Of a stretch of 64,000 nucleotides of DNA, positions 1 through 64,000 are shown one piece after another; position 1 is the first letter of the stretch; every line of letters begins with the position of its first letter. The DNA comes from Rhodospirillaceae bacterium (lineage in GTDB: Bacteria; Pseudomonadota; Alphaproteobacteria; Azospirillales; Azospirillaceae). The position numbers were made by a program, and so were the translations under genes. The DNA lies in the NCBI GenBank assembly GCA_037132135.1, contig JBAXPR010000003.1:16943-80942 (forward strand), read 5' to 3'. Below the pieces are notes generated by a model. It worked only from the letters and a program-made list of their open reading frames with translations, searched no databases and was not told the DNA's origin.

Positions 1-1661
1 GAGCGCCGGTCGGCGCACAGCCGCGGCGTCAGGCCGGAGGTGGTGGCGGTGATCGTGAGTTCGCCGTGATCGGCCCGCGTCCGCACCATGGTCAGGCAGG
101 ATTCGACCACCGAGGCGACGTCGATGCTCTCCTCAATCAGTTCGAAGCGCCCGGCCTCGATCCGCGCCATGTCGAGGAGATCGTTGATGATGCCGAGCAG
201 GTGCTGGCCGCTCTCATAGATCGTGCCGGCGTATTCGACGTAGCGGGGCGCCAGCGGCCCGAACAGCTGGCGCTTGAGGATTTCGGAAAAGCCGATGATG
301 GCGTTGAGCGGCGTGCGCAGTTCGTGACTCATATGGGCGAGGAACTCGCTCTTGGCCCGGTTGGCGAGTTCGGCCTGGCTCTTGGCGGCGAGCAGGGCGG
401 CTTCGGTGCTCTTGCGCTCGGCGATGTCGCGGATCACGCCGACGAAGGAGCGCCGGCCCGCTGATTTGCCGCCCGAGCCGAAGAATTCACCCTGGTCGAG
501 AATCTCGGTGATCGCGAGTTCGATCGGCACGAGGGAGGCGTCCTTGCGCCGGGCCACCAGTTCGCGCTCCTTGCCGATGTTGCGGGCGGGGCCGCCGCGC
601 CGGTAGTTGCTCATGAAGGCGTCGTGCTGGTCCTGGAGCGGCGGTGGCATCAGCACCGAGAGGCTGCGGCCGATCACCTCATAGGCGCGCCAGCCGAACA
701 GCCGCTCGGCGGCGTCATTGAAGGTTTCGATTACCCCGTGTTCATCGGCGGTGATCACGGCGTCGAACATCGACGACAGGATCGCGTGCATGCGGTTGGC
801 GAAGGCCAGCAGGGCCGCCTCGGTCCGGCGCCGCTCGGTGATGTCCTTGAAGATGCCGACCACCAGCAGGCGGTCGTTCCAGATCAGGGTCGTGCTGGTG
901 ATCTCAACCGGCACCGTGGTGCCGTCGGCACGGCGGACCAGCACTTCACTGGTCTGGCGGCCGGCCTGACGGGCGCGATGACAGAACAGTTCCCAGTAGT
1001 GATCGCGCTCGTCGTCGGGGTGAAGCACGGTCTGGGGCACGCCGAGAATCTCGGCCAGGGGCCGCTGGATCAGCTCCGTCGCCCGCTGGTTGCAATTGAT
1101 CACGACGCCGGTCTCGGCATCGGCGATGAACATCGCCTCTCCCGAGACCTCGAAGATGCGGCCAAAGAAGTGGTCGGCCTCGTTGTCGCCGCCCCGTGCC
1201 GCCGCGCATCCGGCCGCGTCGGCGGTTGCGGCAGACCCGGGCGGGACGGCCGGTCCCGCCGCCTCCGGCCGGTACAAAGGCACCAGCGCTTCGCGGGCGG
1301 CGGCGGCGTCAGGCATGGCGTCGACCAGGGCGAAGAGGCCGAGCGGCTTGTCCTGGTCGCCGAACAGTGGTGTCCGGCTTTCGATCATGGTGACGGTGTG
1401 GCCGTCGCGATGGCGGTAACGGGCGGGCACCGGCAGATCGCCCGCCCGGTCGGTGAAGAGACGGGCGCGCTCGGCGGCCCTCAGCCTGCGGTCTTCCGGC
1501 GGCACGATCATTTCGCCCGGGCTGTTGCGCAGCTCGGCGTCGGTGTAGCCAAGACTGCGGCAAAATGCCGGGTTGGTGGCCAGAATGCGCCCGTCCACGC
1601 CGGTGATCACCATGCCCTTCGGTGATTTTCGGAAGGAGATCGCAAGCTGTTCCGGGTCCAT
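1..1661 (-). CDS. PAS-domain sensor histidine kinase, partial (C-terminal part runs off the window start)
   Basis: Absent from the ORF track because there is no stop in the window. My reverse translation from ATG (1661..1659) gives MDPEQLAISFRKSPKGMVITGVDGRILATNPAFCRSLGYTDAELR (PAS). Around 270-330 it gives the H-box MSHELRTPLNAIIGFSEILK. Confidence 0.85.
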   Translation of the reverse strand, partial: MDPEQLAISFRKSPKGMVITGVDGRILATNPAFCRSLGYTDAELRNSPGEMIVPPEDRRLRAAERARLFTDRAGDLPVPARYRHRDGHTVTMIESRTPLFGDQDKPLGLFALVDAMPDAAAAREALVPLYRPEAAGPAVPPGSAATADAAGCAAARGGDNEADHFFGRIFEVSGEAMFIADAETGVVINCNQRATELIQRPLAEILGVPQTVLHPDDERDHYWELFCHRARQAGRQTSEVLVRRADGTTVPVEITSTTLIWNDRLLVVGIFKDITERRRTEAALLAFANRMHAILSSMFDAVITADEHGVIETFNDAAERLFGWRAYEVIGRSLSVLMPPPLQDQHDAFMSNYRRGGPARNIGKERELVARRKDASLVPIELAITEILDQGEFFGSGGKSAGRRSFVGVIRDIAERKSTEAALLAAKSQAELANRAKSEFLAHMSHELRTPLNAIIGFSEILKRQLFGPLAPRYVEYAGTIYESGQHLLGIINDLLDMARIEAGRFELIEESIDVASVVESCLTMVRTRADHGELTITATTSGLTPRLCADRR

Positions 1662-1803
1662 CGGGCGAGGCCTTGCCAATCCGGCGCTGGTCGCGGGCGC
1701 GCCGCATCCGGTGTCTATGATAATAGCTTGGTCAAATCAGCGGTGCAAGGCGCCAGACTTGGTTAAAAGAGACCCCTTTGCCTCTCAGGATAACCGGAAA
1801 CGG

Positions 1804-3021
1804 TCAAAAGCGGTCGGCCAGCCAGGGGGCGCCGCCGCCGAACAGCGTTGCGGCCAGCGCCAGCGCCGCCGCTTCGGCCTCGATCAGGCCCATGGCGCCG
1901 AGTGCCGGGGCGCCGAGATGACCGGTCAGCAGCGGTGCCAGCGCGCCGACCGCCAGGTGGAGAACGGGTACGGCCGGCGAGGCTGCGGCGGCCGGCTCGA
2001 CCGTGCCGAGGCCGTCGCGGACCAAGAGACGCCAGCGGCCGTGGTTGGCGCCGATGACGGTGTCCTCGACCACGAGATCCAGCCGGGCGGCAAGACCTTC
2101 GGGATAGCCGCGGGCCGCCAGCGCCGCGGGCACGTCGACCACCCGTCCGAGCCAGAGGTCCCAGTCGTCGATGTCGACATCGACCTCGGGCGCGAGGTGG
2201 ATCAGCGGATCATCGGGGCCGCCCGGCCAGAGCACGGTCTCGGCGCGGCCGGCATAGCCGGCGAGCAGGCCCAGCACCTGACGGGCGGCGCCGCCGGTGA
2301 GCAGGCAGAGGTCGGTGATGCGCAGCCGGTCGCCCGCGGGCGACTGGAGCATGAGATAGCCTTCGGGGCCGTCGTCGCCCCCGATCAGCCAGAGGTCCGG
2401 CGGGTCCTGGTCGGCCGGGCTGATCAGATTGGCCCAGAGCAGCGGCGGCCGTTCGACCAGGCCGTTGCTGCCGCGGCCCTGCCGCCGGCGCAGCGCCGCC
2501 AGCGCCGCCGGGTCGCGGTCGGGCACGGGGATGAGGCGCGCCGGTTCGCGTCGGGCGGGATCGGCGAGCGGTCCCAGGGTCCGGCCGACGCTGAGCTGAT
2601 AGTCGATGCTGACCCCGGCGCGGGCAAAGCCCAGGCGGCGGTAGAGCGGCAGCGTTGCCGCATAGAGCAGGGCGAAAGCCAGTCCGCGCGCCCGGGCTTC
2701 AAGCAGCAGCGCGCGCAGCAGGGCGGCAGCGATGCCCCGGCCGCGCTCAGCCTGATCGACGGTGACGGCGGCGATGCCGGCGGCGGGCACCGGACGGCCA
2801 CCGAAATACTGCGCCATGGGAATCAGCGCCGCGGTGCCTGCGAGGGCGCCGCCCCGATGGGCGATCCGGATTTCGCCATCGCCGAGCCCGGCCCTCAGGT
2901 GCGCGATGCGGGCGTCGCTGAGGCCGAAGCCGCGGCGGATCAACCCGGCCCAGGCCGCACCATCGGCGGCTTTAAGGCCGCCGATGGTGATCGCCGGCGG
3001 CCGGGGCAGACGACGCGCCAT
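1804..3021 (-). CDS. GNAT-family N-acetyltransferase with long C-terminal extension (Eis/COG4552-like)
   Basis: 405 aa with acetyl-CoA-binding-type motif QAERGRGIAAALLRALL. Its start overlaps the stop of the upstream oxidoreductase by 1 nt (TGATG). Confidence 0.8.
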   Translation of the reverse strand: MARRLPRPPAITIGGLKAADGAAWAGLIRRGFGLSDARIAHLRAGLGDGEIRIAHRGGALAGTAALIPMAQYFGGRPVPAAGIAAVTVDQAERGRGIAAALLRALLLEARARGLAFALLYAATLPLYRRLGFARAGVSIDYQLSVGRTLGPLADPARREPARLIPVPDRDPAALAALRRRQGRGSNGLVERPPLLWANLISPADQDPPDLWLIGGDDGPEGYLMLQSPAGDRLRITDLCLLTGGAARQVLGLLAGYAGRAETVLWPGGPDDPLIHLAPEVDVDIDDWDLWLGRVVDVPAALAARGYPEGLAARLDLVVEDTVIGANHGRWRLLVRDGLGTVEPAAAASPAVPVLHLAVGALAPLLTGHLGAPALGAMGLIEAEAAALALAATLFGGGAPWLADRF

Positions 3022-4004
3022 CAGGGCGGCGCGATGGCCAGCACCAGCTTGCCGGTCGCGCGCCGTTCGGCCAGGCTCTGAAGCGCCTCGGCGGCTGCTT
3101 CGAGCGGGAACGTCCGTGAGACCAGCGGCCTCAGCTGACCGCTTTCGAACCAGGAGAACAGCCGGCGGAAGCTCTCGGCGACCAGTTCAGGCGCGTGACG
3201 GCGGTAGGAGCCCCAATAAAGGCCGATCACCGCGCAGTTCTTGACCAGCAGCAGATTGGCCGGAATCTGCGGCGTGGTGCCGCTGGCGAAGCCGATGGTC
3301 AGCAGCCGCGCCCCCCAGGCGACCGAGCGCAGACTCTTGTCGAAGCCCTCGCCGCCGACCGGGTCGTAAACGACATCGACGCCGCGTCCGCCGGTCAGGT
3401 CGCGCACCCGGGTCCGGATGTCCTCGGTCTTGGTGTCGATCAGATGGTCGGCGCCGCGGGCGGCGGGGACGTCCAGGCGGTCGCGGCCATTGGCCGAGGC
3501 GATCACGGTGGCGCCAAGGGCCTTGCCGATCTCGACCGCGGTCAGGCCGACGCCGCCGGCGGCGCCGTGAACCAGCAGGATTTCACCGGCCATCAGCTTC
3601 GCCCGCTCCCAGAGTGCGAGATGGGAGGTGCCGTAGGCGATGGGAAACGAGGCGGCGGTGGTGAAGTCCATGGACTCGGGGATCGGAAACACGTCCTCGG
3701 TGCGGGCCAGCACCTGCTCTGCGAAGCCGCCATGGTCGAGCACCGCCATCACCCGCTGACCGGGGGTAAAGCCGGTGACGCCGGGGCCGGTCTCCCGCAC
3801 CGTGCCCGCGACCTCAAGGCCGGGAGAGAAGGGAAACGCCGGCTTTTCCTGATACTTGCCGGCGATCATCAGGGTGTCGGCGAAGTTGAGGCCGGCGGCG
3901 GCCACCGTGAGGCTGATCTGCCCCGGACCCGGAGTCGGCTCGGGAACCTCCTCGATCGCGAGGGAGGCCGGCCCGCCCCAGCCCTGACACAAAACCGCGC
4001 GCAT
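3021..4004 (-). CDS. NADPH:quinone oxidoreductase / medium-chain dehydrogenase-reductase family
   Basis: 327 aa with Rossmann motif VHGAAGGVGLTAVEIGKALGA and a typical MDR N-terminus MRAVLCQGWGGP..LAIEEVPEP. Confidence 0.85.
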   Translation of the reverse strand: MRAVLCQGWGGPASLAIEEVPEPTPGPGQISLTVAAAGLNFADTLMIAGKYQEKPAFPFSPGLEVAGTVRETGPGVTGFTPGQRVMAVLDHGGFAEQVLARTEDVFPIPESMDFTTAASFPIAYGTSHLALWERAKLMAGEILLVHGAAGGVGLTAVEIGKALGATVIASANGRDRLDVPAARGADHLIDTKTEDIRTRVRDLTGGRGVDVVYDPVGGEGFDKSLRSVAWGARLLTIGFASGTTPQIPANLLLVKNCAVIGLYWGSYRRHAPELVAESFRRLFSWFESGQLRPLVSRTFPLEAAAEALQSLAERRATGKLVLAIAPP

Positions 4005-4134
4005 TCGCGTCTTCCCCTTACGGTGATCGGATGCCTAGCCCACCTTGCCCTCAGCGCGCCGCCGGTGCAAGCTGGCAACGTCTCCGCGCGCTGCGCGGGC
4101 CGGTTTTCCGGGGCAACAGGGGGAAAAGACCAGC

Positions 4135-4695
4135 GTGGCCAGAGGATACTTCGCCATCGGCGTCGAGGGCGCCAGCAAGCCCGGCAACCTCGGCAATTTG
4201 TTGCGCTCGGCCCATGCCTTCGGCGCCAGCTTTGCCTTCGCGGTGGCGCCGTCGCTCGACACCCGCGAGATGCATCTGGTCGATACCTCCGACAGTGAGG
4301 CCAGTCTGCCCTTCTATACCTATCCCGAGGCCGGCGCGCTGGTGCTGCCGCGCGATTGCTGTCTCGTCGGGGTCGAACTGCTCGACGAGGCGGTGGATTT
4401 GCCCAGCTTTCGCCATCCCACCCGTGCCGCCTATGTCCTGGGGCCGGAACGGGGTTCGCTGTCGCCGGCGCTGGTCGGGCGCTGTCAGTTCGTGATCCGG
4501 ATTCCGACCCGGTTCTGCGTCAATGTCGGAGTCGCGGGGGCGCTGGTGATGTATGACCGCATGATTTGTCTCGGCCGCTTCGCCGAACGGCCGGTCCGGG
4601 TCGGCGGCCCGGTCGCCGCCGCTCCGGTCCATGTTCACGGCCAGCAGAAAATCAGGGCACGCAACCGCAGGGCCGGGCAGGAGACCGCCGGCTGA
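4135..4695 (+). CDS. SpoU/TrmH-family RNA methyltransferase
   Basis: SPOUT-type motifs YVLGPERGSLS and IRIPTRFCVNVGVAGALVMYD. Start placed at GTG 4135 (VARGYFAIGVEG); the ORF-track start 4045 adds an implausible Arg/Ala-rich leader. Confidence 0.75.
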   Translation: MARGYFAIGVEGASKPGNLGNLLRSAHAFGASFAFAVAPSLDTREMHLVDTSDSEASLPFYTYPEAGALVLPRDCCLVGVELLDEAVDLPSFRHPTRAAYVLGPERGSLSPALVGRCQFVIRIPTRFCVNVGVAGALVMYDRMICLGRFAERPVRVGGPVAAAPVHVHGQQKIRARNRRAGQETAG

Positions 4696-4704
4696 CGGCG
4701 CTCC

Positions 4705-5130
4705 TCAGTGGCAGGTTTCCATGGCGACGGCCGCGCTCGCGGCTTCGACCTGTTCGATGATCGCGGCCGGGGGAAGGGCGCCGCCATAAAGGGCGTCGAA
4801 GCCGGAGAGGTTGTTTTCCAGGTAATCAGCCTCGAAGTCGGCCAGATTTTCCCGAACATAAAGATCGACGATGCCTTCGGGGCTGAGATTATCCAGTTCC
4901 TCGTAGCGGTCGGCCAGCATCTTGCGCAGGGTGTCGCGCATGTCGGCGATGAAATGGCTGGCCAGCTTGCGGGCTTCGCGGTCGATGATTTCTGCCTCAA
5001 GCCCGATGGTACCGAAGCGCTCCGCCAGATTTTCCCGGAGGAAGCGGGCGAAATGCCAGACCAGCGTACGGGTAAACTTTCGGCCAACACCGATTTCAAG
5101 GCAGCAATCGGACGTATCGATCTTGAGCAT
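4705..5130 (-). CDS. hypothetical acidic helical protein (141 aa), family not recognised
   Basis: Clean ORF with protein-like composition, preceded by a GGGGGAG Shine-Dalgarno. No motif I can name. Confidence 0.6.
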   Translation of the reverse strand: MLKIDTSDCCLEIGVGRKFTRTLVWHFARFLRENLAERFGTIGLEAEIIDREARKLASHFIADMRDTLRKMLADRYEELDNLSPEGIVDLYVRENLADFEADYLENNLSGFDALYGGALPPAAIIEQVEAASAAVAMETCH

Positions 5131-5378
5131 CGCGAAAACTCCCCCGGCACCGATGATTTGACCCGCCCATCATCGGCCACAAACCTTAATGAAGGGTAAG
5201 CGGATCGCGGTTTTTGCCACCGGACTCCAAATATCTTCACGAAGAAACGACATTCCCGGGGCATCTTAGACCGGCCAGCCGGGCTGCGGCCAATATTCCT
5301 GAGATCGACTTGTCGCTATTTCTTGAATAAAAATCCGTAAATTTGAATCTTGGTCGGCCTCTGCTGCTGTAACAAATA

Positions 5379-6230
5379 TTATCGCTCCTGGAGCGGCGTC
5401 AGCGGCGTTACCTGGGCCGCCCCGGCCAAAAGCGGGGCGTCGGCACCGGCGATGATCTCGGTGCGCAGCAGGGCCAGCGCCCGGTCGTCGCGGCCGGAGC
5501 GCAGTTCCCCGGCATCGCGATCGCCGCAGAGAATCGGTGTTCCCGGCGGCGGCAACGGGCCGTCGATGCGCACCGGTTGCAGGCGGCGGCGGATCAGGCC
5601 GCGATAGCGGGTGCGCGCGGTGACCTCCTGGCCGACATAGCAGCCCTTGGTCCAGGAAATGCCGTTGAGAAGATCGAGATTGGCCTCGAGCGCCAGCAGC
5701 GCGCCGTCGCCGAAATCCTGGCTGCCCTCGGGAACCCCCAGTTCCAGGCGCAGCCGGTCGTAATCCTCGAAGCGGCCGGCGGCGGCCCCGGCCTCGTCGG
5801 CCGGTACCAGCAGCCGGATGCCGAGCGCCGGGTGACGCGGGTCGACCATCGCGACGCCGCCGCCGCGGCGCCCGCTGGCCCCCGCCCGGGCCGGCAGACC
5901 CGGCTCCGCCTCGCCGCCCGGCCGGGCGAGCACCGCAAAGCCGGTGCTGGCCTCGAAGGCGACCCGGGCGCGCAGGCGATAGCGGTCGAGCCGTTGCAGC
6001 AGGTCAGGCAGCCGCGCGGCCTCGACATCCAGCAGCAGGGCGTCGCCGGTGGTGGCGATGAAGAGGTCATGGAGAATCTTGCCCTGGGGCGTCAGCAACG
6101 CCGCGTAGAGCGAGGTTTGGGCCGTTACCGCCATGATGTCGCCGGTCAGCAACCCCTGAAGGAAACCGGCGCGGTCCTCGCCGGTGAGGCGAAGCACGCT
6201 GCGGCTGGAGAGCGGGATGAAGGCGTTCAT
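5379..6230 (-). CDS. ygfZ: folate-binding YgfZ/CAF17-family protein (Fe-S cluster repair / tRNA modification)
   Basis: SRSVLRLTGEDRAGFLQGLLT N-terminus and the signature WTKGCYVGQE. Start placed at ATG 6230 (MNAFIPLS) rather than track start 6374. Confidence 0.8.
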   Translation of the reverse strand: MNAFIPLSSRSVLRLTGEDRAGFLQGLLTGDIMAVTAQTSLYAALLTPQGKILHDLFIATTGDALLLDVEAARLPDLLQRLDRYRLRARVAFEASTGFAVLARPGGEAEPGLPARAGASGRRGGGVAMVDPRHPALGIRLLVPADEAGAAAGRFEDYDRLRLELGVPEGSQDFGDGALLALEANLDLLNGISWTKGCYVGQEVTARTRYRGLIRRRLQPVRIDGPLPPPGTPILCGDRDAGELRSGRDDRALALLRTEIIAGADAPLLAGAAQVTPLTPLQER

Positions 6231-6321
6231 GATCGGGGACCCTTGGGGACGGACTTGCCGGGGGCTGCTGCCATCGATATAAACCGGTGCCACGGGTTGC
6301 GCCAGGGTCGGAGGGACGGCG

Positions 6322-7290
6322 TTGAGAGTACTCTTCATCACCTCCAACCGGCTGGGAGACGCGGTGCTGTCCACCGGTGTGCTCGATCAGCTGGTCCGGC
6401 GTTATCCCGATGCCCGGATCACCGTCGCCTGCGGCCCGGTGGCGGCGACGCTGTTTCGCGCGCTGCCGGGGCTGGAGCGGGTGATCACCCTCGAAAAGCA
6501 GCGGCATGCCGGCCACTGGCTGGGGCTGTGGCGGCAGTGCATTGGCCGGTGGTGGGGGCTGGTGGTGGATTTGCGGGACAGCGCGGTGTCGCGCCTGCTG
6601 TTCCGGCGCCGCAGCGTCGTCGCGTCCAGCCCGCCGGCCGACCGCCACCGCCTGGAGCATCTGGCCGGGGTGTTCGGTCTGGCCGCGGCGCCGGCGCCTT
6701 GCCTCTGGCTGGGTGCGGCCGAACGGGCCGCCGCCGCCGCCCTCATTCCCGACGGCCCGCCGGTGTTGGCGCTGGGACCGGCGGCCAACTGGATCGGCAA
6801 GACCTGGCGGCCCGAGCGCTTCGCCGCGCTGGCCGGGCAGCTGACCGGCCCCGGCGGCCTTCTGCCCGGTGCCCGGGTCGCGGTGCTGGCCGCTGCGGGG
6901 GAGCGCGATCAGGCGGCGCCGCTGCTGGCGGCGATCGACCCCGCGCGGCGGCTGGATCTGGTCGGCGCCACCGACCCGCTCGAGGCCGGGGCCTGTCTGG
7001 CCCGCTGCGCCCTCTTCATCGGCAATGATTCCGGGCTGATGCACATCGCAGCCGCGGTGGGCACGCCGACGCTGGGCCTGTTCGGCCCCAGCCGGCCCGA
7101 GCACTACCGGCCCTGGGGCCGCCATTGCGCCTGGATCCGGACGCCGCTGTCGTTCGAGGCGCTGTTGTCGGCGCCCGACTACGATCCCGACACCACCGGG
7201 ACGCTGATGGATGGTCTTGAGGTTGAGGCCGTGGCCGCGGCGGCCGCGGCCCTGTGGCAGCGCACCGGCGCGGGGAAGGAGAGGGCATGA
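6322..7290 (+). CDS. glycosyltransferase family 9 (LPS heptosyltransferase-like)
   Basis: MRVLFITSNRLGDAVLSTGVL N-terminus and C-terminal FIGNDSGLMHIAAAVGTPTLGLFGPS motif, both typical of GT9. TTG start. Confidence 0.8.
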   Translation: MRVLFITSNRLGDAVLSTGVLDQLVRRYPDARITVACGPVAATLFRALPGLERVITLEKQRHAGHWLGLWRQCIGRWWGLVVDLRDSAVSRLLFRRRSVVASSPPADRHRLEHLAGVFGLAAAPAPCLWLGAAERAAAAALIPDGPPVLALGPAANWIGKTWRPERFAALAGQLTGPGGLLPGARVAVLAAAGERDQAAPLLAAIDPARRLDLVGATDPLEAGACLARCALFIGNDSGLMHIAAAVGTPTLGLFGPSRPEHYRPWGRHCAWIRTPLSFEALLSAPDYDPDTTGTLMDGLEVEAVAAAAAALWQRTGAGKERA

Positions 7291-8324
7291 GGGTTCTTCA
7301 GGTGATGGCCGGTGCCGAGCATGGCGGGGCCGAAACCATGTATTCCGACAGCGTCGTCGCCCTGCACAGGGCCGGGGTCGAGCAGATGCTGATCGGCCGG
7401 CCCAGCCCGTTGCGCGATGCTCTGTGGGCGGGGCACGGCATTCCCGTCCGCCACGCCCGCTTTCCTCAGCCCTGGATCGGCTGGGGCACGAAATCGGTAA
7501 TCCGGCGGGCGATCCGGGACTTCAAACCCGACGTCTGCCATTTCTGGATGGCGCGGGCCAGTTCCTATGCCCCGGCCGGCAGTTCCGTGCCCAACATCGG
7601 CTGGTTCGGTGGCCCCTACGACCTGAAATATTATAAGAACTGCCAGTATTTTCTTGGCGTCACCCACGAGCTTGCCCGCCATATCGTGGCCGGCGGCGCC
7701 CCGCCCGAGGCCACCGCCTGCATCCACACCTTCGCCGATCTGCCGCCGCAGCCGCCGGTCGACCGAGCCAGTCTCGATACTCCCGAGGGGGTGCCGGTGC
7801 TGCTGTCGCTGGCCCGGCTCCATTATCACAAGGCCCTCGACGTCCTGCTGAAGGCGCTGGTCAGGGTGCCCGGCGCCTATCTCTGGCTGGCCGGGGAGGG
7901 ACCGCTGAAGGACGAGCTGAAAGCGCTCTCGGTGGCCCTCGGGGTCGATCAGCGAGTGCGCTGGCTCGGCTGGCGCACCGACCGCGCCGCCCTGCTGGCC
8001 GCCAGCACCCTTTGCACCTTCCCCTCGCGCATCGAGCCCTTCGGCACCGTGATGGTCGAGGCCTGGGCCGCCGGTGTGCCTCTGATCACCGCCGCCGCCG
8101 CCGGGCCGAAAGCCTATTGCCAGAACGAGATCAACGGCCTGCTCGTGCCGACCGACGATGTCGACGCCCTTGCCGCCGCGATCGGCCGCTGCCTTGCCGA
8201 CCCCGGACTCTGCCGCCGTCTGGTCGAGGGCGGCCGCCGAACCTACGAAACCACCTTCACCAGCGAAGTTCTGGTCCGCGAGATGACGGCGTTTTACCGC
8301 AAGGCGATCGCGGGCGGGCGGTGA
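7287..8324 (+). CDS. glycosyltransferase family 4 (group 1, RfaG-like)
   Basis: MRVLQVMAGAEHGGAE N-terminus and the EPFGTVMVEAWAAGVPLI (E-x7-E region) motif. ATGA overlap with the upstream GT9 gene. Confidence 0.8.
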   Translation: MRVLQVMAGAEHGGAETMYSDSVVALHRAGVEQMLIGRPSPLRDALWAGHGIPVRHARFPQPWIGWGTKSVIRRAIRDFKPDVCHFWMARASSYAPAGSSVPNIGWFGGPYDLKYYKNCQYFLGVTHELARHIVAGGAPPEATACIHTFADLPPQPPVDRASLDTPEGVPVLLSLARLHYHKALDVLLKALVRVPGAYLWLAGEGPLKDELKALSVALGVDQRVRWLGWRTDRAALLAASTLCTFPSRIEPFGTVMVEAWAAGVPLITAAAAGPKAYCQNEINGLLVPTDDVDALAAAIGRCLADPGLCRRLVEGGRRTYETTFTSEVLVREMTAFYRKAIAGGR

Positions 8325-8348
8325 CGGTCGGCAGAGTCTTGTTGTCCC

Positions 8349-9065
8349 TCACAACTCCGACGCGATCTTTTTTGCCGCCGCCGCCGGGTCCTTCTCCTGG
8401 GTGATCGGGCGGCCGATCACGAGGTAGTCGGCGCCGGCGACCATCGCCTGGGCCGGGGTCATCACCCGCTTCTGATCGCCGAGCAGGGCGGTCGCCGGGC
8501 GGATGCCCGGGACCATGATCGTGAAGTCCCGGCCGGTGCGGGCGCGCACGGCGGCGATTTCGTGAGGTGAGCAGACGACGCCGTCGAGGCCGGCTTCCTT
8601 GGCCAGCAGGGCCAGTCGCTCGACCTGGGTGGCCACCGGGGTTTCCTGGCCGACGGTGTAAAGCTCGCGGTCTGTCAGGCTGGTCAGCACGGTGACGCCA
8701 AGCAGGCGCGGGCGGGGGATGCCGAGCCGCTCGGACTCGGCGGCGGCGGTTTCGGCCGCGGCCTTCATCATGGCGGCGCCGCCGCTGGTGTGAACGGTAA
8801 TGAACGCCGGTTTCAGCGTCAGCGCCGAGCGGACGGCGCCGGCGGCGGTGTTCGGAATGTCGTGGAACTTGAGGTCGAGGAACAGCGGCAGTCCGCCGGC
8901 CTCGGCGACGGCACGCACGCCCTCGGGGCCGTTTGCCACGAAGAATTCCAGCCCCAGTTTCAGGCCGCCGACCGCGCCCCGCAGCTTGCGGGCGAACGAC
9001 AGCGCGGTGGCGAGATCGCTGGTGTCGAGGGCGCAATAAAGGCAGGAGCCGGCGTGGGGTGCCAT
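8349..9065 (-). CDS. pyrF: orotidine 5'-phosphate decarboxylase
   Basis: LYCALDT, LFLDLKFHDIPNT, ITVHTSGG and YLVIGRPI motifs. Start placed at ATG 9065. Confidence 0.9.
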   Translation of the reverse strand: MAPHAGSCLYCALDTSDLATALSFARKLRGAVGGLKLGLEFFVANGPEGVRAVAEAGGLPLFLDLKFHDIPNTAAGAVRSALTLKPAFITVHTSGGAAMMKAAAETAAAESERLGIPRPRLLGVTVLTSLTDRELYTVGQETPVATQVERLALLAKEAGLDGVVCSPHEIAAVRARTGRDFTIMVPGIRPATALLGDQKRVMTPAQAMVAGADYLVIGRPITQEKDPAAAAKKIASEL

Positions 9066-9204
9066 GGGAACCTCGTGTCGGAGACGGGTGTCGGATTTAT
9101 GATCATCATCAAAGACAGAAACCGCCGGCTCCGGCAAGTCTCTCGGTACCGACCGGGCGCCACCGCAATCCGGCTTGCCGGAGGGGGGAGCGGTTTGTTA
9201 TGGT

Positions 9205-9297
9205 TCGGTCCTTGACTGGGGTGCTGTCCTGCTTCGGCGTGGTGCGGCTGAGATCACACCCATGGAACCTGTCCGGGTAATGCCGGCGAAGGGAGAG
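9205..9297 (+). promoter_or_regulatory. TPP (THI-box) riboswitch upstream of thiO
   Basis: CUGGGGUGC...GCUGAGAUCACACCC..GGAACCUGUCCGGGUAAUGCCGGCGAAGGGAG matches the conserved THI-element cores (GGGGUGC, CUGAGA, ACCC, AACCUG, UAAUGCCxGCG, AGGGA). It ends 7 nt before the thiO ATG and overlaps its SD. Confidence 0.8.
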
Positions 9298-9303
9298 AAA
9301 AAA

Positions 9304-11500
<2,197 letters not shown>

Positions 11501-11519
11501 GCCAAGGGTATCTTAGTAA

Positions 11520-13379
<1,860 letters not shown>

Positions 13380-13395
13380 AGGCCGTCCTTTGGCG

Positions 13396-13423
13396 GAGCC
13401 GGGGGCGTCGCTCCCGGCTTTTG
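13396..13423 (+). terminator. candidate intrinsic terminator after thiC
   Basis: 7-bp GC stem AGCCGGG/CCCGGCT (13397-13403 / 13413-13419) followed by TTT; the U-tract is short. Confidence 0.45.
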
Positions 13424-13590
13424 CGTCCCCGGCCGGGCAATCCCGCCGAGTCGGCCAAGGCGGCCCCGCGACGGGTTAAGCCGAATTGGCGATGGATTGA
13501 CAGAGTGAGCATATGTTACGCTCATGGCCACATCACCGGACGTGACGGCTCGTCTCTTGGGCCGGATACCGGATCGGTCGGGGAGGGCGG

Positions 13591-14049
13591 ATGGTTGAAC
13601 CGGGCGAGGCCGGGTACACCGGCGTGGCGGATACGGGGTTCCTGGCGGCCGCCGGGCTTGCGAAGACGCCGTCAGCCGCGGCCCGCAGTCAGGCCGAACT
13701 GGTGGCCATGGTGCATATCCGGGCCGCGGGCGGCCTCTGGCACCGCCAGGGCGGCGGGCGCTTGGCCATGGCCCACCGACTGGCGGCGTCGCTGCTGTTC
13801 TCTCTGATTGCGCCGTCGTCCCGGCACTGGCGGCTGTCGCCGCTGGTGCGTGATATCGTCGCTCTTGGCGCCGCGGAGGTGCCGGGCAGCGTCACCGAAC
13901 TGGCCTCTCTGGTTTCGCCCCTGGCCGGCGAGCCCTATCTTTCGGTGGTGGCGGCCACGGCCGGGGATATCGCCACCGCCGACCGGCGTTACCAGGAGGT
14001 GATCAGCCTTGCCTCGGCGATCGCCCGCGAGGTCGCGGCGCTGCCGTGA
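13591..14049 (+). CDS. hypothetical protein (152 aa)
   Basis: Third codon positions are strongly G/C-biased in this frame, as in neighbouring real genes. No recognisable motif; start uncertain. Confidence 0.4.
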   Translation: MVEPGEAGYTGVADTGFLAAAGLAKTPSAAARSQAELVAMVHIRAAGGLWHRQGGGRLAMAHRLAASLLFSLIAPSSRHWRLSPLVRDIVALGAAEVPGSVTELASLVSPLAGEPYLSVVAATAGDIATADRRYQEVISLASAIAREVAALP

Positions 14050-14179
14050 TCCTTGGCGGCCTGCGGCTTGTGTGCCCTTGACTTGCTGCGGCAACGCGGT
14101 ATGACTGATCGGCGTCTTTGCCGGTGCCGGCGGGCGCGCGGGCCAGTGGCGGCGGCCCTTGGGTGCGGCCAGAGAGCAG

Positions 14180-15136
14180 ATGGACATCATGACACGGGCG
14201 TTGGTGTTTCCGGGGCAGGGCAGCCAGGCGGTGGGCATGGGGCGCGAACTGGCCGAGGCGTTTACCGACGCCAGGCTGGTGTTTGACGAGGTCGACGACG
14301 CGCTCGGCCAGAAGCTGTCGAAACTGATGGCCGAAGGGCCGGAAGCTGATCTGGTTCTCACCGAAAACGCCCAGCCGGCCCTGATGGCGGTGTCGCTGGC
14401 GGTGGTCGCGGTGCTGCAGAAGCAGGGCGGGCTCGAGATCGCCAGGGTGGCGCGCTTCGTTGCCGGCCACTCGCTCGGAGAATATTCGGCGCTGTGCGCC
14501 GCCGGGACCTTCACCCTTGCCGACGCCGCGCGCCTGCTCAAGCTGCGCGGCCGGTCGATGCAGAAGGCGGTGCCGGTCGGGCAGGGTGCGATGGCGGCGC
14601 TGATGGGAGCCGACCTCGAGGCCGCCCAGGCGATCGCCGCCGAGGCCGCGGCCGAGACCGGCAAGGTCTGTGCCGCCGCCAATGACAACGCGCCGGGGCA
14701 GGTGGTGATCAGCGGCGACGCCGAGGCGGTCGATCGCGCCATCGCCATAGCCGCCGCCAAGGGGTTCAAGCGCGCGGTCAAGCTGCCGGTGAGCGCGCCC
14801 TTCCACTGTCCCTTGATGCAGCCGGCGGCCGACGCGATGGCCGAGGCGCTGGCCGGGGTGGCCATGAAGCCGCCGGTGGTGCCGGTGGTGGCCAACGTCA
14901 TCGCCCGCGCGATCAGCGATCCCGACGAGATCCGCGCCCGGCTGGTCGAACAGGTGTGCGGCGTGGTGCGCTGGCGGGAAAGCATGCTTTATGTCAAGGC
15001 CGAGGGGGTGAATACCCTGGTCGAACTGGGCAGCGGCAAGGTTCTGACCGGCCTTGCCAAGCGCATCGACAAGGAACTGGTCGGGGTTTCGGTCCAGACT
15101 CCGGCCGACATCGAGTCTTTCCTGCGGACCTTGTGA
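14180..15136 (+). CDS. fabD: malonyl-CoA:ACP transacylase
   Basis: LVFPGQGSQAVGMG and active-site GHSLGEYSAL motifs. ATG 14189 is an alternative start. Confidence 0.9.
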   Translation: MDIMTRALVFPGQGSQAVGMGRELAEAFTDARLVFDEVDDALGQKLSKLMAEGPEADLVLTENAQPALMAVSLAVVAVLQKQGGLEIARVARFVAGHSLGEYSALCAAGTFTLADAARLLKLRGRSMQKAVPVGQGAMAALMGADLEAAQAIAAEAAAETGKVCAAANDNAPGQVVISGDAEAVDRAIAIAAAKGFKRAVKLPVSAPFHCPLMQPAADAMAEALAGVAMKPPVVPVVANVIARAISDPDEIRARLVEQVCGVVRWRESMLYVKAEGVNTLVELGSGKVLTGLAKRIDKELVGVSVQTPADIESFLRTL

Positions 15137-15189
15137 TCCCTCCTGCCTTTTTGTCTTCTCCTTTCTCTTCGGACGGAATGATCGTGGCC

Positions 15190-15936
15190 ATGTTCGATCT
15201 CGGTGGAAAAACGGCACTGGTGACCGGAGCTTCGGGTGGAATCGGTGCCGCCATCGCGCGGGCGCTGTTTGCCCGGGGTGCGATGGTGGCGCTTTCGGGT
15301 ACCCGCATCGAGGCGCTGGAAGCGCTGGCGGCGGAGTTGGGCGGTGGTGAGCGGGTGCTGATCGTGCCGGGCAATCTCGCTGATGCCGCCGCGACCGAAG
15401 CCCTCTTCAAGGCCGCCGAGGCGGCGCTGGGCGGCAAGGTCGACATCCTGGTCAACAATGCCGGCCTGACCCGCGACGGTCTGGCCATGCGCATGAAGGA
15501 CGAGGACTGGCAGGCGGTGCTCGATGTCAACCTCACCGCCGGCTTCCGGCTGGCGCGGGCAGCCTTGCGCGGCATGATGAAGCGGCGCTGGGGCCGGATC
15601 ATCGGCATCACCTCGATCGTCGGGGTGACCGGCAATCCGGGGCAGGCCAATTACGCCGCCTCCAAGGCCGGCATGATCGGCATGTCGAAGGCGCTGGCGG
15701 CCGAAGTCGCCTCGCGCGGCATCACCGTGAACTGCGTTGCGCCCGGCTTCATCGCGACGCCGATGACCGACGCGCTGGAGGCGGCGCAGAAGGACAAGCT
15801 GATCGGCGCGGTGCCGGCCGGTCGTCTCGGGGTGCCGGCCGATATCGCGGCGGGTGTGCTCTACCTCGCCAGCGAGGAGGCGGCCTACGTGACCGGTCAG
15901 ACATTGCATATCAACGGTGGCATGGCCATGATCTGA
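15190..15936 (+). CDS. fabG: 3-oxoacyl-ACP reductase
   Basis: TGASGGIG, NNAG and YAASKAG (SDR catalytic YxxxK) motifs. Start placed at ATG 15190 within track ORF 14956..15936. Confidence 0.9.
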   Translation: MFDLGGKTALVTGASGGIGAAIARALFARGAMVALSGTRIEALEALAAELGGGERVLIVPGNLADAAATEALFKAAEAALGGKVDILVNNAGLTRDGLAMRMKDEDWQAVLDVNLTAGFRLARAALRGMMKRRWGRIIGITSIVGVTGNPGQANYAASKAGMIGMSKALAAEVASRGITVNCVAPGFIATPMTDALEAAQKDKLIGAVPAGRLGVPADIAAGVLYLASEEAAYVTGQTLHINGGMAMI

Positions 15937-16125
15937 CCCCGGTCGGCGTGGTGCGCGGAGCGCACCCTCGGGGATGCTGGTCAATCGTGGCGATCTGTGG
16001 TAGGTGACGTGACTTTTTCGGGCGACCGGGCACGTCTAAAGCGGGATCGTGGCGGCGCCGGTCGTGCCGCTTCGTCGTCGGGAAACCGGCTCTTTGTCGA
16101 TGGAACAGGAAAAAGGTAAAACAAC

Positions 16126-16368
16126 ATGAGCGGTGATATTGCCGAGCGCGTTAAGAAGATCGTCGTCGAGCATCTCGGCGTCGAGGAGTCGAAGGTGGTG
16201 GAGAATGCCAGTTTCATCGACGATCTGGGCGCGGACAGCCTGGATACCGTCGAGCTGGTCATGGCTTTTGAAGAAGAGTTCGGCTGCGAGATTCCGGACG
16301 ACGCCGCCGAAAAGATTCTGACGGTCAAGGACGCCATCACCTTCATCTCGGCGCACGCCCAGTCCTGA
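16126..16368 (+). CDS. acpP: acyl carrier protein
   Basis: 80 aa with the phosphopantetheine site [19 protein letters not shown]. Confidence 0.95.
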
Positions 16369-16389
16369 TCGGGATGGACGTTCGGGTAA

Positions 16390-16436
16390 CTGCGGTTCAC
16401 GGGCCCCGGCACTAGCGTCGCCGGGCCCGGCCGCAG
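16390..16436 (+). other. GC-rich hairpin between acpP and fabF (possible attenuator or processing site)
   Basis: Outer arms CTGCGG/CCGCAG, inner arms GGGCC(C)CGGC/GCCGGGCCC, 9-nt loop. No U-tract follows. Confidence 0.4.
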
Positions 16437-16469
16437 TGGGGATTCACGGGAAGAACATCGGAAACTGCC

Positions 16470-17735
16470 ATGAGACGTGTCGTGGTAACCGGTCTCGGGA
16501 TGGTGACGCCTCTCGGAGTCGGGCACAGGAACAACTGGTCGCGGCTGGTGAACTCCGAATCGGGCATCAGCGGGATCACCCGCTTCGATGTCTCCGATCT
16601 GGCGGCAAAAATCGCAGGGCAGGTGCCTCGCGGTGAAACCGCCGCGGGTCTCTTCAATGCCGACGACTATGTGCCGCCCAAGGACCAGCGCAAGATCGAT
16701 GACTTTATCCTCTATGCGATGGGCGCGGCGGCTGAAGCGGTGGTCGACTCCGGCTGGAATCCTCAGGACGAAGAGTCCCAGGAGCGCACCGGGGTGATGA
16801 TCGGTTCGGGCATCGGCGGCCTTCCCGGCATCGCGGAGGGTGCGATCCTGCTCAAGGAGAAGGGGCCGCGGCGGGTCTCGCCGTTCTTCATCCCCTCCTG
16901 CCTGATCAACCTCGCATCCGGGCAGGTTTCGATCAAGTATGGCTTCAAGGGGCCGAACCACGCGGTGGTCACCGCCTGCTCCTCGGGTGCCCACGCCATC
17001 GGCGACGCCGCTCGGTTGATTCAGTTCGACGATGCCGACGTGATGTTCGCGGGCGGTGCCGAAAGCGCGCTGTGCCGGCTCGGTCTGGCCGGTTTCGCGG
17101 CGGCCAAGGCGCTCTCGACCGGCTACAACGACACGCCCGAAAAGGCGTCGCGGCCCTATGATCAGGGGCGGGACGGCTTTGTGATGGGCGAAGGTGCCGG
17201 GATCGTGGTGCTGGAAGAGTTGGAGCACGCCAAGAAGCGGGGCGCGCACATCTATGCCGAGATCGTCGGTTACGGCATGTCGGGCGACGCCTACCACATC
17301 ACCTCACCGCCGGAAAACGGCAATGGCGGTTTCCGCTCGATGCGGATGGCGCTGAAGCGGGCCGGGCTGGATCCGTCGGAAATCGATTACATCAACGCTC
17401 ACGGCACCTCGACGCCGGTCGGCGACGAGATCGAACTTGGCGCGGTCAAGCGGCTCTTCGGCCCGGCGATCGAAACCGTGTCGATGTCCTCGACCAAGTC
17501 GGCGATCGGCCATCTCCTGGGCGCCGCCGGGGCGGTGGAGGCGATCTACTCGATCAAGACCATCACCGAGGGTCTGCTGCCGCCGACCCTCAATCTGGAA
17601 AACCCCTCGGAAAGCTGCAAAGGCGTGGATCTGGTACCGAAGGTGGCCAAGGAAAAGAAGGTGCGGGCGGCGCTTTCCAACTCCTTCGGCTTCGGCGGCA
17701 CCAACGCCTCGGTGGTGTTCAAGGCCTTCTCCTAG
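16470..17735 (+). CDS. fabF: beta-ketoacyl-ACP synthase II
   Basis: 421 aa with active-site region VVTACSSGAHAIGDA, plus INAHGTSTPVGD and NSFGFGGTNASVVF. Confidence 0.95.
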   Translation: MRRVVVTGLGMVTPLGVGHRNNWSRLVNSESGISGITRFDVSDLAAKIAGQVPRGETAAGLFNADDYVPPKDQRKIDDFILYAMGAAAEAVVDSGWNPQDEESQERTGVMIGSGIGGLPGIAEGAILLKEKGPRRVSPFFIPSCLINLASGQVSIKYGFKGPNHAVVTACSSGAHAIGDAARLIQFDDADVMFAGGAESALCRLGLAGFAAAKALSTGYNDTPEKASRPYDQGRDGFVMGEGAGIVVLEELEHAKKRGAHIYAEIVGYGMSGDAYHITSPPENGNGGFRSMRMALKRAGLDPSEIDYINAHGTSTPVGDEIELGAVKRLFGPAIETVSMSSTKSAIGHLLGAAGAVEAIYSIKTITEGLLPPTLNLENPSESCKGVDLVPKVAKEKKVRAALSNSFGFGGTNASVVFKAFS

Positions 17736-17749
17736 GGCGGCCGGCTTAG

Positions 17750-18757
17750 ATGGGCGCGGTATTGAAGACAATGCTCCGGTGGTTTGCCGGAGCATTTTCT
17801 TTTGTTCTTGTGCTGGTGCTGGCGGCGGTCTGGCTCGGCGTCGAACTGCGGCGGCCGGGACCGCTGGCAGAGGACAAGACCATCGTGATTCAGCGCGGTG
17901 CCGGCGTCGGCTCGATCGGCCATACCCTGGCCGAGGCCGGGGTGGTCCGGGCGGCGCTGCTGTTTGAACTGGCGGCCGGGCTGGCGCGCTTTCGCGGCGA
18001 GCACCAGATGCGGGCCGGCGAATATGTCTTCGCCAAGGGCGAGAGCGTGCTCGGGATCGTCGAGCAGATGCTCCACGGCCGCACCCTGGTTCACCGCTTC
18101 AGTGTCATCGAGGGGGTGACGGTGGCCCAGGTGGTGACGGCGCTGCGGGCCGAACCGGCGCTGGCCGGCGAGATCGCCGAGGTGCCCGAGGATGGCAGCC
18201 TCTTGCCCGACACCTACCATTTTTCTCTTGGCGACGGCCGGGCGGCGCTGCTCCAGCGCATGCACGCGGCGATGACCGCCACCATCGCCGATCTCTGGTC
18301 GGGCCGGGCGGTCGGTTTGCCGCTCGAGACCCAGGGCGCGGCGGTGGTGCTGGCCTCGATCGTCGAGAAGGAAACCGCCCAGCCCGGAGAACGCGCCCGC
18401 ATTGCCGGGGTGTTTTACAATCGGCTGGCGTCAGGCATGCGCCTGCAGTCGGACCCGACGGTGATCTATGCCCTGACCGGCGGCAAGGGACCGCTGGGGC
18501 GACCGCTCAGTCAGGCCGACTGGCATGTCGACTCGCCCTTCAACACCTATCAGATCGACGGCCTGCCGCCGAAGCCGATCGGCAATCCTGGCCGGGCCAG
18601 CCTCTCGGCGGTGCTCAACCCCGAGCGCCACGAGTTCTTGTATTTCGTCGCCGACGGCAGCGGCGGTCACGCCTTCGCCAAGACCCTGGCCGAGCACAAC
18701 CGCAACGTCGCCCACTGGCGCCAGCGTCAACGCGAGCACGAGCACGGCGGGCCGTGA
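17750..18757 (+). CDS. mltG: endolytic murein transglycosylase MltG (YceG-like)
   Basis: N-terminal TM segment, then ASIVEKE..ERARIAGVFYNRL..LQSDPTVIY and NTYQIDGLPPKPIGNPG motifs. Confidence 0.85.
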   Translation: MGAVLKTMLRWFAGAFSFVLVLVLAAVWLGVELRRPGPLAEDKTIVIQRGAGVGSIGHTLAEAGVVRAALLFELAAGLARFRGEHQMRAGEYVFAKGESVLGIVEQMLHGRTLVHRFSVIEGVTVAQVVTALRAEPALAGEIAEVPEDGSLLPDTYHFSLGDGRAALLQRMHAAMTATIADLWSGRAVGLPLETQGAAVVLASIVEKETAQPGERARIAGVFYNRLASGMRLQSDPTVIYALTGGKGPLGRPLSQADWHVDSPFNTYQIDGLPPKPIGNPGRASLSAVLNPERHEFLYFVADGSGGHAFAKTLAEHNRNVAHWRQRQREHEHGGP

Positions 18758-18767
18758 CGGCCGCGGC

Positions 18768-19226
18768 TCAGGGCCGCTTCTGGCGCTGGGGGTTGCGGAC
18801 GATGCCGAACCAGTAATCCTCGATGCCGTGAATGGCGTGAAACAGCTTGTCGATGTCAACCGGCTTGGTCACGAAGCCGGCGGCACCGAGGTCGTAAGTC
18901 TGCAGCACATCGTTTTCGACGTCGGAGGTGGTCAGCACCACCACCGGAATCCGGGCCAGCACCGGGTCGCTCTTGATCGCCTTCAAGGTTTCCCGGCCGT
19001 TCATCCGCGGCATGTTGAGGTCGAGCAGTACCAGATCGGGGGTTGGCGCCCGGCTGAATTCGGGTTTGCTCCGGCGCAGGAAGGCCATCGCCTCCAAGCC
19101 GTCCTTGGCCTCGTGGCTGCGGCAGATGAAATGCCCGTCGGCGATCGCCGCCTTGATCAGCTCGATATCGCCCGGTTCGTCATCGACGATCAGAATCTCG
19201 AAGCTGCCGATATAGGTCTCAACCAT
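18768..19226 (-). CDS. single-domain response regulator (CheY/Rcp1-like)
   Basis: FEILIVDDEPGD..LVLLDLNMPRMNG..VVVLTTS..GFVTKP covers all receiver hallmarks. No output domain. Confidence 0.85.
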   Translation of the reverse strand: MVETYIGSFEILIVDDEPGDIELIKAAIADGHFICRSHEAKDGLEAMAFLRRSKPEFSRAPTPDLVLLDLNMPRMNGRETLKAIKSDPVLARIPVVVLTTSDVENDVLQTYDLGAAGFVTKPVDIDKLFHAIHGIEDYWFGIVRNPQRQKRP

Positions 19227-19231
19227 CGCCG

Positions 19232-20671
19232 TTACTCCGTTTCAGAGCCAAAGGTCATCGATACCGCGGTCCCGCCATCCTCGCCGTCGATCACGCTAAC
19301 CGTGCCGCCGGCCGCCTCGACGATCTTGCGAACCAGCGACAGCCCGATGCCGGTCCCGGGATGCTCGGCGTCGCTGTGCAGCCGCTCAAATACCCTGAAC
19401 ACCCGCTCGCGATATTCGGCGGGAATGCCGATGCCATTGTCGCTGACGATCACCGTGACCTGATCCGGTGTCCGGGTGGCGCTGATCCTGAGATGCAGCG
19501 GCCGGTCGGCCCGGCGGTATTCGATGGCGTTGTCGAGCAGCGCCCGAAAGACGTCGGTCAGGCGGCTCTCGGCGAGGCGCAGCGGCGGCAGCGCGTCGGC
19601 CTCGACCGTCGCGCCGATCTCGGCCAGCCTCGCCGCGAGGTCGCGACGGGCCTGGGCGAAGGCGGCGTCGCTGTTGCACGGGGTCAGGCCGGGCTTGAGA
19701 TGCTTGAGCGCGAGAAAGAGCTGGACATCCCGGATCAGCGCCCGGAGGCGCAGCGCGCCCTTCAGGATATAGGCCAGCGACGAGCGGGCGGTTTCGGCGC
19801 AGTCGGCCGGCAACTGCATCTGCAGCTTCTGGGCGAAGGCGTATTGCAGCCGCACCGGCTCTTGCAGATGGTGGGCCAGCACTTCGGAGAAGCGCTCCAG
19901 TTCCTCGTAGGAGGCCTTTTGTGCCCGGGTCATGGCGTTGAAGGCGGCAATCAGCCGCTGGACCTCGGGCGAGCCGCGCGGCCGCTGGTCTTCGGTGGTT
20001 TGACCGGCCTCGATCCGGCGCACTCGGGCATCGAGTTCCTTGAGCGGGTCGAGGGCCTGCCGCAGCACGATCATCAGGCACAGCAGCATACCGCCGCTGC
20101 TTAAGCCGAGCAGGCCGACGTAACTGGCGATACCGCTGACGATCTCCTGCTCGCGGCTCCGGGCGCTGACCTGGAGCCGGACCTCGCCATAGCTGCGCCC
20201 GCCGACCGCGATCCGTCTTTGCTCGGCGGGTTCGGGCAGGGCGAGCCAGGCGTGAACCAGTTCGGCGCCGGGGTAGGAGGGCAGGGGCATGGCCACCACC
20301 AGCGGTTTGCCGCGTTCCGGGCGCCAGGCCACCTCGGCGACCCCGGCCTGGCGGGAGAAGCGCTGGAGGGTCTGGGTGATGGTGGCGTAATCTCCGAGGA
20401 TGGCGTATTCGGTCAGCATCGAGGCCAAGAGGTCGGCCTCGCGGCTGGCCTGATTGCGGAGGTCCTTGGAGTGGCCGCGAATGTCGTCGCTGATCAGCCA
20501 GGAGAACATCAGCAGGGCGCCGCCGCCGAGGCAGACCCCAAGCACGGTCGCGAGACGCACGAACAGCGACAGCCGGCTCCAGCCCCGCGCCAGCGGCGCC
20601 GGCACTCCGTGTCTGATCAGTCTGGCGATCGAGGTCATCGGGCCGGCCATGGCTGTTCCTTCCGGGTCCAT
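19232..20671 (-). CDS. membrane sensor histidine kinase (2 TM, HAMP-like linker, HisKA/HATPase)
   Basis: 479 aa with two hydrophobic segments and a C-terminal DNGIGIP..GTGIGLSLVRKIVEAAGG ATPase. Start overlaps the upstream SBP stop (TAATG). Confidence 0.85.
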   Translation of the reverse strand: MDPEGTAMAGPMTSIARLIRHGVPAPLARGWSRLSLFVRLATVLGVCLGGGALLMFSWLISDDIRGHSKDLRNQASREADLLASMLTEYAILGDYATITQTLQRFSRQAGVAEVAWRPERGKPLVVAMPLPSYPGAELVHAWLALPEPAEQRRIAVGGRSYGEVRLQVSARSREQEIVSGIASYVGLLGLSSGGMLLCLMIVLRQALDPLKELDARVRRIEAGQTTEDQRPRGSPEVQRLIAAFNAMTRAQKASYEELERFSEVLAHHLQEPVRLQYAFAQKLQMQLPADCAETARSSLAYILKGALRLRALIRDVQLFLALKHLKPGLTPCNSDAAFAQARRDLAARLAEIGATVEADALPPLRLAESRLTDVFRALLDNAIEYRRADRPLHLRISATRTPDQVTVIVSDNGIGIPAEYRERVFRVFERLHSDAEHPGTGIGLSLVRKIVEAAGGTVSVIDGEDGGTAVSMTFGSETE

Positions 20672-21570
20672 TACTTGGGCAGCAGATCCAGCCGCGCGTT
20701 ACGGTAGAACGTGAGATAGGACTGATAGTCGGCGTCGGTGGCGGTGACGTAGCTGACCGGCTTGATCCCGCCGGCCCGGGCGGCGCGGTTCAGCACCTCC
20801 TGGCCCTCGGGATCGCCGGCCATGCCGGCCAGGGCGTCGCGCAGCGCGCCGGCCACCGCATCGCTGACGGTTGGTCCGGCCATGATCGGGATATCGAGGA
20901 ACGGGGGCGACGACCACAATACCCGGTAGCTCAGGCCCTCGCGGCGGGCGAAATCGGCCATCACCGCCGAGTTGACCGCCGCCGCCTCGGCCTGTCCCGC
21001 CTTCAGTTGGGCCATCGCCCCTTCCTGATTGCCGGCGAACAGCGGCTTGACCGTGATCCCGGCCTTGACCAGGGCATCGCCGGTGACCTGATAGCCAACA
21101 AAGGCGACCGGCGAGGGAAACAGCATCTCGCGGCCGGCGAGTTCGGCCAGGGTCCGCACCGGCGAGCCGTCCAGCACCACGATCTGGCCGTGAATGGCCT
21201 CGGTGGCCGGGCGGGCGATCACCCGGAATCCCAACGCCTGCTTGTCGGGGGCGAAGAGATTGTTCGAATAGATAAAATCGAAGTCGCCGCGGCTGGCCAT
21301 GGTCACGGTCTCGGGCGCCGAGCGGCCAATCCGCAGTTCCAGGGCGAGGCCGGTGCGGGCGCTGAGGTGGGTCAGGATCGGATTCCAGTATTCGGCGGTC
21401 AGAGTCGGGCTGCGCTGACTGAGCACGCCGAAGGCCAGGGGCCGGTCCTCGGCCCTGGCCGCCGTCGCCCCGGCGATCATCAGCGCCCAGGCCATCAGCA
21501 AAGACAGGACGCGCTGCCGGGCCAAAGCCAGGCAGCGGCGGCGGCGGGCGCACGGCCGAAGCGGGGTCAT
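20671..21570 (-). CDS. periplasmic PhnD-like substrate-binding protein
   Basis: Signal peptide ..LMIAGATAARAED, then LAFGVLSQRSP..TAEYWNPILTHLS..ELRIGRS..DFDFIYSN, typical of the phosphonate/PhnD SBP fold. ATGA overlap with the upstream kinase. Confidence 0.75.
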   Translation of the reverse strand: MTPLRPCARRRRCLALARQRVLSLLMAWALMIAGATAARAEDRPLAFGVLSQRSPTLTAEYWNPILTHLSARTGLALELRIGRSAPETVTMASRGDFDFIYSNNLFAPDKQALGFRVIARPATEAIHGQIVVLDGSPVRTLAELAGREMLFPSPVAFVGYQVTGDALVKAGITVKPLFAGNQEGAMAQLKAGQAEAAAVNSAVMADFARREGLSYRVLWSSPPFLDIPIMAGPTVSDAVAGALRDALAGMAGDPEGQEVLNRAARAGGIKPVSYVTATDADYQSYLTFYRNARLDLLPK

Positions 21571-24245
21571 GGTTGTTCTCCATCGGTTGCCGCCGGCCCC
21601 GGCTGGCGGGGCAGGGCGATCCAGAAGGTGCAGCCGGCATCGAGGCCGGACTCGACCCAGATGCGGCCGCCGTGATGGTCCATGATCTTGCGGCAGGCGG
21701 CGAGACCGATGCCGTTGCCCTCGTACTGCTCGCGCGAGACCAGCCGCTGGAAAATCTTGAACAGGCGGTCATGCTGCTCGGGATCGATGCCGATGCCGTT
21801 GTCGGTCACCGCGATCCGCCATTCGCCCTCCTGCTCCTCGGCCCGGATCGTCACCTCGGGCGGGCGCTCGGGGTGACGGAACTTCAGCGCGTTGCTGACC
21901 AGATTCTGGAACAGCCGCTCCAGCTCCGAGGGGTTGCCCTCGATCGCCGGCAGTGGCGATGGCACGCTGACGCTGGCTCCGGTCTCGGCAATCGGGCCGG
22001 CCAGGGTATCGAGGGCGCGGGCGAGGGAGTCGTCAAGGCTGACCGGCTCGGGCGCGCCCGAAATGCGGCCGATGCGGGAGTAATCCAGCAGGTCCTTGAT
22101 CATCTGGTCCATCCGCTGGGCGCCGTCGACCGCGAACCGGATGTATTTCTCCTCGTCCGGCCCGAGCCGGGCTTTCAGAGTCTTGGTCAGCAGGCCGAGA
22201 TAGCCGCTGATCATGCGCAGCGGCTGGCGCAGATCGTGGGAGGCGACATAGGCGAACCGCTCAAGGTCGGCGTTGGAGCGGCGGAGGTCGGCCTCCAGCG
22301 CCTTGAAGCTGGAAATATCCTGAGCGATGGCGACGAAGCCGCCGGCCCTGCCCTCGGCGTCCGGGATGGCGCTGATCGAGAGCAGCACCGGTAATCGCGT
22401 GCGGGAGCGGCCTAGCAGGGTCCACTCGGATACCACCGGGGCGCCGCCGGCCAGCGCCCCGGCGCACAGAACCTGGAAGCCCGAGAGGTCGGGCCGGCCG
22501 GCCGGCGCGTCTCCGGTGGCGGCTTGCCGCGCCCGGCGCGCGATCTCCTCGGGATCGAGAAACAGGACTGGAGTCGCACGGCCGACCACCTCGGCGGCGC
22601 GATAGCCAAGCCAGCGTTCGGCGGTAGAATTGAAGAGGGTGATCGTGCCGTCGACGTTGGTGGTGATGATCGCGATGCCGGCGGCGTCGAGCAGGGCGCG
22701 CTGGAACGACAGCAACTGCCGGGTTTCCCGCTCGGCCTGCCGGCGATCACTGATGTCGTGGACCACGGAATAGAGCAGTTGCCGGCCTTCGATGACGAAC
22801 GGCCCGGAATGCACCTCGACATCGCGGACCTCGCCCGAGGCCAGCCGATGGCGGAAAAAGAACTGGCTGCGGCGCTCCGCCTTCGCCTGCCGCATCTCAT
22901 CCAGGATCGCCTCGGGGCTGAGGGTGTTGATCTGATCGATCCGCATCCCCTTCAGAGTGTCCTTGCTCCAGCCATAGTATCGGGTGGCGGCGATATTGGC
23001 GTCGATGATCTGGCCGCTGGTGGGATCGATCAGAATTTCCACCGCCTTGCTGTTTTCGAACAGCTCGTAATAGAGGCCTTCGCGAGCCTTGAGTTCATGA
23101 TGGGACGCCTTCAGCGCCTGTTCGGAGGCCGCGATCCGGGCATGAAGGGCGTTGAAGGCGGAGAGCAGGCCGCCGATTTCATTGGCGCCGATATCGGTGA
23201 GCGGCTGAAACGGCAGGCGGCCGTCGGCCATCGCCTCAATGGTGGCGGTGGCGCGGGCCAGCGGCCGGAAGGCGACGACCAGCACCATCCAGAGCCCCGC
23301 CAGCGACAGCGCGGTAAAGAGGATTACGGCGTCGATTATCCAGGACACGATCTCGGTGATCGGTCGGAAGGCTTCGCCGAGCGGCACCCGGGTGACCAGA
23401 ATCCAGCGGGTGTACGGGATCGGATGGCCGGAGATCAGCTCAATGGCGCCATCAGGGCCGGTTGCCGGTTCGGAGCCCTGATAGCCGGCGGCGAAGCGGT
23501 CGAGCAGCGGCACCGCTCTGGGCGCCGGCACCAGCACCTCGGCCCGTCCCGACGCCACCACGATCTGGCCGATGGCCGGCGCATAGATGAAGATGCCGCC
23601 GCCGGTGCCGATCCGGTAGTCGATCACCCGGCCGAGGAAGTTGTGCTGCTCCACCCGGATCACGCCGAGCAGGACCGCGATCACCCGGCCGTCGCCGCCG
23701 CGGACCGGCACCACCATGGCACAGGCCGGGGTTGCCGGTGCCGACGGCCGGTAGGGCTCGGTCAGGAGGGTCTTGCCGGTGGCGAAGGTCTCGGCGGTCA
23801 GGGCCTGGAGCGCGGCCGCCGGCAGCCCGGGCTGAAAGCCCGCCGAGCGGGCCAGGACCCGGCCATCCGCGGCGGTTACCGCCAGGCCGCCGGTAAAAAA
23901 GCTGAGAATGCCGGTGCGATTGGCCAAAAACGCTTCAAGGGCGGCGGCGTCGCCGGCTTTCGCGCCCTCGACCATGCCATCGGTGACCAGGGCCGCGACC
24001 CGGTCGACCGCGGTGATCTGGAGCGCGATCTTCTCGCCAAGTTCGAGCGCCAGGGTCTGGGTCAGGGTCAATTGGTCGGCGGCCAGCACGCGCTCCAACC
24101 GGTCATGCAGGCCCGACATCATGACGGTAACAAGAGCGGCACTCATTGCCAGGACCATGCCGCCATAACCGCAGGCGATCCGGACCTTGAGGGAGGCCGA
24201 ACCGGGGAGACGGCACCGGGCCGATCGGGGATGGGGCTGGGTCAT
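21567..24245 (-). CDS. sensor histidine kinase: periplasmic Cache-like domain, HAMP, 2x PAS, HisKA, HATPase
   Basis: H-box ASHDLRQPLRMI and ATPase DNGIGID..GNGIGLAACRKIMDHHGG. Start uncertain: ATG 24245 used; track start 24320 would overlap the upstream gene. Confidence 0.85.
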   Translation of the reverse strand: MTQPHPRSARCRLPGSASLKVRIACGYGGMVLAMSAALVTVMMSGLHDRLERVLAADQLTLTQTLALELGEKIALQITAVDRVAALVTDGMVEGAKAGDAAALEAFLANRTGILSFFTGGLAVTAADGRVLARSAGFQPGLPAAALQALTAETFATGKTLLTEPYRPSAPATPACAMVVPVRGGDGRVIAVLLGVIRVEQHNFLGRVIDYRIGTGGGIFIYAPAIGQIVVASGRAEVLVPAPRAVPLLDRFAAGYQGSEPATGPDGAIELISGHPIPYTRWILVTRVPLGEAFRPITEIVSWIIDAVILFTALSLAGLWMVLVVAFRPLARATATIEAMADGRLPFQPLTDIGANEIGGLLSAFNALHARIAASEQALKASHHELKAREGLYYELFENSKAVEILIDPTSGQIIDANIAATRYYGWSKDTLKGMRIDQINTLSPEAILDEMRQAKAERRSQFFFRHRLASGEVRDVEVHSGPFVIEGRQLLYSVVHDISDRRQAERETRQLLSFQRALLDAAGIAIITTNVDGTITLFNSTAERWLGYRAAEVVGRATPVLFLDPEEIARRARQAATGDAPAGRPDLSGFQVLCAGALAGGAPVVSEWTLLGRSRTRLPVLLSISAIPDAEGRAGGFVAIAQDISSFKALEADLRRSNADLERFAYVASHDLRQPLRMISGYLGLLTKTLKARLGPDEEKYIRFAVDGAQRMDQMIKDLLDYSRIGRISGAPEPVSLDDSLARALDTLAGPIAETGASVSVPSPLPAIEGNPSELERLFQNLVSNALKFRHPERPPEVTIRAEEQEGEWRIAVTDNGIGIDPEQHDRLFKIFQRLVSREQYEGNGIGLAACRKIMDHHGGRIWVESGLDAGCTFWIALPRQPGPAATDGEQP

Positions 24246-24279
24246 GGGCCGGATCGTCCGCTGGCGGTGAAAGCCGGAG

Positions 24280-26241
<1,962 letters not shown>

Positions 26242-26542
26242 GTCCGTTCATTCAGTGGCGACGGCGATCCCGGATGTCGACAGCTTCGACGTTGTTCCGT
26301 ATCGCCGCCGGAGCCATGATCCCAATATCGCATCAGTGATTATAAAATACCGGCTAAGTTGGTCCTGGCTTCGGACCCCGGCGTCCGCTGTCGGGATTGC
26401 CCGCCTGTCTGCTGACGAGAATTAATTACGCGAAAAATACCTCGAAAATGCAAACATTTCCTTTCGGGGGCCGGCGCGACCCTTGTCGCCATCGGCGGCA
26501 AAACGTCGCAATCGCAGAGGCCCCGGTGGCGATGGCGACGTC

Positions 26543-28528
26543 TCAGGCGGCCTGGTTCCTGACGAGGTGGCTGAACTCGGTTTCATCGTGGAGCGACCGG
26601 TCGAACTGGACGTGCAGGCCGCCATCCTCATTGATCACCCGGAACGGGACCGGCTCCGGCAGGCCGGAGATCGTGATCGCGCCGGTGGCGCCCGGGCTGA
26701 GGCTGAGGCCCTGAAGCTCGGCGCCGGTCTTCGAGAGATTCGAGACCCGCGCGGTGTGGCTCTGGCCGTGAACCAGGGCGGTGGCCGGAATGTCGACGGT
26801 ATGCCGGGGGGCCTGACGGCGATTGGCCTCCTTGGTCGAGGTGCGCACCGCTTGCACCAGGACGTTGCGCAGGTGAGAGACACCCTCGGCGACCGAGCCT
26901 GCGACCTCGCAGACCGCCATCGCCGAATTCATCGTGGTCTGGGCGTCCATGGCCACCTGCTCGATGCGCCGGGACACTTCCTGGGCCGCGCTCGCGGTCT
27001 CGTTGACGTTGCGCGCGATCTCGTGGGTGACCGCGCTCTCCTGCTCGATGGCGGCGGCGACCGAACTGGAGGTCTCATCGATCTGGGCGATTTGAGCGGC
27101 GATCTCGGTGACCGCCGCCACCGCCGCGGCGGTGATCGACTGGACCTCGGCGATGACGCGGGTGATTTCGTCGGTGGCCTTGGCGGTCTGCCCGGCCAGG
27201 CCCTTGACCTCGCTGGCGACCACGGCGAAGCCCTTGCCGGCGACGCCGGCGCGCGCCGCCTCAATGGTGGCGTTGAGGGCCAGCAGATTGGTCTGGCCGG
27301 CGATGGCGGCAATCAGCTTGGCGAAATCGCTGATCCGGCCGACGGCGGCACTGAGCGAGCGGATGGTGTCCTGGGTGGTACGGCTGGTTTCGACTGAGAC
27401 CCGGGTCGCAGCGCCGGCCTGACTCACCTGACGGCTGATCTCTCCGATGGCCGCGGTGAGTTCGTCGCAGGCGCTGGCCACCGTTTCGGCGTTGGTCAGG
27501 GTCTGGCGCGCCGCCGAGGCCACTTCGTCGGAGTTGGTGCCGACCCGGAGCGCGATCGCCGCCATGCTCTGGGATTTGGCGGTCATGGCATCGGTCTGAG
27601 CGGCGACCACGGTGACCGCGTTGCGGCTTTCCTCCTCGATGGTATCGGCCATCCGGGCCAGGGCGTTGGTCCGCTGGGCCTCGGCGGCGGCCCGGTGATG
27701 CTCCTGGTCGGCGCGCATCCGGTCCATTTCCAGGGCCGTATCCTTGAACACCCGGACCGCCGCCACCATGGTGCCGATCTCGTCGCGGGTGCCGGCATCG
27801 GGCAGGGTGACCGAGAGATCGCCGGCGGCGAGGCGGTTCATCACCTCTGTCACCCGGTTGACCGCACGGGCGATCACGGTGCTGGCCAGCACCGTGATGA
27901 TCGCCGAACCGGCCAGGGCCAGGGAGAAAATCAGGATGAAGGCCTGAAGGGCGGTGTGGGTGGCCTCCTGGGTCGCGGCGTAGAGCCGGTCAGTTTGCCG
28001 CTTCTGGTAATCGGCCCAGCGGGTAACCGCGGCCTCGGAGGCGGTATAGCGCCGTTCGGCTTCGGAAAGCAGGGTGGTGGCCATCGCCGGGTCGGCGTCG
28101 ATCATGTCGACGGTTTCGCGCACCGCCTTGACATAGGCGCCGGCGCCGGCTTCGACCTGGGTCACCATCGCGGCTTCCTCGTCGTCGTAGCGGTAGTCGC
28201 GCCGCAGCGTCGCCACCGCCTCATCGATGGTCTTGAGTTCGGCCACGGTGGCGGCAAGCAGCGCCGCGACCTTTTCCTCCTTGACGCCGACGCTCTGCCA
28301 GTTGAGGGCTTTGTAGAGGCCGACGTTGACCATCATCACCGCCGTTTTCAGGTCGCTGATCTTCCCCTTCTTGGCCATCGCGGTGCCATAAAGGTAGTCG
28401 AGGGCCTCGCCCTGGGATGATATGGTCCTGAAGGACATCGCACCGATCCCGAGCATCGCGAGCAGGATCAGCGACGGGGCGATGAACAGCTTCGTCCGCA
28501 GTCTCAGATTGAGAAAGAGCCGGATCAT
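26543..28528 (-). CDS. methyl-accepting chemotaxis protein with C-terminal PilZ domain
   Basis: TM-sensor-TM-HAMP, signalling hairpin [20 protein letters not shown], then a C-terminal 92 aa with RRQAPR ... NLSKTG (PilZ RxxxR / D/NxSxxG). Start placed at ATG 28528 behind GAAGGGAA. Confidence 0.85.
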
Positions 28529-28840
28529 TGCGCGGTTCCCTTCATTGACACTCCTGGCCGCCCGGTTCGAACAGAGCTGGCGGGCCACCGTATCACTTCG
28601 CCCCCATCATCGACTATATGCGCCACAGCCCCGGATGATGTCTCCAACTTTCTTCGGGCAGAGAGCGCTGTTACCGGCGCTTCCGCTTATAGGATCAGTG
28701 AGTTTATAATAAACCCGGCCGCTCTTGGTGGCCTTGGCGGGGTCAAATAGTTGCTGACCACTGGCCGCCGTCCTCGAAATCTTTGGTTTCTCCTCCCCGA
28801 CGGAACAAGCCGCTTGGGAGTGCAGGGGCCGGGTGTCCGG

Positions 28841-31800
28841 TCAGGCCGCCGCCGGCTTGCGGCTTTCAAGGGCGGCGCGGACCAGTTGGCCGAACTCCAC
28901 GGCCGGCACCGGGCGGCCGAACAGGTAGCCCTGGCATTCCTGGCAGTTCTTGTTTTTCAGGAAGTTCGCCTGCGCCGCTGTTTCGACCCCCTCGGCGAGG
29001 GTGATCATGTTCATCGTCTCGGCCATCTGCAGGATGGTGGTGACGATGGCGTCGCTGTCCGGATTGATGGTCAGGCCGGAGACGAACGAGCGGTCGATCT
29101 TCAATTTGTCGGTCTTGAGCTTGTGGAGGTAGGAGAGACAGGAATAGCCGGTGCCGAAATCGTCGATCGCGAGCCGGACTCCGAGCCGCTTCAGGTCGTT
29201 GATGACGTCGAGGGTCTGGTTGCCCTCGGCGATCAGCACCGATTCGGTCAGCTCCAGTTCCAGCCACTCGGACGGCATGCCGGATTCGGTGATCAGCTCC
29301 CTCACCGTGTCGACGAAGTTGGGGCTGTGCAGTTGGATCGCCGAAATGTTGACCGCCAGCCGAAGGTCGGGGAAACCGGCCTCGCGCCAGAGCCGGCCCT
29401 GGCGGCAGACCTCGCGCAGCACCCAGAGGCCCATCGGCACGATCAGGCCGCTTTCCTCGGCGATCGGGATGAAGCGGGTCGGCGGTACCTGACCATGGTC
29501 GGGACTGAGCCAGCGCAGCAGCGCCTCGGCACCGATGATCACACCGCTGGAAAGGTCGATCAGGGGTTGGTAGTGGATCGAGAACTCGTCGCGCTCGATG
29601 GCGGTGCGGAGATCGTTCTTGAGCGTCAGGCGCTCGGTGGCATAGGCGATCATCGAGGCTTCGAACTGCCGGGTGGTGTTGCGGCCGTTCTGCTTGGCGT
29701 GGTAGATCGCGGCATCGGCCTTCTGGAACAGCAGATCGAAGCTCTTGCCATCGTCGGGATAGCGGCTGATGCCGAAGCTGGCGGTCAGCGACACCGGGTA
29801 GCGGCCCAGTTGCACCGGCACCGAGACCACGGCGCGCATGGCGTAGATCGAGGCATGGATCGCCTCTTCCGCCGGGACGTCGACCAGCAGGACCAGAAAC
29901 TCGTCGCCGCCGGTGCGGCAGACGATGTCGCCGGTGCCGATGGCGATGCAGCCCTTCAGCCGCTTGGCGATCTCGCGCAGCATCTCGTCGCCCGCGGCAT
30001 GGCCGAGGGTGTCGTTGATGTGCTTGAAATTGTCGAGATTGCATAAGACCAGCGCCATGCCGTTGCCGCTGTGGCCGGCCGAACCGCGGGCGATCTCGAA
30101 ATAGTCCTTGAGCATGCGGAGGTTGGGCAGCCCGGTCAGGGCGTCGTAGCGCGAAAGATAATCGATGCGGTCTTCGGCCGACTTCTCCTGGCTGAGGTCG
30201 GAGACGATCGCGACGTAGTGGGAGAGGCCGCCATCGGGGTTGTGGTCGGCCGAGACCCGGACCGAGGCGGGGAAGATGTCGCCGTTCCGGCGCACCGCGA
30301 CCGCTTCAGTCTCCCAGCTGCCGTGGCAGGCCAGCGCCTTGAGCGCCTGACGCAGCTGCGCCCGTCCGACGCCACCGGAAAAAAGGCTGTCGGGCCGGTG
30401 GCCGATCAGGTCCTCGGCGGTGGTGTGGAAGGCGGTCAGGAAGGCGTGATTTACCGACAGGATGCGATGGCGCCGGTCGGTGATGACGATGCCGTCGGGG
30501 CTGGACTCAAAGACCCGCGCCGCCAGCCGCACCCGGCTTTCGTTGCGCTGGCGTTCGGTGATGTCCCGGAACACCACCACGGCGCCGGCGTCGGCGGTGG
30601 CCGGCGTCACCGTGTAATCGACGGCGAAGCCGCTGCCGTCCCGGCGCCAGAAATAGTCGTTGCCGACCTTGCAGGCTTGGCCCCCGGCCAGTACGGCGGC
30701 CACCGGGCACAGCGCGTCAGGATAGGCCCCGCCGTCGGCGCGGCTGTGGTGAAGCAAGGCGTGAGCGTTCCGGCCGATCAGGTCGCCCTGGGTCCAGCCG
30801 AGCATCGCCAGCGCCGCCGGGTTGACGAACACCACCTCGCCCCGGGCGCCGATGCCGAGAATGCCTTCGCCCGCCGAATCGAGAATCGTCTGGTTCTGGC
30901 GGAGCAACCGGTTGAGGTCATCCTGGTTGCGCTTGATCGAGGAAATGTCGGAGGCGACCGCGACATAGCTCTGAACCGCGCCCGCCTCGTCACGGACGGC
31001 GCTGATCGCCAGCCACTGGGGATAGAGTTCCCCCGACTTCCGCCGGTTCCAGATTTCCCCCTGCCAGTGGCCGGTGCGGCCAAGCTCCTGCCACATCCGC
31101 TCGTAATAGCCGTGATCCTGCAGGCCCGATTTCAAAAAGCGCGGATTGCGCCCGCGAACCTCTGATTCGGTATAGCCGGTAATGCGGGTGAAGGCCGGGT
31201 TGACCGAGAGGATGGCCCCGTCGGCATCAGTGATGGTCACGCTTTCGATGGTGGTGTCGAAGGCCATCGAGATTTGGCGCAGCCGCTGGTTGGCGGTGCT
31301 GAAGATGCGGGCGAGGCCATGATAGCGGTGGGCGAGGGAGCCCAGCAGCAGGGCGCCGATCAAAAGGCCGGTGGCGGAGACGATCACGGCCGCCAGCAGG
31401 CCGCGATGGACTCCCTCGGCGCTGATCGCCGTTCCTTCGAGGCGGAGGAACACCGCGGCGGTCATCGCCGTGTAGTGAGTGCCCGAGATCGCGGCGCCCA
31501 TTGCCAGCGCGCCCAAAAGATCAGGAATCGTCGAGCGCGCCGCCAGCCTGCGCCGGGCGATCACGGCAACGCCGAGGGACAGGATGGCCAGCAGCGTCGC
31601 CGCCAGCAGCGACAGCAGGAACAGCGAAAGATCATAGCGCAGCGCCGCTGCCATCCGTAGCGCCGCCATGCCGGAAAAGTGCATGATTCCGATCCCGGCC
31701 CCCAGCACCGCGCCCGCAACAGCAATCCTCGGCCAGCCGCAGGCGGGCCGGCTGATCAGGTGAAAGGCGACGCCGCCGGCCAGGATCACCGGCAGCATTG

Positions 31801-32092
31801 AGGCCAGCGTGGTCGTCAGATCGTAACGCACGCCGCAGGGCAGGCTGAAGGCCAGCATGCCGATAAAGTGCATCGCCCAGGTGCCGAGGCCGAGCGAAAC
31901 GGCGGCCGCCGCAAGCAGGCTGAGGCGCTCAAGCGGGCGGCCGGCGGCGGCGATGCCGAGCGAGACCCGCAATGCCGCATAGGAGGCAAACACTGCCATC
32001 GCCACCGACAGCGCGACCAGAGACGGATTGTAAACGGGCAGATAGAGCCCGCCGGAGTCCGCTGCAACCGATGGTTGAATAAACTCCAGCAC
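28841..32092 (-). CDS. MHYT (7TM) - 3x PAS - GGDEF - EAL c-di-GMP turnover protein
   Basis: Three MHYT-type motifs (AMHFIGM, IMHFSGM, GTHYTAM), RTGGDEFLVLL, and QPLIDL..GAEALLRW..DDFGTGYS. GTG start. Confidence 0.9.
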   Translation of the reverse strand: MLEFIQPSVAADSGGLYLPVYNPSLVALSVAMAVFASYAALRVSLGIAAAGRPLERLSLLAAAAVSLGLGTWAMHFIGMLAFSLPCGVRYDLTTTLASMLPVILAGGVAFHLISRPACGWPRIAVAGAVLGAGIGIMHFSGMAALRMAAALRYDLSLFLLSLLAATLLAILSLGVAVIARRRLAARSTIPDLLGALAMGAAISGTHYTAMTAAVFLRLEGTAISAEGVHRGLLAAVIVSATGLLIGALLLGSLAHRYHGLARIFSTANQRLRQISMAFDTTIESVTITDADGAILSVNPAFTRITGYTESEVRGRNPRFLKSGLQDHGYYERMWQELGRTGHWQGEIWNRRKSGELYPQWLAISAVRDEAGAVQSYVAVASDISSIKRNQDDLNRLLRQNQTILDSAGEGILGIGARGEVVFVNPAALAMLGWTQGDLIGRNAHALLHHSRADGGAYPDALCPVAAVLAGGQACKVGNDYFWRRDGSGFAVDYTVTPATADAGAVVVFRDITERQRNESRVRLAARVFESSPDGIVITDRRHRILSVNHAFLTAFHTTAEDLIGHRPDSLFSGGVGRAQLRQALKALACHGSWETEAVAVRRNGDIFPASVRVSADHNPDGGLSHYVAIVSDLSQEKSAEDRIDYLSRYDALTGLPNLRMLKDYFEIARGSAGHSGNGMALVLCNLDNFKHINDTLGHAAGDEMLREIAKRLKGCIAIGTGDIVCRTGGDEFLVLLVDVPAEEAIHASIYAMRAVVSVPVQLGRYPVSLTASFGISRYPDDGKSFDLLFQKADAAIYHAKQNGRNTTRQFEASMIAYATERLTLKNDLRTAIERDEFSIHYQPLIDLSSGVIIGAEALLRWLSPDHGQVPPTRFIPIAEESGLIVPMGLWVLREVCRQGRLWREAGFPDLRLAVNISAIQLHSPNFVDTVRELITESGMPSEWLELELTESVLIAEGNQTLDVINDLKRLGVRLAIDDFGTGYSCLSYLHKLKTDKLKIDRSFVSGLTINPDSDAIVTTILQMAETMNMITLAEGVETAAQANFLKNKNCQECQGYLFGRPVPAVEFGQLVRAALESRKPAAA

Positions 32093-32324
32093 GTGTCAAA
32101 CCCTCCTCCCCCTGTCTTCCGGAAGCGGAAGGCGAGGGAACACCGGCCGGACCTGCCTCGGCAGTCACCGTTGAACCAGATAACCAAGACTTTATGTAAA
32201 TATGCTTAAAACAGTCAGGGATCGTCGGCATACCTGCCCGGTTTCTGATCGTGGAGGTTGGGGGCAGCCATGAAGACAGGAGGGTTGCAAAATGCCGCAG
32301 ACCACGACTTGGAATCATTCAAGA

Positions 32325-34646
32325 TCAACCCTCGGCACTGAGCCGTTCCAGTTCGTTTGCCGTGTCATCGATCGCGGCGGCGACAGCTTCGAGCAGGGTC
32401 GCGGCGGCCTCGACATCGGCGCAGCTCTGAAGTTGCCGGGCCAGCGCCGCCACCCGGGTGCCGCCGATGTTCAAGAACATGCCTTTTATTGCATGGGCAG
32501 CGCCATTGGCCAGCGGCAGATTCCCCTGAGTGATGGCATCCTTCAGCAGCGACAGCTGATCCCGGCTGCAGGGTATGAAGGCGGACACCAAGTCCGAGAA
32601 GGCCGCCGGCATCATCATGGTCCTGATTTCGATCAGCAGGCCGCGATCGACCAGCGGAATGTGGCCGATGCCCGGGTCGGTCGCCGAGGGGGCCGCGACC
32701 GGCGCGCAGGGGGCCGGCACCCCGTTCTGGATCCGGGCGAGCACGGCATCGACCTTGCTCCACTCGACCGGCTTGGTCAGGAAGTCGGTCAGGCCGGCGT
32801 TCATGTAGACGGTACGGTGTTCGGCCAGGGCGTCGGCGGTCAGAGCGACGATCGGAATCCCCGAGAGCGGCGGCGGCATGGTCCGGATACGGCGGGTGGC
32901 TTCGGGGCCGGCCATCACCGGCATCTGCATGTCCATCAGAATCAGGTCGAAGGGCTGGGTGGCCACGGTCTCGCAGGCCTGCAGGCCGTTCTCGACCATG
33001 GCCACCCGGTGGCCCCGTTGCTCCAGGCCGATCTTGACGATCATGCGGTTGATCGGGTTGTCCTCGGCCAGAAGGATCGACATCGGGTGCACCGTGACCG
33101 CCTCTTGCGGCTCGACCAAGAGATCGCCGGGATGGCCGGGTTGGACGACGCAAGTGAAGCCAAATAACGAGCCCCGTCCGAACTCGCTGGTGGCGCCGAT
33201 TTCACCGCCCATCAGTTCGACCAGCCGTTTGCTGATGGCCAGTCCGAGCCCGGTGCCGCCGAATTTCCGTGTCGTGCCCTTGCCGGCCTGGGAGAACGGG
33301 ATGAACAGATTGGCCATGTCGGCTTCGGAAATGCCGATGCCGGTGTCCTCGACCTCGAAGCGCAGCCGGATGGTGTCACCCGAGTCCTCATGGCGGACCC
33401 GGACGGTGACCTGACCGTCGCGGGTGAATTTGACCGCGTTGTTGATCAGGTTGCCCAGGACCTGTTTGATCCGGGTCGGGTCGCCGCGGACGAAGAGGGC
33501 GGCGAGGCCACCAGCGTCGAGGGCGATGGTGCAGCAGTTCTCCTCGGCCTTGGCCATAAACAGCAGCACCGTCTCTGCGGTCACCGCGATGGCGTCGAAG
33601 GTGACGCATTCGAGCGCCAACCGGTCGGCTTCGATCTTCGAATAGTCGAGGGTATCGTTGAGCACCGTGAGCAGGGTCCGCGCCGAGGAGCGCATGGCGT
33701 CGATGTAGAGCTTCTGATCGTCGTTGAGCGGCGTTTCGGAGAGGAAGTCGGCCATGCCGATGACCCCGGTCATCGGGGTGCGCAACTCGTGGCTCATCAT
33801 GGCAAGGAAGGCCGATTTGGCGCGGCTGGCCTCCTCGGCGGCCTCCTTGGCCCGGATCAGCTGGGCTTCCGCCGATTTGCGCTCGGTGATGTCGGAGGAA
33901 AGCACGAGGTAGCCCACCGCTTCACCGTTCTGACCATGGATCGCGGTGATCCGGGTTTCGAAGCTCCGGCCCGGCGCGCCGCGATAGGCGCTGGACTCGA
34001 AGACATGCTCGCCGGTTTGATCGACCAGCCTCAGGCCCTGCCGGACACGGGACGACGGGATGCCCTGCTCGCCATGGATGACCTCGATCGGCCGTCCGAT
34101 GACCTCGTGCTTGCGGTAGCCGAACACCCGTTCGGCCACAGGATTGAAGTAGACGATCCGCATCTCCCGATTGACGGTGACGATGCCGAGGTCGTTGGTG
34201 CAGGTCAGGATGCTGTTGAGATAGCTGCGCTCTTCAGAGAGGGCGCCCTCGGCCTGCTTGCGTGCCGTGATGTCCACCCGGCTGATCACCACGCCCTGCC
34301 AGTCCGCCTGCAGGCGCGAGGCGGTGAGGTGGAACCAGCGCTGGTCCCAGGGCACGTGATCGGCGACCTCCATGTGGAAGCTGCTGCGGGTACCGGTCAA
34401 TAGCTCCGAGAGGGCGGCGCGCAGGGCATGCCCCTGCGGGTTGACCGTCTGGTCATCCCAGCTGCAGAGCTGAAGATAGTCGTGTCCGAGCCAGTCTTCC
34501 TCGCGGCTGCGCGCCCCGCCATTGGCCAGATCATAGAGAATCCACGCCGCATTGACCATCACGACGCGCCCCTCGCCGTCGAGCACCAGAATCTGCGCCT
34601 CCATGGAGTCGATGATCGAACGCAACAGGCTGAGGCTGTATTCCAT
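32325..34646 (-). CDS. hybrid sensor kinase: PAS-PAS-HisKA-HATPase-REC-HPt
   Basis: MSHELRTPMTGVIG, DTGIGIS..GTGLGLAISKRL, ILLAEDNPINR..ILMDMQMPVMAG, and AHAIKGMFLNIG (HPt). Confidence 0.9.
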   Translation of the reverse strand: MEYSLSLLRSIIDSMEAQILVLDGEGRVVMVNAAWILYDLANGGARSREEDWLGHDYLQLCSWDDQTVNPQGHALRAALSELLTGTRSSFHMEVADHVPWDQRWFHLTASRLQADWQGVVISRVDITARKQAEGALSEERSYLNSILTCTNDLGIVTVNREMRIVYFNPVAERVFGYRKHEVIGRPIEVIHGEQGIPSSRVRQGLRLVDQTGEHVFESSAYRGAPGRSFETRITAIHGQNGEAVGYLVLSSDITERKSAEAQLIRAKEAAEEASRAKSAFLAMMSHELRTPMTGVIGMADFLSETPLNDDQKLYIDAMRSSARTLLTVLNDTLDYSKIEADRLALECVTFDAIAVTAETVLLFMAKAEENCCTIALDAGGLAALFVRGDPTRIKQVLGNLINNAVKFTRDGQVTVRVRHEDSGDTIRLRFEVEDTGIGISEADMANLFIPFSQAGKGTTRKFGGTGLGLAISKRLVELMGGEIGATSEFGRGSLFGFTCVVQPGHPGDLLVEPQEAVTVHPMSILLAEDNPINRMIVKIGLEQRGHRVAMVENGLQACETVATQPFDLILMDMQMPVMAGPEATRRIRTMPPPLSGIPIVALTADALAEHRTVYMNAGLTDFLTKPVEWSKVDAVLARIQNGVPAPCAPVAAPSATDPGIGHIPLVDRGLLIEIRTMMMPAAFSDLVSAFIPCSRDQLSLLKDAITQGNLPLANGAAHAIKGMFLNIGGTRVAALARQLQSCADVEAAATLLEAVAAAIDDTANELERLSAEG

Positions 34647-35019
34647 AAAGCGGTCCCTATCGATCCGACGACGGAAGGGGCTGAGGACTGAAATTTGCCG
34701 GGGGCTTTGATCTCGGGGGCGTGCAGGCTTTCATGAGGAAACGACAGATGACAAAACCACAAGAGAGATTTTTGCAGCCCGGATTACGCTTAATCGGCAT
34801 CAGATCGTCTGGTGGATACGGTTATGTCTGCATCTGTCTTTTTTTCGGACGGCGACCTGGACAGGGCGATATCTTCAGGACGATTACGTGCCAGTCAAGG
34901 CTGAAACGACCGCATCCACTAACGGTCACTCCCGCGGGTCCGTCCGGGAGCACGCGCTTCATATGATTTCCAGGGGGCACAGTAGCTCAAAAATTCCTGG
35001 TGGCAAATTGGTTTCTATG

Positions 35020-35047
35020 TTACCAGATAACCTGAACTAGTTAATAT
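35020..35047 (+). promoter_or_regulatory. candidate sigma70-type promoter for the phytochrome operon
   Basis: TTACCA-16 nt-TAATAT in the AT-richest part of the 585-bp intergenic region. It would give a ~180-nt 5' UTR. Pattern match only. Confidence 0.25.
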
Positions 35048-35231
35048 TGTTCGGTTGATCACGGCGTGGTCACGTTGGTTTTCGCTGAGATGTCCCGGCC
35101 GTCTTGTTCCGAACTTTCGGTTTGTCACAGTTTTGAGGCCAGTATCCGTCCTGACCAACGATCCGGCCGTGTTGTTGTCCGCGCGTTCGGCGGGACAGGA
35201 GGGCCTGCTGCCTTAGGGGCGAAAGACAGAC

Positions 35232-36728
35232 ATGCCTTCGGTGATCGCAAGCCAATTGATGTCGTGCGAGGAGGAAGCTCTTGCGCACTCGGGGTTGATT
35301 CAACCCCATGGCGTTCTTCTGTTCATCGAGCGGGTCAGCGGCCGCATCAGCCATGTCAGCGCCAATTGCGCCAGCCTGCTGGGGGTCACGCCGGAGGCTT
35401 TGCTCGGGCAGGACGGTCTGGCCTGGCTGGCCCGGCGGAGCCGGGTGCCGGTGACGCTGCCAACGATGGCCGGAAAGCGCGAGGACGTGCCCCGGATGCT
35501 TGAAACGGCGGCCGGTTCGCTGGATTTGCTGATCTCGGCCAGCGGAGCCGGCTGGCTGCTTGAGTTCGAGGCCGCCGCCCCGGTCGAGGCTGCGGCGCTG
35601 CCGGGTGAGCCGCCCCCGGCTCGGGCTCCCCCAAAGGACGAGGCGGAGATGCGCCGGGTGGAGCAGGCGCTGGTCGAGGCGATCCAGGCGCTGACCGGCT
35701 ACAGCCGGGTGATGCTCTACCGGTTTCATGCCGACTGGTCGGGCGAGGTGATTGCCGAGGCAGTGACCGGGGCCATCGGCCGTTATCTCGGGCTGCGCTT
35801 TCCCGCCTCGGACATTCCCGCCAACGCCCGGGCTCTCTATTCCCAGACTCCTTACCGGCATATCGCCGATGTCGGGGCAAAGCCGGTGGCGCTGGTTTGC
35901 GATGGCGATGCCGCGGGCCGCCCCCCGCTCGACATCACGTGGTCTGACTTGCGCTCGGTGTCGCCGATCCATCTCCAGTATCTGAAAAACATGCGGGTCG
36001 CCGCCTCGTTTTCGGTCTCGGTGATGGTCGCGGGCAGGCTCTGGGGGCTGATCGCCTGTCACCACCAGCAGGCCGGCTTTCTGCCTCTGGCGGTTCGTCA
36101 GCACAGTGTCCGGCTGGCGCGGGACTTCGTGTTTGCGCTCCAGGTCTATGAGGCGGGGGTTCGACGGCGGGTTCACGACGTCGTGACCGAATGCTCGACG
36201 GCGCTGCGTAGCGCCGTAGACGCCGGACGGCCGATCGCGGAGGCGCTGGCCGATGAACAGGGCCGGTTGCTGAAGCTGTTCGGCGCCGTCGGTGGCGCGC
36301 TGATCACCGGCACCACCGTCTGTCCGATCGGCAAGGCGCCGGACCGCCTGTTCCTGATGGCGTTGCACCAGTGGTGCCAGCGCAACCAGACCGAGGCGGA
36401 ACTGAGTTTCGACCACCGGCCCGAAGCGCTGGCGGCGTCGGCTTCGCCATCGCCTCCGTGCGGCGTGCTGGCGCTGCGCCTCCGGGCGGCCAGCCTGGGC
36501 GGCGACTGGGTATATCTCTACTGGCTGCGCCCCGAGCAGGCCCAGGAGATCGTCTGGGCCGGCAATCCCGACAAGCCGGTCGAGGTCAGTTCCGACGGTC
36601 TGCGCCTTTCGCCGCGCGAGTCCTTCGAGAAGTGGGTCGAGGTCCGCCGGGGCTATGCTTCGCCCTGGGAGATACACACCCTGTTTGCCGCCCAGCAGTG
36701 GCGCAAGCAGTTGGCGCAGTGGCTGTGA
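35232..36728 (+). CDS. bphP: bacteriophytochrome photosensory core (PAS-GAF-PHY) with no output domain
   Basis: Cys12 in LMSCEEEALAHSGLIQPHGVLL (biliverdin-Cys context). GAF motifs RFPASDIPANARALY, SPIHLQYLKNMRVAASFSVSV and LWGLIACHH. PHY tongue motif SPRESFEKW. The protein ends about 10 aa after the PHY domain. Confidence 0.9.
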   Translation: MPSVIASQLMSCEEEALAHSGLIQPHGVLLFIERVSGRISHVSANCASLLGVTPEALLGQDGLAWLARRSRVPVTLPTMAGKREDVPRMLETAAGSLDLLISASGAGWLLEFEAAAPVEAAALPGEPPPARAPPKDEAEMRRVEQALVEAIQALTGYSRVMLYRFHADWSGEVIAEAVTGAIGRYLGLRFPASDIPANARALYSQTPYRHIADVGAKPVALVCDGDAAGRPPLDITWSDLRSVSPIHLQYLKNMRVAASFSVSVMVAGRLWGLIACHHQQAGFLPLAVRQHSVRLARDFVFALQVYEAGVRRRVHDVVTECSTALRSAVDAGRPIAEALADEQGRLLKLFGAVGGALITGTTVCPIGKAPDRLFLMALHQWCQRNQTEAELSFDHRPEALAASASPSPPCGVLALRLRAASLGGDWVYLYWLRPEQAQEIVWAGNPDKPVEVSSDGLRLSPRESFEKWVEVRRGYASPWEIHTLFAAQQWRKQLAQWL

Positions 36729-36759
36729 CCGCGTCCGCGGCGCGCAGGATGGGTGATTG

Positions 36760-38133
36760 ATGACCGACGCGCCGACGCGGAGGACTCGGACCCGGCACCC
36801 GAAGAAAGCGGGCGCGCGCGTCGTGGCCAGGGCGGTCCAGGACGAGGTCAATCTGGCGCTGGACCGCCATGAGGCGTTTCTCAAGCGGCGGGTCGGCGGC
36901 ATCCGGGCGGTGTTGAAGTTTCGCGATCTCTCCCACATCGATCTCTCAGGGCGGAACCTCTCGGAGTGCGACTTCACCGGCGCCACCCTCTTCGGCTGCA
37001 ATCTCCGCGACACCAAGCTGCACCACGCCAATCTCTTTGCCGTCGATCTGCGCTCGGCGATCATCGAGAATACCGATTTTCACCGCGCCGATCTGCGTGG
37101 CGCCGCCCTGCGGGGCGCGCGGATGAACGACGCCATCCTGACCGAAGCGGATCTGCGGTGCGGCGTAATGCTGCAACCGGGCATCGGCGGCGAACTGGTC
37201 GACCTCAAACACCGGATCGGCACCAGCGACATGACCATCGCGTCGGCCCAACGGGCCGACATGACCCGGGCCAAGATGAGCGATTCCTTCATCAGGCAGA
37301 CCGACCTGACCGACGCCATCCTGCGCAATGTCCGCTTCGTGCGCGCCGACCTCAGCCATTCCAACCTGACCGGCGCCACTTTGGAGGGCGCCGATCTCAC
37401 CGAGGCCAACCTCTCGGGCGCGATCCTGCACGGCGCCATCCTGTCGCGCAGTTGTCTGATGAACACCAATCTGCGCGATGCGGATTTGATCGGGGTGGTG
37501 CTGGATTCGGTCGATTTTTCCCAGGCCGATCTGACCAACGCCAGCATCGCCAGCCGTGTCGAAAACCTGGGTGGGCAGATCGGCGCCATCATCACCGCCC
37601 ATCTGGAATGGATCCAGTCGAATGGTCGCGAGGGCAAGAGGGTCAGTCTGGCCCGGACCGATATCGGGGGCGAAGACTTCAGTTCACTCAACCTTTCTGC
37701 CGGCGATTTCAGCTACGCGATCATGACCGGGGTCAATCTGACCAAATCATGTCTGGCCATGGCCGACTTGTCGTTTGCCGATCTCAGGGGCGCCGATCTG
37801 CGGCATGCCGATCTGCGCGGCGCCAATCTCAAGCGGGCGACGCTGAATGGCGCCTCGCTGCAGGGCGCCCGCCTCTCGGCGATGGCGCTCAGCCTGTCGA
37901 CCAACACCCAATGGCCGGCCAATCTCGAAAGCGCCCGTCTGCGCAGCGCCAATCTCGCCGGGTCCGATTTGCGCCAGGCCGTGCTCAACCAGTGCGATCT
38001 CACCCACGCCGACCTGCGTCAGGCGGATCTGCGCCGGGCGTCGCTGCGCAACGCAACCCTCACCCACGCCAATCTGAGCGGCGCCCAGCTCGAGGGCGCC
38101 GATCTCGAGGGCACGATCGACCTCAAGATCTAA
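36760..38133 (+). CDS. pentapeptide-repeat protein (457 aa)
   Basis: Long runs of A(D/N)LxG-type pentapeptides (ADLRGAALRGARMNDAILTEADLR, ADLSHSNLTGATLEGADLTEANLSGAIL, ...). Starts 31 nt after the bphP stop with AGGA about 11 nt upstream. Confidence 0.85.
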   Translation: MTDAPTRRTRTRHPKKAGARVVARAVQDEVNLALDRHEAFLKRRVGGIRAVLKFRDLSHIDLSGRNLSECDFTGATLFGCNLRDTKLHHANLFAVDLRSAIIENTDFHRADLRGAALRGARMNDAILTEADLRCGVMLQPGIGGELVDLKHRIGTSDMTIASAQRADMTRAKMSDSFIRQTDLTDAILRNVRFVRADLSHSNLTGATLEGADLTEANLSGAILHGAILSRSCLMNTNLRDADLIGVVLDSVDFSQADLTNASIASRVENLGGQIGAIITAHLEWIQSNGREGKRVSLARTDIGGEDFSSLNLSAGDFSYAIMTGVNLTKSCLAMADLSFADLRGADLRHADLRGANLKRATLNGASLQGARLSAMALSLSTNTQWPANLESARLRSANLAGSDLRQAVLNQCDLTHADLRQADLRRASLRNATLTHANLSGAQLEGADLEGTIDLKI

Positions 38134-39593
38134 GCCCGGTATGGCACCACGCGCTTGGGTGGGAAGCGGACGATGGCGGTGGTGCCGAGATTGGGCTCGC
38201 TGGAGATGGTCAGCGAGCCGCCATGGAGTTCGGCCATCACCCGCGTGATGTAAAGCCCAAGCCCGGTGCCCTGGTTGCGGGTGGTGTAGGGGTTGCCGAC
38301 CCGGCCGAACGGCTTCATCAAATTCGCCAGATCCTCGGCGCTGATCCCGATACCGGTGTCCTCGACCAGAAGAACCAAGGAGCCGTCCTCGTCACAGTAG
38401 CAACTGGTGGTGACCTGGCCGCCGGCCTGGGTGTACTTGACAGAGTTTGACAAAAGATTGATCAGAATCTGCCGCAACCGGCGAAAATCCGCATAGAGCG
38501 GCACCATATAGGGTATCGGCTGATACAGCAGATCCACGCCTTTTTCGCGGGCGATCCGGCTGACCATCTGGAGCGAGGAAGTGATGGCCAGATGGACATC
38601 GATGATCTGGCAGTCCAGCACCACCTTGCCGGCCTCGACCGCGGCGACGTCGAGGACATCGTTGACGATCGAGAGCAGATGCTTGCCCGAGGTGTTGATG
38701 ATCTCGGCGTATTCGCGATAGGTGTCGTGTTGCGCCTGCAGGATGTCCTGCTGGATGATTTCGGAGAAGCCGATGATCGAATTCAGCGGCGTGCGCAGCT
38801 CGTGGCTCATGCAGGCCAGGAAATGGGTCTTGGCCAGATTGCTCAGCTCGGCCTCGATCTTGGCTTCGCGCAGGTCTTCTTCCATCTGTTTGCGCTGGGT
38901 GATTTCGCGCAAGGAGGTCAGATAGGCCGCCTGCTCCAGCCAGTTGATCTTGACCACCCGCATCTCGGCGATCCGCCGGCCGCCGATCTCGATTTCGACG
39001 GCGCCGTCACCGACCACCGGAAAGCCGAACTGCTGGTTGATCAGGTCGCCGATCGGCCGGCCGAAGAGATCGGAGGCCGCCGGGTTGGCGAACAGCACGA
39101 TGCCGTCGATGTTGACCACCACCATGCTGTCGGGGAAGGTCGCGATCAGTTGGCGCAGGCTGGTCTCTGTCCGCTGCCGCTGCAGGAGATGGTGGAGCAG
39201 GCGCGGCACGATCCGGTGATCGAGATTCAGCTTGGCTAAAAACTCGGCCTCGTAGCCATGCACCGTGGTTGGGCTGACGCCGTTCGCGTCGGCTTCGCCG
39301 AGGACCACGATCGGCACCGCCTCGCCGACCACGGCCCGGACCTGGGCCAGAGTGTCCATGCCCTGGCTGTCGGGAAGGTCGAGATCGAGGATCACCATGT
39401 CAAAGGGATCGGTGCGCGCGATCTGCCTGGCCGAAGAGAGATCGGCGACCCGGTGGACGGAGAAGTCGACGGCGCTGCCTTCGCTCAGCACCTTTTCAAC
39501 GAAGCTGGCATCGGCGGGATCGTCATCGACCAGCAGCAGGCGGATCAGCTTGTCAGGTTGGGGTCCCGGTCGGGTCTGGACTGACTCCATCAC
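38130..39593 (-). CDS. REC-PAS-HisKA-HATPase histidine kinase (last gene of the kai operon)
   Basis: LLLVDDDPAD..VILDLDLPDSQG (REC), MSHELRTPLNSIIGFSEI (H-box), DTGIGIS..GTGLGLYITRVMAELHGG. ATGA overlap with the kaiC stop. Confidence 0.9.
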   Translation of the reverse strand: MMESVQTRPGPQPDKLIRLLLVDDDPADASFVEKVLSEGSAVDFSVHRVADLSSARQIARTDPFDMVILDLDLPDSQGMDTLAQVRAVVGEAVPIVVLGEADANGVSPTTVHGYEAEFLAKLNLDHRIVPRLLHHLLQRQRTETSLRQLIATFPDSMVVVNIDGIVLFANPAASDLFGRPIGDLINQQFGFPVVGDGAVEIEIGGRRIAEMRVVKINWLEQAAYLTSLREITQRKQMEEDLREAKIEAELSNLAKTHFLACMSHELRTPLNSIIGFSEIIQQDILQAQHDTYREYAEIINTSGKHLLSIVNDVLDVAAVEAGKVVLDCQIIDVHLAITSSLQMVSRIAREKGVDLLYQPIPYMVPLYADFRRLRQILINLLSNSVKYTQAGGQVTTSCYCDEDGSLVLLVEDTGIGISAEDLANLMKPFGRVGNPYTTRNQGTGLGLYITRVMAELHGGSLTISSEPNLGTTAIVRFPPKRVVPYRA

Positions 39594-41119
39594 GTGCCTC
39601 CCGAAAACATGCGTTCAAGATACTCCCGCTCCTCGCCCAGGGTGTAGGTGATGCTGCCGGTGAGAATGCCGCCGATACCGTGGAAGGTGCCGGCAATCTC
39701 CATACCATGGTCGGTGACGACATATTCGCGGATCTGCTTGTCGTGCCACGAGCCGCGCATCTTCAGCACGGTGATCGCCCGGTGCATGTTGCCCTGAAGC
39801 TCGACATAGCGCAGAAGCACGATCGAATCGGTGATGGTCGAGATGTGGGTCTCGGTAATCGACTCGCCGCCCATCAGCATGGTCGTGGTGTTGGTGAACA
39901 TGCCGGCGATTTCGCGGTGCTTGATGAAGCTGGTCAGCGCGATCACGAATTCGCGGAATGACTTCATGGTCGACACCCGTTCCAGCGCCGACAGGCTGTC
40001 GATCGCGATCGCGGTCGGCTTGAAGCGGTCGATCTCGCGCTGGATCTGGATCAAATGGTCTTCAAGGCCCATGGTTTCGGGATAGCGGCAGATGATGCGG
40101 AGCAGGCCCTGCTCCTCGGCGCTCTCGAAATCGACGCCCCAGGAGGTGGCGTTGCGCACCAGCTGCTCGCGGTTTTCCTCGAAGGCGAACAGGATCACCC
40201 GGTGACCGGCCTCGATGCCGCCCTTCATGAAGTGGCTGACCATCAGGGTCTTGCCGGTGCCGGTGGCGCCGCTGACCAGAATGATCGAATCCCGGAACAC
40301 GCCGCCGCCGCACATCTTGTCGAAGTCGGCGTTGCCCGAAGAGGTTCGGATGTTGGACGATTTCTGCTTCAGTTCGATCGCCGAGAGCGGAATGATCGTC
40401 ACCCCGGTCGAGGGGTCGATGGTGAACGGATACTCGCCCTTCTGGTGGGTGGTGCCGCGGAACTTGAGGATTTCGATCGTCCGGCGACGCTTCTCCTGCT
40501 CCAGCGGGTTGCGCAGGATGATCACGTTGTCGGCGACGAACTCCTCGACGCCGAAGCGCGCGATCTCGCCATATTCATGGACCCGCTCGATCGTGATCAG
40601 CGAGGTCACGCCCAGTTGGCGCATGCCCGAAACCACCCGGTGCAACTCCCGGCGCACGACGTTGCTGTCGGCGAACTGCGGGAAGATGGCGCCGACGGAA
40701 TCCAGAATCACCCGCGTTGCCCCGACCTTGCTCACCGCGTGCTCGATGCGGGCGAGCAGGGCCGAAAGATCGTAAGGCCCGGCCTCGCAGACGGTTTCGC
40801 CGGGCTCGGGCGAGGCGTCGACCAGGGCGATCCGCTTCTCGGCGATATAACGCCGGATCTCCCAACCCAGGCTGCCGACGTTGCGCGCAAGGTCCTCGGG
40901 CGATTCCTCGAAGGTGACGATGACGCCGTTCTCGTTGAACTGCTCGATGCCACTGACAAGGAACTGCAGGGAGAAAATCGTTTTGCCACTGCCTGCGGTG
41001 CCGGCGAGCAGTGTGGTCCGTCCCATGGGAATGCCGCCGTGGGCGATCTGATCGAAACCGGCGATTCCCACCGGGGTCTTTTTCAGGACCACCTCGTTCA
41101 GCGCGTGCGTCGTCGTCAT
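39590..41119 (-). CDS. kaiC: circadian-clock ATPase/autokinase KaiC homologue (509 aa)
   Basis: Duplicated RecA-like halves with Walker A GTAGSGKT and GATGTGKT. Catalytic Glu pairs VTFEES and FAFEEN. Phosphosite context ETHISTITDSIVLLRY and KMRGSWHDKQIREY. Confidence 0.95.
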   Translation of the reverse strand: MTTTHALNEVVLKKTPVGIAGFDQIAHGGIPMGRTTLLAGTAGSGKTIFSLQFLVSGIEQFNENGVIVTFEESPEDLARNVGSLGWEIRRYIAEKRIALVDASPEPGETVCEAGPYDLSALLARIEHAVSKVGATRVILDSVGAIFPQFADSNVVRRELHRVVSGMRQLGVTSLITIERVHEYGEIARFGVEEFVADNVIILRNPLEQEKRRRTIEILKFRGTTHQKGEYPFTIDPSTGVTIIPLSAIELKQKSSNIRTSSGNADFDKMCGGGVFRDSIILVSGATGTGKTLMVSHFMKGGIEAGHRVILFAFEENREQLVRNATSWGVDFESAEEQGLLRIICRYPETMGLEDHLIQIQREIDRFKPTAIAIDSLSALERVSTMKSFREFVIALTSFIKHREIAGMFTNTTTMLMGGESITETHISTITDSIVLLRYVELQGNMHRAITVLKMRGSWHDKQIREYVVTDHGMEIAGTFHGIGGILTGSITYTLGEEREYLERMFSGGT

Positions 41120-41451
41120 TGGCCAACTTCCTCTTCGCTAACATTCTTGAGCAGCTCAGGATCGTTGGTCCGATCAGATTTTCGGAGATCCAGTCCAAGC
41201 CCGAACAACACCTTGTCCCGCTGGCTCAGGTCGCCGATGACCTTGCGGGCCGGCGCGGGAAACCGTTTCACCAGGGTCGGCGTGGCAAGGATTTTCTCCT
41301 GCTCGGCGATCTCCGGATTCTCCAGGATATCAATGATTTCGTATTCACAAATCCCCTTCAGCTCGTTCTGACAGAGCAGGCGCAGGTTCATGACGGCATG
41401 TTGGGAAGCCAGGGAGCATCCCGTAATATAGAGACTCAAAATGCACTTCAT
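41116..41451 (-). CDS. kaiB: KaiB homologue (111 aa)
   Basis: LSLYITG..IDILENPEIAEQEKILATPTLVKRFPAPARKVIGDLSQRDKVL matches the conserved KaiB core. ATGA overlaps on both sides. Confidence 0.9.
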   Translation of the reverse strand: MKCILSLYITGCSLASQHAVMNLRLLCQNELKGICEYEIIDILENPEIAEQEKILATPTLVKRFPAPARKVIGDLSQRDKVLFGLGLDLRKSDRTNDPELLKNVSEEEVGQ

Positions 41452-42200
41452 ATAGGTTGCCTCCCCGAGAACAGTCGCCTAAAGCCGGTGCGATAATACT
41501 CCACCAGCATGCCCATCATTTCGAGGGCAAACAGGCGGCTATCGGCGGCAAAGGTATAGGCGAATCCCCTGTCGAGGGTCCTCCTGATGACATCAAGTGA
41601 TGCGGCATGAACGTCTATCATATCCCGGGGCGTCGCCCCAAGATTTCCAAGCTTCGTCGCCAGAACTTCCATGCCCGCATTCGGTTTGGCGATTTTCTTG
41701 GCAAGATGGTCAATGTACAGTTGGAGAAGGCCCTGATAGTCGGTCTGCAACTTGGCGAACAACGCCGCCTCGCGTTCCCGAATCGGCGAGACTCCGGCCA
41801 TCGCCCGGGTCACCGGCAAGCCGACCGGCGCCGCGGACAGAGCATGATCGCTGCGCGCCACCATCCGTAGCAGTTTGGCCTGTCCCTCGCGATAGCGCCT
41901 GAGGGCGAATGACACGATGGTACGCAGGCTTTCCGGGGTCATCTTGGTCTTGCTGAGATAGTCCTGCGCCCCGGCATCGATGCATATGACGCCGATGCCG
42001 TCGTCATCGGAGCCGGTCAGAACCACGGTGGGAACCTCGGCGGCGGTGGCGACGATTTTCCGGAGGGTGTCGAGGCCGTTGGAGTCCGGAAGTGTCAGGT
42101 CGAGCAGAACCAGGTCGAACACCGAAGAGGCGAGATGAGCCACCGCGTCCCTGAGGGTCTCCACCGAAACGATTTCATAACGAACATCCGCCGCTGCCAT
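41448..42200 (-). CDS. response-regulator receiver (lacking beta1-alpha1) fused to a KaiA/RsbU-like C-terminal helical domain; KaiA3-like candidate
   Basis: FDLVLLDLTLPDSNG, VVLTGSDD and YLSKTK are receiver hallmarks. The C-terminal ~110 aa (..YQGLLQLYIDHL..RDMIDVHAASLDVIRRTL..SRLFALEMMGMLVEYYR) resembles, from memory, the KaiA C-terminal domain. It is the first gene of the kaiB-kaiC operon. Confidence 0.75.
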   Translation of the reverse strand: MAAADVRYEIVSVETLRDAVAHLASSVFDLVLLDLTLPDSNGLDTLRKIVATAAEVPTVVLTGSDDDGIGVICIDAGAQDYLSKTKMTPESLRTIVSFALRRYREGQAKLLRMVARSDHALSAAPVGLPVTRAMAGVSPIREREAALFAKLQTDYQGLLQLYIDHLAKKIAKPNAGMEVLATKLGNLGATPRDMIDVHAASLDVIRRTLDRGFAYTFAADSRLFALEMMGMLVEYYRTGFRRLFSGRQPI

Positions 42201-42286
42201 CAGACTCGGCCGATGACCAGAGAATCACTCCGGTTGTCCTCGACCAGAAGCAGGCGACTGATGGTCCTCGGGGACTGCAACTCCAT
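42200..42286 (-). pseudogene. 28-codon ORF encoding the missing beta1-alpha1 of the downstream receiver domain (split or frameshifted REC)
   Basis: My translation is MELQSPRTISRLLLVEDNRSDSLVIGRV*, and its TGA overlaps the next ATG (TGATG). A -1 shift at 42200-42203 would read ..VIGRVLMAAADVRYEIV.., a continuous receiver domain. Confidence 0.6.
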
Positions 42287-42377
42287 GCACTGTTCCTGAC
42301 TGTGTGATGCGGCCAGCAACAAGCGATGTAGCGGGCAACCCGGGTCGAAGATTGGACAATACCGGGGATTTTCTGGG

Positions 42378-42390
42378 TTGTCCAGGACAA
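42378..42390. promoter_or_regulatory. perfect palindrome TTGTCCAGGACAA upstream of the kai operon (candidate operator)
   Basis: 6-bp arms around one central base. Read on the minus strand it lies in a 17-nt spacer between TTGCTA (42391-42396) and GAAAAT (42368-42373). A second GGACAATA copy sits 31 nt away (42354-42361). Confidence 0.4.
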
Positions 42391-42510
42391 TAGCAATGAC
42401 CGAAAAAGAACACTTTTGTGCTCGATGAGCATCCCAAGAATATCATTTAAGTGCCGGATAAATGCGCTCGACTTGTGGGGTCTTTAGCTTGATCCGGGGA
42501 AGGCGGCCCG

Positions 42511-42536
42511 GCGCCGGGACGGAACCGTCCCGGCGC
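42511..42536 (-). terminator. GC-rich palindromic hairpin downstream of the secreted-protein gene
   Basis: GCGCCGGGACGG/CCGTCCCGGCGC arms are near-contiguous (10-11 bp stem after loop formation). No U-tract, so terminator function is uncertain. Confidence 0.35.
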
Positions 42537-42544
42537 GCCCGCGT

Positions 42545-44128
42545 CTAGCGGCCGGCCGGCCGGGGCGCGGCGGCGGGCGGCGGGGTCTTGCGGCCCAGGC
42601 GGTCCTTCAGGCCTTGCACCAGCATGGTGATGTCGGCGCCATTAAGGAGAATGGCCCCGGTCCCGGCGACCTCGACCTTGTAGGTCCGGGCCTCACGGCC
42701 GGCGTCGTCCTTGGCCGGCAGGCCCATGACCTGAACCATGGTCAGCATCGAGAGCATGGTCCTGGTCTCTTCGGAGAGGGTATTTGGGCCCGGCGCCGGT
42801 TGCAGTTCCTTCATCGCGGCGTCGAAGCCGCGGATGGTCATATCGTATTGTGCGACCATGCCCATCGCCGCCGCGGCGTCGTATTGGGCCTGACCGGTCA
42901 GCTTGACCGTGGTCGCCGGGGTGTCGATGCCAAAGCGTTCGATGGTCAGGTGAGTGCCGGCCTCCGTCAGGGCGGCGTCGGCATCGGGCAGAAAGGCCTT
43001 CAGCGCCTGCTCGCCGCTGACGGTGTCCGGCGCCAGGGCCCGGTCGAGGGCCTGCCACAGGGCGTCATTGGGCAGATTGCGCGCGCTGAGGGAGAAGCGG
43101 GCGGCGGTGGGCAGGAATTCATGGAGGGTCGGCGGCGGCGTCACCGCCAGCGGGCCATGCTCGTAGGTGACCGAAAAGGTCGAGCGGCCCTGTTCGAGGC
43201 CGGCGAGCGCGGTCTGATAGTCGAAGGTCCCGAGGGATACCCCGGTCTCGATCATCGGCACTTTCACCATCAGATCGGCCAGATGGATGTGCAGGGCGGC
43301 ACCGTCGAACAGATCGTGGAGGCGGGTCAGGTAATGGCGGGCCGAGATCAGGGGGCCGGGCTTGGCCTTGGCGTCGGGCGGCGGCGGTGCCGCGGCATCC
43401 GGGGCCACGGCCGGCGGGTTCGGCGTGCGCCGGCTGAGCGCGAGCGCGATGTCGAGTCCCGAGACCCGGCCATCGATCATCGCCGAGCCCAGGCGGACCA
43501 TGTCATTGCCTTCGGCATACGGCACCACCACCGAGCCGAGGGCCAGGGCGACCGGACCACCCCACCGTCCGGGCTGGCTTTCGGCCAGGGCGCCGGTCAG
43601 GGAAAGGGTGGCGATGGTGATGGCGTGGCCGTCGGTGGGCGCGGTCAGGCGGAGATCGCGCAGGGAAACCTGCAACCCGGTCAGGGTATGGACTGCAGGT
43701 TGCCAGTGTCCCTCGATTTTCTGCGCGCCGAGCGCAATCTCCAGTTCGGGCCTGCCGGCCTTGTCGGCGAGGGTGAGGGCGGAGGGCAGGGCCAGGCTGA
43801 AAGCCCAGCCGCCGTCGGCTTCGGGCCGCAGATCGAGGATGAGGGTGCCAAGGGCGAGTTGCCGGCTGGTGCCGATGTGGGCGGTGACCTGCGGCAGTTC
43901 AGCGCGGTAGTGGTCGCCGGCGGGCGTGACCGTGACCGGCCCCTGCCACTGGCAGCGGAGCGGCAGAGAATAGGTCGCGAGCGGTTGGCAGGGGTCGGTG
44001 CTGAAGTCTGCCGCCAGTCGGGCCGCGGTTTCGGCGGTGATCGCCAAGGGCTCGGCGGCGTGCACGGCGCCGACCGAAATCCCCAGCAGGATGGCGCCGA
44101 GTATCGCTGTCATCCGGTCGCGGCTCAT
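42545..44128 (-). CDS. secreted/periplasmic protein of unknown function (527 aa)
   Basis: Signal peptide MSRDRMTAILGAILLGISVGAVHAAEP behind GAGGGGAG. Ala/Pro/Leu-rich mature protein with no motif I can name. Confidence 0.7.
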   Translation of the reverse strand: MSRDRMTAILGAILLGISVGAVHAAEPLAITAETAARLAADFSTDPCQPLATYSLPLRCQWQGPVTVTPAGDHYRAELPQVTAHIGTSRQLALGTLILDLRPEADGGWAFSLALPSALTLADKAGRPELEIALGAQKIEGHWQPAVHTLTGLQVSLRDLRLTAPTDGHAITIATLSLTGALAESQPGRWGGPVALALGSVVVPYAEGNDMVRLGSAMIDGRVSGLDIALALSRRTPNPPAVAPDAAAPPPPDAKAKPGPLISARHYLTRLHDLFDGAALHIHLADLMVKVPMIETGVSLGTFDYQTALAGLEQGRSTFSVTYEHGPLAVTPPPTLHEFLPTAARFSLSARNLPNDALWQALDRALAPDTVSGEQALKAFLPDADAALTEAGTHLTIERFGIDTPATTVKLTGQAQYDAAAAMGMVAQYDMTIRGFDAAMKELQPAPGPNTLSEETRTMLSMLTMVQVMGLPAKDDAGREARTYKVEVAGTGAILLNGADITMLVQGLKDRLGRKTPPPAAAPRPAGR

Positions 44129-44391
44129 GAGTTTGGCTCCCCTCAGGTCTGATCGGGTGGTTATAGCAAAGAACGCAGCCGGTCGTGAGCCTGAAGCACA
44201 GGGACCGCGCCGCGGCGTCATGACGGCCCGGCATGGTCAGGGCGGCGCTGATGCCATGGCTGATGGTTCGGTGCCGGCGCGGCCGGCTTCGGCGCCGGGT
44301 CGCCCGATCCCCGCGTCGCTGCCGAAGCGGTGGCCCCCCGGGGGGGGCGCGGGCCGCTTGCGCCCGGCGATGATCAAACGTCCATTACATT

Positions 44392-44406
44392 AGGACTTAC
44401 AGTCCT
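44392..44406. promoter_or_regulatory. inverted repeat AGGACT-TAC-AGTCCT upstream of the CarH-like gene (candidate operator)
   Basis: 6-bp perfect arms. Followed by GTCCTGAACA (44402-44411) and GTCCTGGACAA (44432-44442), 30 nt apart. Confidence 0.35.
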
Positions 44407-44543
44407 GAACAGACTCGTGATATACCAAACCGTCCTGGACAAACAGCCCTGATGGCGAACGCCACCGGTTGGGCGCGGTCCAGTCTCGATCAGTGACGGT
44501 TGTCAGGCCGATTTCATATATCGATTTTACCCCAGAGCGTCCC

Positions 44544-45506
44544 ATGTCACACACTTATGATCAGCCACTACGGTCTGTTTCCTCTCTCGATTGTGGGGCG
44601 GCCGGCGTGGCGGTGCCGGTGATTCTGATCGAGAACGAAACCGGGCTGACCAAGGAGGTGATCCGCAAATGGGAGAGTCGCTACGGATTCCCGCGCCCTG
44701 AGCGCGACGAGAACGGCGACCGCATCTATCCGCCGGATCAGGTGGTGCGGCTGCGTCTGATCCGGCGGCTGCTTGGGGCCGGCATGCGTCCGGGCAAAGT
44801 CGTCGGCCTTGAACTGGAGACGCTGGAGCGGTTGACCGAGCAGATGTCCCTTGAGCCCCCGGGGACGACATCCGACGGCTTTCAACAGGTGCTCGACGCC
44901 TTGTCGGGGCACGATCTGCCGCGTCTGACCCACCTGCTGAAGGGGCAGCTGATCCGGCAGGGCCTGTCGGTGTTCGTGCGGGAAACCGTGGCGAGGCTCA
45001 ATGTTCTGATCGGCGAATGCTGGCTGCGCGGCGAGATCAATATCTTCGAGGAACACCTTTATACCGAGGCGGTCTGCGACCTTCTTCATGAGTCGATCCG
45101 GACCGTGATCAATTTTTCGGGGTCGCCCCGGGTCTTGCTGACCACCGCCCCCGGCGAACTTCATACCATCGGCCTTCTCATGGCCAGCACGATCCTTTCC
45201 TTGGAGGGGGCTCACTGCATCAGCCTCGGCGCGCAGATGCCGGCGGTGGAAATCGTCACCGCGGCCAAGGGCTGCGCCATCGATGTCGTCGGCCTGTCCT
45301 TCAGCATCGCCCGTCCGGCCCGCGATGCGGCGCTGTTCCTGCGCGATCTTCGCGCGCGGCTGGATCCGGCGGTCGAAATCTGGGCCGGTGGAGTCGGCGT
45401 GTCGCGCCTGCGCCGGATGGACGGCGTGCGCTACATGCCGGACCTTGAAAAGGTCAGCCCGACCATCACGGCCTGGCGCAAAAGCCGGGCCGGCGCCGCG
45501 TCTTAA
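44544..45506 (+). CDS. MerR-family HTH + four-helix bundle + cobalamin-binding domain regulator (CarH/LitR-type B12 photoreceptor candidate)
   Basis: MerR HTH IENETGLTKEVIRKWESRYGFPRPERDENGDRIY. W-x9-E-H motif CWLRGEINIFEEH (W codon 45021, EH 45051-45056). B12 motif GELHTIG (His codon 45162), then GLSFS and AGGVG. Confidence 0.85.
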   Translation: MSHTYDQPLRSVSSLDCGAAGVAVPVILIENETGLTKEVIRKWESRYGFPRPERDENGDRIYPPDQVVRLRLIRRLLGAGMRPGKVVGLELETLERLTEQMSLEPPGTTSDGFQQVLDALSGHDLPRLTHLLKGQLIRQGLSVFVRETVARLNVLIGECWLRGEINIFEEHLYTEAVCDLLHESIRTVINFSGSPRVLLTTAPGELHTIGLLMASTILSLEGAHCISLGAQMPAVEIVTAAKGCAIDVVGLSFSIARPARDAALFLRDLRARLDPAVEIWAGGVGVSRLRRMDGVRYMPDLEKVSPTITAWRKSRAGAAS

Positions 45507-45531
45507 GCGGCCGGAAGGCCGGGCGCGGGGC

Positions 45532-47508
45532 TCAGGCGGCCAGCGGCGAGCGGCCGTCCATGAAGCCGTTGACCCGCATCGCCGTTGCCTCATCGAGACG
45601 GAATTGCAGGTGGGTGTCGGTCTCCGAGCGGCGGGCGATCCGGGCCTGGATCGGAGCGACGCCGGGAATCGTCAGTTCGACCGGAGAGCCCACCGGCAGA
45701 TCGACCCGGGCTTCCAGGCTGGCGCCGCCGAGCGAGACATCGTGCATCCGGCAGTCGCGCCGCTGATCGGCCCAGCCGAGCCCGACCATGATGTCGACGG
45801 TCATCCGTTCATAGTGGCGGCGCTCGCCGGCATCGCGAATCGCGGTCAGGAAGGACTCGACCTCGGCGCTCAGGTCGCGGGCGGTTTCCGAGACGTGGCG
45901 GGACGAGGTCAGCACTTCGGCCGAAGCCCCGGTGGTATGCGCGATCGCCTCGGCGACGATCGCCAGCGCGGCGGCGGCTTCCTGCGTGCTTTGGGTGGCG
46001 GCCCTGGCGTTGCCGGAAATTTCCTGGGAGACGCCCTCCTGGCGCCGGGCCGCCTGGGCGATCACGCCGGTGGCCTGATTGACGGCGTCGATGGTCGCGC
46101 CGAACCGCTTGATCGTGCCCACCGCCTCCTCGGCCGCGTCCTGGATGCCCTGGATCTGCGAGCCGATGTCACCGGCGGCCCGGGCGCTCTGGCTGGACAG
46201 ATTCTTGACCTCTCCGGCGACCACCGCGAAGCCCTTGCCGGCGTCGCCGGCCCGCGCGGCCTCGATGGTGGCGTTGAGCGCCAGCAGATTGGTCTGGGAG
46301 GCGATCGACTGGATCAGGCTGAGGATTTCCCCGATCCGGCCGGCCTTTTCGGCCAGGCTGCCGACGATGGCGTCAGAGCGCTCGGCCTCGTCGACCGCGG
46401 TGCGCATCACGCCGTCGGAGCGCTCGAGCTGCAGGGCGATCTCTTCGACCGTGCCCCGCAGCTTGCCCGCCTCGCCGGCGACGATATCGACCTTGCCGGC
46501 GGCGGTCCGGGTCGCCTCCGAGACGGTGGTCGCCTGCTGGGCCGCCCGCCGTGCCACCGCGGACATGTTCTCGGCAGTGCTCTGCATCGATGAGGCGGCG
46601 TCGGCCAGCATCGTCAGCACGCCGCTGACGCCGCCGCTGAAATCCTGGATCAACTGGTTGGCGGCGGCCTGCCGGCGACGCTTGGCCTCTTCCTCGTCGC
46701 GCCGGCGCCGGCGCAGGTTGTCCATGGCGATGGCGTTCTGGCGGAACACCTCCAGCGCCCGGGCCAGGGCGCCGATTTCATCCCGGCGGTCGGCATCGCG
46801 GATCTCGATCGCGGTGTCACCGTCGGCCAGACGCCCCATGCCGGCGACCATGCGGCCGACCGGACGGGTGATCGAAGCCGTGATCGACCAGGACAGCAGG
46901 ATGCCAAGCACGAAGCCGCCGACGGCAAGGCTGATCGACAGGGCATTGGAGCGCCGGTAATGCTCCTCGCTGTGATGATAGAGCGAGCCGGCCTGCTGGC
47001 GCTGGAGGTCGAGCAGCGCGCGCAGCGGGGTCGCCGCCTTGCGGAATTCGGCGGTGCTGTCGCGGGCGAGGCGGCTGGCCGCGGCCTCCGGGTTCCCCGA
47101 AGCAACGGCGGCGACGACGCTGGTATAAAAGGCCGAAAGCGAGGCCAGCCCGGCATCGATGGTCCGGGCGAGGGCTTGTTCGTCCTCATCGAGCGGCGTG
47201 TTCCGGTAGGCCTGCCACTGGGAGGCCAATTCCTTGACGTGCTTTTGGAGTTCGACCGACAGTAGCGGCAGCTTCGCCGGATCGCGGCTGAGCAGGGCGT
47301 CGAAGGCGCGGATGCGCACCCGGTGCATGGTATCGGCGACGGCGCTGAGATGAGCCATGGCCAGGGTCTTGTCCTCGTAGACGTCCTGGAAGTCGTGGTT
47401 CATATCGGCCATGCCGCTGAGGCAGGCGATGCTGATCGCGGCGATGATCGCAAGCAGTGTCCCGGTCAAAATTGCGAGGCGAACACTGAAATTGACATTT
47501 CTCAACAT
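45532..47508 (-). CDS. methyl-accepting chemotaxis protein with C-terminal PilZ domain (second copy)
   Basis: TM-sensor-TM-HAMP, [20 protein letters not shown], then a C-terminal 96 aa with RRHYER ... DVSLGG (PilZ). Start placed at ATG 47508 behind GAGGGGGAG. Confidence 0.85.
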
Positions 47509-47777
47509 AACCAGCTCCCCCTCGGTTCCTGAACCGGCCCGGGCAGAGCTTGCCAGGATGAACCGATCGAACAACGCGGAGTGACCATAAACCAGAACGA
47601 GTCCTGATGGCCATTATATAGGTGGTTTATCGCGGCGTGGTCTATCCATTTTATACGACAACTATCTGTCGGCCCTGCTCCATCAGAAAAGCGAAGTCCA
47701 GTACAGATAATAGAATATTAACCATGGCGTCAAATCACTGGTTGACTTCGAGAAATGGTGATGCCGGTGCCGCGGCC

Positions 47778-49400
47778 TCAGCTGCGCACGGCGCCGCCGT
47801 CGACGGCCTCCAGGTTGAAGGCGGCGGCGAGCAGGGCCTGGGTGTAGGCGTCGCTGGGTGCCGAGAAGATGCGCTCGGTCGGCCCCTGTTCGACCACCCG
47901 GCCGTCCTTCATCACGATCACCTCGTTGGAGAGCGCGCGCACCACCTTGAGGTCGTGGCTGATGAAGAGATAGGCGAGGCCGTGGCGGGCCTGGAGGTCG
48001 CGCAGCAGATCCACGATCTGGGCCTGGACCGACATGTCGAGTGCCGAGGTCGGCTCGTCGAGCACGACAAAACGCGGCTTGAGCGCCATGGCGCGGGCGA
48101 TGGCCACCCGCTGGCGCTGGCCGCCGGAAAATTCGTGGGGGTAGCGATGGCGGGTGGCGGGATCGAGTCCGACCTCTTCGAGCGCGGTCGCGATCATCGC
48201 CTCGCGCTCGGCCGGGCTGCCGAGCCGGTGTATCTTCAGGCCCTCGGCGATGATGTCGCCGATCGAGAGGCGGGGACTGAGGCTGCCGAACGGATCCTGG
48301 AACACGACCTGAATCTGCCGGCGCAACGGCCGCATCGCCGCCCGGCTCCAACCCTGGATGTTTTGGCCGTCGAAGCGGATCGCGCCCTGGCTGGCGGTGA
48401 GGCGCAGCAGGGCGAGGCCGAGGGTGGTTTTGCCCGAACCCGACTCGCCGACCACGCCCACGGTGTGACCGGCCCGCACCCGGACGCTGATGCCGTCCAC
48501 GGCCCGGATGTAATCGACGGTGCGCCGCAGCAGCCCCTTGCGGACCGGGAAGTGAACCTTGATATCGTCGCCGGCCAGCACCTCGGGGGCGTCGTCGGGC
48601 GGAGCCGGCGGCTGGCCCTTGGGCTCGGCGGCGAGCAGGCGGCGGGTATAGGGGTGAGCGGGGGCGGCAAACAGGCTAGCCACCTCTGCCGCCTCCACCA
48701 CCAGCCCCTCCGACATCACACAGACCCGGTCGGCCATCTTGCGCACGATGCCGAGATCGTGGGTGATCAGCAGCAGCGCCATGCCGAAGCGGCGTTGCAG
48801 GTCTTTGAGGAGGGCCAGAATCTGGGCCTGGATCGTGACGTCGAGGGCGGTGGTCGGCTCGTCGGCGATCAGCAGATCGGGCTCGTTGGCCAGGGCCATC
48901 GCGATCATTACCCGCTGGCGCTGGCCGCCCGATAGCTCGTGGGGAAAGGCGCCGAGCCGTTGTTCGGCGTTGGCGAGGCCGACCAGGGTCAGGAGGTCGA
49001 GCGCCCGCGCCCGCGCCGCCGCCCGGCCCAGTCCCTTGTGGACATAGAGGGTCTCGGTGATCTGGCGCTCAATGCTGTGGAGCGGGTTGAGCGAGGTCAT
49101 CGGTTCCTGGAAGACCATGGCGATACGGTTGCCGCGGACGTCGCGCAGCACCGGTTCGGGTGCGCCCACCAGCTCGGTGCCGCGAAAGCGGATGCTGCCC
49201 GACGGGTGGCGGGCCTGGGGGTAGGGCAGCAATTGCAGGATCGAGAGGGCGGTCACCGACTTGCCCGAACCGGACTCGCCGACCAGGGCCAGGGTCTCGC
49301 CGGGCCGGACCTCGAAGGAGATGCCCCGCACCGCCGGAACCTCGGCGCCCGAAACCTGGAAACTGACGGCAAGATCGCGAACGGAGAGCAGGGCGGGCAT
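47778..49400 (-). CDS. fused double ABC ATPase, peptide/microcin-type (YejF/DppDF-like)
   Basis: Two nucleotide-binding domains: GESGSGKS + LSGGQRQRVMIAMAL, and GESGSGKTT + FSGGQRQRVAIARAM. No permease or SBP gene anywhere in the window. Start 49400 (MPALLSVRDL); 49430 is an alternative. Confidence 0.9.
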   Translation of the reverse strand: MPALLSVRDLAVSFQVSGAEVPAVRGISFEVRPGETLALVGESGSGKSVTALSILQLLPYPQARHPSGSIRFRGTELVGAPEPVLRDVRGNRIAMVFQEPMTSLNPLHSIERQITETLYVHKGLGRAAARARALDLLTLVGLANAEQRLGAFPHELSGGQRQRVMIAMALANEPDLLIADEPTTALDVTIQAQILALLKDLQRRFGMALLLITHDLGIVRKMADRVCVMSEGLVVEAAEVASLFAAPAHPYTRRLLAAEPKGQPPAPPDDAPEVLAGDDIKVHFPVRKGLLRRTVDYIRAVDGISVRVRAGHTVGVVGESGSGKTTLGLALLRLTASQGAIRFDGQNIQGWSRAAMRPLRRQIQVVFQDPFGSLSPRLSIGDIIAEGLKIHRLGSPAEREAMIATALEEVGLDPATRHRYPHEFSGGQRQRVAIARAMALKPRFVVLDEPTSALDMSVQAQIVDLLRDLQARHGLAYLFISHDLKVVRALSNEVIVMKDGRVVEQGPTERIFSAPSDAYTQALLAAAFNLEAVDGGAVRS

Positions 49401-49413
49401 CGGGGCTGAGGTC

Positions 49414-52394
49414 CTAAAGCGTTTCGACATGGTGGGCGACGCGGTCCATTTCCGCTTCGACCCGGGCTGCCAGCCCGACCACCTCGGGCCAGGGCAAGGT
49501 TTCGGCGGCGGTCTCCAGGCGGTGGGCGGCCTCGGCGAGGCCGCGGGCTCCGGCGGTGCGCGAGGAGCCCTTGAGATTGTGGGCGCAATCCCGCACCGCC
49601 CGCGGCAGCCGGCCGGCAATCGCGGTGGCCAGCTCGGTGCAGATGTGGCGGCTGACGGTGACGAAGTCGCCGAACATCTCGCGGATCAGCAGCGGATCGT
49701 CGCAGCAGAGTGCCGCCATCGCGCTGTCGTCGATGGGCGAGGGCACCGGTGGCGGCGGCGGCGGCTTTGGCGAGGCCGCGGCGGCGGCCGGCCCGGCGGG
49801 CGGGGGTTTGCCGGCGGGCAGCCAGCGCTCGACCGTGGCCTGAAGTTTGCTGAGCTGCAGCGGCTTGCACAGATAATCGTCCATGCCGGCGATGCGGAAG
49901 CGCTCGGCTTCGCCTTCGAAGGCGTTGGCGGTGATGGCCACGATCGGCAGCCGCCGGCCGGTGGCCCTCTCGCGTTCGCGGATGCGCCGGGTCAGTTCAA
50001 AGCCGTCCATCTCGGGCATGTGGCAGTCGGTCAGCAGCAGGACGTAGTCCTTGGTTCCGATGGCCTCCAGCGCCTGCTTGCCGTCGTTGGCCATGTCGAC
50101 CGCAAGGCCCATGGTCGCGAGTTGCATCGAGATCACCCGCCGGTTGATGGCGTTGTCCTCGGCCACCAGCACCAGCGGTCCGGCGGGCTCGGGGCGTGCC
50201 GGGGCGGCCGGGCGGCGGGGTGCCGGCGCGTCGGTGGCCCGGCGGCTGGGATGGTCGGGCTCGGGGCTGCGGGCGCGGCCGGCAGTGGCGTCGGTCTCGG
50301 CGGGCAGGCGCCCGGCGGCGGTGGCCACCGCGCGGATCAGCGCCGCACGCCGCACCGGCTTGATCACGGTCAGCGCGGCATCCGAAGCGCGGGTGCGGCG
50401 AATCTTGCCGTCTCCCGAGCGCTGGGCGATCAGCACGGTCGGAATGGTGAAGCCGCCCTGGCCGAGGATCAGCGCTTCGCGCACCGCCACCACCGAGGCC
50501 TGATAGAGCCGGCCGTCGATCACGGCGACATCGAAGGGGCGCCCGGCTGCGAGAGAGGAATGGGCGCTGTTGAGCAGGCCGTGGCCGTCGGTGCTGCCGA
50601 TCACCCGCGCCCCCGCGGCTTCGAGATAGCCGGTCAGGAAGCCGCGGGCGGTGGCGTCGGCGACGGCGAGGGCGATGGTCAGGCCGGCGAGCGGCATGGT
50701 CTTCGCTGTGCCGGTGCTCCGCCCCGGTTCCGGAGCCGCGACCGCGAGGCTGGCCAGGAAGGTGAAGGTCGAACCATGGCCGACGCGGCTGTCGACCTCG
50801 ACCGTGCCTGCCATCATCTCGGCGAGGCGACGGCAGATCGAAAGCCCGAGGCCGGTGCCGCCAAAGCGCCGGGCCGTCGACTGCTCGGCCTGGGCGTAGG
50901 GCTGAAACAGAATCGCCTGAACCTCGGCCGGGATGCCGATGCCGGTATCGGTGACGCGCATGCGGATACGGGCGCGCCCGCTGCCGGCATCGTCCGGCCG
51001 CGCCGGCGTCCCGTCGAGATCGACGCGCAGAATGACCCGGCCGTGCTCGGTGAACTTGAGCGCGTTGCCGCCGAGATTGAACAGAATCTGGCGCAGGCGC
51101 AGCGGATCGCCGATCAGCGCCGGTGGAATCGCGGGATCGACGTAGGTCAGCAGGTCGATGTCCTTGCGCCAGGCACTGGGGGCCAGGGTTTCGGCCACGC
51201 CTTCGACGATGGCGGCCAGGGAGACCGGCACCGCCTCCAGCACCAGCTTTTCCGCCTCGATCTTCGAAAAATCGAGAATGTCGTCGATGATGCGCAGCAG
51301 CGCGGTCGCCGATTCGCGAATCGTCGACACGGTTTCCGACTGCTGGGGGTCGAGTTGGGTCCGCTCCAGCAGTTCCAGCATCCCGAGCACGCCATTCATC
51401 GGCGTGCGGATTTCGTGGCTCATGGTGGCCAGGAAGGCCGATTTGGCCCGGGTCGCCTGCTCGGCCTGATTCTTGGCGGCGTTGAGGTCGGACTCGGTCT
51501 GCTTCAGGCGCGAGATGTCGTGAATCCAGCCGAGATAGCCCCGTTCGCCGGCAAAGCCGCGGGGGTCGCCCGAGAGCAGCGCCCAGAAGCTCGAGCCGTC
51601 GGCCCGGCGCAGCCGCAATTCGGTGTCGCGCATCGCCTCGCCGCGGGCGATCCGCCCGGCGTAGCGGCTGCGCTCCTCGGCTTCGACCAGCAGATCGGGC
51701 ATGGCGGTGCCGATCAGGCTCTCCTGATCGCGGCCGAACAGCTCGGCGAAGCGACGGTTGGCGAAGGTCAGGCCGCCATCACTGGTCATGGCGCCGACGC
51801 CGACCGGGCTGCTCTCGAGAATCGCCCTCAGGTGCTCGCGGCTGTCGAGCAACTCGCGGGTGCGCTCGGCGACCTTGGTCTCGATCGAGACAATGTGCTC
51901 ATAGGAGCGCAGAGCGGCGATAATCGAGATCACCAGATCGTCGGCGGTGAGTTCGGCCTTGGAGCGGTAATCGTTGATGTCGTAGTCGAGCACGACCTGC
52001 CGCTGCGGCGCCTGTCCCGGCTGGCCGGTGCGCAGGATCAGGCGGATATCGCTGTTGTGCAGTTCGCGCCGGATGTCACGCACCAGATGCAGGCCGGCGT
52101 AGTCATCCTCCATCACGACATCGATCAGGGCGACGGCGATGCCGGGGTCATGCTCCAGGTACTGGATCGCCTCGGCGGCGGAATAGGCACTGAGCAAGGT
52201 CAGCGGCCGGTTGCGATAGTGCAGGTCCGAGAGGATCAGCGCCGTCATCGAGTGGACGTCGGGCTCGTCGTCCACCACCAGAATCTCCCACGCTTTCTCA
52301 CGGCCGCGACCGCGGCCGGAGTCGGTCTCGTCGGCGAACTGGATTTCCTCGTCGGTGTCCGGATTCCCCTCGGGGCTGCCGGGCTGGTCTCGGG

Positions 52395-52398
<4 letters not shown>
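49414..52398 (-). CDS. hybrid sensor kinase: atypical N-terminal receiver-like domain, PAS, HisKA, HATPase, divergent REC, REC, HPt (994 aa)
   Basis: ILVVDDEPDVHS..ALIDVVMEDD..DINDYRSK, MSHEIRTPMNGVLG, DTGIGIP..GTGLGLSICRRL, VLVAEDNAINR..LLTDCHMPEMDG, AHNLKGSSRTAG. ATGA overlap with the upstream kinase. Confidence 0.9.
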
Positions 52399-54725
<2,327 letters not shown>

Positions 54726-55059
54726 CGGTGTCTCCTCTGGTCTCGGGGGCGGCGGACCCCATCGGCCCGCCGGCCCGCGCAGGCGCAGCCTGAGCTGAAC
54801 TCCAAGAGACGCTATATCAGATAGCGTGCCGGCTGTCGCGGGCCGGCGCTGCCCGCTGCCGCTTTGTTCTCTTTCCGACCTTAGATTGTGTCTTACACCA
54901 TTTTTGGAGTCGCAATTGACTGCCGGCTGGCTTATAAGCGTGTGGTAATATTTTAAAAGCTGTGAAATCTGACCTCTATCACTTCACAACACTGTAAAAT
55001 TATCCGCAACGACGCGGGCCGATCTCGGTGACCGAGGCCGGAAGTCTCTGGAGGCTGAA

Positions 55060-57057
55060 ATGGCGGTGCGTTTGACGATCGGGAAGAAACTGTCCCTGAT
55101 ATTCGTGTTGTTTCTGGTGCCCCTCGGCTATCTGCTCTACAGCCTGATCGCGGAGAAAGATATTTCGATCGATTTCGCCCGCAAGGAAGTTATTGGCGAC
55201 CACTATATCGACGTGCTGCGCGACCTCGAACTGGCGCTGCACCGGCTGGCGCCGGGGCCGGCGACCGAGCGCTTGCGCCGGGCGCTGGCGGCGGCGGCCG
55301 AGGCCGAGCGCAGCCTGGGCGAGGGCATGGACAGTGCCACCTTGGCGGCGACCCTGCAAAAAGAGGGCAAAGCGGTGACCGCCGGGGCCGGCGCCAGCGA
55401 CGGCGAAGCGGCGCGCAAGGTGCTGCGCGATCTGATCGGCCGGGTTGGTGATCAGTCGAATCTGATCCTCGATCCCGACCTCGACAGCTTTTATGTCATG
55501 GATGCGGTGGTGGTGAAACTGCCCGATCTCGCCGACCGGGTGGCCGGGTTGATCCGGCTCGGTCTGACGATCCAGGCCAAGGGGCAACTCGATGCCGACG
55601 ACCGCACCGAATTCCTGATTCAGCGCGGCGGCCTCGAATCGACTATCGAGGGGCTGGAGAGTTCGGTGTCGGCGGCCTATCGCGGCAATGCCGACGGCAG
55701 CCTCAAGACTGCGCTCGACCCCGACTATCATGCCGCCAAGCGGGCGCTCGACGGCGTCGTGCCGGTGATCAGCGCCGCCGTGATCACCTCGGGCGGGAAG
55801 GGCATCGACGCTGCCGCGCTCAGGGGGCTCGAAGAGCAGACCCTGGCCGCGGTGGAACAGCTGTGGAAGACCGCCTCGATGCAGCTGGAACGGCTGCTGG
55901 TGGCGCGGATCGACGGCTTTTACGCCAAGATGGCAACGACGCTGGGCGTCGCGGCCCTGCTGTTTCTGCTGGCCTGGGGGATTGGCTTCGGAGTGGTGGT
56001 GACCGATGTCACCCGGCCGGTGCGGGCGATCACCGCCGCGATGCGCCGGCTCGCCGCGGGCGATCTTGATGTTGCCATTCCGGGCGCCGGCCGGCGCGAC
56101 GAACTCGGCGAGATGGCTTCGGCGGTGGCGGTGTTCAAGGAGAACGCCGCCGAGGTCGCGCGCTTGTCGGCCGAGGGTGAGGCGTTGCGCCGGCGGGCGC
56201 AAGACGAGAAGCAGACCATGGTGCTGCAGCTCGCCGATTCGTTTGAGGGCAAAGTGCTGGGCGCGACCGATGCCTTCCGCACCAGCGCCGCCCGGATCAT
56301 CGAGGCGGCCAAGACCATGGGCCAGCGCTTGGGGCGGGCCGGCAACAGCTCGCTCCAGGCCTCGGCGACCACCGAGCGGACCACCCGCAACGCGGCCGAA
56401 CTCGGTGAGGCGGTTCAGGGGCTGGCGGCCATGGTCGCCGAGGTGCGCGACCGCTTCAAGGAATCGCTCGAGATTGCAAACCGCGCGCTGGCAGAAGCCG
56501 AATCCGCGAGAGCCACCGTCGGCGGGCTGTCGGTGGCCGGCGACCGAATCGGCGAGGTCGTGACGCTGATTTCCAATATCGCCAGCCAGACCAACCTCTT
56601 GGCCCTCAATGCCACCATCGAGGCCGCCCGGGCCGGCGACGCCGGCAAGGGCTTTGCGGTGGTCGCGACCGAGGTCAAGAATCTGGCCGGGCAAACCGCT
56701 CGCGCCACCGGTGAGATCTCGTCCCAGGTCGCCGACATCCAGGTGTCGACCCGCAGCGCTGTCACCGCGATCAGTGAAATCGGCCAGACCATCGACACCA
56801 TCGGCCGCATTGCCGGTGCCGTCGCGGAGGCGGTCGAGCGCCAGGACGAGGCGACGCGGGAGATCATCGGCATCGTTGCCCAGGTTGCGGTCGATGCCGA
56901 GGACTTCAGTCAGCGTTTCTCCGAACTTGCCAAAAATTCGGCGGCCTCCTACGGTTCGGCGATCCGGGTGATCTGGGCGGCCAAGGATCTCAGCCAACCG
57001 ACCGACATGGTGGTCGAGGACCTGGGCGAACTGCTGACCACCCTCAGAGCGGGCTGA
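55060..57057 (+). CDS. methyl-accepting chemotaxis protein (no PilZ)
   Basis: N-terminal TM, second TM + HAMP ([19 protein letters not shown]), [25 protein letters not shown] Shine-Dalgarno. Confidence 0.9.
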
Positions 57058-57273
57058 CCGCCGAGGGATGAATCGACGCAGCGGGCTTGAGGGGCAGGCT
57101 GGCTTAGGCTAGTGTGTCCGGGATCAAGGTAAACGGGGGAGAGAGAGTCTTTCCCCAGGGACTATTGAACGGGGAATACAGGACCTCGTCGGAAACAAGG
57201 GCTCGGCGGCCGGAGGGTCCGGTGGTCGGAACGATCCGGACGGCGACGGCGATGTGGCGAAAGTGAGGACACG

Positions 57274-57579
57274 ATGGAGTTTCAAGCGCGCAACCTGCCA
57301 GATGCAATAGAAGCGCGTCTTACCGGGCGGCTGGAGTTCACCGACCATGACCGCCTGCGTGACATCGTGGCGTTGTTGGACGGCCCCAACCTGCGACGGT
57401 TCGTGGTCGATGTTTCAGGGCTGGATTTCATCGATTCCGCGGGACTGGGGATGATCCTGATCCTCCAGGAAGAGGCGGAGCAAAAGAATATCATACTGGT
57501 CGTGCGCGGGCCGCGCGACGACGTCAAGCGCTCGATCGATCTCGCGAAGATCGGCGAAATCGTGACCATCGAGTATTAG
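57274..57579 (+). CDS. STAS-domain anti-sigma-factor antagonist (SpoIIAA/RsbV-like)
   Basis: 101 aa with LDFIDSAGLGMILIL, containing the conserved phosphorylatable Ser context. Confidence 0.85.
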   Translation: MEFQARNLPDAIEARLTGRLEFTDHDRLRDIVALLDGPNLRRFVVDVSGLDFIDSAGLGMILILQEEAEQKNIILVVRGPRDDVKRSIDLAKIGEIVTIEY

Positions 57580-57688
57580 TGAGGCGGGAATCATCACCAC
57601 CCCATTCTGCGTCGTTCCCGACCTGATCCCGGCCGATTCGGGAGGGCGGTGCGCCGCGCGTTACAGCGCGTTCGGCGAGGGTGACGAC

Positions 57689-58318
57689 GTGTTGCCGGAG
57701 GAGGGCCGGTTCCGCCGGATCCTCCTGGTGTCTGATGTCGACCGCGACGAGCTGGCGGCAAGTCTCGGCAGCCCGGGCGCGGTGGTGGTTGAAGCCGAGG
57801 ACGGCGAACCGCCCGCCGGCGATTGGGCGGCGGTCGTCGTTCCGGCCGACGGTTTCTATCTCTCTCTCAGCACCGCGACGGCCTTTTCGCTGCAGGTTGC
57901 GCTGCTGGTCGGGGCGGTGCTGGCCGCCCGCACCGCGCTGACCGCCGAAAAGCGCTCCGTGGTCGAGCTTTGCCTCCAGGAGGCGATGGCGAACGCCGTG
58001 ATTCATGGCAACCTTGGCATCTCAAGCACGGCCAAAGACCACCCGGAAGGCTACCGGGTGTTCAGCCAACTGGTCAACGGCCGGCTCAGCGACCCGGCGC
58101 GGCGCGGCCGGCGCATCGAGGTTTTCGTGCGCTGGAGCAGTCTCGCTCTCGACATCAGCGTCGTTGATCAGGGCTCCGGGTTTGATGTCGCGAGACTGCC
58201 CCCGGAAACCGTCAGCGCCAGCCGTTCGGGCCGGGGCTTCGTGTTCATGCGGGCGCTGGCCAACCGGGTCGCGGTTACCGATGGCGGGCGTTGCACCTCC
58301 TTGCGCTTTGAACTCTGA
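57689..58318 (+). CDS. RsbW/SpoIIAB-like HATPase serine kinase with ~95-aa N-terminal extension
   Basis: N-box EAMANAVIHGN, G1 VDQGSGFD, G2 GRGFVFMRAL. GTG start; the N-terminal part is not recognisable. Confidence 0.7.
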   Translation: MLPEEGRFRRILLVSDVDRDELAASLGSPGAVVVEAEDGEPPAGDWAAVVVPADGFYLSLSTATAFSLQVALLVGAVLAARTALTAEKRSVVELCLQEAMANAVIHGNLGISSTAKDHPEGYRVFSQLVNGRLSDPARRGRRIEVFVRWSSLALDISVVDQGSGFDVARLPPETVSASRSGRGFVFMRALANRVAVTDGGRCTSLRFEL

Positions 58319-58331
58319 CCGGAGGTGCGGC

Positions 58332-59486
58332 ATGACCATTTCCCTCGACAACAGCCGCGTATTGATTGTTGACGATAATGAGTTCAACCGGAAGTCGCTT
58401 TCGCTGCTGCTGTTACGCAGTGGCATCCGCAATCTTGAGTTTGCGGTTGACGGCGTCGACGGCCTCGCCAAGACCGACAGCTTCCGGCCCGACCTGATCC
58501 TGCTCGACGTGGCCATGCCCCGGATGGATGGGCTGGAGATGTGCCGGCAGCTGCGCGCCAGCGCCCGCCATTCCGACCTGCCGATCCTGTTTCAGACCGC
58601 GCTCGACAGCGACGAGGAGCAGGTGGCCTGCTTCAAGGCCGGGGGCAACGATTTCATCAGCAAGCCGATCAAACCGGGCGAATGCGTCGCCCGGGTCCGC
58701 CATCAGCTGGAGCGGCGCAAGCTCTTCAACGACCTCACCGCCTTTCGCGAGCGGGTGCAAAAGGAGTTGCAGCACGCACACGCCATGCAGATGTCGCTGC
58801 TGCCCGAGCCGCGCCGGGTCGCCTCGATCGGTGCCGGCTATGGCCTGGGCATTTCCAGCCATTTCGAAACCTCGTCGGAGCTGGGGGGCGATCTTTGGAG
58901 CGTCTTTGAGCTTGATCAGCACCGGGTCGGCTTCATGATCGTCGACTTCGCCGGCCATGGCATCACCGCCGCCATCAACACCTTCCGTCTTCACACCCTC
59001 TTTGAGCGGATTCCCGCCCGCGATCTCGAACCGGCCGAGTGGCTGACCGAACTCAACGCCTCGCTCAAGGACGTGTTGCCGACCGGCCAGTTCGCCACCG
59101 CTTTCTATTGCATCCTCGACAAGCGCAGCAACGTGCTGACCTTCGCCGGCGCCGGCGCGCCCAACCCGATCCTCTGCGTTGATGGCGAGTTGACCCTGCT
59201 CGATTCGGCGGGGATGCTGCTCGGCATCTCCCGGCGCGCCAAGTACCGCAATCAGGAGGCGATCCTGCCTCCGGGCGGCGCGCTGCTGCTCTATAGCGAT
59301 GCTCTGATCGAATGCCGGGATGCCGATGGCATTCCCTTCGGCCAGGACGCGGTGCTGGAGGTGGTCGGCGCCATCGCCGCGCGCCGGCCCGCCGATCCGG
59401 TGGAGGCGCTGCTCCAGCCCTTCCTCGCCCGCATCTCCCGGCCGCTCCGCGACGATCTGACCCTGATCTGGATCAACCGGCGATAG
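58332..59486 (+). CDS. REC-PP2C (SpoIIE/RsbU-type) phosphatase response regulator
   Basis: VLIVDDNEFNR..ILLDVAMPRMDG..DFISKP (REC), then GGDLWSVF..MIVDFAGHGITAA..LLLYSDALIE (PP2C). Start placed at ATG 58332 behind GGAGG, within track ORF 58005..59486. Confidence 0.85.
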   Translation: MTISLDNSRVLIVDDNEFNRKSLSLLLLRSGIRNLEFAVDGVDGLAKTDSFRPDLILLDVAMPRMDGLEMCRQLRASARHSDLPILFQTALDSDEEQVACFKAGGNDFISKPIKPGECVARVRHQLERRKLFNDLTAFRERVQKELQHAHAMQMSLLPEPRRVASIGAGYGLGISSHFETSSELGGDLWSVFELDQHRVGFMIVDFAGHGITAAINTFRLHTLFERIPARDLEPAEWLTELNASLKDVLPTGQFATAFYCILDKRSNVLTFAGAGAPNPILCVDGELTLLDSAGMLLGISRRAKYRNQEAILPPGGALLLYSDALIECRDADGIPFGQDAVLEVVGAIAARRPADPVEALLQPFLARISRPLRDDLTLIWINRR

Positions 59487-59556
59487 GGACGGTTTTGCCC
59501 CGGTATTGGGATCGCCGCTGAGGTCGCGGTACCGGTGTCCCACGGTCTCCGCGAGC

Positions 59557-59976
59557 CTACTCGCTTTCGGCCAGTTCCTCGACGGCGGCGCGAATCGCGC
59601 GCAGCAGATGCGGGTTGGGTTCGGCCGGTTCATCGAACTCCGGGTCGTCGGGGACAAGGCGGCGCTTGGCTTCGCGGGCGGCTTCGATCAGCAGGAAGCC
59701 AAGGCTGGGTTCGCCGAGGTCGCGCACGAGATCGCAGAGATCGGGGCGGCTGAGCGCGGCGGCATCGATCCGCACCATGATCGGCATCGCCGGTCTCGCC
59801 GGTATTGCCGGCGGTGGTGGGAGAGGCGTTGGCGCCGACTCGGGACTTCCCGCCGTCGCGGCCTCCGGTTCCGGCGGCGGCTGTGCCCGGCCGCGGCGGC
59901 GGCGGCGGGGTTCGGTGGCCGGCAGGGCATCGAACAGGCAGGCCTGACGGTCGGGGGGCGCGGCAGCGGCCATCAT
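59557..59976 (-). CDS. hypothetical protein (139 aa; Pro-rich N-terminus, acidic C-terminal domain)
   Basis: G/C-biased third positions in this frame. The overlapping plus-strand ORF 59506..60042 is Arg-rich junk. No recognisable motif. Confidence 0.45.
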   Translation of the reverse strand: MMAAAAPPDRQACLFDALPATEPRRRRRGRAQPPPEPEAATAGSPESAPTPLPPPPAIPARPAMPIMVRIDAAALSRPDLCDLVRDLGEPSLGFLLIEAAREAKRRLVPDDPEFDEPAEPNPHLLRAIRAAVEELAESE

Positions 59977-60096
59977 CTCGGGACTCCTTCTCTGTTCATG
60001 TTTTATTCTAAACGGCGCGCCGGATTTGTCGAGTCCGATTGACAGCGGCCGTTGCCGGCAGTCAGGCTCGGGTCGGGCTCGAAGGGGGAAAGCGGC

Positions 60097-60801
60097 ATGG
60101 CGGTGACCGGCGTTGTGGTCGGCATGAAGACCGAGGCGGCCTGTCTCGCGCCGCTGGGCGCGGCCGTCAGCGTCGTTTGCTCCGGTGCGCGCTCGGAGTT
60201 CGCACGGGCGCGGGCCGAGGCGCTGGTGGCGGCCGGGGTGACCGGACTGCTCAGCTTCGGCATTGCCGGGGCGCTGGTGGCGGGACTAGCCCCGGGGACG
60301 CTGCTGCTGCCGCGGGCGGTGGTGGTGCCGGGGCAGGGCGGCGGTGAAGGTGCCGGGCGTGCGGTGTCCGCCTCCTGGCACCGGCGGGTCGCGGGCCTCG
60401 CAGCGGCGGCCGGCCTGCCGCTGCTGACCGATGTCACCCTTGCCGGCAGCGACGGTGCGGTCACCGGGGCCGGCGCCAAGGCGACGCTGGCCCGGACCAG
60501 CGGCGCCGCGGCGGTGGACATGGAAAGCCACAGTGCCGCCGAGGTCGCGGCCCGGCATGGTTTGCCGTTTCTGATCCTGCGGGCGATTGCCGATCCCGCC
60601 GACCGTGGGATTCCCGCCCCGGCGCTGGCTGGCCTCGGACCCGACGGCGAGACCCGGCCGGGTGCGGTGGCGCTCAGGCTGCTGGCGGCGCCGTGGACGC
60701 TGCCGGCGCTGCTTCGGCTCGCTGCCGACAGCCGGTCCGGCCTCGCCGCCCTCAGCGCCGCGGTATCAGCCCTTGGCCCGGCGGGCTTCCGGGCCCTTTG
60801 A
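60097..60801 (+). CDS. hpnG: hopanoid-associated phosphorylase HpnG (nucleoside phosphorylase fold)
   Basis: GVVVGMKTEA.., LLSFGIAGAL.., AAAVDMESHSAAEVA.., ILRAIADPADR. Lies next to hpnH. Start placed at ATG 60097 behind AGGGGGA. Confidence 0.8.
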   Translation: MAVTGVVVGMKTEAACLAPLGAAVSVVCSGARSEFARARAEALVAAGVTGLLSFGIAGALVAGLAPGTLLLPRAVVVPGQGGGEGAGRAVSASWHRRVAGLAAAAGLPLLTDVTLAGSDGAVTGAGAKATLARTSGAAAVDMESHSAAEVAARHGLPFLILRAIADPADRGIPAPALAGLGPDGETRPGAVALRLLAAPWTLPALLRLAADSRSGLAALSAAVSALGPAGFRAL

Positions 60802-61899
60802 GTCGGCAATCGCCTCGGAGACCACCTTGTCAAAGAGGTATTCGGCCGGGCGCTGGTTTTCGAGCGGGATTTCCGGCGCCATCTCGCCCGCGGTGCGCAC
60901 GCCGCGCAGCGCGACCAGCGCCGCTTTCAGAGGATGGGCGGCGGCATCGGCGGCGGCGGTGGGCTCGTAGCCGCAGTGGGCCATGCAGTCGGCGCATTTT
61001 TCGTAACGGCCGGTGCCGAAGCTGTCCCAGTCGGTGGTTGCCATCAGCTCGGCGAAGCTCCTGGTCGTGCCCTCGTTGATCAGATAGCAGGGGCGCTGCC
61101 AGCCGAAGACGTTGCGGGTCGGATTGCCCCAGGGGGTGCAGAGATAGTCCTGGTTGCCGGCCAGAAAGTCGAGATAGAGGCTGGAATGGGTGATGTTCCA
61201 GCGGCGGTCCCTGCCGATGCGGAAGACTTCGCGGAACAGCTCCTTGGTCTTGCGCCGGTTGAGGAAATGCTGCTGGTTGGGCGCGCGCTCATAGGCATAG
61301 CCGGGCGCGATCGTCGTGCCCTCGACCCCGAGGTCGCGCACGAAATCGAGGAAGGCCGCAATGTCGGCGGCGGGCACGCCATCGTAGAAGGTGGCGGCGC
61401 AGTTGACCCGAAAGCCCCGGGCCAGCGCCGCCTTGATGCCGCTGACCGCGCGCTCGAAGGTGCCGGGCTGGCAGACCGAGCGGTCGTGATGCTCTTCGAG
61501 GCCGTCGAGATGGACCGAGAACGAGAGGTAGGGGCTGGGGGTGAAGAGGTCGAGCCGCTTTTCCAGCAGGAGCGCGTTGGTGCAGAGATAGACGTATTTG
61601 CGCTTGGCCACGATTCCGGCGACGATCTCACCGATCTCCTTGTGCAGCAGCGGCTCGCCGCCGGGGATCGAGACCACCGGGGCGCCGCATTCGTCCACCG
61701 CCGCCAGGCACTCGGCGACGCTGAGCCGCTTGTTGAGCACGCTGTCGGGATAATCGATCTTGCCGCAGCCGGCGCAGGCGAGGTTGCAGCGAAAGAGCGG
61801 CTCCAGCATCAGCACGAGCGGGTAGCGCTTGCGGCCCATCAGGCGCTGCTTGACGATATAGGCGCCGATAGCGGCCTGTTGCCTGAATGGAACGCCCAT
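60766..61899 (-). CDS. hpnH: adenosyl-hopene transferase HpnH (radical SAM)
   Basis: KRYPLVLMLEPLFRCNLACAGCGKI (CxxxCxxC) and overall HpnH-like sequence. The 3' end overlaps the hpnG 3' end by 36 nt. Confidence 0.9.
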   Translation of the reverse strand: MGVPFRQQAAIGAYIVKQRLMGRKRYPLVLMLEPLFRCNLACAGCGKIDYPDSVLNKRLSVAECLAAVDECGAPVVSIPGGEPLLHKEIGEIVAGIVAKRKYVYLCTNALLLEKRLDLFTPSPYLSFSVHLDGLEEHHDRSVCQPGTFERAVSGIKAALARGFRVNCAATFYDGVPAADIAAFLDFVRDLGVEGTTIAPGYAYERAPNQQHFLNRRKTKELFREVFRIGRDRRWNITHSSLYLDFLAGNQDYLCTPWGNPTRNVFGWQRPCYLINEGTTRSFAELMATTDWDSFGTGRYEKCADCMAHCGYEPTAAADAAAHPLKAALVALRGVRTAGEMAPEIPLENQRPAEYLFDKVVSEAIADSKGPEARRAKG

Positions 61900-61960
61900 C
61901 GGAGCCTCCTTGCCTTGCGGTATGTGCCGTGATGGCGGTGATGTTGGGCCGGTCCCGGAG

Positions 61961-62926
61961 TTACCGGTCGGCCGCGGTGACCAGTTCGTCGGGCAGCTTG
62001 AAGTGGATGTTTTCCTCGATGCCCGAGAGGAATTCGACGGTGATCGGGCGCAACTCGGCCAAGCGGCTGACCAGTTCCTGGACCAGATCCTCGGGCGCCG
62101 AGGCCCCGGCGGAAATGCCGACGGTCTTGACGCCGTCCAGCCACTCGGGCTTCAGCGCCGTGGCGTCCTCGACGAGATAGCTCGGCTTGGCCATATCCGC
62201 GCCGATTTCGCGCAGCCGGTTGGAATTGGAGCTGTTGTGGGCGCCGACGACCAGGATCAGATCGACCAGCCCGACCAGATCGCGCACCGCGCTCTGACGG
62301 TTCTGGGTCGCGTAGCAGATGTCCTTGACGTCCGGGCCGACGATGTGGGGAAAACGCTGCTTGAGCGCCGCGATGATGTCGCGGGTGTCGTCAACGCTGA
62401 GGGTGGTCTGGGTGACGTAGGCGATGCGCTCGGGGTGGGCGGGCTGGATGCGGTCGACATCCTTGACCCCCGAGACCAGATGCACGGTGCCGTCGATCTG
62501 GCCCATCGTGCCCTCGACCTCGGGATGGCCGGGATGGCCGATCAGCACGATGTCGTAGCCGCGGCCGGCGTAACGCTGGCCTTCCTTGTGGACCTTGGTC
62601 ACCAGCGGACAGGTGGCGTCGATGACGTGGAGCAGCCGCCCCGCGGCATCGGTCTCGACGGTACGGGCGACTCCGTGGGCGGAAAAGATGGTGACCGCAC
62701 CCTCGGGGATATCGTCGACATCCTCGACAAAGAGTGCGCCGCGCCCCTTGAGACTTTCGACCACCCGCTTGTTGTGAACGATCTCGTGACGGACATAGAC
62801 CGGCTTGCCGTACTTTTTGAGCGCCCGCTCGACGATCTCGATCGCCCGCTCGACTCCGGCGCAAAAGCCGCGCGGCTGGGCCAGGATGACGTGCAGCGGC
62901 TCGGCGCCGTTGGGGTGGGTGGCCAT
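61961..62926 (-). CDS. ispH: 4-hydroxy-3-methylbut-2-enyl diphosphate reductase
   Basis: [39 protein letters not shown] motifs. Start placed at ATG 62926 behind AGGAGA. Confidence 0.9.
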
Positions 62927-63333
62927 GGTGCGTAGGTCTCCTGTCCGCGACTCCCGGTGCCGGCTGGTGCGGCGGAAAGGTAGGTAGCATAGCCATTGGG
63001 CCAACGCCAGCCGGGGTGTCGCGATGGCTGGCCTGTTTCACGGCCGGGGGTCACCTTGGTGACGGCGGCGTTTTCGTGACCGAAACGTCACGGCGGGCGG
63101 CAGAGGTGCCGCCGGGCGCGACATGCCTTGACGCCACCGGTCCCAGCGTGATTTTTTGCTTCCCCACCGCGCCGGAGTGCCGGCCCCGCCCGGTTCTGCC
63201 GGGTCCGGCCGGGTCCGCAGCATCGGGATTGCGCGATCCGGTCGGCCGCGGAAATGGCGGGGTCGGAGGACTCTTCGTAACAGAAACCTCAACCGTATCG
63301 AGGCATAGGGTGGCTTCAGCGTTGGAACAGGCG

Positions 63334-64000
63334 ATGGCGCGGGCGGCGTCACTGGTCGAGTCGGCGATCGACCGGCTGCTGGTGCCGACCGTGCGCTCCG
63401 AGGCGCCGTTATGGGATGCCATGCGCTACGGCTCTCTGGCCGGCGGCAAGCGGCTGCGGCCGTTTCTGGTGCTGGAGAGCGCGCGGCTGTTCGCGGTCGC
63501 TGAGGAGCACGCGCTGCGCACCGGCCTCGCGGTCGAGTTGATCCATTGCTACTCGCTGATCCACGATGATCTGCCGGCGATGGACAACAGCGATCTGCGC
63601 CGCGGCCGCCCGACCGTGCACAAAAAATTCAACGAGGCCGTGGCGGTGCTGGCCGGCGACGGCCTGCTCACGCTGGCTTTCGAGGTGCTGGCTCATCCGG
63701 CGACCCATCCCGACCCCGCGGTGCGGGTGGCGCTGGTGGCGGCGCTGGCGGCCGCGGCCGGGCCGGCGGGCACCGGCATGGTCGGCGGCCAGATGATCGA
63801 TCTCGTGGCCGAGACCACCCGCTTCGATCTGGCCGAGACCACGCGCCTGCAGGAAGGCAAGACCGGGGCGCTGATCAGCTTCTCGTCGGAAGCCGGGGCG
63901 ATTCTCGCCGGCGCCGGGGCGTCCGAGCGCGGGGCTCTGCGTGCTTATGCCCGCGACATCGGGCTCGCCTTCCAGATCGCCGACGACCTGCTCGACGTCG
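63334..64000 (+). CDS. polyprenyl (farnesyl/geranylgeranyl) diphosphate synthase, partial (runs off the window end)
   Basis: Absent from the track (no stop). GGKRLRPFLV, first Asp-rich motif LIHDDLPAMDNSDLRRG, KTGALI, second motif FQIADDLLDV. In-frame TTG 63322 and GTG 63310 are alternative starts. Confidence 0.85.
   Translation, partial: MARAASLVESAIDRLLVPTVRSEAPLWDAMRYGSLAGGKRLRPFLVLESARLFAVAEEHALRTGLAVELIHCYSLIHDDLPAMDNSDLRRGRPTVHKKFNEAVAVLAGDGLLTLAFEVLAHPATHPDPAVRVALVAALAAAAGPAGTGMVGGQMIDLVAETTRFDLAETTRLQEGKTGALISFSSEAGAILAGAGASERGALRAYARDIGLAFQIADDLLDV

Follow-up and report, generated by a model that had tools for sequence, protein, structure and literature searches.

The closest described relatives of the locus reported here are the kaiA3B3C3 systems. 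KaiA3 of Synechocystis sp. PCC 6803 (Sll0485) joins a receiver having a phospho-acceptor Asp to a KaiA-like C-terminal domain. It raises the phosphorylation of KaiC3, which KaiB3 opposes, and in vitro the three proteins together produce a rhythm of about 24 h that is damped and temperature-compensated (Köbler et al., 2024; PMC11372060). The KaiC3 proteins of Cyanothece and Synechocystis oscillate when each is given the KaiB and KaiA3 of its own organism; R. rubrum KaiC combined with Synechococcus KaiA gives no oscillation (PMC12081879). The first-pass annotation of this DNA regarded KaiA as restricted to cyanobacteria. That view is outdated, since KaiA3 orthologues with kaiA3B3C3 synteny have been published from Rhodospirillum and Bradyrhizobium; the orthologues listed come from Bradyrhizobium sp. 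BTAi1 and ORS278, Rhodospirillum rubrum (Rru_A3293), Roseiflexus, Chloroflexus and Chloroherpeton (PMC11372060).

Two other systems invite comparison. Canonical KaiA (1r8j, 1q6a, 1v2z, 1r5q, 5c5e; S. elongatus, T. elongatus, Anabaena) has a pseudo-receiver as its N-terminal domain and a four-helix fold at its C-terminus. Rhodobacter sphaeroides (8dba; PMC10076222) and Rhodopseudomonas palustris have proteobacterial kaiB-kaiC pairs associated, as here, with two-component signalling. The Rhodobacter hourglass is KaiA-independent, whereas a KaiA-like partner is present in the locus below, and its KaiC2 carries about 50 extra C-terminal amino acids that are missing here (Pitsawong et al., 2023; PMC10076222).

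The window analysed here is a stretch of 64,000 nucleotides from a Rhodospirillaceae metagenome-assembled genome (MAG). Its minus strand probably holds a kaiA3-kaiB-kaiC-histidine kinase operon of the published KaiA3B3C3 type. The features are as follows, with the kaiA3-like gene called gene 1.

42356..42384, minus strand: candidate sigma-70-like promoter, TGGACA-17-TATTGT, weak and tentative, about 70 nt before ATG 42286
42200..42286, minus strand: 5' part of the ancestral kaiA3-like gene, read here as its own ORF of 28 codons (MELQSPRTISRLLLVEDNRSDSLVIGRV, then stop), from comparison with homologues
41448..42200, minus strand: gene 1, kaiA3-like, as read here (250 aa): receiver from beta2 on, linker helix, KaiA-like C-domain
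41919..42182, minus strand: receiver (REC), aa 7-94 of the 250-aa ORF, Pfam PF00072 Response_reg, E 2.6e-16
41487..41768, minus strand: KaiA-like four-helix C-terminal domain, aa 145-238, from AF2, Foldseek, profile searches against the PDB and hhalign
41116..41451, minus strand: kaiB, 111 aa, Pfam KaiB 80.7 bits, ATGA overlap with gene 1
39590..41119, minus strand: kaiC, 509 aa, double-domain circadian type by NCBIfam, ATGA overlap with kaiB
40979-41002 and 40247-40270, minus strand: KaiC Walker A motifs
within 40901-40915 and 40172-40186, minus strand: KaiC catalytic EE pairs
39836-39841, minus strand: KaiC phospho-sites S427/T428
39593..39658, minus strand: KaiC C-terminal tail, aa 488-509, GSITYTLGEEREYLERMFSGGT, matching the A-loop/KaiA-binding segment of KaiC1
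38130..39593, minus strand: sensor histidine kinase REC-PAS-HisKA-HATPase_c, 487 aa, from Pfam domains

The four-gene chain was re-found exactly where it had been noted, with ORFs at 42200-41448 (250 aa), 41451-41116 (111 aa), 41119-39590 (509 aa) and 39593-38130 (487 aa). The ATGA overlap claimed for every junction holds between genes 1 and 2 and genes 2 and 3; the junction of genes 3 and 4 reads GTGATG. Taking GTG 39593 as the kinase start makes that overlap GTGA. The spacing of a GGAGG makes ATG 39590 the more likely choice, and the true start is probably there, overlapping the kaiC stop by 1 nt. The coordinate 42286 at which the locus had been ended is an upstream ATG of gene 1. Beyond it stretches an intergenic gap of 258 nt (42287-42544), which contains the promoter candidate. 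This candidate is the sole sigma-70-like match upstream of the operon; because 0.9 such sites are expected by chance, this one site is no evidence on its own.

Gene 1 is a member of the KaiA3 family. Its product is 100% identical to an NCBI entry named "MAG: response regulator [Rhodospirillaceae bacterium]". When compared by BLASTP with the reference KaiA3 sequences of Köbler Suppl. Dataset 1 (PMC11372060), it matches Synechocystis Sll0485 over both domains (28% over 238 aa, E 2e-23), which bears out the KaiA3-like identity first proposed. The KaiA3 of Bradyrhizobium BTAi1 is closer (34% over 234 aa, E 5e-34), and similarity to KaiA3 and its orthologues runs full length at E 2e-23 to 5e-34; the R. 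rubrum orthologue aligns at 30% over 192 aa (E 1e-15). Motifs of the form PRD..(I/L)(D/E).H and GRL..LE(L/M)MG.L..(Y/F)YR are shared with these proteins. Unlike Synechocystis KaiA3, gene 1 falls with Bradyrhizobium in an "LALEMMG" clade rather than in the cyanobacterial one.

The neighbourhood tells the same story as the known KaiA3 loci. There, too, kaiB comes immediately 3' of the gene, its start codon overlapping the stop, and is succeeded by the gene for a KaiC of about 505-509 aa that shares the tail motif. A survey of full-length gene 1 relatives, proposed in the first-pass annotation, found kaiB directly downstream in 26 of 28, with kaiC after kaiB wherever the contig continues. These relatives span at least seven phyla (Alpha-, Beta- and Gammaproteobacteria, Acidobacteriota, Chloroflexota, Gemmatimonadota, Myxococcota, Verrucomicrobiota and Thermodesulfobacteriota).

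As a separate observation, the family of the KaiA3-like domain is large, with about 1,600 clusters. The domain is fused to varied sensor modules, and these other fusions likewise adjoin kaiB or kaiC.

The predicted architecture, a receiver followed by a helical tail, was also found: PF00072 matches aa 7-94 and helices follow, a long one joining the receiver to the four-helix domain. Here, D34 (42099-42101) is the phospho-acceptor Asp, and T62 and K84 are retained. Among 112 family members the Asp and the Lys are present in all 112, the Thr in 110 with Ser in the other 2, and the two residues of the acidic pair in 110 and 109. To judge from these residues, the receiver of the KaiA3 family is a genuine phospho-acceptor, unlike the pseudo-receiver of canonical KaiA and unlike the R. 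rubrum orthologue, whose receiver is degenerate while the gene 1 clade keeps all catalytic residues.

The C-terminal domain demands more care. Its helices span aa 145-168, 174-186, 191-208 and 211-238, and its family motifs are PRD..D.H and RL.ALEMMG.LV.YYR. One might suppose that gene 1 encodes an ordinary response regulator whose tail resembles KaiA by chance, four-helix bundles being common. The window's gene 1, taken alone against Pfam, indeed gives neither a KaiA nor an RsbU_N match even at E<=10. As controls, the validated Synechocystis KaiA3 also scores under the Pfam KaiA cutoff (17.7-19.2 vs 22.2 bits), and the KaiA3 of PCC 7424 gives no Pfam KaiA match at all. The family does better than the single sequence. 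In searches of 177,635 PDB sequences, a C-domain profile built from the window's own clade placed KaiA C-domains first (E 0.019-0.19, the top ones at 0.019-0.023). With published KaiA3 sequences added, their E-values were 0.0022-0.03 and 8 of the 9 best matches were KaiA; the best were KaiA of three species, aligned end to end. Comparison of the C-domain with KaiA by hhalign gave P 6e-4 over 87 columns at a probability of 28%. The sequence statistics at the KaiA level are all marginal (E about 1e-2 to 1e-3, hhalign probability 28%).

Structure prediction adds an independent line. The AF2 model of the C-domain has four helices (pLDDT 89.2), and Foldseek against the PDB puts KaiA at ranks 1-7 except for one designed protein, led by 1q6a, 5jwr, 1r8j, 1v2z and 4g86, with probability 0.98-1.0, TMq 0.62-0.69 and TMt up to 0.82; for the KaiA structures as a whole the probability is 0.94-1.0 and TM 0.62-0.82. 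In favour of a chance likeness are the weak Foldseek E-values (0.08-1.6) and the presence of further helical proteins in the list. Against it stand the three species' KaiA that lead the profile search over their full extent, the fold search that ranks KaiA first at a probability of about 1.0, the homology to KaiA3 that runs through the C-domain, and a gene that almost always adjoins kaiBC whatever its N-terminal module. Chance likeness is strongly disfavoured, and we consider it extremely improbable.

The pairing of helices with KaiA that had been made by eye is the HMMER alignment (DVHAASLD with EIHVELMD; SRLFALEMMGMLVEYYR with YRLTLIDVIAHLCEMYR). Positions in helices 1, 3 and 4 are common to both (Y..; (I/V)H..(L/M)D; RL; YR), as are the fold and the gene order A-B-C. 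Differences from canonical KaiA are an identity of about 18-22%, under the Pfam KaiA threshold, a Leu or Met in place of the His of the KaiA helix "AHLCEMYR", and, of course, a non-cyanobacterial host. The RsbU N-terminal domain (Bacillus subtilis, 1w53) is likewise a four-helix dimerisation and partner-recruitment domain, but is far weaker as a match than KaiA (Foldseek rank 42, probability 0.35, TMq 0.44). Cyanobacterial KaiA3 proteins have weak Pfam RsbU_N matches (E 0.025-0.05) where gene 1 has none, and a PP2C phosphatase context is absent here. The proposed KaiA/RsbU superfamily link fails for the single sequence in Pfam and holds at the family level, through profiles, hhalign and the fold search. 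Of the three tests applied to the first-pass reading (this link, homology to KaiA3 and adjacency to kaiBC), none refuted it.

The present copy of gene 1, unlike Synechocystis KaiA3 and the listed orthologues, is frameshifted. Homologues are 277-279 aa long, against 250 aa here, and the PF00072 match is confined to profile positions 22-108, so the N-terminal end of the receiver is missing. That end, MELQSPRTISRLLLVEDNRSDSLVIGRV, is coded at 42286-42203 in another frame, closed by the stop TGA 42202-42200, which shares 1 nt with ATG 42200 (TGATG). Homologues run ..LLLVED..DA..(I/V)RRCL-MASA.. in a single frame; relative to their GTC-(C/T)TG-ATG, one base has been lost between 42203 and 42202. 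The displaced 28 codons hold strand beta1 of the receiver and its acidic E-D pair. Compared with its homologues, the 250-aa ORF reads gene 1 with its 5' part cut off. ATG 42286 has an AGGAA Shine-Dalgarno in front of it; none was found before ATG 42200.

Might the lesion be an error of sequencing or assembly in an organism that codes an intact 279-aa KaiA3? The window comes from a MAG, the same or related read sets may underlie the three assemblies that carry the junction, and the close homologues are all intact. Yet the junction is identical in all three, namely the window, an NCBI metagenome contig that differs elsewhere by 5 SNPs, and a Logan re-assembly, and the site GTCTGATGG is no homopolymer. 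An artefact seems to us quite unlikely. With gene 1 frameshifted in all three assemblies, the receiver cannot fold normally as encoded. The first-pass annotation had suggested a "complete" KaiA3B3C3-like timer; the KaiA3, KaiB, KaiC and kinase genes are there, and the frameshift in gene 1 makes "complete" doubtful for the present copy.

Alternatively, gene 1 could be a decaying pseudogene, with the operon dispensing with any KaiA-type activator and serving as a KaiB-KaiC-kinase hourglass or stress module of the kind studied in Rhodopseudomonas, Rhodobacter and Legionella, or itself being lost. This is suggested by the removal of beta1 and the acidic pair, by the recurrence of the frameshift in the independent NCBI contig and the Logan re-assembly as well as the window, by the ATG at 42200 without a Shine-Dalgarno, and by a GC3 of 0.72 in the 250-aa ORF against 0.84-0.86 in kaiC and the kinase. 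The lesion is, however, single: the other 250 codons form an open frame that shares 72% identity with an intact homologue, and kaiB, kaiC and the kinase are intact with all catalytic motifs. The C-terminal domain of canonical KaiA alone suffices to stimulate KaiC, which also counts against decay, as does the TGATG overlap, which would permit reinitiation. We regard the pseudogene as unlikely. Given a 1-nt deletion and this stop/restart overlap, the likely product is a protein of 250 aa whose receiver is crippled and whose KaiA-like domain is intact. Such a protein may be active without gating, or else unstable and therefore inactive.

The partners are in better order. KaiB has the expected motifs ATPTLVKRFP and GDLS, is 56% and 52% identical to cyanobacterial KaiB3, and matches KaiB in the PDB at E 1.6e-22; against the NCBIfam circadian-KaiB equivalogs it scores under cutoff (89.9 vs 110 and 85.3 vs 145.3). 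KaiC exceeds the NCBIfam cutoffs (PRK09302, 721.6 bits against 408; TIGR02655, 667.3 bits) and carries every motif ascribed to it: Walker A loops GTAGSGKT (aa 40-47) and GATGTGKT (aa 284-291), catalytic Glu pairs in TFEES (aa 69-73) and AFEEN (aa 312-316), and the Ser-Thr pair in ETHISTITD (aa 423-431). In the PDB it scores 607-696 bits with cyanobacterial-type KaiC and 369 bits with Rhodobacter KaiC (KaiC2 type). It is 61-62% identical to KaiC3 and 58.5% to KaiC1, and in a midpoint-rooted NJ tree it does not group cleanly with cyanobacterial KaiC3. On sequence grounds it is a cyanobacterial-type double-domain ATPase/autokinase and not of the KaiA-independent KaiC2 type. Nor does it bear a long C-terminal extension, as had been noted (509 aa, against 568 aa in the Rhodobacter KaiC2 type).

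The KaiC tail aligns with S. elongatus KaiC through residue 507. Its motif, E(R/V)x(R/H/Y)Lxx(M/L)F, recurs in cyanobacterial KaiC3 and in every other KaiA3-linked KaiC examined; KaiC1 lacks it. The tail is proposed as a putative docking site for the KaiA3-like domain.

The fourth gene is the REC-PAS histidine kinase that had been described, with all four domains found (REC aa 20-104, PAS about aa 146-235, HisKA aa 254-322 with H264, HATPase_c aa 369-480). A REC-PAS-kinase(-REC) gene lies 3' of kaiC in related loci of several phyla, in contrast to the two cyanobacterial kaiA3B3C3 loci examined, from which it is absent. As a tblastn query, the kinase cross-matches the REC region of KaiA3.

By analogy with Synechocystis KaiA3B3C3 and canonical KaiABC, we infer a KaiA3B3C3-like timer. 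A dimer of the C-domain would bind the KaiC tail/A-loop and promote autophosphorylation of KaiC CII; KaiB would bind phosphorylated KaiC and counteract or sequester KaiA3. The resulting phosphorylation cycle might be damped or hourglass-like. Phosphorylation of the receiver Asp would gate KaiA3 activity as an input, and the co-operonic REC-PAS kinase would link the state of KaiC to two-component signalling, whether on the input side, the output side or both.

The same parts could be arranged differently. The gene 1 product might be an adaptor or output response regulator, its receiver phosphorylated by the co-operonic kinase and its helical domain docked on KaiB-KaiC, reading out the state of the clock as CikA or SasA do and not driving KaiC phosphorylation. 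A truly phospho-accepting receiver, in place of the pseudo-receiver of KaiA, and its resemblance to the REC of the kinase fit such a role, as does the poor conservation of KaiA-KaiC contact residues in KaiA3/KaiC3 (PMC11372060). But the KaiA3 of Synechocystis, built alike and with the same phosphorylation site, stimulates KaiC3 phosphorylation in vitro and in vivo (PMC11372060), and the KaiC tail and the presence of KaiA3 vary together. An adaptor is, in our judgment, very unlikely, and a KaiA3-type partner of KaiB and KaiC is the reading preferred here. KaiA3-type operons outside cyanobacteria went on record in 2021-2024, and the present operon adds one more.

The first-pass annotation read this part of the window as possibly a complete kaiA3B3C3-like timer operon carrying its own output kinase, and the four minus-strand reading frames that it proposed are found at exactly its coordinates, here listed after the split-off 5' codons:

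42286-42200 (-), 28 codons split off from the 5' end of the kaiA3-like gene
42200-41448 (-), kaiA3-like gene (250 aa)
41451-41116 (-), kaiB
41119-39590 (-), kaiC
39593-38130 (-), REC-PAS kinase

These four genes were thought to be chained throughout by ATGA. This is so at the kaiA3-like/kaiB and kaiB/kaiC junctions; the junction between kaiC and the kinase gene reads GTGATG instead. Because GGAGG stands 6 nt ahead of the ATG at 39590, a kinase start at that ATG, overlapping kaiC by 1 nt, is favored. The original observation is confirmed in part, with two corrections needed, one to this junction and one to the 5' end of the first gene. An Rfam scan of 36000-46000 gives no match, and a promoter and terminator scan at the operon gives counts at chance level, which are uninformative.

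The product of the first gene is a member of the KaiA3 family and not a canonical KaiA. For the comparison, KaiA3 sequences were drawn from Köbler et al. 2024 (Supplementary Dataset 1), and the similarity was measured by pairwise BLASTP against three published sequences.

BLASTP matches of the kaiA3-like product to published KaiA3 sequences
Synechocystis Sll0485: identity 28%, aligned length 238 aa, E 2e-23
Bradyrhizobium sp. BTAi1 orthologue: identity 34%, aligned length 234 aa, E 5e-34
R. rubrum orthologue: identity 30%, aligned length 192 aa, E 1e-15

The alignments with Sll0485 and the BTAi1 orthologue cover both the receiver and the C-terminal domain, and the motifs PRD..(I/L)D.H and RL.ALE(M/L)MG.L..YYR are common to the window protein and published KaiA3.

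The relation to KaiA itself is reached only through family profiles and fold search, not from the single sequence. Pfam and NCBIfam together return only Response_reg (aa 7-94, E 2.6e-16), and single-sequence searches with the whole protein or its C-terminal 134 aa (Pfam, NCBIfam, phmmer against PDB) find nothing KaiA-like. Pfam KaiA (PF07688; gathering threshold 22.2 bits) has no match at E<=10 to the full protein or to the C-domain alone. As a control, validated Synechocystis KaiA3 scores 17.7-19.2 bits against that threshold of 22.2, and the PCC 7424 KaiA3 has no match. Since validated KaiA3 also falls short, the miss comes from how far this clade has diverged and does not count against homology.

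Profiles go further. When 28 C-domains of the window clade are combined, the four best PDB matches are KaiA C-domains from Thermosynechococcus, Anabaena and Synechococcus, aligned end to end (E 0.019-0.19 among 177,635 sequences); when published KaiA3 is added, KaiA is found at E 0.0022-0.029 and supplies 8 of the 9 top PDB matches. Compared by hhalign with a pair of C-domains from canonical KaiA, the C-domain scores P 6e-4 across 87 columns. AlphaFold2 models the domain as four helices (pLDDT 89.2), and Foldseek against PDB places KaiA structures first (1q6a, 5jwr, 1r8j, 1v2z, 4g86; probability 0.94-1.0, TMq 0.62-0.69, TMt up to 0.82).

The reading of this gene as a receiver joined to a KaiA-type domain is borne out by four independent lines, BLASTP, profiles, fold and synteny. 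The wider link to KaiA/RsbU holds at family level, where profiles, hhalign and fold search all arrive at KaiA. The C-domain does not belong to the RsbU N-terminal family itself: Pfam RsbU_N (PF08673) has no match to the protein, and RsbU-N (1w53) appears at Foldseek rank 42 with probability 0.35 and TMq 0.44.

The neighborhood of the gene in other genomes speaks to the same identity. The expectation that orthologues would sit beside kaiBC holds: kaiB lies directly downstream in 26 of 28 full-length relatives (GTDB species genomes), with kaiC next wherever the contig continues. Their hosts are Alpha-, Beta- and Gammaproteobacteria, Acidobacteriota, Chloroflexota, Gemmatimonadota, Myxococcota, Verrucomicrobiota and Thermodesulfobacteriota. 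In the window, the kaiA3-like gene stands right upstream of kaiB, with their ATGA overlap, and two cyanobacterial loci have the same order. The analysis itself shows the family identity and the domain composition of the genes, and that their catalytic motifs are intact and their synteny is conserved.

Neither kaiB nor kaiC is found in the downstream DNA examined at two loci with full-length KaiA3-like genes, L005 (match 6001-6720) and L013 (match 6001-6693), one from a Dehalococcoidia MAG and the other from an unclassified MAG. The two genes may be orphan copies, or their clusters may be split as they are in Synechocystis.

Each of the KaiC and KaiB motifs quoted in the first-pass annotation can be located in the sequence. 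KaiC is a circadian-type double-domain protein with two RecA-like domains, its Walker A motifs, catalytic Glu pairs and Ser/Thr phospho-sites all present (NCBIfam PRK09302, 721.6 bits against a cutoff of 408; TIGR02655, 667.3 against 546.25). It scores 607-696 bits against cyanobacterial-type KaiC, in an alignment that takes in the A-loop and the tail as far as residue 507. The KaiA-independent KaiC2 type of Rhodobacter sphaeroides (8dba, 568 aa), in contrast, has a C-terminal extension of ~50 aa, by which hexamers are joined in a coiled coil; the window KaiC, at 509 aa, aligns to 8dba only up to residue 490 (369 bits) and, as had been anticipated, carries no such extension.

Identity of the window KaiC is 61-62% to KaiC3 (from the kaiA3B3C3 loci of PCC 7424 and ATCC 51142) versus 58.5% to Thermosynechococcus KaiC1. 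In every KaiA3-linked KaiC examined, cyanobacterial KaiC3 among them, the tail closes with E(R/V)x(R/H/Y)Lxx(M/L)F; KaiC1 has no such ending. In a small midpoint-rooted neighbor-joining tree, the window clade and cyanobacterial KaiC3 do not group together; in the scheme of Mukaiyama et al. 2025 (PMC12081879), group III holds both proteobacterial KaiC and cyanobacterial KaiC3. KaiB matches Pfam KaiB at 80.7 bits (cutoff 27) and stays under the cutoffs of the "circadian KaiB" equivalogs in NCBIfam (89.9 against 110; 85.3 against 145.3), and is therefore a KaiB-family protein and not a KaiB1 equivalog. Its profile fits a KaiB3-like protein, as its sequence identity to KaiB3 of 52-56% would suggest.

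The last gene of the operon has REC-PAS-HisKA-HATPase_c architecture (Pfam/NCBIfam). Its REC-PAS head is kept downstream of kaiC in non-cyanobacterial KaiA3 loci across phyla (loci L002-L030), while the kinase core varies among them, being HisKA or HisKA_2, with a C-terminal REC that is often present. The REC-PAS kinase is missing from two cyanobacterial kaiA3B3C3 loci. The REC of the window kinase apparently lacks the conserved Ser/Thr after beta4, having VVLGEADA versus VVLSG or VVLTG in relatives.

Canonical KaiA carries a pseudo-receiver that has no phospho-acceptor Asp; the KaiA3-like family of the window gene, in contrast, has a complete receiver active site. Across 112 family members, the Asp, the Lys and a Thr or Ser are each found in 112, and the two members of the acidic pair in 110 and 109. 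In the window protein, D34, T62 and K84, invariant in the family, are present; D34 would be D63 in a product with the frame repaired. The acidic pair and beta1 are encoded in the window out of frame.

The gene is shortened at its 5' end relative to its homologues. Nearly all of the 120 homologues listed are ~265-300 aa long, with 277-279 aa the usual length, and start with M-x(8-10)-RLLLVEDNxxDA. The window encodes such an N-terminus, MELQSPRTISRLLLVEDNRSDSLVIGRV, in another frame from the ATG at 42286, ending at the TGA at 42202-42200 that overlaps the ATG at 42200. The stop and restart overlap as TGATG, so that the first 28 codons (42200-42286, minus strand), holding receiver strand beta1 and the acidic pair, are split off. 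The junction, GTCTGATGG, is one base short of GTC-(C/T)TG-ATG, a 1-nt deletion; the undeleted form would read GTC(C/T)TGATGG. A Shine-Dalgarno sequence, AGGAA, precedes the ATG at 42286, and none precedes that at 42200.

An error of one assembler is unlikely, because the identical junction appears in three assemblies: the window, a Logan re-assembly, and an NCBI metagenome contig that has 5 SNPs relative to the window over 4,754 nt. Programmed -1 frameshifting has some appeal, as a slip at GTC-TGA would give GTC-CTG-ATG and restore the homologous V-L-M. The site has no X XXY YYZ slippery heptamer before it, however, which makes such frameshifting unlikely, and the loss of a single nucleotide accounts for the sequence just as well; the proposal was rejected. 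With the deletion, the 250-aa form is modeled by AlphaFold2 with only strands beta3-beta5, and the full-length model (pTM 0.55) leaves the relative orientation of the domains undefined. The encoded product, which would lack beta1 and the acidic pair, could be an ungated, active C-domain protein or an unstable one.

The operon sits within a dense signaling region, 24280-34646 and 45532-57057, and has further genes next to it:

24280-26241, 32325-34646, 49414-52398, three hybrid HK-REC-Hpt kinases
26543-28588, 45532-47574, two MCP-PilZ fusion chemoreceptors
28841-32092, MHYT-PAS-GGDEF-EAL protein
35232-36728 (+), bacteriophytochrome photosensory module PAS_2-GAF-PHY (498 aa, N-terminal Cys), with no output domain
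36757-38133 (+), 458-aa pentapeptide-repeat protein, 29 nt after the phytochrome gene
42545-44221 (-), 558-aa protein with a signal- or transmembrane-like N-terminus and no Pfam match
44469-45506 (+), MerR-family regulator with a B12-binding domain, CarH/LitR-like (light-dependent)
52395-54725, PAS kinase
55060-57057, further MCP

The 558-aa protein is encoded directly upstream of the operon on the same strand, across a gap of 258 nt, and the CarH-like regulator two genes upstream. The phytochrome/pentapeptide pair converges on the operon, overlapping the kinase stop by 4 nt. A functional tie of these photoreceptor genes to the operon was considered and set aside: neither the pair nor the CarH-like regulator is found at any of the other KaiA3 loci examined, and any such tie is therefore local at best.

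What the operon may do is suggested by analogy with Synechocystis KaiA3B3C3 and canonical KaiABC. In Synechocystis, KaiA3 raises KaiC3 phosphorylation and KaiB3 opposes it, giving in vitro a damped, temperature-compensated rhythm of ~24 h (PMC11372060). The window protein may likewise bind KaiC and KaiB and stimulate KaiC autophosphorylation. In such a scheme, a C-domain dimer would bind the KaiC tail and promote autophosphorylation, KaiB would then counteract it, the receiver Asp would gate the activator, and the REC-PAS kinase would couple the state of KaiC to phosphorelay signaling.

Such an operon is not a new discovery, since KaiA3 orthologues and kaiABC operons outside cyanobacteria are already published. 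Köbler et al. 2024 list KaiA3 orthologues with kaiA3B3C3 synteny in Rhodospirillum and Bradyrhizobium. Homologues of kaiA, and kaiABC operons, had been described from non-cyanobacteria by Dvornyk and Mei 2021, and Geron et al. 2024 named Rru_A3293 of R. rubrum. The only KaiA with which R. rubrum KaiC has been tried is that of Synechococcus, and no oscillation resulted (PMC12081879). The original interpretation of the operon is nevertheless supported.

The breadth of the C-domain family and the variety of its fusions do exceed the five published non-cyanobacterial genera and the published descriptions considered. An exhaustive profile search finds the C-domain in 1,643 clusters (at 50% identity); in 1,072 of these the match has E<=1e-10. 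Most have REC plus C-domain architecture. Other fusions are REC-REC, REC-PAS-PAS, REC-PAS-GAF, PAS, and a membrane 4HB_MCP-HAMP-PAS (chemoreceptor-like) sensor, with examples in proteins P0317, P0322, P0327, P0371, P0372, P0378, P0259, P0273, P0304 and P0361. Two unusual fusions examined adjoin kaiB or kaiC (loci L087/L088, with the gene at 4001-6052 in L087, and L089, at 132-1883). It is a tentative and somewhat doubtful proposal that the C-domain is a widespread modular "KaiC-activator" output domain, occurring in at least 7 phyla and consistently beside kaiB-kaiC. Were it true, three-component KaiABC-type oscillators would be common in non-photosynthetic, non-cyanobacterial bacteria, maybe self-sustaining or entrainable by signals, with the activator arm gated directly via phosphorylation or ligand sensing.

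At stake is whether true three-component Kai oscillators, as opposed to KaiBC hourglasses, exist outside cyanobacteria. KaiA3-type operons are the best candidates for that question, and those reconstituted to date come solely from cyanobacteria. This locus is an alphaproteobacterial example from a Bradyrhizobium-like clade in which the receiver stays fully competent and the REC-PAS kinase is conserved; it is one more candidate, though a damaged one, for testing that question. Given the damage, an intact relative (Bradyrhizobium, Jiella, Acuticoccus, Consotaella) is the better experimental subject. The frameshifted copy is itself a natural "receiver-less" variant, which could reveal whether the KaiA-like domain works ungated.
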